Of a DNA stretch of 64,000 nt, positions 1 through 64,000 are shown piece after piece (position 1 is the stretch's first letter; each line of letters opens with the position of its first letter). A model generated the notes under the pieces. The model worked only from the letters and a program-made list of their open reading frames with translations. It had not been told where the DNA came from and searched no databases. The DNA comes from Pseudomonadota bacterium (GTDB lineage: Bacteria; Pseudomonadota; Gammaproteobacteria; Burkholderiales; JABEVD01), in contig JAJZRS010000003.1 in NCBI GenBank assembly GCA_021802545.1, forward strand, positions 10,284 through 74,283, read 5' to 3'. Position numbers and translations under genes: made by a program.

Positions 1-21
1 GGTTATGCACAAGTTATTCTC

Positions 22-1272
22 TCAGTTCTTTTTGAACAGTATTCCAAGCTGTTTCAGTTTTCTGTAAAGATGGGTTCTTTCCAGTCCCACGTTCTCGGCG
101 ACCCTGGTAATTCCTCCGCTTTCCTTGGCGAGATGATATTCGAAATACATCTTTTCGAAAGCATCCCTGGCTTCGCGCAGAGGAAGATCCAAGGGAAAAG
201 GAAGACCGTCTTCGCTAGTCTGGTTTTTCTGTTTGGTGAGGATCTGGTTTGTGTTGGCCAGCGTGATTTCCTCTTCCAGGGAAGTGAGCGCGAGCGATTT
301 GATGGTTGCCATGAGCTGGGCAAGGTTGCCAGGCCAGGCATAGTTGCGCAATGCATTGAGCGATGCGGTACTGAACCGCTTCATGGGAATTTCATTGGAT
401 TCCACATACTGGGAAAGAATCAGGTTAGAGAGATTGGGGATATCTTCCGGGTGAGCCCTCAAAGGGGGGATGACGATGGTCAGGCTCATGAGTTTCTGGA
501 AAAGATCGGCATCGTATTCACCTCGGGCAACAAGATTTGCAAGCGGCTTGCTTGAAGCGCAGATCAGCTTGATGCCGTTTTGCTCTGCCTTGTCGAAAAG
601 GGAAAGCAAGGCTTTCTGCTCTTCCTTGTCAAAGTCGCAGATTTCCTTGATGAAGATCAATCCTTCCTTCGCCCGGTCGAGCAGCTCGGAAGAAAAAAGC
701 ATGCTCGATTCCTTGATTTCCACCCAGGGAAAATTGGGATTTCTGAAGAAATGGGCGCAAATTTCGATTTCGCTTCCGGGCTCCCCCGTCAGCAATACGG
801 GAAGGGTCAATTGTTTGGCGTGCTCCAGCGTTCTTTTCAGTTCGGCGACGACGCTGCTTTTGCCGAGCGAAGACAGGGAAAGGAGCGTGCTGTTTGCGGT
901 GGCATTTCTCTGCAGAGCCCTTCCCACGGTGTTCAGCAGCTTCTGCAGGGCAATGGGTTTTTCAAGGAAATCGCAGGCGCCGATGCGTGTTGCTTCTACT
1001 GCGGTGTCGATGGTGCCATGCCCGGACATCATCACGACCGGCATGGTCAGTAGGCCGGAATTGGCCCATTCCTTCAGAAGGGTGATGCCATCCGTGTCGG
1101 GCATCCAGATGTCGAGGAGGACGAGATCCGGCCGTGCCATGTTCCTCCTCTGCCGGGCTTCTTCCGCGTTTTCGGCCAGGACAACCTCGTAGCCTTCATC
1201 CCAGAGAATTTCCGATAAAAGGTCGCGGATGCCTATTTCGTCATCGACGACAAGAATCTGTTTTGCGCTCAT
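22..1272 (-). CDS. ntrX: NtrX-like sigma54-type response regulator (REC-AAA-Fis HTH)
   Basis: N-terminal receiver (ILVVDDE, LLDIWMP), degenerate AAA, WPGNL, C-terminal HTH ERTHLYRKLK; directly downstream of NtrY-like kinase. Confidence 0.85.
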   Translation of the reverse strand: MSAKQILVVDDEIGIRDLLSEILWDEGYEVVLAENAEEARQRRNMARPDLVLLDIWMPDTDGITLLKEWANSGLLTMPVVMMSGHGTIDTAVEATRIGACDFLEKPIALQKLLNTVGRALQRNATANSTLLSLSSLGKSSVVAELKRTLEHAKQLTLPVLLTGEPGSEIEICAHFFRNPNFPWVEIKESSMLFSSELLDRAKEGLIFIKEICDFDKEEQKALLSLFDKAEQNGIKLICASSKPLANLVARGEYDADLFQKLMSLTIVIPPLRAHPEDIPNLSNLILSQYVESNEIPMKRFSTASLNALRNYAWPGNLAQLMATIKSLALTSLEEEITLANTNQILTKQKNQTSEDGLPFPLDLPLREARDAFEKMYFEYHLAKESGGITRVAENVGLERTHLYRKLKQLGILFKKN

Positions 1273-3390
1273 TCAAGCCTCCTCGAGCGAAGGAAGGGAG
1301 ATGCTGACGCGAGCTCCCTTGGGGTTGACGTTTTCAATCTGAATCGAGCCATTGTGCTCTTCCACGATCTTTTTGACGATGGCGAGCCCTAAGCCGGTTC
1401 CTTTCGGCTTTGTCGTGATGTAGGGTTCAAAGGCTCGGGATATCAGCTGTTCAGGGAATCCGGTGCCATTGTCGACAATGCTCAGCTTGACGAGATTGCC
1501 TACGGATTCGGTCGAAACGCCGATCTGCGGGTTTTTCGAATCGATCAGGGAATCCTGTGCATTTTTCAGCAGATTGTGCATGACTTGGCGAAGCTGGGTC
1601 TGATCTCCATTGATTTTAGGGAGGCGTTCTTCGAGCTGCACCGAAATGTGCGAGGATTCGTACAGCGTAAGCACTTCGCGGATCAGATGGTTGAGATCCA
1701 CCGGCTGGAACTGCGGTTCGGCCGTTTTCGCATATTTGCTGAACGCATCGACCATGCTGTTCAGTGCGGAAACCTGATTGACGATGGTCTGGGTGGAGCG
1801 GGTCAGCATCTTGCTGTCCTGGGGATCCAGTTTGCTTTCCAGTTTTTGCTGAAGTCTTTCCGCAGAAAGCTGAATGGGCGTGAGCGGATTCTTGATTTCG
1901 TGGGCAAGGCGCCTTGCCACTTCCCCCCAGGCCGCGCTTCTTTGCGCCTGGACGAGATGCGTGATGTCGTCGAAAACGACAAGGTAGCCGTTCTCTGTAA
2001 CATCCGGAAGGCGTGAGCCGCGCACAAGCAGGATCTGCGTGCTGCCCTTTCCGGAAAGGTCTAGCTGCTTTTGCCATTCGATCTCGTCCGATGAGGCGAA
2101 TTCCCTGCGTATCTCGGACGAAAGTGGTTCGAGGAAAGGATGGTGCCATCCCCATTCGCCGAGCGGCGCATTCCAGAGATCGGAAAAATCCAGGCCAAGG
2201 ATCGCCCGTGCTGCCGGATTGGCCGAACGCAGCACGAAGGACTTGTCGAAAGCGAGCACTCCGGACGACAGGCTGGACAGGATGCTTTCGAGATAGGCTT
2301 TTGCGCTTTCGATCTGCTCCTGGTTCTTCTGGACGGAAGCTCGCGCTTCGGCAAGCTGGTACGTCATCAGATTGAAGGACTGGGTCAATATGCCCAGTTC
2401 GTCACGGCTCTTGACCGGATGGAACTGGCTGAAATCGCCCTGGGCGACGGCGCGCGTTCCCTCGGCAAGAATGGCGAGCGGGGCGCTCAACCTTTCGCTG
2501 ATGAAGAAAGCGACGGCAAGCGCGGAAAGCAGGGCGAGCAGGAGCGAGAGCGTGAGCGTCAGGCCGTACAGCCTTTTCAAGCCCAGCCTGGACAAGGAAA
2601 GCCCCTGATAGTCGCGATAGACGTTCTGGACCGTCTCGGCATCCCTGGCCAGCTGCTTGGGCACATGCTCGAGGAGCTGCAGGACGCGAATGTCTTCGTT
2701 GAGCCTCAGGACGTTCACGGGAACGACGACGCGCAGATAAAGCCCTTTCCCCGGAATGGACTCGACGACGCTGTAGGATTTTTGCATCCTGATTTGATGG
2801 AGGACGGAAGGCGAAGGAAAATCGAGCACAGGTCCTTCGTTTTCGGAGCCGGAAAAAGCGATGATCTGCCCTGATTTCCTGAAGAGCGTGCCGTCCTGCG
2901 CACCTGTCTGGTCGACCATGCGGCTGAAGTTCGAAGGGAGAAGATCGTCGGGAAGGTCGGCCAGGGAGAAGGCCATGGCGTTCGCCCGTTTTTCGAGATC
3001 CTTGCTCATGTTGTCAAGCGTCGTCCGCCCGAGATTCAGCCCGCCTTCGAGCGCCTTGTCGACCCTGACGTCGAACCAGGATTCGATGCTTTTGGAAAGA
3101 AACTGCACGGAAAGCGTGTAAATCAATACACCCGGAAGGATGGACATGAGAGAAAAGAAAAGCACGAGCCGGAAGGTGAGTTTGGCGCCGAACACCTTGG
3201 TTTTGAGTTTTCTGAGCAGCACGAAAAGCTGATAGGCGACGAGCCCCGAAAGCAGAAGAACAATGCCTCCGCTCAGGCCGAACAGTACGGTGTAGTGCTT
3301 GGAAAACAGGGCCGTGTTGGCGCTGGCAAGCGACAGCAGATAAAGCAGTACCGTGCCGAGGGCGGCGCAAATGATCAGGAGATATTTCAA
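1273..3390 (-). CDS. ntrY: NtrY-like HAMP/PAS sensor histidine kinase
   Basis: TM helices, SIESWFD motif, HAMP, H-box AHEIKNPLTPIQLSAERL, G-boxes DNGTG/GTGLGL. Confidence 0.85.
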   Translation of the reverse strand: MKYLLIICAALGTVLLYLLSLASANTALFSKHYTVLFGLSGGIVLLLSGLVAYQLFVLLRKLKTKVFGAKLTFRLVLFFSLMSILPGVLIYTLSVQFLSKSIESWFDVRVDKALEGGLNLGRTTLDNMSKDLEKRANAMAFSLADLPDDLLPSNFSRMVDQTGAQDGTLFRKSGQIIAFSGSENEGPVLDFPSPSVLHQIRMQKSYSVVESIPGKGLYLRVVVPVNVLRLNEDIRVLQLLEHVPKQLARDAETVQNVYRDYQGLSLSRLGLKRLYGLTLTLSLLLALLSALAVAFFISERLSAPLAILAEGTRAVAQGDFSQFHPVKSRDELGILTQSFNLMTYQLAEARASVQKNQEQIESAKAYLESILSSLSSGVLAFDKSFVLRSANPAARAILGLDFSDLWNAPLGEWGWHHPFLEPLSSEIRREFASSDEIEWQKQLDLSGKGSTQILLVRGSRLPDVTENGYLVVFDDITHLVQAQRSAAWGEVARRLAHEIKNPLTPIQLSAERLQQKLESKLDPQDSKMLTRSTQTIVNQVSALNSMVDAFSKYAKTAEPQFQPVDLNHLIREVLTLYESSHISVQLEERLPKINGDQTQLRQVMHNLLKNAQDSLIDSKNPQIGVSTESVGNLVKLSIVDNGTGFPEQLISRAFEPYITTKPKGTGLGLAIVKKIVEEHNGSIQIENVNPKGARVSISLPSLEEA

Positions 3391-3400
3391 GATGCTGCCG

Positions 3401-3937
3401 TCACGGAACGAAATTCCATTTGAACCAGTCGGAGCTCAGGTTCCATTCGTTGGATGCCAGGGCATCGATCTGGAAGGGCTTGGGCAGCATGGAAACGTCC
3501 AGGGACATGCGCAGCATGCCGGTATAGTCAGCTCCCTTTGTCAGGACAGCCCTGTCGATGACCTGCCTGTGGAGCAGGCTGCCGAGAACGCTCACTGCAT
3601 CGGAAAGGTTGTCGAAATTCTGGTAAAGCGTACCGCTGCTCAGCCTGTACTGCTGGGTCAGCGCATTGTAGCTCAGTTTGGTATGCCAGGTGGCGTCGAC
3701 GATTTTTTCGTTGAACCAATACCAGCGCACCCGGGTGAGTTCGAATTCGGTCAGAAAAGTGAGCGGGACCCCTTTTTTCAGGGCCTCCTCAAGGGTTGAG
3801 TTGAGGCTGATCTCGAAATAGGCATTGAGGCGGTATTCGTCGTTGGCGGAAAACCCGGCCGATTTGACGCGGATGCCGTCCGCATGGGCCGAAAAGCTGA
3901 ACAGGAGAAGAAGCGCGACCAATCGCCAGAAGCGCAT
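3401..3937 (-). CDS. DUF4390 periplasmic protein
   Basis: Signal peptide from ATG 3937, LPKPFQIDAL motif; usual position between rsmB and ntrY. Confidence 0.75.
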   Translation of the reverse strand: MRFWRLVALLLLFSFSAHADGIRVKSAGFSANDEYRLNAYFEISLNSTLEEALKKGVPLTFLTEFELTRVRWYWFNEKIVDATWHTKLSYNALTQQYRLSSGTLYQNFDNLSDAVSVLGSLLHRQVIDRAVLTKGADYTGMLRMSLDVSMLPKPFQIDALASNEWNLSSDWFKWNFVP

Positions 3938-3941
3938 CGGA

Positions 3942-5186
3942 TCAAGCCTTCTTGATGAGCGCATAGAAAAAGCCGTCTTGTTTGTCGTCAGGCAGCAATT
4001 GAAACCCTTCATCAGCCAGGAGGATTGCGTCGGCATGCCTTTTCAAGAAAAGCGCGACGAGCCCCATGTTTTCTTCTTCGAATACCGAGCAGGTTGAGTA
4101 AAGCAATTTACCACCACTTTCCAAGGTTTGCCATAAAGCGTCGAGGATGGCGCTCTGCTGAGTGGTGAAGGTCTCGATGTCTTCCGGCCGCCTCAGCCAT
4201 TTGATGTCCGGGTGGCGCCGGACCACGCCGGATGCGGAGCAGGGGACATCGGCGAGGATGCGCTGGAAGAGCGTGCCGTCCCACCAGGATGAGGTGTCGG
4301 AGGCATCTGCGGTCAGGACTTTCCCGGCAAGCCCCAGCCTGCCGAAGTTTTCCCTGATCTGCTCTGCACGGGATGGACTGTTGTCGAGACTGAGCAGGTC
4401 GACCGAAGCGGCCTCCAGGATGTGCGCCGATTTTCCGCCCGGCGCAGCGCAGGCATCCAGCACCCGCATGCCGTCCTCGAGATCGAGAAGGATGGCCGCC
4501 TTCTGCGCGCCCAGATCCTGGACGGATGCGAGCCCTTCAGCGAATCCCGGTAGGCTGTCCACGGGCATGGGCTTGGAGAGCATCAGGGCGGATTCAGAAA
4601 GCGGGATGAATTCGATGCCGTTTTCCTGAAGAAGCGCCTGATAGGCCGCGGACGTGGTTTTTCTCCTGTTGATCCTCAATGTCATCGGCGGGCGGGAGTT
4701 TCCCGCATCCAGAATCCGGGCGTAATCCGCCGGATACTGGTTCTTCAGCTTGTCTATCCACCATTTCGGATGATTGAAGATGGCCGCCTCGCTGTTCGAT
4801 GCGGCCTCGAGGAGCGCGTCTTTCTGCCTGAGGAAATTGCGCAGCACGGCATTGACCAGGGGCTTTCCAAATTTCGGGGCCACCCCGACGGCATGGTCGA
4901 CGACGGCGTGTTTCGCTGCCTGGGAATAGTTGAGCTGGTAGAGCGCGACCAGCAGGAGGGCCTCGATCTGGCTGTCCTTGGGCTGCTTTTTGACGAGCAT
5001 GCCCAGGATCGTTTTCAGGAAACCCAGATTGCGGAAAACCCCGTAGCTCAAGTCCTGGATCGCGCCGCGCTGCGCGGGATTCAGCCCGGAGTGGGTGTGC
5101 CAGATTTCGTTCAGCGTTTTTGTCAGGTTCCGCCCGCCCAGCGTCCTGGACACGGCGTAGCTTGCAAGCCGCTGGACCTGGTGCAT
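3942..5186 (-). CDS. rsmB: 16S rRNA m5C967 methyltransferase
   Basis: NusB-like N-terminus, DACAAPGGKS, DVPCSASG, YSTCS. Confidence 0.95.
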   Translation of the reverse strand: MHQVQRLASYAVSRTLGGRNLTKTLNEIWHTHSGLNPAQRGAIQDLSYGVFRNLGFLKTILGMLVKKQPKDSQIEALLLVALYQLNYSQAAKHAVVDHAVGVAPKFGKPLVNAVLRNFLRQKDALLEAASNSEAAIFNHPKWWIDKLKNQYPADYARILDAGNSRPPMTLRINRRKTTSAAYQALLQENGIEFIPLSESALMLSKPMPVDSLPGFAEGLASVQDLGAQKAAILLDLEDGMRVLDACAAPGGKSAHILEAASVDLLSLDNSPSRAEQIRENFGRLGLAGKVLTADASDTSSWWDGTLFQRILADVPCSASGVVRRHPDIKWLRRPEDIETFTTQQSAILDALWQTLESGGKLLYSTCSVFEEENMGLVALFLKRHADAILLADEGFQLLPDDKQDGFFYALIKKA

Positions 5187-5189
5187 CGG

Positions 5190-6113
5190 TCAGCGCAGCT
5201 TCGAGCCTGCGGGAATCGGAAACCCCGGCAGGAATTGTTTCACGTGAAGCCTTTTCCCCCCGGGCTTCTGGAGCACTTCAAGTTCGAGCCCATCCTTGCC
5301 GCAGGCAACGAGCAGCCCGCCATCCTTCTGCACTTCGCCGGGGGCGCCAGTGACCCCCTCGACTAGGCGCGCTTTCCAGATCTTGATGGGCGTTTCCTCG
5401 AACAGGCAGGCAGCGCCTGGAAAAGGATCGAAGGCACGGATTTGCCGTTCGATTTGCCTGGCGTCTTCTTCCCAGCGTATCGAGGATTCCGATTTGTTCA
5501 GCTTCGCCGCATAAGTGGCGAGCGCATCGTCCTGCTTTTTTCCCTGGAAGCGTTCGCCCGGGTTCTTCGAGAGCTGGCCGACGATGGATTTCGCGCCGAG
5601 CTCGGCGAGCTTGTCGTGCAGGCTCTGGCCCGTATCATCGTCCTCGATGGGGATCTGCGCGATATCGAGGATGTCGCCCGTATCGAGCCCTTCGTCCATC
5701 TGCATGAGGGTGATGCCCGTTGCGGCATCGCCGGCGAGAATGGCGCGCTGTATGGGCGCCGCCCCGCGCCACCTGGGCAGGATGGACGCATGGATGTTGA
5801 TGCACCCGAGGCGAGGGATTTCCAGGATGGAGGCGGGGAGGATCAGGCCGTAGGCAGCAACCACCATGACGTCGGCGTGGAGGGAATCGAGCATCTTCTC
5901 GATGTCCGGGTTGTTCTTGAGCGTGCTGGGCTGGAACACGGAAAGCCCGTGTTTTTCGGCGAGCACCTTCACCGGGCTTTGCGTCGTCTTCATGCCGCGG
6001 CCGGCAGCCTTGTCGGGTTGGGTGAGGACAAGGGCAATGTCGTGCCCCGCCGCAAGAAGGGCGTCCAGGGCTGCTGCTGCGAAAAAGGGTGTACCTGCGA
6101 AAATGATTTTCAA
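5190..6113 (-). CDS. fmt: methionyl-tRNA formyltransferase
   Basis: FAGTP, VVAAYG, NIHASILPRWRGAAPIQ. Confidence 0.97.
   Translation of the reverse strand: MKIIFAGTPFFAAAALDALLAAGHDIALVLTQPDKAAGRGMKTTQSPVKVLAEKHGLSVFQPSTLKNNPDIEKMLDSLHADVMVVAAYGLILPASILEIPRLGCINIHASILPRWRGAAPIQRAILAGDAATGITLMQMDEGLDTGDILDIAQIPIEDDDTGQSLHDKLAELGAKSIVGQLSKNPGERFQGKKQDDALATYAAKLNKSESSIRWEEDARQIERQIRAFDPFPGAACLFEETPIKIWKARLVEGVTGAPGEVQKDGGLLVACGKDGLELEVLQKPGGKRLHVKQFLPGFPIPAGSKLR
5236..5251. promoter_or_regulatory. parS-like site inside fmt
   Basis: TGTTTCACGTGAAGCC, 14/16 to the parS consensus TGTTTCACGTGAAACA. Confidence 0.6.
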
Positions 6114-6117
6114 ATGA

Positions 6118-6621
6118 CTACATCCGCTCCCTGGCCAGTTTCTTCATTTTGGCCAGGATTCTCGTTTGTTTCAGACGGGAAAGATATTCGACGAACACCT
6201 TGCCCTTGAGGTGATCGATTTCATGCTGGATGCAGATGGAAAGCAGTCCGTCGGCATGAATCTCGAAAGTGTTTCCCTCATCGTCCTGGGCCGTGACGGT
6301 GACGCGCTCGGCCCGATCGACGTTCTCGAATATGCCGGGGACGGAAAGGCAGCCTTCCTCGACGTCGGATTTGCCGCTCATGGCGGTGATTTCCGGATTG
6401 ACCAGGATCATCGGTTTGTCCTTGGCTTCCGAAAGGTCGATCACGATGACCTGCTTTTGCACGTCGACCTGGGTTGCAGCGAGACCGACGCCTGGCGCGG
6501 CGTACATCGTTTCCTTCATGTCGGCAACCAGCGACTTCAGCGCTTCGTCGAAGACGGTGACCCTTTCCGCGGCAAGGTGCAGCCGCTCGTCAGGGTATTG
6601 GAGGATTCTCAAGAGTGCCAT
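6118..6621 (-). CDS. def: peptide deformylase
   Basis: [19 protein letters not shown] motifs; start taken at ATG 6621. Confidence 0.97.
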
Positions 6622-6688
6622 AGGTACTTGCCAATTCGTTTTGCCGGATGCAGAATCTGACAGGATGTCTTCCTGCTCAGGAGCGCCA

Positions 6689-7696
6689 ATGCGCAATATT
6701 ATTATATCGTTGTTTTTCCTTTCGAGCTTGATTCCTTTGGGTTCCGGCGCAGAGGAAATCCAGCTGCAGGACCAGGCTCCCTCCCGTTATGTCGTCAAGC
6801 AAGGCGACACGCTCTGGGGAATTTCCGCCCGCTTCCTCAAGGATCCCTGGAAGTGGCCGCAGATCTGGGGAATGAACCGCGAAGAGATAGAAAACCCGCA
6901 CCTCATCTATCCGGGCGACGTGATCGTTCTGGAAAACGAAAACGGGACGACGAAACTCATGATCGAGAAGTCCCAGGAGAAGCCGCTTGAGACGGTCAAG
7001 CTCGAACCCGGGGTCCAGATCAGGGATCTGGGCAGGGCGATCCCGACCATTTCCATGTCCGTCATCGGCCCGTTCCTGACGAAAACCCGTGTGATGAGCG
7101 AGACGGAATGGGAAGGTGCGCCCAGCATCGTCGCCGGCACGGAAAGCAGCGACATCCTGGGCGAAGGGGAGTCGGGATATGTTTCTGGATTGAAGGGCAA
7201 GAACGTCACCTTTTCGATATACGGAAAGGGGAGGGAGCTCGTCGATCCTGATACCGGGGAATCCCTCGGGTTGGAGGCCGAATACCTGGGCGAGGCGAGG
7301 GTCGTCAAGGCAGGAAATCCCGCAAAGATAGAAGTCACCCGCTCCGTGAAGGAAATCGACATTGGCGCAAAGCTGTTCCCCGTCGTCGAGCAGACGGTTC
7401 TGCATTACGTGCCGCACGCGCCTGACAAGATGATCACGGGCCACATCCTTTCCTCCTACAGCGGCATGATCGGCCAGGGCGACATCGTCGCCATCGATCT
7501 CGGCACGAAAAAAGGCATCGAACTGGGTGACGTGCTCGCCGTCTATCGCGATGGAAAAGAAGTCAACGACGTCAAGCTTCCGTCCGAGCGGGTGGGGCTC
7601 ATCATGGTTTTCCTCGCTTATGACGATGTCTCCTATGCGCTCGTCGTCCAGAGCAAACGGACGATCTACAATACGGACATCGTAAGGACGCCCTAG
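6689..7696 (+). CDS. LysM peptidoglycan-binding protein (TsaP-like)
   Basis: Signal peptide from ATG 6689, [13 protein letters not shown]...NPHLIYPG LysM; conserved def-LysM-dprA synteny. Confidence 0.85.
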
Positions 7697-7697
7697 T

Positions 7698-8756
7698 TTG
7701 GACGCCGCGGGCTGGATCGCTCTCGGCGCAATCGAAGGCCTGGGAGGAGCGTCCTACAGGAAGCTCCTCTCCGCATTCGGCGACCCCGAGATCGTTCTCA
7801 AGGCGGGGAGAGGGGATCTTTGCAAGGTCGTCGATTCTTCCCTGGCGTCCCGCATTCTTCAGGGACCCGATCAGACGCTTGTCGAGAAGACGCTCAGGTG
7901 GCTCGAGGATCCGGCCTGCGGCATCGTCACGCTTGCAGACGAAGACTATCCTCGCCTCCTGTTCGATGTTCCCGATCCGCCGCCCTTCTTCTATTTCAAG
8001 GGAAACAGGGCTCTGCTCGGCAAAAAGGCTTTGGCCGTCGTCGGAAGCAGGAATGCGACGCCCCAGGGGATCGAAAATGCCAGGCAAATTTCCAGGGCGC
8101 TGAGCGATTCCGGGCTTTCGATCGTCAGCGGGCTCGCCCATGGGATAGACGCCGCAGCCCACGAAGGGGGGTTGGCAGGCGCATCGTCCAGCATCGCGGT
8201 GATCGGGACGGGAATGGACATTCGCTATCCTTCGGGAAATTCGCTTCTTGCCCAAAGGTTGGAGAAGGAGGGACTGATCATTTCGGAGTTCCCGCTCGGG
8301 ATGCCGCCGCTTGCCGGAAATTTCCCGAGGCGCAACCGCATCATCAGCGGCCTTTGCCTCGGCTGCCTCGTCGTCGAGGCGGGGATCAGGAGCGGCTCGC
8401 TGATCACTGCGCGATATGCCATGGAGCAGGGGAGAGAGATTTTTGCGGTTCCCGGGTCGATCCATTCCCCGCTTTCCAAGGGCCCCCACAAGCTCATCAA
8501 ACAGGGCGCAAAGCTTGTCGAGAGCGCCAACGACATTCTCGAGGAATTGAATCTGCCTGCATACGCGTCTCAGGAAGGGAAGCAATTAGTTCAGGATTCC
8601 TTTCTTGACGCCATGGGATTCGACCCGGTCGACCAGGATGTCCTTTGCGAAAGGACCGGGCTTGCCGCCCAGGCTGTTTCCGCCCGGCTGCTCGAGCTGG
8701 AAATGTCGGGAATCGTGAAAAGGATGGCGGGCGGAATGTACCAGAGGCTGAGTTAA
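7698..8756 (+). CDS. dprA: DNA processing protein DprA
   Basis: VVGSR, SGLAHGID, NFPRRNRIISG, SGSLITA; TTG start. Confidence 0.95.
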   Translation: MDAAGWIALGAIEGLGGASYRKLLSAFGDPEIVLKAGRGDLCKVVDSSLASRILQGPDQTLVEKTLRWLEDPACGIVTLADEDYPRLLFDVPDPPPFFYFKGNRALLGKKALAVVGSRNATPQGIENARQISRALSDSGLSIVSGLAHGIDAAAHEGGLAGASSSIAVIGTGMDIRYPSGNSLLAQRLEKEGLIISEFPLGMPPLAGNFPRRNRIISGLCLGCLVVEAGIRSGSLITARYAMEQGREIFAVPGSIHSPLSKGPHKLIKQGAKLVESANDILEELNLPAYASQEGKQLVQDSFLDAMGFDPVDQDVLCERTGLAAQAVSARLLELEMSGIVKRMAGGMYQRLS

Positions 8757-8820
8757 TTTTCTTGCCCTTCGCTAATTTTGTTTCTATGATCCACGAATCT
8801 TGAAAATTTAAGCATTTCGT

Positions 8821-11328
8821 ATGTCGTCAAATCTGGTCATCGTCGAATCGCCTTCCAAGGCCAAAACACTGAAGAAATATCTCGGCAAGGATTTCGAGAT
8901 CCTGGCGAGCTTCGGCCATGTGCGCGACCTCGTTCCCAAGCAGGGCGCCGTCGACCCGGAAAACGGATTCGCCATGGACTACCAGCTGATCGAGCGCAAT
9001 GCCAAGCATGTCGATGAAATCGTCAAGGCGGCGGCCCTGGCCGACCAGATCTTTCTGGCGACTGACCCTGACAGGGAAGGGGAGGCGATCGCCTGGCACA
9101 TCTCCGAAATCCTTGCGGGAAAGCCCAAGCTGAAATCGAAGCCATTGAAGCGCGTCGCCTTCTACGAGATCACGGAGTCGGCCGTGAAGGAGGCGATCAG
9201 CCATCCGAGGGACATTTCCATGCCGCTCGTCAACGCGCAGCAGGCAAGGCGCGCCCTGGACTATCTCGTCGGGTTCAATCTTTCCCCGCTGCTTTGGCGC
9301 AAGGTAAGGCCAGGGCTTTCCGCAGGCAGGGTGCAGAGCCCGGCGCTTCGCCTCATCACCGAGCGGGAAATCGAGATCCAGAACTTCAAGGCGAAAGAAT
9401 ACTGGACCATTCATCTCGACAGCCACAAGGGAAAAGAGGCTTTCTCGGCCAAGCTCTTCCAGTTTGAGGGGGACAAGCTCAAGCAGTTCGACATTCCAGA
9501 CGAAGAGAAGCAGAAGGAGATCTTGGATAGTCTCTCCTCTGCGCAGGAAGGCAAGGTCGAGAACGTCGAGAAAAAGCGCAAGCTGCGTCATGCAGCCCCG
9601 CCATTCACCACCTCCACCCTCCAGCAGGAGGCTGTCAGGAAGCTCGGCATGACCACCGACAGGGCGATGCGCATCGCCCAGCAGCTCTACGAGGGTATCG
9701 ACCTTGGCGGCGCGACGGTCGGCCTCATCACCTACATGAGGACGGATTCCTTGTCGCTCGCCAGGGAAGCGGTCGAGGAAATCAGGGAATATGTGAATCG
9801 CGAATTCGCCCAGGATTACCTGCCGAAGCAGCCGAACGTCTACAAGAGCAAGGTCAAGAACGCACAGGAAGCGCACGAGGCGATCCGGCCCACTTCCATC
9901 ATGAGGACGCCGCAAAGCGTATCGAAATTCCTCAACCAGGACCAGGCGAGGCTTTACGAGATGATCTGGAAGCGCACCGTCGCGAGCCAGATGAGCCCCG
10001 CCCAGTTCGACACGGTGAGCCTGGATATCTCGGTCGGGTCGCCTGGAAACCTTTTCCGCGCGACCGGTCAGACCCTGGTCTTTCCCGGATTCATCGCCGT
10101 CTACAGGGAAGGGGTGGACGACGAAGACGACGAAGAGGAAGGCAGGCTTCCCCAGCTCGAAACGGGTGAAATCGTGCCCGTCGACAAGCTTTACGGCGAG
10201 CAGCATTTCACCCAGCCCCCGCCCAGATACAGCGAGGCGTCCCTGGTCAAGACGCTCGAGGAATACGGCATAGGCCGTCCTTCGACCTATGCCTCGATCA
10301 TCTCGACCCTGCTCGACCGGGAATACGTGATCCTCGACAAGAAGCGCTTCGTCCCGACCGACGTGGGGTATGTCGTCAACCGCTTTTTGACCGAGCATTT
10401 CTCGCCCTACCTCAACTACGATTTCACGGCCCGCCTAGAGGACCAGCTCGATTCCGTTTCCACCGGAAAGCAGCAATGGGTCCCGCTTCTGGGAGAATTC
10501 TGGCAGGGTTTTTCTTCCCTCATCGAGGAGAAGAAGAACATCTCGAGGAAGGAAGTCACCCAGGAGCTTCTGGAAGAGACCTGCCCCAAATGCGGCAAGC
10601 CGCTCTGCATGAGGCTCGGTAAAAGGGGAAGGTTCGTCGGCTGCAGCGGATTCCCGGAATGCGACTACACGAGGAACATGGGGGAAGAAGGTGCAGTAAA
10701 TGAGCCCCAGATCCTGGGCAACGACGAAGCGAGCGGGCAGCCCGTGATGCTTCTGAAAGGGCCTTACGGTCATTATCTCCAGGTGGGAGAGGGGGCAGAA
10801 GGGAAGAAGCCCAAGCGCGTCTCCTGGCCCAAGGAAATCCCGCTGGAATCGGCCAGCATGGAAACCGCGAAAAAGCTCCTTTCCCTGCCCAGGGAGGTCG
10901 GCATCCATCCTGACTCGGGAAAGAAGATCGTCGCGAACATCGGGCGTTTCGGCCCCTATGTCAGCCACGACGGATCGTTCAAGTCGATCCCGAAAACTGA
11001 GAGCGTCTTCGACATCGGTCTGGAGCGCGCAATCGCCCTGCTCGCCGAAGAGAAGGCGGGAAGGAATCTCTTGCGCGATCTGGGCAAGCACCCGGACGGA
11101 AAGCCTGTTGGCGTCTACAGCGGCCGCTTCGGCCCCTACATCAAGCACGGCCGCGACAATGCGAAGATTCCCTCGGGCTACGATCCCGACACGGTGACTC
11201 TGGAAGTCGCCCTCGGTGCCCTGGCCGAGAAGGCCGAGAAACCCGTAAAGGGCAAGGCGAAGCCTGCGAAAAAGACTGCAGCGAAGAAACCTGCTGCGAA
11301 AAAGACGGCGAAGAAGGCGGCAGCCTGA
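8821..11328 (+). CDS. topA: DNA topoisomerase I
   Basis: IVESPSKAK TOPRIM, DPDREGE, ITYMRTD catalytic Tyr, zinc ribbon, Lys/Ala-rich tail. Confidence 0.97.
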   Translation: MSSNLVIVESPSKAKTLKKYLGKDFEILASFGHVRDLVPKQGAVDPENGFAMDYQLIERNAKHVDEIVKAAALADQIFLATDPDREGEAIAWHISEILAGKPKLKSKPLKRVAFYEITESAVKEAISHPRDISMPLVNAQQARRALDYLVGFNLSPLLWRKVRPGLSAGRVQSPALRLITEREIEIQNFKAKEYWTIHLDSHKGKEAFSAKLFQFEGDKLKQFDIPDEEKQKEILDSLSSAQEGKVENVEKKRKLRHAAPPFTTSTLQQEAVRKLGMTTDRAMRIAQQLYEGIDLGGATVGLITYMRTDSLSLAREAVEEIREYVNREFAQDYLPKQPNVYKSKVKNAQEAHEAIRPTSIMRTPQSVSKFLNQDQARLYEMIWKRTVASQMSPAQFDTVSLDISVGSPGNLFRATGQTLVFPGFIAVYREGVDDEDDEEEGRLPQLETGEIVPVDKLYGEQHFTQPPPRYSEASLVKTLEEYGIGRPSTYASIISTLLDREYVILDKKRFVPTDVGYVVNRFLTEHFSPYLNYDFTARLEDQLDSVSTGKQQWVPLLGEFWQGFSSLIEEKKNISRKEVTQELLEETCPKCGKPLCMRLGKRGRFVGCSGFPECDYTRNMGEEGAVNEPQILGNDEASGQPVMLLKGPYGHYLQVGEGAEGKKPKRVSWPKEIPLESASMETAKKLLSLPREVGIHPDSGKKIVANIGRFGPYVSHDGSFKSIPKTESVFDIGLERAIALLAEEKAGRNLLRDLGKHPDGKPVGVYSGRFGPYIKHGRDNAKIPSGYDPDTVTLEVALGALAEKAEKPVKGKAKPAKKTAAKKPAAKKTAKKAAA

Positions 11329-11331
11329 TCG

Positions 11332-11871
11332 ATGGCGATAGGCTCCACCGTCTGCAAGGCGGTCCTGCAGGTCTCGGACATGGACCGCAATCGATACGGC
11401 GACCATTCCCTCACGCTAGCGCGCCATCCTTCGGAGACGGAAGAGCGCATGATGGTGAGGCTGCTCGCCTTCGCGCTCAATGCGTCGGACGCGCTTTCCT
11501 TCGGGCGCGGGCTTTCGACGGATGATGAGCCCGATCTCTGGGAAAAGGACCTGACAGGGGGCATTGCGCTCTGGATAGACGTCGGCCTGCCCGACGAGAA
11601 GCTGGTCAGGAAGGCCTGCAATCGATCGGAGCGGGTGGTCGTCTATGCCTACGGGGGCAGGGCTGCGCAAATCTGGTGGAGCCAGGCGCAACCGACCCTC
11701 GAGAGGCTTGCCAATCTTTCCGTTTACGACTTGCCATCTGATTTCACCCGAAAGCTTTCCGAAATGGCCGGACGGAGCATGCAGCTCCAGTGCCTGATCC
11801 AGGAAGGCTCGATCTGGTTCTCGAACGAGGAGGGCAGTCTATCCCTCGAACTCGGCGTTCTGAAGGCCTAG
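11332..11871 (+). CDS. yaeQ: YaeQ family protein
   Basis: ARHPSETEERMMVRLLA, GLSTDDEPDLW. Confidence 0.9.
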   Translation: MAIGSTVCKAVLQVSDMDRNRYGDHSLTLARHPSETEERMMVRLLAFALNASDALSFGRGLSTDDEPDLWEKDLTGGIALWIDVGLPDEKLVRKACNRSERVVVYAYGGRAAQIWWSQAQPTLERLANLSVYDLPSDFTRKLSEMAGRSMQLQCLIQEGSIWFSNEEGSLSLELGVLKA

Positions 11872-12282
11872 TCAGGCCGGGTATTCTGCGAATCTTGGCA
11901 TATCGTCTTGGCAGGACCAGTCTGCCCTTGAATCCCAGAATATCCTGGACTGGGGCTTGATGGGCGGCTCGTCATCCAGACTGCCCGCAGGAATGACGAC
12001 CCTGTCGGCTTCCCCTGAAATCCTCGGCAACGAAGAGCCGCATTGGCTGCAGAACTGCTTGCCGAATCGTTTGGCTTCCGGCACCTTGTACTGCTTCAGC
12101 AGCTCTTCTCCCTGAGTGAAGCGCAGCGATGCGCTGATCATGAGCAGATTGGAGGCGTGTCCTGTTCCGCTCGCCTTCCTGCAGCGCTTGCAATGGCAAT
12201 GATAGAAGCGGCTCGCATCCCCCTCGACTTCGTAATGCACTGCGCCGCAAAGGCAGCTTCCCTTCAGCACGGATTGAAACAT
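11872..12282 (-). CDS. GFA/CENP-V family Zn protein
   Basis: GSCLCGAV, CHCKRCRK, FCSQCGS; start at ATG 12282. Confidence 0.85.
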   Translation of the reverse strand: MFQSVLKGSCLCGAVHYEVEGDASRFYHCHCKRCRKASGTGHASNLLMISASLRFTQGEELLKQYKVPEAKRFGKQFCSQCGSSLPRISGEADRVVIPAGSLDDEPPIKPQSRIFWDSRADWSCQDDMPRFAEYPA

Positions 12283-12292
12283 GGTTTTCCCT

Positions 12293-13132
12293 TCATTCTG
12301 ATCTGATCGTGCCATTGATGCGGACGGCAGCCTTGCCGCCCACCCAGATAGCGCTATCATATTCTATCTCCACTTGCCCGTCCCTGCCCAAACATCTCCC
12401 CTGCAGGGCCGTGTAGCCTGACACTGAAATCAGCTTTTTTCGCCTGATCAAGGCTGCGACGCAACCGTTTCCGCTTCCGCAGACCGGATCTTCGGGTACG
12501 CCGTAAGCCGGGGCGAACGACCTGACCTCGTATTTCCCGTCGGGATGGGGGCCGAAAACGGTGATCCCGGTGATCCCTTCGAGTGCAGAAATCCTTTCCA
12601 TGTCCGGCTTCAATGCGATGACTTTTTGTGCGGATGCAAGCTGCAGGGTGAACCATGTCGGTCCCACGTCGACATGCGCGCCGTTCAGGATATCGCATCG
12701 ATTTATCCCGAGCGATTGTGCAGCGAAGAGCAATTCATGCGCTTTCGCCTCATTGAATCCGGGCTCCGGAAGCCTCAAGAATATCGATCCTTCGCCTATT
12801 CTGAGGTCAACGAGCCCTTTGCCGCATTCCTGGACGAGGGCCCCCGCTTTCTTCGGTTTCAATCCGTATTCGAGAAGCGCATGTGCGCTGCCCAGGGTAG
12901 GGTGCCCGGCGAAAGGGATCTCTGAATTGGGGGTGAAGATGCGCAACCTGTAGTCTGCCTCTACATGAGCAGGAGGAAGAACGAAGGTGGTTTCCGACAG
13001 GTTCGTCCAGCGGGCGATCGCCTGCATTTGTCCGTCGGAGAGGTCTTGCGCTTCAAGTATGACTGCGACCGGGTTTCCCATGAATGGTTTTTCGGTGAAG
13101 ACGTCGACCTGGCTGTATGCGCGATCCATCAC
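12293..13132 (-). CDS. PhzF family isomerase
   Basis: QVDVFT, GNPVAV, NLSETTF, PFAGHPT, EDPVCGSG. Confidence 0.9.
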   Translation of the reverse strand: MMDRAYSQVDVFTEKPFMGNPVAVILEAQDLSDGQMQAIARWTNLSETTFVLPPAHVEADYRLRIFTPNSEIPFAGHPTLGSAHALLEYGLKPKKAGALVQECGKGLVDLRIGEGSIFLRLPEPGFNEAKAHELLFAAQSLGINRCDILNGAHVDVGPTWFTLQLASAQKVIALKPDMERISALEGITGITVFGPHPDGKYEVRSFAPAYGVPEDPVCGSGNGCVAALIRRKKLISVSGYTALQGRCLGRDGQVEIEYDSAIWVGGKAAVRINGTIRSE

Positions 13133-13173
13133 TCAGTGCTTTCTGCAAAAATAGCATTATATATGTCGAAAAT

Positions 13174-13187
13174 TTGACCTTGATCAA
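13174..13187. promoter_or_regulatory. FNR/CRP-family box
   Basis: TTGAC-CTTG-ATCAA, one mismatch to TTGAT-N4-ATCAA, in the divergent intergenic region. Confidence 0.5.
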
Positions 13188-13260
13188 CTTGACATCAAAT
13201 TTTCAAAATACTGCTTGAATATGTGTTGAGTGTGCCCTAGTGTTTTATTAGCATATTCTG

Positions 13261-13641
13261 ATGCTTCTGCGTCGCAAACGAGAAGGCAGTGAGATGCGCC
13301 CACTTCAACAACCCGTGTCGAATGCTTGCATAGACGACGTTGCTGCGCTGATGCTGGACGAACGCGGCATGATCCTCGATTGCAGCAAATCTGCGGAAGA
13401 ACTGCTCGGTTACTTGCGCAGCGAACTCGTATGGCGCCATGTCTCGCTGCTGGTGCCCCACTTCGAGAATAACACGATGATTTTGAACGGGAAGGTCAAT
13501 CCGCGGATACGGTACCTGTGTCATTGCGGCCATCTTTTCAAGGTGCGGGACAGGCAAGGCCAATCGTTTCTCAGCGAAATTCATCTGTTCGAACCGCAAA
13601 ACCAGGATCGGCGCACAGTGAGGCTGATTCTCTGCCATTAA
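13261..13641 (+). CDS. small single-domain PAS protein
   Basis: LDERGMILDCSKSAEELLGY..ELV is a PAS signature; alternative start ATG 13294. Confidence 0.7.
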   Translation: MLLRRKREGSEMRPLQQPVSNACIDDVAALMLDERGMILDCSKSAEELLGYLRSELVWRHVSLLVPHFENNTMILNGKVNPRIRYLCHCGHLFKVRDRQGQSFLSEIHLFEPQNQDRRTVRLILCH

Positions 13642-13666
13642 TTCCAAACAAGCTTGAGGGGTAAAC

Positions 13667-14569
13667 ATGTTTTCATCTGATCATTTTGAAATCGACGCCA
13701 ATTCCAGCCGCAGCTCATCCTCAGATGCCGATCCAGAGGAGTCCTGTCTCGACATCACCCAGGTTTACTTCAACGAGATCAGGAAGAAGGAGCTGCTGAC
13801 AGCCGATGAAGAAAGGGCGCTCGCCTGTCTTGCCAGGGATGGCGATGCGTCTGCAAGACGGAAAATGATCGAGCATAACCTCAGGCTTGTCGTCAAAATT
13901 GCCAGAAAATACATGCATGCGAACATGGCGCTGCTCGATCTGATCGAGGAAGGCAACATCGGACTCATGCATGCGCTCGACAAATTCGACCCTGATCGCG
14001 GATTCCGTTTTTCGACTTATGCGACATGGTGGATCAAGCAGGGCATCGAACGCGCGATCATGAACCAGTCCAGAACGATCAGGCTTCCCGTTCATGTCGT
14101 GAAAAAGATCAATGCAATCAGGCGTGAAATGTACAACCATGCCGACAATGCAGATGGCCGTGATATGGAGCGCGTGGCCAGCACGCTGGGCATTGCCATC
14201 GAGCAGGCATGGGACGCCTTGCACCAGAACGAAACGACTATTTCTCTCGATGCGCCGCTTGACATCGATCCCTCGCTTTCCATAGGTGAAGCGATCCCGG
14301 ATGAGCTTCGACTCGAGCCCGATAGGCAGGCCGAGGAGGCTCAAATGCACGAATGGGTGAGCGAAAGGATAGAACGCCTCAATTCAAAGGAAAGGGCAGT
14401 TCTTGAAATGCGTTACGGCTTCAACGACAACGACCCGATGACGCTCGAGCAGATTTCCCTTCAGCTGGGAGTCACCAAGGAAAGGATCAGGCAGATACAG
14501 AACGATGCGCTCAAGCGCATCAGGAAGCAATGCGCTGCAGGCAAAATGACAAGCGAAATGCTCGTGTGA
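13667..14569 (+). CDS. RpoS-like group 2 sigma70 factor
   Basis: [43 protein letters not shown], region 4 TKERIRQIQ; not in the nlpD context so orthology uncertain. Confidence 0.85.
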
Positions 14570-14619
14570 GCATTCAGGCAAACGGCATTGCGCTTATGGC
14601 ACATGCGGAACCGCCAATG

Positions 14620-14644
14620 AAAAAGGGCCTCGGATGAGGCCCTT
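14620..14644 (-). terminator. intrinsic terminator (native gyrB terminator, now displaced)
   Basis: AAGGGCCTC-GGAT-GAGGCCCTT stem, U-run on minus strand; lies just downstream of the gyrB stop once the element is removed. Confidence 0.75.
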
Positions 14645-14655
14645 GCATTTGCAAG

Positions 14656-14660
14656 AAGCA
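14656..14660. repeat. target site duplication, copy 1 (AAGCA)
   Basis: Immediately precedes TGT at 14661; identical to 27437-27441. Confidence 0.92.
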
Positions 14661-14794
14661 TGTAGGATCCCACATAAAGTGAAAAATCGATGCCTTACGG
14701 ATCAAGGCTTTTTTCATTTATTCCGAAGCGCTCCTAGGCTGCCAGTCCCACTTAACGTGAAAATTTCCTAACAGAATCCCAGATAAGGTGAAAA
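14661..14794 (+). repeat. gyrB-distal transposon end with three TnsB-type sites
   Basis: TGTAGGA then TCCCACATAAAGTGAAAA (14668-14685), TCCCACTTAACGTGAAAA (14746-14763), TCCCAGATAAGGTGAAAA (14777-14794). Confidence 0.85.
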
Positions 14795-14899
14795 CTTCCT
14801 ACAAATTTGCTGGCAGATTTTCCTCGCTGCTCATAACAGCTCCGTTGTTTGTCTTTTAGGCGAATAGATGTCTATTGGCTCGGGGGGCGATTCAATTCA

Positions 14900-15451
14900 T
14901 TATTCACTCTCGACCGATTTACTTACATATTTGCCACCAAGAAAGTTGCTTACTGTTGCATCCCCTCGTATTTCTGCCAGATGTAGCTTAGTATTTTTTC
15001 CTGATTTTATCGGTACAAATGTCTCCTTTCGTACCCCGTATCCGGCATGACCACCTTTAAATGATTCATTTAAAAATTTTGATTTGTAATCAAAATCGGG
15101 GACTATACGATTCTTTAGTATGTCCATGACCAATCCTATTGAAGCTTTAGCCTCAGCTAATACCATACTGGGGAGAGCCCGAGTCAGATCCTTAATCTCT
15201 TCCTTTAAACGCTCCCGATCATCATCGAAATCCAATTCGACCCGAGGAAAAGCGCCATTGAGGTCGGTCAGTAATTCTTGTTGTAAGATAGATATAATCT
15301 CCTCTTGTTGTTTGAAACGACCAGGGGTTTAAAGGCACGTTTGTGCCTTTAATTCTCCACAAAAAGTGGTCTTTACTAGTTTTATGATGGTTGCCTTGTT
15401 GGGCGCCAGGTCAGTCCAGCTGTCGCACACCGCTTTATAAGCGGAGCTCAT
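14900..15451 (-). pseudogene. hypothetical gene, possibly interrupted or truncated
   Basis: 111-aa ORF stays open upstream to TAA 15329-15331; an in-frame ATG at 15451 opens 40 further codons; no recognisable family. Confidence 0.3.
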
Positions 15452-15495
15452 TATGTCTAGAGGGTGGCTAGAAAGCCGGTCCGCAATTGAAACAT

Positions 15496-15942
15496 TTATC
15501 CCTCAGTTGGTTCGATTAACCAACCTCGTGATTGAGCAAGGAATTGAAGGCGCTCAAGGAGCTTTCGGAATACTTTTGGCGTTCCGTATTCTGGGGACGC
15601 AGTGATTAAGGCGTGGGCAAGATTATGTGGTTGTATTGGATCGGGTGTGACATCAATTGCGTGAGTTTGGATAGGGTTTCCTTTTGCATCATTTTGGATA
15701 ACAGTCGCCGTCGCACGGACATCAATTGTAACAACGCTGACAACACCATCCTTTTCTGACTTTTGTGTGTGGAAGGGATTAGTATTGCAAAGAACTGCAC
15801 GATCAACAGAAGGCTTAAATGACCGATCAGAAAAGGCTTGGGAGCTTAAGTGCCAAGATCCATCTGCATTCTTTTTACATTGGTTGTGCGCGAAGGAAAT
15901 ATTGCGAAACAATATTTCTTCATCACCAACACAATCTACCAA
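15496..15942 (-). CDS. hypothetical protein, putative ADP-ribosyltransferase/RES-like fold
   Basis: TTG start abuts the upstream stop; pattern LFR...AF...SVDR...DP...NxAHALI; fold call is inference. Confidence 0.55.
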   Translation of the reverse strand: MVDCVGDEEILFRNISFAHNQCKKNADGSWHLSSQAFSDRSFKPSVDRAVLCNTNPFHTQKSEKDGVVSVVTIDVRATATVIQNDAKGNPIQTHAIDVTPDPIQPHNLAHALITASPEYGTPKVFRKLLERLQFLAQSRGWLIEPTEG

Positions 15943-16446
15943 TTACACCTCCAACCAAGCCAGTAAGTGCGCGGTATTCTCTTCTGATACTTGACCATCT
16001 TCCATTTCATGATCAATGTCAGGTCCCCACACTTTAATGAAATCTAATTGCTCTTCGTTTACATATACGGTGAGCTTTTTTGTATTGTTCCACCATTCGA
16101 GCACGACCTCTCCATGAGGGCTTGCGGTTACATTTGGTTCGAGCCACTCAATGTCGATTTGGCGTGCTACGACATACATATTTCTGATTAAAGCAACTGC
16201 ACTTGCAATGCTTACTTGATTAATCGCAGCAGCCCCTGCCCCGTCCCAGTTCTCACCCCAGTTTTGCAAGGATCGAATTTTTTGGATCACTCTGTAGATT
16301 TGAAGTTCATTATCAGCAATAAACGTTTCGGGCTCTGGCTTGGATATGTTTTTAAGCAAACTACCCATTTCAGTAGCGCTAGGGGTGCGGTTGATCGGAA
16401 TTAACATTCCCCAATCATCATGGAGCGCTGCGCTAGCACTATACAT
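15943..16446 (-). CDS. hypothetical protein (NWDG motif)
   Basis: TAATG overlap with upstream gene; ENWDGAGA, PNVTASPHGEVVLEWW. Confidence 0.7.
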   Translation of the reverse strand: MYSASAALHDDWGMLIPINRTPSATEMGSLLKNISKPEPETFIADNELQIYRVIQKIRSLQNWGENWDGAGAAAINQVSIASAVALIRNMYVVARQIDIEWLEPNVTASPHGEVVLEWWNNTKKLTVYVNEEQLDFIKVWGPDIDHEMEDGQVSEENTAHLLAWLEV

Positions 16447-17192
16447 TACTGGATTAACTCCCTCGTCGTGTCGGTAACAAAGCTCTCAAACAACTCATTT
16501 TTTCGAATACGAAGTTGCTCCAAGGTATCCCAAACCTCAGTACTATTCGGCTGTATTGAGGTTATCTTGAATAAATCAATATCAAGCATAATAGAAAACC
16601 CACCCGGAATAACAGGGGCAACCACGGCCTCTTTTATAACCGCAGTACTGTTTAGATCTTCTTGGAACAAGTGTAGCTGCAAAAACATTCCGTTAACCAT
16701 TTGTGGTATGCCTGACGGAATATGCGGGTAAACGCTCAGGTAATCCTCAAGCTCTATTGGGCTAACAGGAATGTCAATTCGGTTAATGTATCGAACAGCG
16801 CACCTAGTGACTTTTTCGGGTTTGCAGTATTCAAGAAATCGCCCCCAATACTCGCGCGCGTCTTGACTAAAGTGTTCCCAGTCGGTGTATGGAGGAAGAT
16901 GACTGAAAGTGAGTCCTGTCTTTTTTAATTGCAGAACGCGGCTGTTGATCTCATCAGAAAGCCTAAATCCAAGTTTGTCACTAGAAGAAGATAAGTGATG
17001 CTTTTCGTCATCAGCATTACCGGTATCTAATTGCATTTGAATAGCAGTAATGTTGTTCCGGATTGGAAATTTGCCACCAAGGGAATCGGCGATTTCTGCC
17101 AGGCGACTTTCAGTAAACCCAGAAGGCAAAGCAACCTGAATATCTATGAGAGCTTCAATAATGGGGGCTTTAGAATAATGCCGCTTATCCAT
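16446..17192 (-). CDS. TIGR04255 family protein
   Basis: YSKAPIIEALIDIQ N-terminus, YTDWEHF, RCAVRYINRI, LDID, FESFVT. Confidence 0.8.
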   Translation of the reverse strand: MDKRHYSKAPIIEALIDIQVALPSGFTESRLAEIADSLGGKFPIRNNITAIQMQLDTGNADDEKHHLSSSSDKLGFRLSDEINSRVLQLKKTGLTFSHLPPYTDWEHFSQDAREYWGRFLEYCKPEKVTRCAVRYINRIDIPVSPIELEDYLSVYPHIPSGIPQMVNGMFLQLHLFQEDLNSTAVIKEAVVAPVIPGGFSIMLDIDLFKITSIQPNSTEVWDTLEQLRIRKNELFESFVTDTTRELIQ

Positions 17193-17271
17193 GGTGCCAT
17201 GCTGTCCGCAGGTTCATCTTTGTATTCTATGACGTGAATAATGGTTAGCGCAACACTACAACTCCATATGA

Positions 17272-19059
17272 CTAGAAATTCCGTTGATAAAGGTATTGTG
17301 CACACCCATCGATGTTTTTCCCACACACCGGCCTGATTCCTCGCTTCGCAAGCAATCTCATGGTGTGCGATGCCGAGGTACCAGCCGACTCTGCGAGATC
17401 CCGGCTAAGGACGTAATTGGTTCTGAATCGCAGAATTTCCGCTTGTGTGATCAAGGTCGCATTTGCCGATGCGCCCATTTTGACGGCCTTCAGAATTCCC
17501 TTTCGTACGAAGTGATAGGCGGCCTCCTGTTTGATACCGAGTTCCACCGCAACCTGGGGGATGGTCAGGGCGCCGTTCCTCGCCTGTTGGGTCTGTTCGC
17601 CACACCATGTTTTTAGGCGATCATGCTCGAATACCCAGCCAGGTATTCCGGGCTGACCGGGGGAAATGGCAACCGGCATGATTTCACGATTTTTTACGGC
17701 CCGTATCAGGGCAGGGAACAGAAAATCTTCCAGTAGCCAAAACCGTAGGGCGTGATCCATGCCGACTATCGTGGTCGAGATATCCTCAGGTGTCGGCATG
17801 CCTTCACCGATCGAGAGGATTTCTTTGATCGACTTCAATGAGATTCCCCATATGCCCCCGGTTTTTCGCAGTTCCGTGTAGGCGTGGACGACATGGGATT
17901 TCAGCAGTTGGGTCATCCTGGTTTTCTTGATGTTCAGGATGGCGGATGCTTTCGTATGATCGACCATGTCATCCAATATTTCCTGGATGCCAGGTAGAAA
18001 TGCGCGATCGATGCACATCATGCGCTTGTTCGATTCCATCCGCCGTACGTGTACGTTGATCATGCCCGCGTCATACATCGATTCGAGATGCTGGCGCGTA
18101 GTCCCAAGCTGCTTGGCGGCCTGGTTCAGCGGCAGCCATACACCGCTGGATACTCCTTCGGGGGAGATGCGCTTGTTGCGTCGGGTCAAGGGAACCAGCC
18201 AGTTGTTCGAAATGTGGCTCTCGAAGGCCTCGCGGATGAAATCGAATTTTTTGCTGCTCATGCGACTACTGAATACGTAGGAATAGAAAACCCCGTATTC
18301 CCTGGCAAGCAGTCTGTTGCCCTCTGGTGATGCATTGACTCTCCTGAGGTTGTCGAGCATCAGGTAGAAGTTTCCCGGCCAATGGGTGATGATTTCGGCG
18401 GCAATTTTGGTGAGTCTTGCTGCGACCTCGATGTTGGACAGGTTCAGGATCTTTTGCGACACCTTCACTTCATCAGCATGCCCAAAAGTTCCGAACGCAT
18501 GAGTCATTTGGCACAGCTGCTCAAGGTTGAGATGTCTCGTCAGGGAGATCGAGTGTGGCTTAGTTTCGTCGATCTTTGAAAGAATCGCCGCAGCGAGGCT
18601 GATTTCAGCACCATTCGCTTTGTCGGCGGTTGCGCCGACTAGATGCGCACCGCAATCGCAGGCAAGCAGGCTGCCGCGCTTCCAGGTAAGACGCTTGCCG
18701 CAGTCAGTGCATACTTCTACCAGGCGATTTCCGTGTTCAGGGCAAACGGTGAAATATTTGCACTCCCATTCGATTTTCCATGTCGGGGAGTTTTCCAAGC
18801 ATTGAGGGCAGTAACGGCTGTTGTGCAGGTTCCACGGCTGGATGTGGGCCAGCCAGGGTGATCGAAGCTGGGGGATGAGCTGCTTGAGTGGCCGCGAGGT
18901 GCTGAGCCCCAGCCATTGAACCAGCTGTCTGATCGAGATCTTATTTTGTCCCAGCAGAAAATTGATGCTGCCGTATCCATTACCCTCGGCCAGCCTGAAA
19001 AGATACCCCTGAAGTCCCTCCCCATAGGCGGGGAGGGGACGATACGGTAATTTGCTCAT
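17272..19059 (-). CDS. tniQ: TniQ/TnsD-family target selector with C-terminal HTH repeats
   Basis: PAYGEGLQGYLFRLAEGN N-terminus, CPQC..CPEH..CTDC..CDC Zn ligands; follows tnsC; RBS GAGGGGG. Confidence 0.88.
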   Translation of the reverse strand: MSKLPYRPLPAYGEGLQGYLFRLAEGNGYGSINFLLGQNKISIRQLVQWLGLSTSRPLKQLIPQLRSPWLAHIQPWNLHNSRYCPQCLENSPTWKIEWECKYFTVCPEHGNRLVEVCTDCGKRLTWKRGSLLACDCGAHLVGATADKANGAEISLAAAILSKIDETKPHSISLTRHLNLEQLCQMTHAFGTFGHADEVKVSQKILNLSNIEVAARLTKIAAEIITHWPGNFYLMLDNLRRVNASPEGNRLLAREYGVFYSYVFSSRMSSKKFDFIREAFESHISNNWLVPLTRRNKRISPEGVSSGVWLPLNQAAKQLGTTRQHLESMYDAGMINVHVRRMESNKRMMCIDRAFLPGIQEILDDMVDHTKASAILNIKKTRMTQLLKSHVVHAYTELRKTGGIWGISLKSIKEILSIGEGMPTPEDISTTIVGMDHALRFWLLEDFLFPALIRAVKNREIMPVAISPGQPGIPGWVFEHDRLKTWCGEQTQQARNGALTIPQVAVELGIKQEAAYHFVRKGILKAVKMGASANATLITQAEILRFRTNYVLSRDLAESAGTSASHTMRLLAKRGIRPVCGKNIDGCAQYLYQRNF

Positions 19060-19075
19060 GATCGCCCCCTCTGCT

Positions 19076-20041
19076 TCACGCTGCCTTGATTCGGCTTGTC
19101 CCCCAGGACGGGGCTGAGTTAATCAAAGCGAAGGGCTCGCCAGGGCGGTTCAGGTATCGAAGCTTATCCTGGTCGGCTGTGAACGGATTGAGTTCCCGTG
19201 GAGCCTCGCGCCACACTTCCTCCTCGAAGGCTTCAGCAAAACCAAGTTCGTCCAGGCGTGAGTAACCATGCCGGTGCGCCTGCATGACTGCGCCATCCAC
19301 GATCTTCCCGACATAATCGATCAAACCGTGGCTCGCGTAATGGAATCGCTGTGCGATTTCAGGGTGGCTCAACGAAATCGATGGCAGCGGCAGGCTTTTT
19401 TCGATGGCGCTTAAAAGCCCTCGAAACTGCTGGATTTCTCCGGGGCTGCTGAAGCCGAACGGCCGCAAGTAATGTCTCGAGGAGAAGCGCCTGGCGAGCT
19501 GCACGTTGAGGCGCAGTACCTGGTCGCTGTAGGGGAGGCCAATCAGCACCACGGGAATCCCGGCCTTGTTGAGCATGTTCTTGAGCCAGTCGGTGACGCG
19601 CCCAATCTCATGCCGCCGGCCATTCTCGAAGAACTGCTGGAACTCATCGATGATGATGAGTTCAACCCTGCACAGTTTGAGCAGATGATAGATGCGCTGC
19701 GTCTTCTGCTCGGCAGTACCCTTGTAGCTCAGCGAATCCCCTAGCTCGATCAGGAAGGCTTCTGCCAGGTTTTTTGCCGTTGGTGCGCTCGGCGTTTCAA
19801 CGCAAAGAACGGGTATCCTGGTCCTGTCGGATTCGCGCTGTTGCGGGTACCTGGCAGCATATTCCTTTTTGACCGTCGTTTTTCCCGATCCGGAATACCC
19901 TGTGATCAGCAGCCCGCCCGCGTAGCCTGAAGCCTTGGCCCGTTGGTGCAGTAGCTGGATCCTGTCCAAAGCGTCCAGGTGAATCGGGTACTGGATGGCC
20001 TGCTTGCGGCAGGAATAGTTCAGTAATGGGTTGGATGTCAT
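19076..20041 (-). CDS. tnsC: TnsC/TniB AAA+ ATPase
   Basis: Walker A GYSGSGKT, Walker B IIIDEFQ, QLARRF arginine finger. Confidence 0.9.
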   Translation of the reverse strand: MTSNPLLNYSCRKQAIQYPIHLDALDRIQLLHQRAKASGYAGGLLITGYSGSGKTTVKKEYAARYPQQRESDRTRIPVLCVETPSAPTAKNLAEAFLIELGDSLSYKGTAEQKTQRIYHLLKLCRVELIIIDEFQQFFENGRRHEIGRVTDWLKNMLNKAGIPVVLIGLPYSDQVLRLNVQLARRFSSRHYLRPFGFSSPGEIQQFRGLLSAIEKSLPLPSISLSHPEIAQRFHYASHGLIDYVGKIVDGAVMQAHRHGYSRLDELGFAEAFEEEVWREAPRELNPFTADQDKLRYLNRPGEPFALINSAPSWGTSRIKAA

Positions 20042-20050
20042 GTTTGCCTC

Positions 20051-22018
20051 CTAGTTGTGGCTACCGTAGAGCGTGTTCTTGCTCACAGAGAAGTCCGGGA
20101 GATCCTGATCGGCAATCACCGAAAGAACCGGCTGTACAGAGGGTTGGGGGAGGGCCGTGGATTTCGGGGTGAGGCCATCAGGGGTCACGCTGTCGATCTT
20201 GCGAAGCTTCGCAGCCTTTTTGCGCACGCCCATCTTCTTGTGCGCGACCGCAACGTCGATGATTGCCTGCAGCTGGCGCTTCTTCTCCAGAATCAGCGCT
20301 CGATCCATGTAGTCCTTCGCTTCGTTTCGTAGCGCCTGACGGACCAATTCATGCTGATCGAGGGTCAGCCCAACCGCGTATTCCTGGTCGATCGCGGGAA
20401 CCTTGAGATAGACCTTCTCATCGGGATCGAAGGCGTGAATGAAGGATATGTCATCCTCGTGATACTTCAACGCCAACTTGAGGTTGCTGCCATGACGGCG
20501 ATAAAGAGACTGAAGCTCGGGACAGTTGTACTTCAGTCCGTTTATCTCGATGCCATACCTGAATAGCGTCCGCTCGGCCGTATGCGCCGTGATGATCCAC
20601 AATTGCTCGGGATTGGATGGGTACTCAATCAGGCGTTCCCGCTCGCCTTTCTCCCACTTCAAGGCCGGAGGTATTCCGATTCCACGATGGATTTCCTGGT
20701 GGTAAATTTCCACGACCCATTTATACAGTAGGCCGAGGAGGGTTTTGAAACCGATGCATGCCATCGTCTCCGATTCATAATCGCCCCGTTCCCAGACGTT
20801 TGAAAATGTCGCGCCGGGCAAGCGATGGATCAGATCTTGGCTGATTGTCCTGAAGAACCGCTCGATCGAACCCTTGTACTCGGGGAGCTTCGCCGGACAG
20901 AACTGGATTTGGACATTGAGTTCCTGGCATGCCTTGATCAATGAATGCGAATGCAGCTCCATGCCGTTGTCGCAGACAATTACCTCAGGAATCCCTCTCG
21001 CAGGCCAAGGAAAGGTGATGTCTGGGTACTGCTTCAATAGCTCGTCTTTGGGAAGGATTGCCTGTCTGAGGCATTGCAGGACTGAATACGCTGACGGATT
21101 GCCGAAGCTTACAAAGATCCCCATGATCATCCGGCTGTTCTTGTCGAGAATGGCCGTCAACCACGGGCGCCCATGGGGCATTTTTGTCGCTTCATCGTAG
21201 ACGATGAAATCAAGCGGCGTGTGGTCGATCTCCCATCGTTCCAGGATGTGGTCAGCTTTCTGTACCCCAAGAACGGCTCTGAATTTTCTGTTTGCTGCTG
21301 GTCGACCAAGGCGTGCTGCATCTACCGCATATCTCTCGAGTTTATTCAGATATCGGTAGACCGTAGGTCTGGAAGGAATTCGATATATGTTTATTTTGTC
21401 CGGGTTTCGTCGTTGAAGCTCCAGGAGCTTCCTGCAGACTTCGTCATAAACAGCTTTCCCGGGATGCTTTTGTTGGTTGAGGTAAACTTGATCGATACTT
21501 TCGTCTATGACCGCGATAACTTCATTCGACCATGTGATTTTGCGCCCCTTGGATTCATGCCTATCTGCCAGATCGACTACACTTCGGGTTCTTCGATACC
21601 GGCGGTACCATCGATACACTGAAATTGGGCTGGGCGGCATTTGATCCCCAATTTCTTCAGCGATGGCGATGATTCGCTTCTTTAAGGCATCATGGGTCGA
21701 AACCAATTCATCTTCTTCAATCAGCAGCCGGTTAAGATAATCTTGTCGACGACATGCCCCTTCCTGTACTACCACGGGAAAAGATGCAAGGTCGCGCCGA
21801 ATTTTGCTCTCGATAATTGGGCCGTCAGCCTGGTCTTCTGGATTTATGCGCCATGATCCTTGGGCGCAGCCGACAAGAATTTCCGTTTCAGAAGCGTTGA
21901 TGATTTCCCCATCATCCGCTTCGAGCTGCAACGACCCATTCATCAGCCGACGCTCAATGGTGAGGATGCGTGCACCATGTTGAAAGCGTAGTCCCTTTTT
22001 AAACATGAAGCGCATCAT
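20051..22018 (-). CDS. tnsB: TnsB DDE transposase
   Basis: HTH domains, WEIDHT, VCDNG, KGSIERFF catalytic triad, Mu-like C-terminal barrel. Confidence 0.92.
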   Translation of the reverse strand: MMRFMFKKGLRFQHGARILTIERRLMNGSLQLEADDGEIINASETEILVGCAQGSWRINPEDQADGPIIESKIRRDLASFPVVVQEGACRRQDYLNRLLIEEDELVSTHDALKKRIIAIAEEIGDQMPPSPISVYRWYRRYRRTRSVVDLADRHESKGRKITWSNEVIAVIDESIDQVYLNQQKHPGKAVYDEVCRKLLELQRRNPDKINIYRIPSRPTVYRYLNKLERYAVDAARLGRPAANRKFRAVLGVQKADHILERWEIDHTPLDFIVYDEATKMPHGRPWLTAILDKNSRMIMGIFVSFGNPSAYSVLQCLRQAILPKDELLKQYPDITFPWPARGIPEVIVCDNGMELHSHSLIKACQELNVQIQFCPAKLPEYKGSIERFFRTISQDLIHRLPGATFSNVWERGDYESETMACIGFKTLLGLLYKWVVEIYHQEIHRGIGIPPALKWEKGERERLIEYPSNPEQLWIITAHTAERTLFRYGIEINGLKYNCPELQSLYRRHGSNLKLALKYHEDDISFIHAFDPDEKVYLKVPAIDQEYAVGLTLDQHELVRQALRNEAKDYMDRALILEKKRQLQAIIDVAVAHKKMGVRKKAAKLRKIDSVTPDGLTPKSTALPQPSVQPVLSVIADQDLPDFSVSKNTLYGSHN

Positions 22019-22641
22019 GGCTGTCTCCCTGGGAATTGGTAAGTGATTTCCGTTGTAATCGTGATGGGGGTGTCAAGGTTGCATGATATGTAGCCAGCAG
22101 CTAAAAGCCGCAGAACGATTTTCATATCACCCAAAACAAATGTCGCGCCTCCAACAGTTCTTGCAGGAAGCAACACTAATTGCTGCATTGCATCAAGCAA
22201 ATCCTGCTCGTCGTGGATCTTGGGAAGATGGTAAGCAAGGCGGCGGAGGTTTTTCAGACGAGTTTTCTTGCGGAGTTCGCGCTCCGTCAATATTTGGTAC
22301 CAGATATCGGTTTTTTCATCGTAGTGTTTCTTGATGGCGGCATAGCGTTCGGCGATCTCTGGCTTTTCGAGTTTCTTGGCGGGCTTCACCTCTATATGGC
22401 TGATTAACCCATCCGTAAATTCTGCTTCAAAATCGGGTATACAGTATTTGTTGGCGCCATTCATGCTAAAGGTTGTGCGAGTTGGTTGTGCTTTGTATCG
22501 CACCACTTCTCGAGAAAACTCCAGCAAAAGAATCGCGTCTCTTTCGAGGGTCGACTCCCAGGGAACCATTGCCCGCATTTTCCGTGAAGGGAAGTACCCC
22601 CTGATGCTCCGGCCTGAGCGTGTGACAACTTTACGTACCAT
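22015..22641 (-). CDS. tnsA: TnsA endonuclease
   Basis: GYFPSRKM, WESTLERD, PDF...IEVKP PD-(D/E)xK; ATG 22641 with RBS GAGGAG; ATGA overlap with tnsB. Confidence 0.88.
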   Translation of the reverse strand: MVRKVVTRSGRSIRGYFPSRKMRAMVPWESTLERDAILLLEFSREVVRYKAQPTRTTFSMNGANKYCIPDFEAEFTDGLISHIEVKPAKKLEKPEIAERYAAIKKHYDEKTDIWYQILTERELRKKTRLKNLRRLAYHLPKIHDEQDLLDAMQQLVLLPARTVGGATFVLGDMKIVLRLLAAGYISCNLDTPITITTEITYQFPGRQP

Positions 22642-22818
22642 GTCTCTTCTCCTCTGTTTTTCCAGAATCGGGGTAACAGTTACCCGCGACCCATAATTGA
22701 TGAATCGAATTTGCCAATTGTTGGGCATAAAAACGCCCCTTGCGGGTAATTTCGGCCGCAATTTGGCAAGGTGAATCCGGAATAGGGTTGACTGCCGGAG
22801 CGAGATGAGAGGATACTT

Positions 22819-22886
22819 CCGTTGTCTAGGCGGTTCTCACCAACGGTACAATGTACGGGGCAGGCCCTGTGTGGTTTGTCCTTTTA
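22819..22886 (+). ncRNA. candidate small RNA antisense to the XRE-tnsA spacer
   Basis: TTGACT(22788)-N18-GATACT(22812) promoter-like; stem CCGTTG/CAACGG; GU-rich terminator stem GGGGCAGGCC/GGTTTGTCCT then TTT that pairs only on the + strand. Confidence 0.4.
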
Positions 22887-23306
22887 CATTTGTGCCCCCT
22901 CTGGTAGTTTTTCAGGAATACCCCGGCTTTCGGCCGGGGCCGCTATATTCAATGACAGCACCTCGTTAATCATCCGGATCTGCGCCGGATGAAGACTGTC
23001 TATCTCACTCCAAAGTTTATGTATCATCCGATAAACATCTGTTGCCGTATCTTCTGGCAGCACATATCGTCGCTGAGACTCTTCCACTGCTTGAAGTAAC
23101 GCAGTTTGTTCGTTCTCATCGAGGCGTAGTGCCTGAATAAGCCTGGTAACGAATTCATCGTTTGGCGGTCCTTTTCGCCCTATCTCTAGTCCTGAAACAT
23201 AGGCTTGCTCATAGCCCATCAGGCTCGCCAATTTTTTCTGGCTAACCCGAAAACGTCTACGCAGATCATGAAAATACACTGAGAATGGACTCAAGGCGGA
23301 AACCAA
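22884..23306 (-). CDS. XRE-family HTH regulator
   Basis: SQKKLASLMGYEQAYVSGLEIG HTH; start may be TTG 23294 (MSPFS). Confidence 0.85.
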   Translation of the reverse strand: MVSALSPFSVYFHDLRRRFRVSQKKLASLMGYEQAYVSGLEIGRKGPPNDEFVTRLIQALRLDENEQTALLQAVEESQRRYVLPEDTATDVYRMIHKLWSEIDSLHPAQIRMINEVLSLNIAAPAESRGIPEKLPEGAQM

Positions 23307-23589
23307 TTTTTACTTGAAATTAATGCTTCCAATATAAGTCATCTTTCGGCAACGCACAAGCATAATATGCATAATAAACAGCAACATACGAACACTTATA
23401 CTTGAAGTGTAAATGTGCATGTTCGTGATTTTTGAATGTGGATCAGAGGGATATGTTAGGAAGAATTCTATTGGGAAATGATGCATTATTCAGCCGAGGC
23501 ATACGTCTCAAATCGGTCGCAACAGTCGGTCGTCTATGTTGGCTTTGGTGTCCGGTTGAGGTCACAAGTAGACATCTAACGACTAGAAC

Positions 23590-24108
23590 CTAGACCTGTC
23601 CGATTTGCCGCAATAGTTCTTCATTTTCTCGTCTTCGCTTGGCATTCAGATCTGGCTTTGACGGTATTGATGCAATGGATGCGACGTAGTCGGCCGGGAA
23701 GCCGTGATATCGCGCCCCTGCAATAACGAGTTCCTTGTACCAGTCGTAAGGGACTAGAGTCGAATCGATATGGGTGGATTGAGCGACATAGACATATGGG
23801 AGGTATGTTTTCCCATCAAGTTGCAACTGCATGAGTTGCTCTCTATATCCGTTGCCCGTCCCCTCTGCCTTATCAAGTGCGTTTTTTTCGCGGGCATCAA
23901 TCTCATAAAGGACGCCATGCATCTTATGGTGTTGCCCTTGCTCCGAGTAGATAAGGCACTTACCTGAACCATCGACGCTACGCTTGTGAAACGCCAGAAA
24001 AAACCCTGGTATTTCAACAACGCTGACAATGCGTGCCGAAGGTACCCGAGCAGTAAGCCTTAGTGGATGGAGATTGGAACCGTAAGCGAGATAGAAGACA
24101 GCGGGCAT
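23590..24108 (-). CDS. gamma-glutamylcyclotransferase (GGCT/AIG2-like) family protein
   Basis: YLAYGSNL, GVLYEI, LDKAEG, PYDWYK motifs. Confidence 0.85.
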   Translation of the reverse strand: MPAVFYLAYGSNLHPLRLTARVPSARIVSVVEIPGFFLAFHKRSVDGSGKCLIYSEQGQHHKMHGVLYEIDAREKNALDKAEGTGNGYREQLMQLQLDGKTYLPYVYVAQSTHIDSTLVPYDWYKELVIAGARYHGFPADYVASIASIPSKPDLNAKRRRENEELLRQIGQV

Positions 24109-24155
24109 GGCAGGTCTACCAGCGTCTAAAATCTAGGCAATATAGATCGGCAAGG

Positions 24156-25919
24156 TCACGGAAATTCATCAGCTTCGTCGTCAGCCATCTCATGGTTGTT
24201 TGGCCTATTAATGTGTTTGTCAATCTCAATATTGACCTGTCCAATGAATTCCTGAAGCTCTGCCCTTATTGGTTCGTACAGATCAGAACTAAGTAATCCG
24301 AACGGTTTTTCCAAAGTTACCTTGTTTCCGTTGATCGTCAGCCCAGGGTCCTCTTCAACCGTCAGTATGAGCTGCTGGTCGGTAGGGGTTCGATTGAGGA
24401 TGAATTTCAGAATCCGCTCAAGATTTTCCTTGTCCTGAGCCTGCTGATTCGGCGAGTCGACCACAATCGGGAAGAGCTTCCCATCACCCTTTTCCTTAGC
24501 CGTATGAATGATGGCGTATTGGTATGCCAATATCGCACGGGGAAGAGAACTGCCGGTTCCCTTCACTGTCGCGTCTGGGCGTTCTTTGATATCATCACCT
24601 AGCTCCTGCAACGATGACAGCTCAGAGCCGAATAACTGAATTCGTTCCGAGTAGTAATCATTGATGGCTTTCGCGCGCTCGGGTGCGTAGTACTGCGCCA
24701 CCTTGGCCTTCAATTCAACGATTTCGTCATCTCGGCGTTCGATGTTCTTCCGCAACGTCGCAATATCGCTGGAAAACACGGATCGCACGACTTCGGCGCT
24801 TTGACTTTCCACGACGTCTCGAAGCTTGAGGGATCCCTTCTTGGTTTGAAGTGCTTTCTCTATATCTCGTTCTCGATTCCTGAGTTGGCTAATCTTGGTT
24901 TGAACAGTGGTCAGTTCCTTTTCTACCTTTTGTAGGTCAGCTTCCAACTCAGCCGTGATCCCGCGCAGCGTCACTGCGTCCTCGACGAGCTCAAATCGCA
25001 CCGGGAAGGCATTTTCGTGCTCATCGCCGCATGTGGGACAAATTATTTTGCCATCCGGCTGTGTCTCGGTCAGATACTTCAGGTCGCCCTCAATCTCCCG
25101 GAGGGAGGTTTTGGCCATTTGAATCTGTGCGGTCAAAGACAGCTTTGCTGTACCAAGAGAGAAAGCTTTTGCCCGTAAAATCTCCTGATCCTTTTGTAAT
25201 GCCGAAGCATCCCGCAGGAGGTCATTTATTTCCTGTCGGAATACATTCTGATCGATATGGACTGATGCTTTCGGTAGAGCCTTTTTGACTCGATTCATGG
25301 CAGTCTGCACCGCACCGAGTTCTTGCTCCAGTTCCTTCCTTTCCGCTTTTGAACGCGACCAGTTCAACTTGGCCAGAAAGTATTCGTTTGGCCGCTGACC
25401 CGTTACATAGGAGATCAGCATTTTCTTCCACGCCCCGTGAAACTGCGACAGCTTATCAAAGGAGTTCCAGGCCTTCTGCCAGCCACCGTCCTGGTCGATG
25501 TAGTAGGGTAGAAAAAGGTAAGGAGGAGTCGCTTGCCGGAGTTGATCTTGGTGGGTCTGCAACTGCAACCGAAAGTCGAACAGGCTGGCGATGATGCCTG
25601 TCCAGTCCTTATAGCTTATCGTGGCCGTGATCTCGCCTATCTGTGTATTCTTCAGTGCATATGCATTTGCCCGCCGATACGCTAGATAGTCGATTCCGTC
25701 ACATTCAAACGACAAAACAGAAAGCGCCTGGGGGTCCCACTTATCTGACTTACCGAGGATCTCACACCCCAATGTCTGGAAGATGTGCTTCACCAGTGTC
25801 GACTTCCCCGTGCGATTCTTGCCGACCAGCAGTGTCATTTGTGGATGGAAGTTGATGCTGAATGCTTCCCTGCTTTGCTCTGATACAAGCCAGAGCTTTT
25901 TGTATCGCAAACGTTTCAT
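24156..25919 (-). CDS. lmuB: SMC/Rad50-like ATPase, Lamassu LmuB-type
   Basis: Walker A GKNRTGKS, YIDQD Q-loop, coiled coils with CPTC hook, GSSLPRAILAY signature, Walker B IVVDSP. Confidence 0.8.
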   Translation of the reverse strand: MKRLRYKKLWLVSEQSREAFSINFHPQMTLLVGKNRTGKSTLVKHIFQTLGCEILGKSDKWDPQALSVLSFECDGIDYLAYRRANAYALKNTQIGEITATISYKDWTGIIASLFDFRLQLQTHQDQLRQATPPYLFLPYYIDQDGGWQKAWNSFDKLSQFHGAWKKMLISYVTGQRPNEYFLAKLNWSRSKAERKELEQELGAVQTAMNRVKKALPKASVHIDQNVFRQEINDLLRDASALQKDQEILRAKAFSLGTAKLSLTAQIQMAKTSLREIEGDLKYLTETQPDGKIICPTCGDEHENAFPVRFELVEDAVTLRGITAELEADLQKVEKELTTVQTKISQLRNRERDIEKALQTKKGSLKLRDVVESQSAEVVRSVFSSDIATLRKNIERRDDEIVELKAKVAQYYAPERAKAINDYYSERIQLFGSELSSLQELGDDIKERPDATVKGTGSSLPRAILAYQYAIIHTAKEKGDGKLFPIVVDSPNQQAQDKENLERILKFILNRTPTDQQLILTVEEDPGLTINGNKVTLEKPFGLLSSDLYEPIRAELQEFIGQVNIEIDKHINRPNNHEMADDEADEFP

Positions 25920-25970
25920 GTTTGCCCTTTCTTAGATTTCTGGCCAGACGAATGGTGTTTGAAAGCTTGC

Positions 25971-27056
25971 TCATTTGTTGATGGCGTAAAGAATGATGGC
26001 CACGACATAGGGCTTGCCGAGGGTCGATATCGTGGCATTTGTTCTGGTCGATGCGGCTACTTGGTCGAGCATCCAGTGAGCAACATCCCAGGCCTTAGAA
26101 AGCCCTTCCGGGATTGATGCTCTGAGAATCTCGATTTCTCTCTCGATTGAATCGATAGTGCTATTGCTCTTGCCGGCACGCTCTATCAAATAGCGTCGAG
26201 CTAGTTCCTTGAACTGATTTCGGTCGGCCCAGGAAACGCCTTCCATAGCCAGCGAGTTATATATTGTCTCAACGATGTCGGCTGGAGCCTTTGAGTGAAG
26301 TACTGACGCAAGCATCGTCTTGAGTTCCGAAGCGCCGATACCTCGCGCCTTTTTCAGCTCGTCAAAGGAAGGAGCATCCTGGGTATTACCTGCTCGCTTG
26401 GATATTTCGAAATAAAGTTGCTGGCACAGAATGTCAGGACGGCAGCGGTGATCGGGAAACTTTTCGGCCAGATAATTGCCCACTTTGCCTGATGCATGGG
26501 TTGCTAGGTCGTCCAGTGCTAAGTCACTCTTTAGAAATCGCAGCGAGGTAAGGGAAAGCTCATTCGGTTCGCACTTGAGCTGCGTAGCCAGTGAGTTCCG
26601 CAATTCAAGCTTTAGGTCATCCGTCAGGATATCGGCATCAAACTCAGCCAGATTCTTAGAGTCTTTGCCGGAGACAAGGTCCAAAGAAATTGGAGCATTG
26701 CTGCCGAAGGCAACAGTGGCCTCATCTGGTTTGAACTGCCTATGCGATTCAAACAGCTTCCCAAGAACAGAATGCTCGCCCTCCTTGGGGGGATTGATTA
26801 ATCCCGCTTTCGTCCAGCTAGTGGAGCCAGCTTTCTTTTTCAGCTGGATGAGTTCTATGTGCCTCGGATTACTCTCCGAGTCCAGCACGGCTACATCCTC
26901 TACGTACTCGATCAGCAGGAGATAGTCATTTGTCTCCAGATCCAGTTTCAGCAAGTGGCAGAGCGCCCAATAGCGTTGAAAGTCATGACCTTTGCCACCA
27001 TGGCGCCCACCTTTCTCCTTGTCCAGAGCGTCGGTTAGAAGGTCAGTGAATGCCAT
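25971..27056 (-). CDS. lmuA: DUF4297/Cap4-like nuclease, Lamassu LmuA-type
   Basis: GG....G.DFQ..WA, IEYVEDV, IQLKKK PD-QxK nuclease motif; directly upstream of SMC gene. Confidence 0.78.
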   Translation of the reverse strand: MAFTDLLTDALDKEKGGRHGGKGHDFQRYWALCHLLKLDLETNDYLLLIEYVEDVAVLDSESNPRHIELIQLKKKAGSTSWTKAGLINPPKEGEHSVLGKLFESHRQFKPDEATVAFGSNAPISLDLVSGKDSKNLAEFDADILTDDLKLELRNSLATQLKCEPNELSLTSLRFLKSDLALDDLATHASGKVGNYLAEKFPDHRCRPDILCQQLYFEISKRAGNTQDAPSFDELKKARGIGASELKTMLASVLHSKAPADIVETIYNSLAMEGVSWADRNQFKELARRYLIERAGKSNSTIDSIEREIEILRASIPEGLSKAWDVAHWMLDQVAASTRTNATISTLGKPYVVAIILYAINK

Positions 27057-27337
27057 CGTTAAGTCTCAGCGAATGATTATTTTGGAGTGAATCCGAAACT
27101 CTTAAGCTTTGATATTTTATGGCTTTGCGCTTTTCTTTTTTTGTTTGTCAGGCACAAATCGTAGTATCTCATACGTTACAGACTGCTCTTCGCATTTTAG
27201 CACTGAGCACTGTCGCGTAAAGACATTTGTATAAGCCATCTATTCAGTCACTCGAAGTGACCACCGTCTGCAATTCGCTGCTTTGCGGACTTAGTGCGAA
27301 CGGCACCCTGGTGACCACTTTGGCCGACAGGAGGCTT

Positions 27338-27372
27338 CAAAACAAAAAGGCCTATTTATTAGGCCCTTTTGT
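27338..27372 (-). terminator. intrinsic terminator inside the transposon end
   Basis: Minus strand GGCCTA-ATAAA-TAGGCC then TTTTTGTTTT; T-run on the + side too. Confidence 0.75.
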
Positions 27373-27391
27373 CGATTGACCACCCCAAGTG

Positions 27392-27436
27392 TTTTCACAT
27401 ATATGAGATTCTTTTCATTTTATGTGAGAACCTACA
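27392..27436 (-). repeat. gyrB-proximal transposon end with two adjacent TnsB-type sites
   Basis: Reverse complement TGTAGGT-TCTCACATAAAATGAAAA-GAA-TCTCATATATGTGAAAA. Confidence 0.87.
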
Positions 27437-27441
27437 AAGCA
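27437..27441. repeat. target site duplication, copy 2 (AAGCA)
   Basis: Immediately follows ACA 27434-27436; 4 bp from gyrB stop at 27446-27448. Confidence 0.92.
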
Positions 27442-27445
27442 AGCC

Positions 27446-29845
<2,400 letters not shown>

Positions 29846-29846
<1 letters not shown>

Positions 29847-30952
29847 TAAATTCTCATCGGCATGACGACGTACTTGAAATCGTCTCGCCCGGGTAAGGAT
29901 ATCAGAACGCTGCTGTTCGAGTCGCCGAAGGCGCAATCGAGCGTCTCGGAAGAAAGGTTGGTCAGGACGTCGAGCAGATAGCTGATGTTAAAGCCGATGT
30001 CGAGCGGGGTGCCGTTGTAGCTGACCTCGAACTCCTCCTGCGCTTCTTCCTGTTCGGTATTCGTGCAGATGATGCGCAGATTCCTGTCCGACAGCACGAG
30101 CCTTACCCCCCGGATCTTCTCGTTCGATAGGATGGCGGCCCGCTGCAGGGCCTGGAGGAGGGTGAGCCTGTCTATGGCCATGTGCTGCTGGTAATTGACC
30201 GGGATGACCTTCGTGTAGTCCGGGAACTTGCCGTCGACAAGCTTCGAGATCAGGGTCACGCTCGCGAATTCGAAGCGGATCTGGTTCTGCAATATGTCGA
30301 GCACGAGCGGCTCTTCGCTGTCGGAAAGCAGCTTGGAGAGCTCGAGCACGGTCTTCCTCGGCAGGATCACTTCCCGGCGTTCGTATTCCCGGTCGAGGTT
30401 CGCGCTTGCGAAGGCTAGTCTGTGCCCGTCGGTGGCCACCACCTTGATGAGGCTGCCTTCGATCACGAGGAGCAGGCCGTTCAGGTAGTAGCGTATGTCC
30501 TGCTGGGCCATGGCGTACTGGACCAGGGAAAGCAGGCTCTTGAAAAGCTTCTGGGTCACCGTGAGCTTGCCGCCAAGGGCTTCGCCTTCGGAAAGCCTGG
30601 GGAAGTCCTCTGCCGGAAGGGTCTGCAGATTGAAGCGGCTGTGCCCTGCCTTGACCTGAAGCCGGCTGTCCTGGAGATCGAGCGAGACGTTCGTGTCATC
30701 CGGCAGGGAGCGCAGGATGTCCTGGAGCTTCTTCGCGCCGACAGTGACCGAAACCTTCTGCCCGTCGCCTTCGCACGGGGTGGAAGACGTGATCTGGATT
30801 TCGAGGTCGGTCGCCGCGAATGAGATCGACTCGCCGTTCTTTTCGATCAGGACGTTGGCGAGGATGGGGAGCGTGTGGCGTCTTTCGACCACGCCTGTCA
30901 CGGATTGGAGCGGCTTCAAGAGCAGGTCCCTGTTGGCTTTGATGAGTAGCAT
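29846..30952 (-). CDS. dnaN: DNA polymerase III beta clamp
   Basis: HTLPILANVL, ATDLE, ATDGHRLA, YVVMPMRI. Confidence 0.98.
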
Positions 30953-30965
30953 AGGCTTTCCCTGT

Positions 30966-32279
30966 TCAGTTTCTCAATATTTGTAGAAGGGTGTTGAATT
31001 CGCGTGCGATGTCCGGGTTGGTAGACTTCAGCTCGTCTATCTTTCTGCAGGCGTGAAGGACGGTGGTATGGTCCCTGCCGCCGAAAGCGTCGCCGATATC
31101 GGGCAGACTGAGCTGAGTCAATTCCTTGGTCAGCGCCATCGCCATCTGGCGGGGGCGAGCAAGCACGCGGGTGCGCTTCTTCGAATACATTTCCGCCACC
31201 TTGATCTTGTAGAAGTCGGCCACGGTCTTCTGGATGTTTTCGGTCGAAATCTGCCTGTTCTGAACGGCGAGCAGGTCCTTGAGCGCTTCCTTGGCGAGCT
31301 CCAGGGTGACGGCGTGACCTGAAAAACGGCAATAGGCGAGAACGCGCTTCAGCGCACCCTCGAGCTCCCTGATGTTGGACCGGATGTGCTTGGCGATGAA
31401 AAATGCGATGCTCTCGTCGAGGGCCATGTTTTCCATTTCCGCCTTCTTCAGGAGAATCGCCACGCGCATCTCCAGTTCTGGCGGCTCGACCGCAACGGTC
31501 AATCCCCAGCCGAATCGAGAAATGAGGCGGTCTTCCACGCCGGCGATTTCCTTCGGATACGTGTCGCAGGTGATGATCACCTGCTTGTGGGAATCGACCA
31601 GCGCATTGAAAGCATAAAAAAATTCTTCCTGGGTTCGCGCTTTGCCGCTGAAGAACTGGATGTCGTCTATGAGCAGCAGGTCGAGCGAATGGTAGTACTG
31701 CTTGAAATCGTCGAAAGCCTTGTGCCTGTAGGCCTTGACCACGTCCGAGACGTATTGTTCCGCGTGGGTGTAGCGTATCTTCGCTTCGGGATGCCGCTCT
31801 TGCACGAGATTGCCGATCGCCTGGATGAGGTGGGTCTTGCCGAGTCCCACGCCGCCGTAGATGAAAAGCGGATTGTAGGCCATGCCCGGATTTTCTGCGA
31901 TCTGGATCGCGGCCGCACGGGCCAGTTGATTGGCCTTTCCGGTCACGAAATTGTCGAAGTTGAATGCCTTGTTGAGCCTGCTCTGATCCGGCTGCTTGTT
32001 CAGGGCGTGCATCTGCGGGGCGGGCGCCTTCTGCTGCTGGGCCGAATCGGCCGAAACCAGGTCGAACGCGATGCGCTTGCCGAAGAACTCCTCGGCCATC
32101 TCTTCTATCCTGGGCAGAAAGCGATCCTTGACCCAGAGCAGCACGAAAGGGCTCGGCGTGACGAGCGAAAAGGAATCGCCTGCGGTTTCAAGTCTAAGCG
32201 GCTTGATCCAAGTGTTGAATTGCTGTGCGGTCAATTCGTTCTTGAAGCGCTCGAGACAGGCGTGCCAGAATTTATCCAT
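30966..32279 (-). CDS. dnaA: replication initiator DnaA
   Basis: [36 protein letters not shown]; start ATG 32279. Confidence 0.98.
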
Positions 32280-32340
32280 GAACACTTTTCTATTTAATAA
32301 CAAATAGATATAATTTTAGGCGTGACTTGCAGAATACGGT

Positions 32341-32371
32341 ATTCTAGCCCCTTTTCGCATACTTATCCACA
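32341..32371 (-). promoter_or_regulatory. dnaA promoter with overlapping DnaA box
   Basis: Perfect TTATCCACA 32363-32371 overlapping -35 TGGATA, 17 bp from -10 TAGAAT (minus strand). Confidence 0.65.
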
Positions 32372-32402
32372 GCAGGGCGCCATTTTCGGGAAAAAAAGAA
32401 AG

Positions 32403-32432
32403 TTGACAGAGGTCGCCTTAAAAGGGTGTAAT
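32403..32432 (+). promoter_or_regulatory. sigma70 promoter for rpmH operon
   Basis: TTGACA-N18-TGTAAT. Confidence 0.55.
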
Positions 32433-32459
32433 AAGCAGTTTTATTGACGGAGAGCAGGA

Positions 32460-32594
32460 ATGAAGCGTACATATCAACCCTCGGTAACGAGGCGGAAGCG
32501 GACTCATGGCTTCTTGGTCAGGATGAAGACCCGCGGCGGGCGTGCTGTGATCAGGGCTCGCAGGGCGCGCGGACGCGCGAGGCTGGGTGTCTGA
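32460..32594 (+). CDS. rpmH: 50S ribosomal protein L34 (absent from ORF track)
   Basis: Translates [44 protein letters not shown]. Confidence 0.97.
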
Positions 32595-32965
32595 GAGGAC
32601 GTCATTCACCTTTTCCGAGATCGTATCGCTTGCTGAAAGCGGACGAGTTTTCGTCCGTTTTTAGTTTCAGGCGGGCCGTTTTCGGCGAGTTTTTCCAGAT
32701 CCAGCTCAGGCCGAACGGAAGGCATCATCCGAGGCTGGGCATGATCGTTTCGAAGAAGATCGAACGGCTTGCCGTTTACAGGAATTTCGCGAAACGGATC
32801 ATCAGGGAGGTGTTTCGGGCGCATGCCGGAGAACTTCGCGGGGTGGATCTCGTCGTAAGGCTTAAAAAGCCCCTGAGGCGGGACGCCGCCACAGGGGCGA
32901 GGCAGGAATTGTGCAAACTGGTCGGCAGGGCATCCCATGTCTCGTCTTCTGATCGGACTGATTAA
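32591..32965 (+). CDS. rnpA: RNase P protein
   Basis: [30 protein letters not shown]; start uncertain (CTG 32591 or TTG 32630). Confidence 0.9.
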
Positions 32966-33146
32966 GCTTTATCAATATGCGCTGAGTCCGTTCTTGGGGC
33001 CTTCGTGCAGGTTCACCCCGACCTGTTCGGAATATGCCTGCCAGGCCTTGAGAAAATACGGGTTTTTTAAAGGCATCTGGCTCGGGGCGAGGCGGATTTC
33101 GAGATGCCATCCGTGGAATCCGGGCGGCCATGACCCCGTCCCCTGA
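32937..33146 (+). CDS. yidD: membrane protein insertion efficiency factor
   Basis: [24 protein letters not shown]. Confidence 0.95.
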
Positions 33147-33160
33147 AATGGTAGAGAGTT

Positions 33161-34795
33161 ATGGACAATAAACGGCTGATTGTTTTTCTCATATTTTCCC
33201 TGTCCGTTCTGCTGCTGTGGCAGAAATGGCAGTCCTCCCATCAGCCGCCGTCGGCGCCGGTCGCACAGCAATCGCCTGTTCCCAGCGCCCAGCTGACCGA
33301 GGCCAAGCCTTCGGCAGGCGGGGCTGCTGTCGAGGCTTCTTCCGAGCTGCAGAAAAGCGCCGTCATCCAGGTCAAAACGGATTTGATGCAGGCCCAGATC
33401 AGCACGGTTGGAGGAGATCTTCGCGAGCTCGAGCTTACCCGGTATCGCGACGCCAAGGACGCTTCCAAGCCCTATTCCTTCCTGCACAGCGAGGGAAGCA
33501 GGGTCTACGTTGCGCAGACCGGCCTGATCGGCGCTGGTATGCCCACCCACAAGACGCCTTTCACTTCCCAGGCCGCGAGCTATGCGCTTCAATCCGGAAA
33601 GGACACCCTCGAGGTGAAGCTTGAAGCGCCCGAGAACGCTGGCTTCAAGGTCGAGAAGATATACACCTTCCACAGGAACAGCTATGTCGTCGATGTATCC
33701 TACGACATCCGCAATACGGGCGGCGCCGTCATCCAGCCCTACGCCTATTTCCAGCTGCTCAGGGATGGCGATCCGCCCGAGGGTGCATCCCGCTTCGCCA
33801 AGACATACACGGGCGCTGCGGTCTATACGGAGAAATCCAAGTTTGTGAAGGCGGATTTTTCTGAAATCGCCAAGGGCAAGACGAATTATCCGAACACCGA
33901 CGACAATGGCTGGATCGCCATGATCCAGCATTATTTCGTCTCCGCCTGGCTGCCTGAAGGCAAGGTCAAGCGCGAGTTCTACACCAAGCAGCTCGGCCCT
34001 GACCTCTATTCGGCCGGCGTCGTTCTGCCCGTGGGCAGCATACAGCCGGGCAGGGACGGGCAGCTTACGGTTCCGCTCTATGCCGGGCCCCAGGAACAGA
34101 ATCTGCTCGCCAAGCTCGCGCCCGGGCTCGATCTCGTGGTCGACTACGGATGGGTCACTGTCATCGCAAAGCCGCTTTTCTGGGTGCTGGCGCTCTTCTA
34201 CAAGTGGGTCCAGAACTGGGGAATCGCCATCGTATTGCTGACCGTCTGCATCAAGCTCATCTTTTTCCCGCTTTCCGCGGCGAGCTACAAATCCATGGCG
34301 AAGATGCGGGCGCTCAACCCCAAGCTCCAGGTGCTCAAGGAGCAGTACGGCGAAGACAAGCAGCGCATGAACCAGGCGATGATGGAGCTTTACAAGACGG
34401 AAAAGGTCAACCCGCTCGGCGGATGCCTGCCGATCGCCGTGCAGATACCGGTGTTCATCGCCCTTTACACCGTCCTGCTCACCGCGGTCGAACTGCGCAA
34501 CGCGCCCTTCATGCTGTGGATCCAGGACCTTTCCCAGCCTGACCCGTATTACGTTCTGCCCCTCGTCATGGGCATTACCATGCTGCTGCAGACGAAGATG
34601 AATCCCGCCCCGCCCGATCCGATCCAGGCGAAGGTGATGCAGATCATGCCGATCGCATTCAGCATTTTCTTCTTCTTCTTCCCCGCCGGTCTCGTGCTTT
34701 ACTGGCTGGTGAACAACGTGCTCTCCATTTCCCAGCAATGGTACATCACCCGCATGATCGGAAAGGAAACCGCCGCCGCCCATGCCAAGCGGTGA
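33161..34795 (+). CDS. yidC: membrane insertase YidC
   Basis: VDYGW, NWGIAI, NPLGGCLP, LYWLVNN. Confidence 0.97.
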   Translation: MDNKRLIVFLIFSLSVLLLWQKWQSSHQPPSAPVAQQSPVPSAQLTEAKPSAGGAAVEASSELQKSAVIQVKTDLMQAQISTVGGDLRELELTRYRDAKDASKPYSFLHSEGSRVYVAQTGLIGAGMPTHKTPFTSQAASYALQSGKDTLEVKLEAPENAGFKVEKIYTFHRNSYVVDVSYDIRNTGGAVIQPYAYFQLLRDGDPPEGASRFAKTYTGAAVYTEKSKFVKADFSEIAKGKTNYPNTDDNGWIAMIQHYFVSAWLPEGKVKREFYTKQLGPDLYSAGVVLPVGSIQPGRDGQLTVPLYAGPQEQNLLAKLAPGLDLVVDYGWVTVIAKPLFWVLALFYKWVQNWGIAIVLLTVCIKLIFFPLSAASYKSMAKMRALNPKLQVLKEQYGEDKQRMNQAMMELYKTEKVNPLGGCLPIAVQIPVFIALYTVLLTAVELRNAPFMLWIQDLSQPDPYYVLPLVMGITMLLQTKMNPAPPDPIQAKVMQIMPIAFSIFFFFFPAGLVLYWLVNNVLSISQQWYITRMIGKETAAAHAKR

Positions 34796-36107
34796 CACCA
34801 TCGCGGCCATAGCGACGCCTCCGGGCAAGGGGGGGGTCGGCGTGGTACGCATCTCCGGGCCCGGCGTCAGGCAAATGATGCCGGGACTCCTCGCGAGACC
34901 GATCGATCCAAGGCAGGCCACGCTGTGCCGATTTCACGACGAAAAAGGCCGCGTCATCGATTTCGGCCTCGCCCTCTTTTTCGAAGGCCCGCGTTCATTC
35001 ACGGGAGAGGATGTGCTCGAGCTGCAGGGCCATGGCGGACAGGTCGTGCTAGGCATGGTGCTCTCGCGCTGCCTGGAACTCGGGGCGAGCATCGCCGAAC
35101 CGGGCGAATTCACGCGCCGCGCATTTCTAAACGACAAGATCGATCTTGCCCAGGCGGAAAGCGTGGCCGATCTGATCGATGCGGCCACACAAGGCGCTGC
35201 CCGCAGCGCGATTCGCTCGCTTTCCGGGGAATTTTCCAGAAGGGTTCACGAACTGGTGGATGGCCTGATAGAGCTTCGCATGCTTGTCGAGGCCACCCTG
35301 GATTTTCCTGAGGAAGAAATCGATTTCCTTGAGGCTACCGACGCTTACAAGAAACTGGAAGGCATTCTGGATCGGCTCGAGAGCGTGCTCGAATCAGCCA
35401 GGCAGGGGAGCCTTTTGAGAAGCGGCATCCATGTCGTCTTCGCCGGGCAGCCCAACGTCGGCAAGTCCAGCTTGCTGAACAGGCTTTCCGGGGAAGAGGT
35501 CGCCATCGTCACCGACATTCCCGGCACGACCCGGGACGCCATCAGGCAGTTTCTCGAGGTCGAGGGCTTCCCCATTCATGTGGTCGATACGGCAGGACTC
35601 AGGCAATCTGAAGATCCCGTCGAGAGGATCGGAATGGCTAGGACCAGAGAAGCGATAGAAAAGTCCGACCTGATCCTCTACATTGCGGATTCAGCAAAAG
35701 GGATAGACGAAGAGGACAGGAAAATATTGGAGAGCCTGCCCGATCTTCCCGTGCAGATCGTGCTGAACAAGGCCGATCTATCGAACAGCGCATTCGGTTT
35801 GCTCGAGACCGGAGAGGTCAGCATTTCCGCGAAGACGGGGGAAGGCGTTGATGCGCTGAAGAAGCGCCTTCTTGATTTGCTTTCCCTGCACGAGCCCGGC
35901 GAGAACCAGTTCATTGCGAGGCAAAGGCATGTTTCTGCGCTGCGCGAAGCAAAAGAGGCGATCGAATGCGCCGGGACCTCGGCTGGCGTTGAAATTTTCG
36001 CCGAGGATCTGCGCCGCGCGCAGGTTTCTCTTTCACGAATCACGGGCGAATTCAGCCCGGACGACCTGCTCGGTGAGATTTTCAGTCGCTTCTGCATCGG
36101 CAAGTAA
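34782..36107 (+). CDS. mnmE: tRNA modification GTPase
   Basis: DTIAAIAT, GQPNVGKSS, GTTRD, DTAG, FCIGK. Confidence 0.97.
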   Translation: MPSGDTIAAIATPPGKGGVGVVRISGPGVRQMMPGLLARPIDPRQATLCRFHDEKGRVIDFGLALFFEGPRSFTGEDVLELQGHGGQVVLGMVLSRCLELGASIAEPGEFTRRAFLNDKIDLAQAESVADLIDAATQGAARSAIRSLSGEFSRRVHELVDGLIELRMLVEATLDFPEEEIDFLEATDAYKKLEGILDRLESVLESARQGSLLRSGIHVVFAGQPNVGKSSLLNRLSGEEVAIVTDIPGTTRDAIRQFLEVEGFPIHVVDTAGLRQSEDPVERIGMARTREAIEKSDLILYIADSAKGIDEEDRKILESLPDLPVQIVLNKADLSNSAFGLLETGEVSISAKTGEGVDALKKRLLDLLSLHEPGENQFIARQRHVSALREAKEAIECAGTSAGVEIFAEDLRRAQVSLSRITGEFSPDDLLGEIFSRFCIGK

Positions 36108-36123
36108 CGTTCCACGTGAAACA
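36108..36123. promoter_or_regulatory. parS site
   Basis: CGTTCCACGTGAAACA directly after mnmE stop. Confidence 0.8.
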
Positions 36124-36178
36124 CTACCTGAAGCAAAAGTGGAGTATCATTCACACCTCGGTCTGATCTTCACGAAAA

Positions 36179-38044
36179 ATGCAAAATTTTGATGTCATCG
36201 TAGTCGGCGGCGGCCATGCGGGAACCGAAGCGGCGCTCGCATCGGCCAGAATGGGCAGGAAAACCCTGCTGCTCACGCACAACATCGAAACGCTCGGGCA
36301 GATGTCCTGCAATCCCGCCATAGGCGGCATAGGCAAGGGGCATCTTGTCAGGGAGATCGATGCGCTGGGCGGCGCAATGGCGCTTGCCGCGGACGAGGCG
36401 GGCATCCAGTTCAGGACGTTGAATGCAAGCAAGGGGTATGCTGTCCGGGCAACCCGCGCCCAGGCCGACAGAATGCTGTACAGGCAGGCGATCCGGAGCA
36501 GGGTCGAATCCCAACCCAATTTATGGCTATTCCAGCAGGCGGTCGACGACCTGATCCTGGAGGGGGACAGGGTCGCGGGCGTCGTGACCCAGCTCGGCAT
36601 CAGGATTTCCGGAAAAGCGGTCGTGCTTACTGCGGGCACATTTCTTTCGGGCTTGATCCATGTCGGGCTGAAGAATTACCAGGCGGGAAGGGCTGGGGAC
36701 CCGCCCTCGATCAGCCTTGCGGCCAGGCTGCGCGAGCTGGCATTGCCGGTCGGCAGGCTGAAGACGGGCACCCCACCCAGGATTCACGGTGCAAGCATCG
36801 ATTATTCCGAGCTGGCCATGCAGCCCGGAGACGATCCCGTTCCTGTCTTTTCTTTCGTCGGGAGCGCCGACCTCCATCCGCGCCAGGTGCCGTGCTGGAT
36901 CACGCACACCAACGAGAAGACGCACGAAATCATCCGCGGCGGACTTGACCGATCCCCAATGTTCACAGGCGTTATTGAGGGAGTGGGTCCTCGCTACTGC
37001 CCCTCCATCGAGGACAAGGTTACGCGCTTTGCGGAAAGGACAAGCCACCAGATTTTCCTCGAGCCGGAAGGGCTGAATACGCACGAAGTCTATCCGAACG
37101 GCATTTCGACCAGCCTGCCCTATGACGTGCAGGTCGAACTGATCCATTCGATGAAGGGGCTGGAAAATGCGCACGTCACGCGCCCCGGGTATGCCATCGA
37201 ATACGACTACTTCGATCCGACGGGCCTCAAGAGTTCTCTGGAAACGAAGGCTATCGCCAATCTCTATTTCGCCGGACAGATCAACGGGACGACCGGCTAC
37301 GAAGAAGCGGCCGCCCAGGGAATACTGGCGGGCATCAATGCTGCGTTGAGATCCGAGGACAAGGAAGCCTGGAGCCCGAAGCGGAACCAGGCCTATATCG
37401 GCGTGATGGTCGACGATCTGGTCACCAAGGGCGTGACCGAGCCTTACAGGATGTTCACCAGCCGGGCGGAATTTCGCCTGACGCTGAGGGAGGACAACGC
37501 GGATCTGAGGCTCACTGAAACCGGAAGGGAACTCGGTGCTGTGGATGACGCAAGGTGGCGGGCATTCTGCGAGAAAAGGGAGGCGATCGAGCGGGAGTCT
37601 TCCAGGCTCAAGTCCACCTGGGTGAATCCGAAGCTGGCATCCCAGGAGCACATTGAAAAGGTGCTCGGCAAATCCATCGAGCGAGAATACAGCCTGTACG
37701 AGCTCTTGAGGCGCCCTGACGTGAATTACGAAGCGCTGGTGGCGCTCGGTGAAAGGGCGGAAGTGGCGCCGGAGGTGGCGAGCCAGGTCGAAATCCAGGC
37801 GAAATACGGCGGCTACATCGAGCGGCAGGAGCTCGAGATCGCGAGAAGGATGGAATATGAGGCGCTCCGTCTGCCGATGGACGTCGATTATGCGCAAGTG
37901 AAAGGGCTCTCTGCCGAAACCTGGCAGATCCTCAACCGCCACAAGCCCGAGACCATCGGGCAGGCGTCGCGGCTTTCTGGCATCACGCCGGCTGCGGTGT
38001 CCCTGCTTCTTGTGCACCAGAAGCGCGGGTTTTCGGCCGCATGA
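36179..38044 (+). CDS. mnmG: tRNA uridine modification enzyme
   Basis: [37 protein letters not shown]. Confidence 0.97.
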
Positions 38045-38646
38045 ACCTTCGCCAGGGAATCGAAGCGCTCGATCTCGACATTCCGAGCTCACGAATCGAA
38101 AAGCTCGAGGCTTATGTCGGCCTGATCGAAAAGTGGAACAAGGTGTACAACCTGACTGCGATCAGGGACAGGGAAAAAATGGTCAGCCACCATCTGCTCG
38201 ACAGCCTTTCAATCCTGCCGCACATCGAAGCAAGAAGCGTTGCGGACGTCGGCAGCGGAGCTGGGCTGCCGGGCATTCCGCTTGCGATAGCGCGGCCCGA
38301 TTGGCAGGTGACGCTCATCGAGAGCAACCAGAAGAAGGCGGCGTTCCTCAGACAGGCGGTCATCGAGTTGGGCCTGAAGAATGCTGGGGTGCTGGCAGAG
38401 AGGGTCGAAGCGGTCGGGGAAGGAAAATTTGATCTTGTCACATCGCGCGCATTTTCGGAAATAGGCGAATTCCTGCGCTTATCCGGGCATCTGGGAAAGC
38501 GTTTTGCCGCGATGAAGGGGCAATATCCCGAGAAAGAGCTGGCGCAATTGCCCGAGCGGGTTGTAGTCGAAGCGGTCATTCCCCTCGAAGTTCCGGGTTT
38601 GGAAGGGGAGAGGCATCTGGTCATCATGAAACTGGAGACGGATTAG
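38041..38646 (+). CDS. rsmG: 16S rRNA m7G527 methyltransferase
   Basis: [22 protein letters not shown]. Confidence 0.96.
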
Positions 38647-38647
38647 C

Positions 38648-39415
38648 ATGGCGAGAATATTGGCGATTACCAATCAAAAGGGCGGCGTGGGGAAGACAAC
38701 CACGACGGTCAACCTTGGCGCGAGCCTCGCGGCCGCGAGGCAGAAAGTGCTGCTGGTCGATCTCGATCCGCAGGGCAATGCCACGATGGGGAGCGGGGTG
38801 GACAAAGCCGCCTTGTCCAGGACCGTCTATCATCTGCTTCTGAAGGAACGCTCGCTCGAAGAGGTCAGGGTCGCCTCACCCGCGGGAAGCTACGACCTGC
38901 TGCCGGCCAACCGGGATCTCGCTGGGGCTGAAGTCGAGCTCGTCGACGAAGAGGGAAGGGAATCCAGGCTCAAGGATGCGCTTGCTGCCGTATCGGAAAA
39001 CTACGATTACATCCTGATAGACTGCCCTCCTGCGCTCAATTTGCTCACGGTCAACGGTCTGTGCGCGGCGGATGCCGTGATGATTCCGATGCAGTGCGAG
39101 TACTATGCGCTGGAAGGACTCTCCGACCTCATCAGGACGATCAAAAGGGTGCGCTCCAATCTCAACCCCGAGCTGCAGATAGAAGGACTGCTTCGCACCA
39201 TGTTCGATCCTAGAAACATGCTTGCGCAACAGGTGTCGGACCAGTTGCAGCAGCATTTCGGAGACAAGGTATACCGTACCGTGATCCCGCGCAATGTCAG
39301 GCTGGCCGAAGCGCCGAGCTACGGGCTGCCTGCGATGGTTCACGACAGGAATTCGAAGGGGGCCGCGGCCTATCTGACATTGGCCGGGGAAATCCTCAAC
39401 AGGCATCATTCATAA
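38648..39415 (+). CDS. parA: chromosome partitioning ATPase
   Basis: NQKGGVGKTT, DLDPQGNA, IDCPP, RLAEAPS. Confidence 0.96.
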   Translation: MARILAITNQKGGVGKTTTTVNLGASLAAARQKVLLVDLDPQGNATMGSGVDKAALSRTVYHLLLKERSLEEVRVASPAGSYDLLPANRDLAGAEVELVDEEGRESRLKDALAAVSENYDYILIDCPPALNLLTVNGLCAADAVMIPMQCEYYALEGLSDLIRTIKRVRSNLNPELQIEGLLRTMFDPRNMLAQQVSDQLQQHFGDKVYRTVIPRNVRLAEAPSYGLPAMVHDRNSKGAAAYLTLAGEILNRHHS

Positions 39416-39424
39416 GGGACGAAG

Positions 39425-40258
39425 ATGACAAGACAAAAGGGATTGGGAAGGGGGCTCGACGCGCTGCTCGGAGGGGAAGAAGCGTCTTCCGGAGACTTGC
39501 GCAAGCTGAAAGTGGGCGAGTTGCAACCTGGAAAATACCAGCCCAGAAGCATGATGGATCAGGATTCCTTGATGCATCTTGCTGAATCCATAAGGTCGCA
39601 AGGAATCATGCAGCCCATACTCGTGAGAAAGGTCGAGCAGGGCAAATACGAAATCATAGCAGGAGAGCGGCGCTGGAGAGCGTCCCAGCTCGCAGGGCTC
39701 GATGAAGTCCCCGTTCTGATAAGGGAAGTGCCGGACGAGGCGGCGCTTTCGATGGCGCTCATCGAAAACATACAAAGGGAAGACCTGAATCCGCTTGAGC
39801 AGGCGATTGGCATCCAGCGCCTCGTGGATGAATTCGGCATGACGCACCAGGAGGCGGCAGATGCGGTGGGTTATTCGCGCAGCGCGGTCAGCAATTTGCT
39901 GCGCCTCCTCAATCTGGCCAAGCCGGCACAGGATCTGCTCATGCAGGGCAAGATCGACATGGGACACGCAAGGGCACTTCTGAGCCTCTCTGCTGCAGAG
40001 CAGATCGAGCTCGGCAACCTCATCGCGAAAAAACAGCTTTCGGTGAGGGAGGCCGAAAGGCTGGTACAGTCGCTGCAGGGCGGGCAAAAACAGGAAAAGC
40101 ATTCGGATCACGACGTGATCAGGCTTCAGGAGGAAATCTCGGCAAAGCTCGGCACAGGCGTGACGATCAGCCATGGAAAGAAGGGAGCCGGCAAGCTCGT
40201 GATCGAATATTCAAGCCTCGAGCACCTCGATTCCATCCTTGGCAGGTTTCGCGTTTGA
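39425..40258 (+). CDS. parB: chromosome partitioning protein
   Basis: GLGRGL, AGERRWRA, ENIQREDL, HTH. Confidence 0.96.
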   Translation: MTRQKGLGRGLDALLGGEEASSGDLRKLKVGELQPGKYQPRSMMDQDSLMHLAESIRSQGIMQPILVRKVEQGKYEIIAGERRWRASQLAGLDEVPVLIREVPDEAALSMALIENIQREDLNPLEQAIGIQRLVDEFGMTHQEAADAVGYSRSAVSNLLRLLNLAKPAQDLLMQGKIDMGHARALLSLSAAEQIELGNLIAKKQLSVREAERLVQSLQGGQKQEKHSDHDVIRLQEEISAKLGTGVTISHGKKGAGKLVIEYSSLEHLDSILGRFRV

Positions 40259-40283
40259 CAGCGCCGGAAAACGTTGCTAACAT
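40255..40283 (+). promoter_or_regulatory. sigma70 promoter of atp operon
   Basis: TTGACA-N17-TAACAT with extended TG. Confidence 0.6.
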
Positions 40284-40305
40284 CCACAAGGTTTGTAATG
40301 GCGCG

Positions 40306-41497
<1,192 letters not shown>

Positions 41498-41543
41498 GAT
41501 TCTTTTCAACCCAACTTTAATTTATATACAGGAGAAAAATTAA

Positions 41544-41786
<243 letters not shown>

Positions 41787-41818
41787 GCAAGCGGGAATTA
41801 ACCGAAGGAAGAATTTGC

Positions 41819-42289
41819 ATGAACATCAATGCAACCCTTCTCGGCCAAACGATCATGTTCGTCATGTTCGTCTGGTTCTGCATGAAGTACATCTGGCCTC
41901 CCATCACCAATGCAATGGGCGAGCGCGCAAAGCGGATCGCCGATGGGCTTGCTGCAGGCGAGCGCGGGAAATCTGAACTCGAATTGGCGACGAAGAAGTC
42001 CCTCGAAATTTTGCATGAAGCCAAGCAGAAAGCTGCCGAAGTGATTTCGCAAGCCGAAAATCGCGCGGCTCAGATCGTCGACGAAGCCAAGACCGCCGCC
42101 AAGGAAGAAGGCGAGCGGCTCCTGAACGGCGCAAAAGCGGAAATCGAGCAGGAAGTCTTCCGTGCCCGTGAATCCCTGCGGGATCAGGTGGCGGCGCTTG
42201 CCGTGGCAGGTGCGGAAAAGATACTGCGCCAGGAAGTCGATACGGCCAAGCACGCAGAGCTTCTCAAGTCGATCCAGTCGGAGCTTTAA
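41819..42289 (+). CDS. atpF: ATP synthase subunit b
   Basis: [16 protein letters not shown], coiled coil. Confidence 0.97.
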
Positions 42290-42298
42290 GGGACTGTC

Positions 42299-42835
42299 AT
42301 GGCCGAAATCGTAACCATTGCTAGACCCTATGCCGAAGCGGCGTTTCGAGTCGCCAAGGAAAAAGGAACCCTTGAAGAGTGGTCCGGGGAGCTGCAATTC
42401 CTTGCTGCGGTCGTTCAGGATGCAGGCATGCAATCATGCATCACCGATCCAAACATCACGCCTTCCAAGCTCGAGGCGCTGATCACATCGGTTGCAGCCG
42501 GAAAGATCGGCGAAATGGGGGTCAATTTCGTCAAGGAGCTCATTCACAATGGACGCCTTGGCATTCTGCCGCAGATTGCAGAGCTTTTTGAAGCGCTGAA
42601 GGCTGAGGAAGGCGGGATGCTGGAAGCCAGGGTGACTTCGGCCTATCCAATGACCAAGGCCCAGCTTGGCGATCTCGTTAAAAAGCTTGAGGCCAAGTTC
42701 AAGAAAAAAGTCGAAGCCAGCGCTGAAGTGGACGCGGATCTAATCGGCGGCGTCAAGATCGAGATCGGGGACGACGTGATCGATGCGTCGGTGCGCGGCA
42801 AGTTACAGGCGATGGCATTCGCCCTTACAAGATAG
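42299..42835 (+). CDS. atpH: ATP synthase delta
   Basis: [21 protein letters not shown]. Confidence 0.97.
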
Positions 42836-42843
42836 GAGTTATC

Positions 42844-44385
<1,542 letters not shown>

Positions 44386-44394
44386 GGAGTCGCC

Positions 44395-45261
44395 ATGGCT
44401 GGTGGGAAAGAAATAAGGACGAAGATCAAGAGCGTCCAGAACACCCAGAAAATCACGCGGGCGATGGAAATGGTCGCGGCTGCCAAGATGCGCAAGGCAC
44501 AGGACAGGATGCGCCTGGCTAGGCCCTACGGCGAGAAGATGCGGATAGTCGCCGCGCACATGAGCCGCGCGCACCCGGAATACACGCATCCGTTCATGGC
44601 GGAGCGGGCGAATTCCAAGCGCATCGGAATCATCGTGGTCAGTTCGGACAAGGGTCTTTGCGGCGGTCTGAATACCAATGTGCAGCGGCTTGTGCTCGCA
44701 AAGGTAAAGGATTGGGTCGAGGAAGGCAATGCGGTAGAGGCATGCGCCATAGGCAACAAGGGACTCGGCTTCCTGCAGCGACTGGGCGTGAACATTGCTG
44801 CGAGCGTTACCGGGCTCGGCGATACGCCCCACATGGACAAGCTGATCGGGCCTGTGAAGGTGATGCTTGACGATTATTCGGAAGGCAGGCTGGATGCGCT
44901 CTACCTCTTCTACACCAAATTCGTCAACACGATGAAGCAGGAGCCGGTGATGGAGCAATTGCTCCCGCTGCCCACGGAAAAGCTCGAGGGCGCGCACGGC
45001 ATATGGGACTACATATACGAGCCCGACGCCAAGACTGTGATCGATCAGGTGCTGCGCCGCTACATCGAAGCGCTGATTTACCAGGCCGTTGCGGAAAACA
45101 TGGCCTCGGAACAGAGCGCGCGGATGGTGGCGATGAAGGCGGCTTCCGACAATGCCGGAAATGTGATCGGCGAGCTCAAGCTGATATACAACAAGACTCG
45201 CCAAGCGGCGATCACCAAGGAACTTGCCGAAATCTGCGCAGGCGCTGCCGCAGTCGGTTGA
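44395..45261 (+). CDS. atpG: ATP synthase gamma
   Basis: [26 protein letters not shown]. Confidence 0.98.
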
Positions 45262-45280
45262 TAGGTTTTAACTAGATTAG

Positions 45281-46669
<1,389 letters not shown>

Positions 46670-46677
46670 GGAACGAC

Positions 46678-47100
46678 ATGGCAATGACCATGCAAGTCGA
46701 TATCGTGAGCGCTGAGGAGAGCTTCTTCTCCGGCCTTGCCGAATTCGTGGCTGCACCTTCCATACTCGGTGAAGTGGGTATCTATCCCCGCCATGCCCCG
46801 ATGCTCACCAGGATCAAGCCCGGCTCGGTCAGGGTCAAGAAGGCGATGAGCGACGAGGAAGAGCTGATCTACGTGTCTGGCGGCATACTCGAGGTTCAAC
46901 CCGATGTCGTCACCGTACTGGCCGACTCGGCCATTCGAGGCGAAGATCTGGATGAAGCCAAGGCTACTGAAGCGAAACAGCGCGCAGAAGAAGCCATGAA
47001 AAACAAAGAAGCAGCCATCGAATTCGCGAGAGCCGAGGCCGAGCTCGCCGAAGCCGTCGCGCAGCTCGCGGCAATCCAGAAGCTGAGAAAGAGGCGCTGA
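46678..47100 (+). CDS. atpC: ATP synthase epsilon
   Basis: [24 protein letters not shown]. Confidence 0.97.
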
Positions 47101-47115
47101 GACCGCGCATTGATG

Positions 47116-47145
47116 AAAAGGCAGCCTCGGCTGCCTTTTTGTTTT
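47116..47145 (+). terminator. intrinsic terminator of atp operon
   Basis: AAAAGGCAGCC-TC-GGCTGCCTTTT then TGTTTT. Confidence 0.85.
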
Positions 47146-47163
47146 GTGTCATAATGTCATGTC

Positions 47164-48540
47164 ATGTCGAACACTGAAAATCTGAGCGTAATCATCCTGG
47201 CCGCGGGCAAGGGTACGCGCATGAATTCCTCCATTCCCAAGGTGCTGCACGAACTCGCCGGCAAGCCCCTGCTGAGGCAGGTCGTCGACGTGGCGAAATC
47301 ATTGAATCCCAGGAAAATATGCGTCGTTTACGGGCATGGCGGAGAAATGGTTCCCAAGGCTCTTGATGACGACGACGCATTGCAATTCGTGCTGCAGGAG
47401 CCGCAATTGGGCACGGGGCACGCCGTTCAGATGGCGATGCCTTGTCTAGATGGGAAGGGCAGGACGCTGGTGCTGTACGGCGACGTTCCACTGATCAAGC
47501 CGGATACCCTGCATCATCTTCTTGAAAGCGGCGCAGGACTGTCGCTCTTGACGATGGAACTCGAAAACCCGCATGGCTACGGAAGGATAGTCAGGAATGA
47601 TGACGGAGATATCGTCGGGATAGTGGAAGAAAAAGATGCCACTGAAGCACAAAGGGGTATAAGAGAAGTAAATACTGGCGTACTTGTTTGTCCAACTGCA
47701 CAGCTAAAATCCTGGCTTTCCGAACTGAAAAATGAAAACGCACAAAAGGAATACTATCTGACCGACATCGTGGGCATCGCGGCCAGTGAGGGAGAAATGA
47801 TCCATTCCGCATCCCCGGGGCGCCAATGGGAAGTGATGGGCGTGAACGACAAGATCCAGCTTGCCGAGCTGGAGCGTGTATTCCAGATGGAAAGGGCTGT
47901 GGAACTGATGAGAAGCGGCACGAGCTTGGCCGATCCCTCGAGATTTGACTTGAGAGGCTCCCTCTCATGCGGTAGGGATGTGATCATCGACGTGAATTGC
48001 CTGTTCGAGGGCAGCGTGAAACTGGGCAGCAAGGTTAAAATAGGCGCAAATTCAGTATTAAAGAACGTCGAAGTCATGGATGGCGCAGAAATCGCCCCGT
48101 TCTGCCACATCGAAGATGCAGTGATCGGGCAGAATTGCAGAATCGGCCCTTATGCGAGGATAAGGCCGGGGACCCAGCTTGGAGAGGGTGTGCACATCGG
48201 AAATTTCGTCGAAGTGAAGAACAGCAGAATCGCAGAGAAAAGCAAGGCGAACCACTTGAGCTATGTAGGGGATGCCACCGTGGGCAAAAACGTCAACATA
48301 GGTGCGGGCACGATTACCTGCAACTATGACGGCGCGAACAAGCACAGGACGATCATCGAGGACGATGCATTCATCGGCTCGGATACCCAGCTTATTGCGC
48401 CGGTGACCGTGGGCAAGGGCGCTACGATAGGCGCAGGTTCCACGATAGTCAGAAATACGCCTGAAGGCGGGTTGACGCTGTCGCGCGCCAAGCAGGTACA
48501 TATCGAATACTGGAAAAGACCTGTGAAGAAGAAGGACTAG
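47164..48540 (+). CDS. glmU: bifunctional GlmU
   Basis: [16 protein letters not shown], hexapeptide repeats, CNYDG. Confidence 0.97.
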
Positions 48541-48542
48541 AC

Positions 48543-50366
48543 ATGTGCGGGATAGTCGGCGCTGTAGCGCAAAGGAATGTGGTGCCCATCCTTCTCGAGG
48601 GACTTCGGCGCCTCGAGTACCGCGGATACGATTCTGCAGGCCTAGCCATCATCAACGGCGGGCTAAAGCGGATCAGAAGCACAGGCCGCGTGGCCGAGCT
48701 CTCATCTCTCTCCAAGGAGCTCAAGGGTAATCTAGGGATTGCGCATACCCGCTGGGCAACGCACGGCGCGCCGACTGAAAAGAACGCCCATCCTCACGCC
48801 AGCCGCGAGGAGATCGCGGTGGTGCACAACGGCATCATCGAAAACCATGTTGAATTGCGCAAAGAACTCGAAGATCTCGGTTACGAATTCGAATCCGATA
48901 CCGACACGGAAGTCATCGTCCACCTGATCCATCATCATTTTCAGCAAAGCCGCGATTTGTTCAATGCAACCCGATCAGCGGTGAAGCAGCTGAAGGGCGC
49001 TTACGCGATAGCGGTTGTAAGCGCTGACTCACGTGAAAAACTCGTATGCGCGAGACAAGGAAGCCCGCTTCTGATCGGGCTTGGCATAGAAGAAAACTTC
49101 ATCGCATCGGATGCCTCTGCGCTCCTGCCCGTGACGAGAAGGATAGTTTATTTGGAAGATGGCGATGTTGCCGAACTCGGGCTCTTCGAATACAGGATCT
49201 TTGATGCATCGGGCAATCCCGCCGAACGCACAATACACATCAGCGAACTCAGCGCAGAAACGGCGGAGCTGGGTCAATACCGCCATTTCATGCAGAAAGA
49301 GATCTTCGAACAGCCGAAGGCAATCGCAGACACGCTGGACATCGCCATCAACGAAACAGGAATATCTCCGGAACTGTATGGCCATCTCGGAGAAAGCGTT
49401 CTGCAAGACGCGGAAGCCGTCACCATCCTGGCATGCGGTACGAGCTATCATGCGGGACTTGTCGCAAGATACTGGATCGAAAGCCTGGCGGGCATACCCT
49501 GCAATGCCGAAATTGCAAGCGAGTACCGATACCGGGAAAGCGTACCCAACCCGAATGCGCTCATCGTCACCATATCGCAATCGGGAGAAACTGCAGATAC
49601 CCTGGCTGCACTCGATCACGCTAAATCGCTCGGACAGTCGAAAACGCTTGCTATCTGCAATGTGGATGAAAGCGCATTGGTCAGGCAATCGAAACTGCGC
49701 TTTCTGACAAGGGCAGGACCTGAAATCGGCGTGGCCTCCACAAAGGCATTCACGACCCAATTGGCCGCGCTATTTCTGCTGACGCTCGTCCTTGCGAAAT
49801 TGAAAGGAAAGTTGAGCCGCGAACAGGAAGCCGGGCACATCGAATCGCTTCGCAAGCTTCCCCATGCCGTCAACAGGGCGCTCGAATTAGAGCCCGATAT
49901 CATGCAATGGGCGGAGCGGTTTGCCCAAAAAGATCATGCGCTTTTCCTGGCCAGAGGCATTCACTATCCTATCGCACTGGAAGGCGCGCTCAAACTCAAG
50001 GAAATTTCGTATATCCACGCCGAAGCCTATCCGGCGGGTGAGCTGAAACACGGACCGCTCGCGCTGGTGGACAGCAACATGCCCGTCATCGCGGTTGCAC
50101 CAAGCGATGCCCTGATAGAAAAACTGAAATCCAATCTTCAGGAGGTCAAGGCAAGAGGTGGCGAGCTCTACGTCGTGGCAGACGAGGAATCCCATTTCCA
50201 CGACGAAGCGAGTATTCACGTCGCAAGAATGGCGGGCCACGCGCATTATCTGAGTCCCATCCTGCACGCTGTACCGATGCAGCTGCTCGCCTATCATGCG
50301 GCCTTGCAGAAGGGAACGGATGTCGACAAACCCAGAAATCTCGCCAAATCCGTCACGGTAGAATAG
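48543..50366 (+). CDS. glmS: glucosamine-fructose-6-phosphate aminotransferase
   Basis: [25 protein letters not shown]. Confidence 0.98.
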
Positions 50367-50407
50367 CTGTCACAAAACCGCAAACATACTGCTGATATAG
50401 TGGACAG

Positions 50408-51586
50408 ATGAATGTCCTGATGATATCAGACGTATATTTCCCCCGCGTCAACGGCGTTTCTACATCCATAGAAACGTTCAGAAAAGAACTTTCCCAAAGA
50501 GGCGCGAGCGTCACTCTGATTGCGCCGGATTATGGTGCTCATGGAGAAGAAAAGGACATCATCCGCATCCCTTCCAAAAAGGTAATGTTCGATCCTGAAG
50601 ACAGGATGATGTCCTACCGATCCATCATTGCACTAAAGGAAGAGCTCAGGGACAGGGAATTCGATCTGGTTCATATCCAGACGCCATTCGTCGCGCACTA
50701 TGCGGGTGTCGCCATGGCAAAAGAGCTCGGGGTCCCGAAGATCGTGACCTACCATACCTTTTTCGAAGAATACCTCTACCACTATATCCCCTTTCTTCCC
50801 GCATCATGGATGCGCGCGTTGGCCCGAGGGTTTTCAAGGACGCAGTGCAATGATGTGGACGGCATCGTTGTCCCCTCGCACGCCATGGCCAAAACCCTGG
50901 AACAATACGGCGTGCAAAAACCACTGCATCTCATCCCGACGGGCATTCCCGAAGCGATGTTCGAATCCGGGGAAAGGGCCGCCTTCCGCGAGAAATACGG
51001 CATCCCTCACGATACGCCCGTGATGCTGTTCGTCGGGCGCGTTGCATTCGAAAAGAACCTCGAATTCCTGCTCCATGCGACCGACATGGCAAGGCGCAAA
51101 ATCCCAGATCTATTGCTCGTCATTGCAGGAGAGGGCCCGGCGCTGAAATCGATCGAAAAGCTGGCGGGCAGCCTGAACCTCGAGAAGAACGTCAGGATGA
51201 TCGGTTACCTGGACAGGGAAAAAGGGCTGAGGGATTGCTACAGTGCGGCAGACGTATTCGTTTTCGCTTCGCGCACGGAAACGCAGGGCCTGGTTCTGCT
51301 CGAAGCAATGGCTGCCGGCGTGCCCGTCATATCGACGGCGCACATGGGAACAAAGGATATCCTCAAGGAAGAATCCGGTGCGGTCGTGCCTCAAGACGAT
51401 GTGACAGATTTCGCGGAAGCGATCACAGACATGATCCATAAAGTTGAGCTCAGAAGTGAGCGCGCGCTTCAAGCCCACCGCTATGCCAGGACATGGAGCT
51501 CGGGCGCGATGGCGGATAAGATGAGGGATCTGTACAAGAATATGAAAGAGGGTAGTTCAACAGGAGCGCCTATTACGGTAAGATAG
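50408..51586 (+). CDS. GT4 glycosyltransferase (diacylglycerol glycosyltransferase-like)
   Basis: SDVYFPRVNGVSTS, YHT, VGRVAFEKN, ETQGLVLLEAMA. Confidence 0.85.
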   Translation: MNVLMISDVYFPRVNGVSTSIETFRKELSQRGASVTLIAPDYGAHGEEKDIIRIPSKKVMFDPEDRMMSYRSIIALKEELRDREFDLVHIQTPFVAHYAGVAMAKELGVPKIVTYHTFFEEYLYHYIPFLPASWMRALARGFSRTQCNDVDGIVVPSHAMAKTLEQYGVQKPLHLIPTGIPEAMFESGERAAFREKYGIPHDTPVMLFVGRVAFEKNLEFLLHATDMARRKIPDLLLVIAGEGPALKSIEKLAGSLNLEKNVRMIGYLDREKGLRDCYSAADVFVFASRTETQGLVLLEAMAAGVPVISTAHMGTKDILKEESGAVVPQDDVTDFAEAITDMIHKVELRSERALQAHRYARTWSSGAMADKMRDLYKNMKEGSSTGAPITVR

Positions 51587-51612
51587 CAGGGTCGAAAAAA
51601 GATCGGGGAAGC

Positions 51613-52383
51613 ATGGCGACCATTGCAGTCTTCAATCAAAAAGGAGGGGTTGGCAAGACCACGACAACCCTGAACATTGCAGCGGCGCTTGCCATGCTCG
51701 AGAAAAACCCGCTCGCGATCGATCTTGATCCGCAGGCCCACCTGACGCAATCGCTCGGCGTCGACCAGTCGATATCGAATGGCATTTCCTCATTTTTCAG
51801 GGATGAGCGATCATTGCTCGACCTTGTTCAATACCGACCGGGCCTACGCGTCATTCCGGCACATTCAGACCTGTCCAAGATCGATGCGCTATCGGGAAAG
51901 AAGGGAAGCGTTGCATCAAGACTGAAAGAAGGGTTGGGTGAAAACCTGGCCAAGGACAGCAGCCCGATTGTCATCGATTGCTGTCCCCTGCTGGGCATAC
52001 TGTCGCTCAATGCTATCATTTCAGCAGACAGGGTGCTGATTCCCGTTTCAGCGGATTTTCTTTCCATGCAAGGCGTCCAGAAAGTCGTCGCGCTGCTCGA
52101 AATATTGCGCGTTCGATACGGCAAGGAATTCGAATTCAGGATTCTTTTGACCCGGTTCAATGCAAGACGCAAACTCTCCCATTCCATTTACGACACGCTC
52201 AGGGAGCGTTACGGCGAAAAGGTTTGCGATACCCGCATCATGGAAAACGTCAGCCTGGCGGAGAGCCCGGCCTACGGCAAGGATGTTTTCAGCCATGCTC
52301 CGAACAGCCAGGGGGCGCGGGACTACTACGCGCTTACCCAGGAACTGGTCGATACAGGTTTCTTCAAAAACTCTCCCGCCTAG
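51613..52383 (+). CDS. orphan ParA-family ATPase
   Basis: NQKGGVGKTT, DLDPQAHL, IDCCP, LAESP; no adjacent parB. Confidence 0.88.
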   Translation: MATIAVFNQKGGVGKTTTTLNIAAALAMLEKNPLAIDLDPQAHLTQSLGVDQSISNGISSFFRDERSLLDLVQYRPGLRVIPAHSDLSKIDALSGKKGSVASRLKEGLGENLAKDSSPIVIDCCPLLGILSLNAIISADRVLIPVSADFLSMQGVQKVVALLEILRVRYGKEFEFRILLTRFNARRKLSHSIYDTLRERYGEKVCDTRIMENVSLAESPAYGKDVFSHAPNSQGARDYYALTQELVDTGFFKNSPA

Positions 52384-53131
52384 GCTTGTGCGGGGCCTTT
52401 GAGAAGACTAAAGCATGAAGCCGCTTCGGCAGCATAACCATGATTTTTCCGACGATCATCATTTGCCAGGGAAAGGTGTAGAAGAGCTTTCCGCTTGAGA
52501 TTGCGTTGGCGATTTTTTTCGCTGCCCTGTCGGCCGGAACAAGAAAAGGCATGGGGTAAGGATTGTGCGCCGTCATCGGCGTGTCGACATAACCGGGACA
52601 GATCGTGACCACGTCAACGCCCGATCCGTACAATTCGCTTCTCAAGCTCTCCAGATAATTGATCGCTGCAGCTTTTGAAGAGGAGTAAGCGCCAGCTCCT
52701 GGAAGCCCCCTGAAACCCGCGACGCTGGCAATCCCGACCAGTTTGCCGCTCTTCGCGGCTTTCATTCCGTGAATGTAGGGCTGAAACGTTTTGATCATGC
52801 CGATGACGTTCGTATCGAAAATATCCTGAACGGAGTCGATGTCTTCGGAAAATTCCGTCAGGTTGCCGATACTGATTCCGGCATTGGCGATGACGATGTC
52901 GGGGCAGCCACAATGGGAAATGAAGTCCCTTGCTGCAGACTGGATTGCAGGGAGATCGCGCACATCCGCTGAATAAATTCTGGCCGACTCAGGCCAGTTC
53001 TCCGCGAAAAAACTCAGCTTGTCGGGACGCCTCGCGAGCAGACCGACTGTGGCGCCGCTTTCAAGGTAATGCCTGGCCAGCTCGAACCCGATCCCGCTCG
53101 ATGCGCCGCTGATGAAAATGCGTCTATTCAT
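52364..53131 (-). CDS. short-chain dehydrogenase
   Basis: GASSGIG, NAG, YSSSK. Confidence 0.9.
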   Translation of the reverse strand: MNRRIFISGASSGIGFELARHYLESGATVGLLARRPDKLSFFAENWPESARIYSADVRDLPAIQSAARDFISHCGCPDIVIANAGISIGNLTEFSEDIDSVQDIFDTNVIGMIKTFQPYIHGMKAAKSGKLVGIASVAGFRGLPGAGAYSSSKAAAINYLESLRSELYGSGVDVVTICPGYVDTPMTAHNPYPMPFLVPADRAAKKIANAISSGKLFYTFPWQMMIVGKIMVMLPKRLHALVFSKAPHKPRRESF

Positions 53132-53700
53132 TGTCCTCGCGCTTTCGAGACAAGCCGATCGAGCAGATCTCCCCTGGCAAGATTGCCCAGGACAAGGTAC
53201 TTCCCGCCCACGACGAGCGAAGGCACGCCGTTGATTTCGAGCCTGGCGGCAAGCTGTCTGGATTCCTCGATTTTCCTGTCCACGGCATCCGAATGGTAGA
53301 TCGCTTTGAATTGCTTCATGTCGACGGCATGCCCGCCAAGCCAGTCGAAAAGGGCGGCCTCGTCATTCAGATCGACCCCGTCATGGATTGCCGAATAGAT
53401 CTCGTCTCGCAGACGGCTTTCCTGGCCCAGCATGGAGAGTGCATAGAAAGTTCTGGCGAGCGGCAGCCATGCACGCCTGAATGCGGGGACGGGAACCCAT
53501 TCGACTTCGGGGTGGTGGCCGGTCCAGTCATTCAGGAAAGGCTCCAGCGCGTAGCATTGTGGGCAGCCATAGTAGAAGAATTCGATAAGCTCGACTTTCT
53601 TCGACTTGACCTGCAGCGGCGGGTCAATCGCCAGATAATCCTTTTCCGCCTGAACGGAAAAGGAAAGAATGATCAGTGCCGTCGCCAGCCCGATTTTCAG
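53128..53700 (-). CDS. second DsbA-family thiol:disulfide protein
   Basis: Frame of the 101-aa ORF extends to CTG 53700, adding signal peptide and EFFYYGCPQCY; GVP cis-Pro motif. Confidence 0.82.
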   Translation of the reverse strand: MKIGLATALIILSFSVQAEKDYLAIDPPLQVKSKKVELIEFFYYGCPQCYALEPFLNDWTGHHPEVEWVPVPAFRRAWLPLARTFYALSMLGQESRLRDEIYSAIHDGVDLNDEAALFDWLGGHAVDMKQFKAIYHSDAVDRKIEESRQLAARLEINGVPSLVVGGKYLVLGNLARGDLLDRLVSKARGQ

Positions 53701-54317
53701 TGCCTGGCCCGTTCAGCCCTCGCCTTCTGGATGAGTTTGTCGAGTTCTGCAATCGTTCCGGGAAGCGATTGCGTGAGCTCGGGGGAGGTGAGGTATTTTC
53801 CGTCGATCACCAGTGATGGGGTGCCCATGATTCCATAGCTTCTGGTCATCTGCTTCGACTTGTTCATGTCAACCTGGGCTGAAAAGGAGGAATAGGCGGC
53901 GGCAAGCTTGGCGCGATCGACGCCCTGCTTTACAGCCCAATCAAGCAGTGTGTTTTCGTCTCCCAGGTCGATATTGTCGAGCTGGACGGCTTTATAAACC
54001 GCGCCGTGCAGCGCAGGTTCCTTCCCAATGACGTCCAAGGCATAGTAGGTCTTGGCGAGCTTTGCCCACTGGTCGTTGAAGATCGTCGGTACGTAGCGGA
54101 ATTCGACATCCTTGGGCAGAGTTTTCAGCCATGGATCGAGATAGCGCTGCAGGTGGTAGCAATGCGGGCAGCCGTAATAGAAAAATTCGAGGACCTCGAT
54201 TTTTTTGCCGCTCTCAGTGGGCTGAGGCGGTGATACCAGCGTATATCCCTTGTCGGCATGTGCAAGGGAAGCCCAGAAAAGCAGCGTGGCGAAGAACAAG
54301 CTTTTGAAAATGCGCAT
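53697..54317 (-). CDS. dsbA: thiol:disulfide interchange protein
   Basis: Signal peptide, EFFYYGCPHCY, GTP. Confidence 0.92.
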   Translation of the reverse strand: MRIFKSLFFATLLFWASLAHADKGYTLVSPPQPTESGKKIEVLEFFYYGCPHCYHLQRYLDPWLKTLPKDVEFRYVPTIFNDQWAKLAKTYYALDVIGKEPALHGAVYKAVQLDNIDLGDENTLLDWAVKQGVDRAKLAAAYSSFSAQVDMNKSKQMTRSYGIMGTPSLVIDGKYLTSPELTQSLPGTIAELDKLIQKARAERARH

Positions 54318-54329
54318 GACGAATCTCCG

Positions 54330-54902
54330 TTATTGACCCAGTTCCTTGATTTTGACAACGCTGGAAGCGATGCCGTTCTGCTGCAGCTCGTCCTGGGCCT
54401 TCTTCAGATCCTCTTCGTTCTGATAAGGACCGATACGGACGCGGTATTTTGAAGCGCCCGGGCCTGCTTGAATTTCGGATTCGAGCCCTATCATGGCAAG
54501 CTTGGCTTTCATGTTGTCGGCTTCGTCTTTTTTCTGAAATGCGCCAGCCTGAAGATAATAGCTTTCGGAAGCCGGTGTGGTAGGCGAGGGCGCGGCAGGC
54601 GCAGCGGCGGCCGGCGCCACCTTGGCGGGACCGCTTTCTTTTCCGGGAAGAATATTATAGAAATCGAACTTGGGCTTGCCTTCAGGCGGAGCTGTCGCAG
54701 CTTGCGGTGCTGGAAGCGGCGCTGGCTTTTGCGCGACCTGTTCGTGACTGAGGAACGGGCTGGGCATCTTGTTGATGTACCACGCCACGCCAAGGGCGGT
54801 TCCTATGCCCAGAATGAAACCAATCAAGATGCCGGCAAACATTGAACCGCCGCGTCCCCCACCGGAACTCGATTTCGACCTGGGCTTGTAGTCTCTACTC
54901 AT
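54330..54902 (-). CDS. SPOR domain cell division protein (FtsN-like)
   Basis: TM helix, FDFYNILP, LQAGAF...YRVRIGPY; after argS; start ATG 54902. Confidence 0.85.
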   Translation of the reverse strand: MSRDYKPRSKSSSGGGRGGSMFAGILIGFILGIGTALGVAWYINKMPSPFLSHEQVAQKPAPLPAPQAATAPPEGKPKFDFYNILPGKESGPAKVAPAAAAPAAPSPTTPASESYYLQAGAFQKKDEADNMKAKLAMIGLESEIQAGPGASKYRVRIGPYQNEEDLKKAQDELQQNGIASSVVKIKELGQ

Positions 54903-54915
54903 AATCTGATCTCTT

Positions 54916-56625
54916 TCACATTTTTTCCGGCGCGCTGACGCCGAGAAGGTCGAGCCCGTTTCGAATAACCTGCTTGACTGCGGCAATCAGAGAAAGGCGT
55001 GCGAGCTTGACGGACTCATCCTGAACGAGGAAGTGGGAAGCATTGTAATAGCTGTGGAAGGCTGCTGCCAGGTCCTTGAGGAAGAATGCGATCAGATGAG
55101 GCGACAATTCCCTTGCCGCCCCCCTGATCAGGTCGGGATAATCGATCAGGCGCTGCAGCAGATCGGCTTCGTGCTCGCTCGACAAACAGGATGGGTCGGC
55201 ATCCACCAGCGACTCGAGATTGCCGCCCCATTGCTCCAGAACGCTGGCGATTCGCGCATGCGCATATTGAACATAGTATACGGGGTTGTCATTGCTCTGC
55301 GACTTTGCGAGATCAAGGTCGAAATCCAGGTGCTGGTCGCATTTGCGCAAGACGTAAAAAAAGCGCGCCGCGTCGTTGCCCACTTCACGTCTCAGCTCCC
55401 TGAGCGTGACGAATTCACCGCTCCTGGTCGACATGGAAGCCTTTTTGCCGTCTCGATAGAGGACGGCGAACTGGACCAGTTCGACATGGAGCTTTTCTGC
55501 AGGCGCGCCGGCGGCAAGCAGCGCGCCCTTGACCCGCGAAATATAGCCGTGATGATCCGCCCCCCAGATATCGATGATGAGTTCGAAGCCGCGTTCGATC
55601 TTGTTGAGGTGGTAGGCAATATCCGAGGCGAAATAGGTATACAGGCCGTTTTCCCGCTGGACCACCCGGTCCTTCTCGTCCCCGAAATGGGTGGAACGGA
55701 ACCATTTCGCGCCGTCCTGGACGTAGATATGCCCGCCTTCCTCGAGTTTGCTCAAGGCGTGCTCGACCATGCCGCTGTCGAAAAGCGATTGTTCCGAGAA
55801 CCAGGAATCGAATACGACGCCAAATTCGAGGAGGTCGTTGCGGCAGTCGCCGAGCTGCTCGTTCAGCACGAAGTCGTGAAGGTATTGATAGTCCTGGCCG
55901 AGCAGGTTCTTAGCGCTTGCAATCAGATTGTCGAGATGGGCGTCTTCGTCGGAAACCGGGATGTCGTAAAGGATGGCCCCAATGGGGTGCTTGTAGCGCT
56001 CGCCGTGCATCTCGTGAATGATGCGCGCCATATCCCGCACATAGCCTCCCTGATAGGCGTTGGCCGGAAAGAGGATATCGACGCCGACGATTTCAAGGTA
56101 GCGAAGCCAGGTTGAAAGGGTCAGGATGTCCATTTGCCTGCCGGCATCGTTGACGTAATATTCCCGAACGACCTCATAGCCTGCAGCATTGAGCAGGTTG
56201 GACAGGCTTGCGCCGAATGCGGCGCCTCGTCCGTGACCCACGTGAAGCGGGCCGGTAGGATTGGCCGAGACGAATTCGACCTGGATCTTCTTTCCGGCGC
56301 CGAGCGTGGATTTTCCGAATGACGCTCCGTTTTGCAATATATGGCCGATGATGCGCTGCTTGGATGCATTCTTGAGGAAAATGTTGATGAACCCCGCGCC
56401 TGCGATTTCGAGCTTTTCGACGTGCTCGGAATGGGGGAGGGCTGCAATGATGTTCGCTGCGACTTCTCGCGGATTCTTTTTCAGCGATTTTGCAAGCTGC
56501 ATGGCGATATTGCAGGAATAATCGCCGTGCACGGAAAGTTTTGGGCGCTCAAGATGGATTTCCGGGGCATCAGTGAGCGCCTCGGAAAATAGAGCGGCAA
56601 GATGGGTTTTGAAGTCGAAAGTCAT
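54916..56625 (-). CDS. argS: arginyl-tRNA synthetase
   Basis: EFVSANPTGPLHVGH, WGADHHGY, MSTRSG, APEKM. Confidence 0.98.
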   Translation of the reverse strand: MTFDFKTHLAALFSEALTDAPEIHLERPKLSVHGDYSCNIAMQLAKSLKKNPREVAANIIAALPHSEHVEKLEIAGAGFINIFLKNASKQRIIGHILQNGASFGKSTLGAGKKIQVEFVSANPTGPLHVGHGRGAAFGASLSNLLNAAGYEVVREYYVNDAGRQMDILTLSTWLRYLEIVGVDILFPANAYQGGYVRDMARIIHEMHGERYKHPIGAILYDIPVSDEDAHLDNLIASAKNLLGQDYQYLHDFVLNEQLGDCRNDLLEFGVVFDSWFSEQSLFDSGMVEHALSKLEEGGHIYVQDGAKWFRSTHFGDEKDRVVQRENGLYTYFASDIAYHLNKIERGFELIIDIWGADHHGYISRVKGALLAAGAPAEKLHVELVQFAVLYRDGKKASMSTRSGEFVTLRELRREVGNDAARFFYVLRKCDQHLDFDLDLAKSQSNDNPVYYVQYAHARIASVLEQWGGNLESLVDADPSCLSSEHEADLLQRLIDYPDLIRGAARELSPHLIAFFLKDLAAAFHSYYNASHFLVQDESVKLARLSLIAAVKQVIRNGLDLLGVSAPEKM

Positions 56626-56657
56626 AATATTGCCTGTAATTATATCTTCTGGTTAGA

Positions 56658-58832
56658 CTAAAACTCTAGGGGATCGACGTCGATATGCCATTTCACTGCG
56701 CGACTTGCTGCAGGATCCAGGTTCGACAATAGCTCGTCCAAAAAATTCTGCAGCCTGATCCGGGAGGCCGACTGGAAAAGGATATGCGCTCTTTCCATGT
56801 TGCCCAGGCGAATCATTGATGCGGCGGCGGGATCGAAAATCGTGACTCCCTGCGCGATTTTCGAGGCGGCAGATCTGATTTTCTCGAGGAAATCCATCGC
56901 CTTGTCGAGGGCAGGCGCCTCCGCGCGTATCAGCGCCTGATGGACATAGGGCGGAAAGCCGGCCGCGGATCGCTCATCCAGGAGCATGGCTGCAATGGCG
57001 TCGAAATCGTGATGCTCGAGGGCGCGGTAGAGGGGGTGGTCCTTGTATTCCGTCTGGATCAGCACTTCTCCGGGTGAACCGGCTCGGCCAGCTCTTCCGG
57101 AGACCTGGGTGAGCAGGGCGAAAAGCCGTTCCGAGGCCCTGAAATCGCTGCTGAAGAGGGATGCGTCGGAATTGAGGATGCCCACCAGGGTCAGGTTGGG
57201 GAAATCGTGCCCTTTCGCAAGCAGCTGCGTTCCGATCAGGATGTCCGCATCCCCGCTCCTGATTTTGTCGAGCATGCCCAGCCAATCATGCTTTTTCCTG
57301 ATGCTGTCCCGGTCTATCCGCAGAATGCGGGCATCCGGAAATAAGCTGCCGAGCTCGGATTCGATGCGCTGGGTTCCATGTCCGACGGGTTTGAGATCCA
57401 GATTGCCGCACTCGGGGCAGGCGGGCGGTATCTTTTCGACAAATCCGCAGTAATGGCAGCGCAACCGCCCTAGCTTCAGGTGCAGCACAAGCCTGCTTGT
57501 GCAGCGCGGGCACGAAGGGGTCCAGGAACAGGCTCTGCAGATCATGGCGGGGGAATATCCCCTTCTGTTGAGAAAGACCATGCTCTGCTCGCCTCGATTC
57601 AGTCGGACGGATATGGCTGCGATCAGCTTCTCGCTCAGACCGCTCTTTCGTTTTTCCTGTCTGAGATCGATATAGCGTACGCGCGGCAGCGATGCGCTCT
57701 GAATTGCGCGATGTCTCAGCTCGAGCAGCCCATAGCGGCCTGTTTTTGCGCTCCGATAGCTTTCAAGGGAAGGGGTGGCCGAGCCGAGGACGACAGGAAC
57801 GGCTTCCTGTTTGGCGCGAAATACGGCGACATCGCGGGCGCTGTAGCGCAGGCCCTCCTGCTGCTTGAACGAGGCGTCATGTTCTTCGTCGACGATGATT
57901 AGGCCGGGGTTGGGGAGCGGCGTGAAGACGGCAAGCCGCGTGCCAAGCACGATTCCCGCTTCGCCTGATTGCGCCATCAGCCAGCCCTGCAGCCTTTCCG
58001 TATCGCTGAGCCCGCTGTGCAGGCTCACGATGCCGGTGTTGGGAAAGCGGGCTGCGAACAAGTTTTCCAGGTGCGGCGTAAGGTTGATTTCGGGGACGAG
58101 GAAAAGGACCTGCTGGCCGGCTTCCAGAATCCTGGCAATGACCTGGAGATAGACTTCTGTTTTTCCGCTTCCGGTGATGCCATAAAGCAGCCATGGCTGG
58201 AATTTTCCCTTCTCGTCGAGAATGCGCGCTACGGCGTGCGCCTGTTCAAGCGTGAGTTGGGGCGATGGCGAGATTGATAGCGGCAGCGCTTTCCCCGGGA
58301 TTTCATCGACCAGGCCGAGAGAGAGAAGCTTCTTGAGCGCCTGTGCGGGATACGTCTTTCTGATCTCGGCTTCGCTCAGCCCGGAGCTTTCATTCAGGCG
58401 ATCGATCAGGCTTTTCATTTGCCTGCCCCTGACGTTGGCATGCTGGCCAGCCTCCGTGAGCGAAAAATGGCGTGGTCGCTTGATTTCGACAGGCCTCTGG
58501 GCCTTGAGGCGAGCGGGCAGCGCATTCAGGACGACCTGGCCGATTGGCTGGTGGTAGTAAGCGCTGCAGAAGCGGAACAGATCGAGGAGCTTCCCGGACA
58601 GGGGGGGGATATCCCGAAACACGAATTCGGCGGATTTGAGCCGCTCGACCGGGATGTCCGTATTTTCGGAGATCCCGAGCACGACGCCTGTCAGTTTCTT
58701 GGCCCCGAAAGGGACGATCGCCCTGGCGCCGATATCGCCGATGTCGGCCTCTTTCGCCAGATAATCGAACAGCGCAGGCACCGGGATATCCAGGGCGACC
58801 TTGATGATATTGGCGGAATAGTCGGATGCCAT
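56658..58832 (-). CDS. priA: primosomal helicase
   Basis: GITGSGKTEVY, DEEHD, Cys-rich region, QVSGRAGR. Confidence 0.97.
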   Translation of the reverse strand: MASDYSANIIKVALDIPVPALFDYLAKEADIGDIGARAIVPFGAKKLTGVVLGISENTDIPVERLKSAEFVFRDIPPLSGKLLDLFRFCSAYYHQPIGQVVLNALPARLKAQRPVEIKRPRHFSLTEAGQHANVRGRQMKSLIDRLNESSGLSEAEIRKTYPAQALKKLLSLGLVDEIPGKALPLSISPSPQLTLEQAHAVARILDEKGKFQPWLLYGITGSGKTEVYLQVIARILEAGQQVLFLVPEINLTPHLENLFAARFPNTGIVSLHSGLSDTERLQGWLMAQSGEAGIVLGTRLAVFTPLPNPGLIIVDEEHDASFKQQEGLRYSARDVAVFRAKQEAVPVVLGSATPSLESYRSAKTGRYGLLELRHRAIQSASLPRVRYIDLRQEKRKSGLSEKLIAAISVRLNRGEQSMVFLNRRGYSPAMICRACSWTPSCPRCTSRLVLHLKLGRLRCHYCGFVEKIPPACPECGNLDLKPVGHGTQRIESELGSLFPDARILRIDRDSIRKKHDWLGMLDKIRSGDADILIGTQLLAKGHDFPNLTLVGILNSDASLFSSDFRASERLFALLTQVSGRAGRAGSPGEVLIQTEYKDHPLYRALEHHDFDAIAAMLLDERSAAGFPPYVHQALIRAEAPALDKAMDFLEKIRSAASKIAQGVTIFDPAAASMIRLGNMERAHILFQSASRIRLQNFLDELLSNLDPAASRAVKWHIDVDPLEF

Positions 58833-58879
58833 TTTGTATGGTTAAGCCGCCTCATTAGGGTGAATTCTAGGAAAACGAT

Positions 58880-59100
58880 ATAACATACTATTTAAAATGA
58901 ATAAAAAAGTTACTCACAAAATCTGTTGATAACTTTGTGAATTATTCCTTTCATTTAGGCTAAGTTTTTATCTTTCAAGGCAATTCTTCATTCACCAAAT
59001 TGGTGCACGAAAGATTTTATATTCAAAATCAGTTGATTGGAAATTCAGCATCCGGCGTAAAATTCTCTTCCGGTTTTCCATGAAATGTGCATAAGTCCGC
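58880..59100. promoter_or_regulatory. AT-rich DnaA-box cluster
   Basis: TTACTCACA 58910, TGTTGATAA 58924, TGTGAATTA 58936, TGTGCATAA 59086. Confidence 0.6.
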
Positions 59101-59136
59101 ATAGGTGGATGCGGAATGCATGTTAGAAAGCCCCGC

Positions 59137-60213
59137 TTATTGCGAGGCGACTTCGTGGTATTTCCGGCTCGACGAACGGACGGTTTCGATCAGAACGGCG
59201 GCATGATCCGGATTGGTGTATTGGGATATGCCGTGACCGAGATTGAATACATGGCCGCTGCCGTGACCGAAGCTTTCCAGAACCTTTTCTGCTTCCTTCA
59301 CGATCTGCGCAGGTTCCGCGAACAACACGAGGGGATCGAGATTGCCCTGCAGGGCTACCTTGTCGCCTACCAGACGCCTTGCCCTGCCGATATCCATCGT
59401 CCAGTCGAGTCCGACAGCATCGCAGCCGATCGAGGCGATTTTTTCTATCCAAAGGCCGCCGCCCTTGGTGAACACGATGCTCGGTACCTTGGCGCCGTCA
59501 TGCTTCTTGTGAAGCATGGATACGATTCTTTCCAGGTAGGCGAGCGAAAATTCGGCATAGGCCGCTTCGGACAGCGCTCCTCCCCATGAATCGAAGATCA
59601 TCACGGCTTGCGCGCCGTGTTCGATCTGCGCGTTCAGGTAGTCCGCAACGGCGCGCGCATTGATCTCGAGTATGTGATGCAGCAGCTCCGGTCTGCGGTA
59701 GAGCATCGTCTTGGTATGGAGGAAGTCGCTGCTGCTGCCGCCCTCGATCATGTAGCAGGCGAGGGTGAAGGGGCTTCCCGAAAAGCCGATCAGCGGTACG
59801 GAATCGTCCAGGGATTTGCGGATCTGGGAGACCGCATCCATGACATAGCGGAGATGGACGACCGGGTCCGGAGAAGCCAGGTTCTTGATTTCCCATTCGT
59901 CCCTCAGGGGACGTTCGAACTTCGGCCCCTCGCCTTCAGCGAAATAGAGCCCGAGCCCCATTGCATCGGGGACGGTCAGAATATCGGAAAAAAGAATTGC
60001 GGCATCCAGGGGGAATCTCGCCAGCGGCTGCAATGTCACTTCGGTCGCAAGATCCGGATTCTTGCACAGGGAGAGAAAGCTGCCCGCGCGGGATCGCGTC
60101 TGGTTGTATTCCGGAAGATAGCGCCCCGCCTGCCGCATCATCCAGATGGGCGTGTAGGGGACGGGTTCGCGCAGCAGGGCGCGGAGGAAAGTATCGTTCT
60201 TGAGTTTGCTCAT
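59137..60213 (-). CDS. hemE: uroporphyrinogen decarboxylase
   Basis: [30 protein letters not shown]. Confidence 0.98.
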
Positions 60214-61646
60214 CGGGGCAATTCCGAGTGTCCCATCAGGTATTCGTCGACCGACCTTGCGGCCTGCCTGCCTTCCCTGATCGCCCAGACCACGAGCGAC
60301 TGGCCGCGGCGCATGTCCCCGGCCGAGAAGACCTTGGGAATGGAGGTCTGGTATTTGTTCGTGTCGGCTTTGACGTTGCCCCTGCCGTCGAATTCGATGC
60401 CGAGTTCCTTCAGCATGCCTTCGTGCACGGGGTGAAGATAGCCCATGGCGAGCAGCACGAGATCGGCCTTGAGCTCGAATTCGGAACCTTCGACTTCCTG
60501 CATCTTCATGCCGCCCGCATCATTCGGAACCCACTCGACGCGAACGGCGTGCAGCTTCCCGACTTGTCCGTTCTCGCCTGAAAAGCGTTTCGTGACGACG
60601 CTCCAATCCCTTTCGCATCCCTCTTCCTGCGAGCTCGAGGTGCGCATCTTCAAGGGCCAGTTGGGCCATGTGAGCGGCCTGTTTTCCCTTTCGGGCGGCC
60701 TTGGCATGACTTCAAGCTGGGTCACGGATGCGGCGCCCTGCCTGATCGAGGTGCCGACGCAATCGGAGCCGGTGTCTCCCCCGCCGATGACGACGACATG
60801 CTTGTCTTTCGCGATGATCTGGGAAGGCAGGGTATCGCCCGCATTTTTCTTGTTCTGCGGAATGAGGAAATTCAGAGCGAAATGCACGCCGTCGAGGTCT
60901 CTTCCCAGAATGGGAAGGTCGCGCGGCGTTTCGCTCCCGCCGGTGAGGACGACGGCATCGTATTCGTCGACGAGCGTTTTGGCTGGAAAGTCGACGCCCA
61001 CATGCTGATTCACCCGAAATTCGACGCCTTCCTGCTTCATCTGCTCGACGCGCCTGTCGATATGACGCTTTTCAAGCTTGAAATCGGGAATGCCGTAACG
61101 CAGGAGCCCGCCTATCCTGTCGTTCTTTTCGAAAAGGACGACCTGGTGCCCGGCACGCGCCAGCTGCTGAGCGCAGGCCATCCCTGCTGGTCCTGAACCG
61201 ACCACCGCGACTTTCTTGCCCGTTTTCCTTGCGGGGGCTTTCGGCTTGATCCAGCCTTCTTCCCAGCCCTTGTCGACTATGGCGTGTTCAATCGACTTGA
61301 TCGTCACCGCATCATCATTGATGTTCAGGGTACAGGCGGCCTCGCAAGGTGCGGGGCAGATCCTTCCGGTGAAGTCGGGAAAATTGTTCGTCGAATGCAG
61401 GACCTCTATGGCATCCTGCCACCTGCCCCTGTAGACCAGGTCGTTCCAGTCGGGAATGATGTTGTTGACGGGGCACCCCGAATGGCAGAAAGGAATGCCG
61501 CAATCCATGCAGCGCGCGCCTTGCTGGCGTATCCCTTCTTCGGAAAGCGGGTGAACGAACTCGTGATAATGATGGATGCGCTCTTCAACCGGCGATGCGG
61601 ATTCGTTGACGCGCTTGATTTCCATGAACCCTGTCGGCTTGCCCAT
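60210..61646 (-). CDS. gltD: glutamate synthase small subunit
   Basis: [34 protein letters not shown]. Confidence 0.96.
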
Positions 61647-64000
61647 TACGCAGACTCCAATACGGCCTTCTTGTTTTTCATGTCCTGAAGCGCACGCCTG
61701 AATTCGGTGGGCATGACCTTCACGAATTTCGGCATGTAGTGCGCCCAGTTGTCCAGTATCGCCTTGGCCCTTGCGCTCCCCGTATAGGCGAAATGGTTCG
61801 AGATCAGCCTGCGCAAAAGGGTTTGATCGCTCTGAGCCAGGTGATCGACGCTGACTTTCCCATGCGATTCGAGATCACCCGATTCGTCGATGGCCTCTTC
61901 TTCGGGGATCGGTTCGAGCTCGACCATCGCCAGGTTGCAGCGCGCATCGAAATTGTTTTCCTCGTTAAGCACATAGGCGACCCCGCCGCTCATGCCAGCC
62001 GCGAAATTGCGCCCGGTTTGACCCAGAACGACCACGACGCCGCCAGTCATGTATTCGCAGCAGTGATCGCCCACGCCTTCTACGACAGCGGTGCAGCCGG
62101 AATTGCGCACGGCGAAGCGTTCCCCTGCGACGCCTCTGAAATAGGCCTCGCCCGAAATCGCGCCGTAAAGCACGGTGTTGCCGGCAACGATGTTCTCCTC
62201 GGGTACGGTCTTGCAGTCCCGGTCCGGGTAGATCACGACCCTGCCGCCCGAGAGCCCCTTGCCGACATAATCGTTGCCGTCGCCCTCGAGTTCGAAGGTG
62301 ACGCCTGCGGCGAGGAAGGCACCGAAGCTTTGTCCTGCCGTTCCCCTGAAGTTGACATGGATGGTGTCGTCGGGGAGGCCGGCATGGCCGTACTGCTTCG
62401 CCACCTCGCCCGAGAGCATGGCCCCCGCAGAGCGGTTGACGTTGCAGATGCCGCTTTCAATCCTGACCTTGGTGCGGTGCTGGATGGCAGGTTGGGCCTC
62501 GCCGATCAACTTGTGGTCGAGCGCCTTGGCGATACCGTGATCCTGGGTTTCCTGGTGATAGCGGGCGACTTCGCTCGGCATGTCAGGGCTGTAGAGTACG
62601 CTGGAGAGGTCGAGTCCCTTTGCCTTCCAGTGATTGACTGCGCGGCGGACGTCGATCAGATCGGTCCTGCCGATCAGGTCGTCGAACTTCCTGATGCCCA
62701 TCTGAGCCATGTATTCGCGCACTTCCTCCGCGACGAAGAAGAAGTAGTTGACGACATGCTCGGGCTGTCCGGAGAATTTCTTGCGCAAGGTCTCGTCCTG
62801 GGTGGCGACGCCGACCGGGCAGGTGTTGAGATGGCATTTGCGCATCATGATGCAGCCTTCGACCACCAGGGGGGCGGTGGCGAAGCCGAATTCGTCTGCG
62901 CCCAAAAGCGCGCCGATCAGCACGTCGCGGCCGGTCTTCATCTGTCCGTCGACCTGTACGGCCACCCTGCCCCTGAGCTTGTTGAGCACCAGGGTCTGCT
63001 GGGTTTCGGAAAGGCCGAGCTCCCATGGGGCGCCGGCATGCTTGACCGAGCTCAGCGGGCTCGCGCCTGTGCCGCCGTCGTATCCGGAGATCGTGATGTG
63101 GTCGGCTTTTGCCTTGGCCACGCCTGCCGCGATGGTTCCGACGCCCACTTCGGAAACGAGCTTGACGCTGATGCTCGCAGCGGGATTGACGTTCTTGAGG
63201 TCGTGGATCAACTGGGCAAGATCCTCGATCGAATAGATGTCGTGATGCGGCGGCGGGGAAATCAGCCCGACACCCGGTACGGAATGGCGCAGCTTGGCGA
63301 TGTACTCGCTGACCTTGTGCCCGGGGAGTTGCCCGCCTTCACCGGGTTTTGCGCCCTGCGCCATCTTGATCTGGAGCTGGTCGGCATTGACCAGGTATTC
63401 AGCGGTGACGCCGAAGCGGCCGGCAGCGATCTGCTTGATCGCAGAGCGCATCGAATCGCCGTTCGGCAACGGCTTGAACCGGATGGGGTCTTCTCCGCCT
63501 TCGCCGGTATTGGATTTGCCGCCTATCCTGTTCATGGCAATGGCAAGCGTGCTGTGCGCCTCCTTGGAAATGGAGCCGAGCGACATCGCGCCGGTGGCGA
63601 AGCGCTTGACGATTTCCTTCGCCGGCTCGACTTCTTCGAGCGGAACCGACTTGCCCGGCTTGATGTCGAAAAGGCCGCGCAGCGTCATCAGCTGCTCGCT
63701 CTGATCGTTGATGAGCTTCGCGTATTCCTTGTAGGTGCTGAAGCTGCCGGAGCGCGTCGCATGCTGCAGCTTCGAAATGCTCTCTGGCGTCCAGAGATGG
63801 GCTTCGCCCCTCAATCTATAGGCGTATTCCCCGCCCACGTCCAACGCATTCTGGTAAATCGGGGCATTGCCGAAGGCAAGCTGATGGATTTCCGCCGCTT
63901 CCCTTGCGACCTCGTCAAGCCCGATGCCTTCCACGCGGCTGGAAGTGCCGGGGAAATAGCGCTGGATGAAGGCCGAATTCAATCCGACCGCTTCGAAAAT
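61646..64000 (-). CDS. gltB: glutamate synthase large subunit (3' part, runs off window)
   Basis: [36 protein letters not shown] domain. Confidence 0.96.

What the first reader, a model, noticed from the sequence alone, without database searches (positions are those of the whole stretch)
14656..27448. Complete CRISPR-less Tn7-like transposon inserted at the 3' end of gyrB
Seen: ends TGTAGGATCCCACATAAAGTGAAAA and (reverse complement) TGTAGGTTCTCACATAAAATGAAAA, a perfect AAGCA duplication, intact tnsABC-tniQ, and only 4 bp between the duplication and the gyrB stop. Removing the element rejoins gyrB to a terminator. The glmS att site in this window is empty. Known: Tn7-family TnsD proteins bind the conserved 3' end of a gene and insert just downstream. 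Sites I recall are glmS, yhiN, tRNAs, comM (another selector) and parE, a gyrB paralog; gyrB itself is not one I recognise. Inference: a gyrB-homing Tn7 lineage using an essential, origin-proximal safe site, apparently intact and possibly active.
Basis: partly seen in the sequence, partly recalled or inferred. Interest (0 to 1): 0.85.

Follow-up and report, generated by a model that had tools for sequence, protein, structure and literature searches.

The report
Tn7-like transposons that home to gyrB
This is an intact Tn7-type jumping gene carrying anti-phage genes, parked a few bases after the essential gyrB gene, and its relatives in dozens of other bacteria sit at the same spot, a homing site I did not find described in print.

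Summary
A 12,776-bp element (14661-27436) has TGT...ACA ends, 22 of 25 terminal bases alike, a perfect AAGCA duplication, and lies 9 nt after the gyrB stop. It encodes HTH-TnsA-TnsB-TnsC-TniQ with catalytic motifs in place, plus a Lamassu defence pair.

- In 5 of 5 and 22 of 26 further gyrB 3' flanks from genomes holding related TniQ genes, a TGTAGG end starts 2-13 nt after the stop, R end always gyrB-proximal.
- Of 12 genomes found afterwards, 9 show an element end there.
- Five of 15 relatives tested have matching 5-bp duplications.
- One genome has two different elements stacked at the same nucleotide.
- A same-genus genome has an empty site.
- Contigs of three metagenome runs hold the precise empty junction beside the occupied one, and their depths add up to the flank depth. 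The element is therefore polymorphic and recently mobile.

No paper searched links Tn7-like elements to gyrB. The nearest described site is parE. Verdict: a real new att-site lineage of a known transposon kind.

The parts
14656..14660 (.). Target-site duplication, left copy (AAGCA)
   Evidence: Direct reading. Identical to 27437-27441. The empty-site joint has 5 ambiguous letters at exactly this place.
14661..14800 (+). Left end (L): terminal TGT and three spaced TnsB-site-like repeats at 14668-14685, 14746-14763 and 14777-14794
   Evidence: The spaced arrangement is like Tn7L (established knowledge of Tn7).
14900..16446 (-). Three ORFs of unknown function (14900-15235, 15496-15942, 15943-16446); L-side cargo
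   Evidence: No Pfam, PADLOC or NCBIfam match. Whether they are real genes was not tested.
16446..17192 (-). TIGR04255-family protein (248 aa); L-side cargo
   Evidence: NCBIfam E 1.5e-35, 123 bits against a cut-off of 30.
17272..19059 (-). tniQ (TnsD-like target selector, 595 aa): N-terminal TniQ zinc-finger domain, helical middle, C-terminal winged-helix/HTH_17 modules
   Evidence: Pfam TniQ 46.4 bits and HTH_17 33.4 bits. The zinc-finger Cys/His residues are invariant in 15 homologs. AF2 model has pLDDT 81. Best Foldseek matches are I-F3 TniQ (E 2.8e-7) and TnsD 8v32_J (E 1.5e-4).
19076..20041 (-). tnsC (TniB-type AAA+ regulator, 321 aa)
   Evidence: Pfam TniB 118 bits. Walker A (GYSGSGKT) and Walker B (IIIDEF) are read.
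20051..22018 (-). tnsB (DDE transposase, 655 aa)
   Evidence: Pfam rve and Mu-transpos_C. Closest solved relative is the Tn6677 (I-F3) TnsB at E 7.9e-60, against Tn7 TnsB at 3.7e-17. D, D and E positions are conserved in the alignment.
22015..22761 (-). tnsA (endonuclease subunit, 248 aa; overlaps the tnsB start by 4 nt)
   Evidence: Pfam Tn7_TnsA-like_N at 24.8 bits, below the cut-off of 26.5. NCBIfam TnsA-like at E 7.6e-17, below cut-off. Aligned to a solved TnsA at E 7.2e-6 with the E...PD...E-x-K motif kept.
22884..23306 (-). Xre-type HTH protein (140 aa) just upstream of tnsA; a conserved core gene of this lineage and a probable regulator
   Evidence: Pfam HTH_31. A homolog stands directly upstream of tnsA in 17 of 32 genome loci and in many metagenome loci. 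The regulatory role is inferred.
23590..24108 (-). AIG2/GGACT-like protein (172 aa); R-side cargo in the position where a Lamassu third gene could stand
   Evidence: Pfam AIG2_2 and GGACT. No PADLOC match.
24156..25919 (-). lmuB (SMC-like ATPase of a Lamassu defence system, 587 aa)
   Evidence: PADLOC LmuB E 2.6e-183.
25971..27056 (-). lmuA (Cap4-type nuclease effector of Lamassu, 361 aa)
   Evidence: Pfam Cap4_nuclease E 2.6e-36. PADLOC LmuA E 5.2e-70.
27349..27365 (-). Hairpin terminator just inside the right end. It replaces the gyrB terminator that the insertion displaced.
   Evidence: One search reported the hairpin on the + strand; the T-run on the gyrB strand is read. A like hairpin lies 47-127 nt inside the R end in 24 of 30 related ends, against a mean of 1.44 (maximum 5) in 100 shuffles.
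27391..27436 (-). Right end (R): terminal ...ACA and two adjacent TnsB-site-like repeats; the gyrB-proximal end
   Evidence: Packed sites are as in Tn7R (established knowledge). The R end faces gyrB in every relative mapped.
27437..27441 (.). Target-site duplication, right copy (AAGCA)
27446..29830 (-). gyrB. Its last ~48 nt are the presumed TniQ recognition sequence (att).
   Evidence: Pfam. First and second codon positions of the last 16 codons are at least 90% conserved across 32 occupied sites. Recognition by TniQ is inferred, not shown.
14623..14644 (-). Original gyrB terminator, now separated from gyrB by the element
   Evidence: 9-pair hairpin followed by a T-run. A matching hairpin follows gyrB at the empty site of same-genus genome G006.

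Best explanation
This is a complete, CRISPR-less Tn7-like transposon of a lineage that homes to the 3' end of gyrB.

Proposed mechanism:
1. The TnsD-like TniQ has a zinc-finger core plus a C-terminal array of winged-helix/HTH_17 modules. It binds the nearly invariant last codons of gyrB, which encode ...RR-FIE-NAL-A-N-D-V/I.
2. TniQ recruits the AAA+ protein TnsC.
3. The TnsA+TnsB heteromeric transposase then cuts out and pastes the element in one orientation, R end next to gyrB, a few bases past the stop codon. This makes a 5-bp duplication and leaves gyrB whole.
4. A terminator just inside the R end takes over termination of gyrB.
5. Cargo, here a Lamassu LmuA/LmuB anti-phage pair, rides mostly between the R end and the HTH-tnsA operon. 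It therefore sits next to the replication origin.

Shown: the anatomy, the site specificity across many hosts, the 5-bp duplications, and presence/absence polymorphism in a natural population.
Inferred: that TniQ is the protein that reads gyrB, where exactly it binds, and that this copy still moves.
For: Anatomy:
- Ends, duplication and gene set.
- Catalytic, Walker and zinc motifs.

Site specificity in genomes found through TniQ alone:
- gyrB lies upstream on the same strand in 5 of 5 records, with a TGTAGG end 3 nt (four cases) or 13 nt (one case) after the stop.
- 25 of 26 further genomes had a gyrB match. Of the 26 gyrB 3' flanks fetched, 22 start a TGTAGG-type end 2-11 nt after the stop. 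Three start another repeat-bearing end directly after the stop. One is empty: the second gyrB of a mixed bin.
- Contig lengths show that gyrB and the tns genes share a contig and a strand, 8-30 kb apart, in 13 of these. Coordinates show the same for three more.
- The closest relative (L101; TniQ 80%, TnsC 92%) sits 9 nt after the stop of a gyrB that is 86% identical. That is the window's offset, but the duplication sequence and the cargo differ.

Test on genomes found afterwards:
- 15 of 400 other genomes of the order match the TniQ profile.
- Of the 12 new ones, 8 have gyrB 4-24 kb upstream on the same strand.
- 9 show an element end 2-12 nt after the stop: 5 with TGTAGG and 4 with variant ends.

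Independent events:
- Matching 5-bp duplications of different sequence in 5 of 15 relatives tested.
- Two unlike elements stacked at the same nucleotide in one Chromobacterium genome, the newer one flanked by GATTC on both sides.
- Near-identical TniQ in a Zoogloea and a Pandoraea, which are different families.

Mobility:
- An empty site in same-genus genome G006.
- A joint from 14655 to 27437 that skips 12,781 nt, with 5 shared letters, in contigs of three runs. Flank depth is about element depth plus empty-site depth: 434 against 291-357 plus 103; 37.5 against 17.5-22 plus 20.3; 19-25 against 8-16 plus 10.2.

Target:
- Only the gyrB coding end is conserved across hosts; the sequence downstream is not.
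- The genome's own parE ends differently and is followed directly by parC.
Against: - No experiment links TniQ to gyrB DNA. Binding and the binding site are inferred by analogy with TnsD at glmS.
- The offset varies from 2 to 13 nt. The window and its closest relative use +9, while 18 of 30 mapped TGTAGG ends use +3. The geometry is therefore not uniform.
- Three of the 12 prospectively found genomes (G403, G128, G370) have an empty gyrB site, with their TniQ-like gene elsewhere. One paralog sits at msrB. Not every profile hit is a gyrB homer.
- Only 5 of 15 relatives gave a clean left end with a matching duplication. The others were unresolved, by contig ends, tandem elements or a search that was too strict.
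- The TniQ tree largely follows host families, so part of the distribution is vertical.
- The empty-site evidence comes from short unitigs (25 letters on each side) of three runs of a single study, possibly including the sample the window was assembled from. It shows polymorphism, not the direction or date of the event.
- The TnsA family hits are below the curated cut-offs.
Confidence: 0.88

Rival explanations
1. The link to gyrB is inherited synteny. One ancient insertion next to gyrB was passed down vertically, with no present site-specific homing.
For: The TniQ tree groups Chromobacteriaceae, Methylophilaceae and Azonexaceae rows as single clades. gyrB lies in a conserved dnaA-dnaN-gyrB block.
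Against: The distribution is patchy: 0 of 8 other genomes of the genus and 15 of 400 other genomes of the order match. Empty sites occur in a same-genus genome and within the same population. Offsets and duplication sequences differ between elements. Two unlike elements are stacked at one nucleotide. TniQ is near-identical across two host families.
Confidence: 0.03
2. The site is chosen by something other than TniQ reading the gyrB coding end. Candidates are the terminator or another DNA structure downstream, transcription or replication features near the origin, or a host factor.
For: Most empty and reconstructed sites have a hairpin terminator soon after gyrB. All sites are origin-proximal. 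TniQ binding was not tested.
Against: Sequence downstream of the stop is not conserved among hosts, while the last 48 coding nt are. Insertion is at a fixed distance of a few nt from the stop, in a fixed orientation, in dozens of hosts. A TniQ paralog goes with a different site, msrB. This fits selector-encoded specificity, as described for TnsD at glmS (PMC2918618, start of the abstract in a search listing).
Confidence: 0.07
3. This copy is a fixed, no longer mobile island. The empty junctions in the metagenomes come from co-existing older strains, not from recent movement.
For: Contigs cannot date the event or show excision. All three runs are from one study. Cut-and-paste Tn7 elements do not normally leave a precise empty donor site (established knowledge), so the empty allele is most simply the ancestral state.
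Against: All four core ORFs are full length with motifs intact. The ends are well kept. The flanking unitigs are shared without differences between the occupied and empty alleles in run X2 (tables 5 and 8), which argues for a recent gain or loss within one population.
Confidence: 0.2

Closest known systems
Prototypic Tn7 (TnsABC+TnsD homing to attTn7 downstream of glmS)
   Same: Heteromeric TnsA+TnsB transposase, TnsC, and a TniQ-domain selector. TGT/ACA ends with several TnsB sites, spaced at L and packed at R. 5-bp duplication. R end facing the target gene. Insertion just past the stop of an essential, conserved gene whose coding end serves as the address.
   Different: The target is gyrB, not glmS; glmS in this window is unoccupied. 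Insertion is 2-13 nt after the stop; my recollection, from no call, is about 25 bp for Tn7. There is no TnsE or second selector. TnsB is much closer to the I-F3/Tn6677 type (E 7.9e-60) than to Tn7 TnsB (3.7e-17). The TniQ C-terminus is built of winged-helix/HTH_17 modules. An Xre-type HTH gene precedes tnsA. Most cargo lies between the R end and tnsA.
Tn7-like elements with a parE attachment site (Acinetobacter and other Gammaproteobacteria; passages read in PMC11014353, and in preprint 10.1101/2020.07.02.184150)
   Same: CRISPR-less Tn7-like elements whose TniQ is thought to read the coding end of a type II topoisomerase B-subunit gene and insert downstream. parE is the paralog of gyrB.
   Different: The target here is gyrB itself. 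In this genome parE ends with an unrelated tail and is followed at once by parC, with no insertion. The parE-type TniQ is described as about 486 aa, against 595-650 aa here. Hosts are Betaproteobacteria. I did not compare the two selectors directly, so homology between them is untested.
Tn6677 / type I-F3 CRISPR-associated transposons and their CRISPR-less kin
   Same: Closest solved TnsB, TnsA and TniQ folds.
   Different: No cas genes and no CRISPR array. TniQ carries its own DNA-binding extension instead of docking on Cascade.
Tn6022 (comM) and other Tn7-like island builders
   Same: Site-specific Tn7-like elements that build islands of defence or resistance genes, sometimes in tandem.
   Different: Tn6022 inserts inside comM using TnsF, a tyrosine-recombinase-like selector (PMC10293859, passages). 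Here a TniQ-type selector is used and the target gene stays intact.

Membership tests
Tn7-like (heteromeric TnsA/TnsB) transposons | TnsA endonuclease subunit with a PD-(D/E)xK-type active site | tested here: met
   Alignment to a solved TnsA at E 7.2e-6, with E, PD and ExK positions kept. Pfam and NCBIfam hits exist but fall below the curated cut-offs.
Tn7-like (heteromeric TnsA/TnsB) transposons | TnsB DDE transposase (rve core plus Mu-type C-terminal domain) | tested here: met
   Pfam rve at 32.8 bits and Mu-transpos_C at 27.6 bits, both above cut-off. E 7.9e-60 to Tn6677 TnsB, with the D, D, E columns conserved.
Tn7-like (heteromeric TnsA/TnsB) transposons | TnsC/TniB AAA+ regulator with Walker A and B | tested here: met
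   Pfam TniB at 118 bits. Motifs read.
Tn7-like (heteromeric TnsA/TnsB) transposons | TniQ/TnsD-family target selector | tested here: met
   Pfam TniQ at 46.4 bits. Zinc-finger residues invariant. Fold matches TniQ and TnsD.
Tn7-like (heteromeric TnsA/TnsB) transposons | TGT...ACA termini with multiple sub-terminal transposase sites, and a 5-bp target duplication | tested here: met
   5-bp duplications also found in 5 of 15 relatives tested and in the stacked element.
Tn7-like (heteromeric TnsA/TnsB) transposons | Orientation-specific insertion at a fixed attachment site beside a conserved gene | tested here: met
   R end lies 2-13 nt after the gyrB stop in 5 of 5, in 22 of 26 (plus 3 variant ends), and in 9 of 12 gyrB flanks.
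Tn7-like (heteromeric TnsA/TnsB) transposons | Transposition activity that depends on TnsABC plus the selector | not testable with these tools
   Only indirect evidence: a presence/absence polymorphism in metagenome contigs.
parE-att Tn7-like group | Insertion downstream of parE | tested here: not met
   The element is downstream of gyrB (six gyrase Pfam domains including the GyrB insert). The genome's parE lies on another contig, unoccupied and followed by parC.
CRISPR-associated transposons (CAST) | Cas effector genes and a CRISPR array inside the element | tested here: not met
   No Cas family among 12 element ORFs. No tandem repeats. No Rfam match.
Tn5053/Tn402 family | TniA-TniB-TniQ without TnsA, plus a resolvase/res system | tested here: not met
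   A TnsA gene is present and overlaps tnsB. No resolvase was found among the ORFs.
Lamassu defence system (cargo) | LmuA effector nuclease next to an LmuB SMC-like ATPase | tested here: met
   PADLOC LmuA E 5.2e-70 and LmuB E 2.6e-183; the genes are adjacent and co-oriented.
Lamassu defence system (cargo) | Third component LmuC (in three-gene types) | tested here: inconclusive
   The next gene (23590-24108) is AIG2/GGACT-like and matches no PADLOC model.

The most novel reading that the evidence does not exclude
The 3' end of gyrB is an attachment site, not yet described, that several distinct Tn7-like lineages across the Betaproteobacteria use. They have different end sequences and TniQ proteins only 25-35% alike, and some stack in tandem. 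Together they build origin-proximal defence islands beside an essential gene. At least one member, this one, is still moving in a natural mine-drainage population. Its selector, a TniQ core fused to a string of winged-helix modules, reads the invariant codons of the GyrB tail. It could serve as a CRISPR-free, broad-host 'safe harbour' integration system.
Probability: 0.55. Interest if true: 0.7.

Novelty: new variant of a known kind. Interest (0 to 1): 0.62.

Why it matters
Tn7-type elements are the model for site-specific, harmless chromosomal integration. They are also the basis of widely used mini-Tn7 tools and of CRISPR-guided transposases.

- **A new address.** A natural lineage that homes to gyrB adds a site that is universal, essential and next to the replication origin, where gene dosage is high. 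Its selector architecture differs from TnsD.
- **A defence-island hotspot.** The space after gyrB appears to be a recurrent hotspot for defence genes in Betaproteobacteria. Cargo seen includes Lamassu, type I restriction, DNA methylase and Abi-like ATPases.
- **A natural experiment.** The occupied/empty polymorphism in one population gives a natural case for studying the gain and loss of such islands.
- **Selector evolution.** Together with the known parE site, it gives a paralog pair on which the evolution of selector specificity can be studied.

Tried and rejected
- The repeat finder did not report the terminal inverted repeat because the arms share no 9-nt exact seed. I relied on direct reading and pattern searches instead.
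- tblastn of gyrB against the first 32 loci found nothing. The 10-kb flanks stop short of the R ends, so searching the whole records was needed.
- The search for left ends and duplications succeeded in only 5 of 15 pairs. For element B of the tandem pair no left end was found before the contig end.
- G003 of the same genus has a lone R end but no tnsB or tniQ. It is either a remnant or an assembly gap, unresolved.
- No RNA holder was listed for the region, so nothing can be said about expression.
- Peters 2014 and Peters 2019 (Mol Microbiol) are not held, so I could not check whether they list gyrB.
- Literature searches for Tn7-like/TniQ/TnsD/TnsA together with gyrB or gyrase returned only resistance-genomics papers or uses of gyrB as a marker. 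In-paper searches found no gyrB site in PMC10293859, PMC8649781, PMC12452197 or PMC11014353. One search was swamped by attTn7 papers and is uninformative. Supplementary tables were closed, among them the element tables of PMC8649781 and PMC10293859, and they may list flanking genes.
- Plasmid search: only paralogs of about 26% identity, one of them broken by IS elements on a Pseudomonas megaplasmid. No plasmid route for this lineage was found.
- Rejected reading: a parE target.
- Rejected reading: a CAST.
- Not run: complex prediction, the search of protein representatives and the protein-atlas search.

Full report
**1. What is in the window**

- An element runs from 14661 (TGT...) to 27436 (...ACA).
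- Its 25-nt termini agree at 22 of 25 positions as inverted repeats.
- AAGCA flanks it on both sides (14656-14660 and 27437-27441).
- Four bases separate the right-hand copy from the stop codon of a minus-strand gene at 27446-29830.
- That gene is gyrB: six gyrase Pfam domains, including the GyrB insert and the C-terminal domain. It sits in a dnaA-dnaN-gyrB block.
- An 18-nt sub-terminal motif occurs four times in the 64-kb window, against 1.04 expected, and only at the element's ends. Three spaced copies lie at the end far from gyrB and one at the gyrB-proximal end, with a second adjacent copy carrying a 1-nt indel. This is the asymmetry of Tn7L and Tn7R.
- The repeat finder missed the terminal repeat because the arms share no 9-nt exact seed.

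**2. Genes of the element (all on the minus strand, read from gyrB inward)**

- LmuA, a Cap4-type nuclease, and LmuB, an SMC-like ATPase, form a Lamassu defence pair (PADLOC E 5.2e-70 and 2.6e-183).
- Next come an AIG2/GGACT-like gene and an Xre-type HTH gene.
- The core genes follow: tnsA, tnsB, tnsC and a 595-aa tniQ with a C-terminal HTH_17 domain.
- After tniQ come a TIGR04255-family gene and three unknown ORFs.
- TnsB aligns to the solved Tn6677 TnsB at E 7.9e-60 with its D, D, E columns kept.
- TnsA aligns to a solved TnsA with the E/PD/ExK motif kept, although its family hits fall below the curated cut-offs.
- TnsC has Walker A and B.
- The zinc-finger Cys/His residues of TniQ are invariant in 15 homologs.
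- There is no CRISPR array, no cas gene and no Rfam match.
- glmS in the window is followed after 41 nt by another gene, so that site is empty.

**3. Is gyrB the address? Relatives found through TniQ alone**

The protein is rare: 15 clusters, the query's own included, in the 5.8-billion-sequence collection. A scan of one genome per species with the TniQ alignment gave 32 loci, mostly from named Betaproteobacteria: Chromobacterium, Vogesella, Silvimonas, Azospira, Azonexus, Rhodocyclus, Zoogloea, Pandoraea, Paraburkholderia, Rugamonas, Methylotenera and others. TniQ identity to the window's protein is 25-35%.

These loci share an HTH-tnsA-tnsB-tnsC-tniQ core. Upstream of it lie defence-type genes such as type I restriction, C5 methylase, AAA_15/21 and IrrE. 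No gyrB lay within the 10-kb flanks, so I searched the whole records.
- In 5 of 5 records, gyrB ended 8-20 kb upstream of tnsA on the same strand. In all five a TGTAGG end begins 3 nt (four cases) or 13 nt (one case) after the stop.
- In 26 further genomes, 25 had a gyrB match. Of the 26 gyrB 3' flanks fetched, 22 begin a TGTAGG-type end 2-11 nt after the stop. Three (two Pandoraea and one Paraburkholderia, with a split tniQ) begin another repeat-bearing end directly after the stop. One is empty: the second gyrB of a mixed bin.
- Equal contig lengths prove that gyrB and the tns genes share a contig in 13 of these. Coordinates prove it in three more.
- In nine genomes gyrB lies on another contig, but that contig still shows an element end right after the stop.
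- Among the 30 mapped TGTAGG ends, 18 are at +3.

**4. The closest relative**

A metagenome scan found L101, with TniQ 80%, TnsC 92% and TnsB 73% identical. It lies beside a gyrB 86% identical in protein. Its R end starts 9 nt after the stop, the same offset as in the window. The 5 bases before it differ, and the cargo is different. It is therefore an independent insertion by the same sub-lineage.

**5. A test on genomes found afterwards**

Searching 400 other genomes of the same order with the profile gave 15 with E of at most 1e-30. Twelve of them I had not seen before.
- 8 of the 12 have gyrB 4-24 kb upstream on the same contig and strand.
- 9 of the 12 have an element end 2-12 nt after the gyrB stop: five with TGTAGG and four with variant termini that carry sub-terminal repeats.
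- 3 of the 12 (G403, G128, G370) have an unoccupied gyrB end, with their TniQ-like gene elsewhere.
- One paralog, 24% identical, in G040 sits in the 3' end of msrB, and its stop codon comes from the element terminus. Specificity therefore follows the selector clade.
- In a class-wide sample of 400 other genomes, the only full-length match was a genome of this same order.

**6. Independent events rather than inherited synteny**

- Five of the 15 relatives tested show a left end followed by the same 5 bases that precede the R end, and the sequence differs between hosts.
- In one Chromobacterium genome, a 17.9-kb element with its own HTH-tnsABC and two tniQ genes lies between gyrB and a second, unlike element. 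It is flanked on both sides by GATTC, and its left end abuts the other element's R end. Two lineages thus hit the same nucleotide in succession.
- The TniQ tree mostly follows host families. However, it places a Zoogloea and a Pandoraea protein almost identical to each other.
- None of the 8 other genomes of the window's genus has the tnsB or tniQ.
- One of them (G006) has an empty site, with a terminator hairpin like the one in the window's left flank. Another (G003) has a lone R end 6 nt after the stop.

**7. Is this copy mobile?**

Near-identical sequence occurs in three mine-drainage metagenome runs of one study. Laying their contigs on 13500-28500 gave the following.
- Contigs cover the whole element.
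- In each of the three runs, one contig joins 14655 to 27437. It skips 12,781 nt, with 5 letters shared by both sides. This is exactly the element plus one copy of the duplication.
- Contigs break 30 letters around 14660 and 27436, as expected for a branch in a 31-mer assembly graph.
- Depths add up. In X2 the flank is 434, against 291-357 for the element plus 103 for the empty joint. In X3 the flank is 37.5, against 17.5-22 plus 20.3. In X1 the flank is 19-25, against 8-16 plus 10.2.

The population therefore holds both alleles on otherwise identical flanks.

Caveats: the joint is carried by short unitigs (25 letters each side). The runs come from one study and may include the window's source. 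Contigs cannot tell gain from loss.

One loose end in X2 hints at a second gyrB allele with the same type of end 3 nt after its stop. It rests on a single contig and is weak evidence.

**8. How it most likely works**

By analogy with TnsD, which binds the conserved end of the glmS coding region (PMC2918618, start of the abstract seen in a search listing), the selector here would bind the last codons of gyrB.
- Across 32 occupied sites, only the first and second codon positions of the last 16 codons are conserved. The sequence after the stop is not.
- The AF2 model of TniQ (pLDDT 81) has an N-terminal zinc-finger TniQ domain and a helical domain, which match I-F3 TniQ (Foldseek E 2.8e-7) and TnsD (1.5e-4).
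- These are followed by four or five short winged-helix units, one of which matches an excisionase. Such an array could read some tens of base pairs.
- Binding, the recruitment of TnsC and the distance rule are inferred.

A further conserved feature is a hairpin terminator 47-127 nt inside the R end in 24 of 30 ends, against a mean of 1.44 and a maximum of 5 in 100 shuffles. It would replace the displaced gyrB terminator and shield the cargo from read-through.

Cargo lies between the R end and the HTH-tnsA operon in all members examined. In three of the five fully delimited relatives, the left end follows tniQ by about 200 nt.

**9. Comparison with what is known**

The element passes every sequence-level test for a Tn7-like transposon. 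It is not a CAST and not a Tn5053-type element.

The nearest described case is the parE attachment site of CRISPR-less Tn7-like elements in Acinetobacter and other Gammaproteobacteria (passages in PMC11014353, and in preprint 10.1101/2020.07.02.184150). parE is the paralog of gyrB. In this genome, however, parE ends with an unrelated tail, runs straight into parC, and is unoccupied.

I found no paper linking Tn7-like elements, TniQ, TnsD or TnsA to a gyrB site (searches; in-paper searches). Two reviews that might list it are not held, and supplementary tables were closed. 'Undescribed' therefore stays probable, not certain.

**10. Verdict**

One member is polymorphic in a natural population.

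It is a new variant of a well-known kind: a new address with a distinct selector architecture and cargo layout, not a new mechanism. For a specialist the surprise is moderate, since many att sites are known. The practical and evolutionary interest is real.

Noticed in passing
L158 (G067, Chromobacterium sinusclupearum) 1-18000; L011: Two different Tn7-like elements lie in tandem after gyrB. The gyrB-proximal one has its own HTH-tnsABC and two tniQ genes and a different end sequence. It is flanked by GATTC on both sides, and its left end abuts the R end of the older element.
   Followed up: yes
L100 (G040:C1) 3900-10720: A TniQ paralog (24% identity, also with HTH_17) belongs to an element inserted in the very 3' end of msrB. 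The msrB reading frame runs into the element terminus, which supplies the stop codon.
   Followed up: partly
L066 (G003:C163) 875-960: A same-genus genome has a lone R end (one good and one decayed transposase site) plus a terminator 6 nt after its gyrB stop, followed by ECF-sigma, YCII and DUF2934 genes. No tnsB or tniQ was found in that genome. It is either a remnant or an assembly gap.
   Followed up: partly
L094, L096, L087 (gyrB 3' flanks of G066, G030, G069): The terminal hexamer, or the first 8-9 bases of the R end, is doubled next to gyrB. These may be footprints of earlier insertions at the same site.
   Followed up: no
L099 (G000:C40) 3772-9848: The window's own genome holds a second transposon-like set: TnsB-like (657 aa), TniB and TniQ (529 aa), with no TnsA detected, followed by a Ser/Thr protein kinase gene. 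Its ends and target were not mapped.
   Followed up: partly
window 13667-14569 and G000 genome-wide: The sigma-70 family gene that flanks the element on the left has 7 DNA matches in this 2.77-Mb genome and several in each genus relative. That is an unusually large set of paralogs for a small genome.
   Followed up: no
L037 12104-14985; L140 13500-16250: Homologs of the LmuA/LmuB cargo pair (26-32% identity) lie just downstream of a different, short-TniQ transposon-like set in Thiobacillus denitrificans and in a metagenome contig.
   Followed up: no
L013 and L015 (Zoogloea sp. and Pandoraea captiosa): TniQ proteins of hosts from two different families are nearly identical (terminal branches about 0.05), which points to recent horizontal transfer of a gyrB-homing element.
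   Followed up: partly
window 27452 (run X2, table 7): One contig fits gyrB from 27452 onward but is preceded by another stop codon, 3 bases and the same type of element terminus. This hints at a second strain or species in the sample with a related element 3 nt after its gyrB stop.
   Followed up: no
L157 (G000:C32) around 151465: parE and parC are adjacent, with the parC start directly after the parE stop. A parE-downstream site would therefore not be a neutral place in this genome.
   Followed up: partly
L173 (NZ_CP026333.1, Pseudomonas megaplasmid) 11423-16917: A distant TniQ paralog (26% identity) with TnsA and a TnsB-like gene sits on a conjugative megaplasmid and is interrupted by IS21 and IS3 elements. 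No close relative of the window's selector was found on plasmids.
   Followed up: partly
G066 (record titled Candidatus Melainabacteria, L010/L094/L098): This bin has three gyrB matches at different identities. The contig carrying the element is probably proteobacterial, so the bin looks mixed.
   Followed up: no
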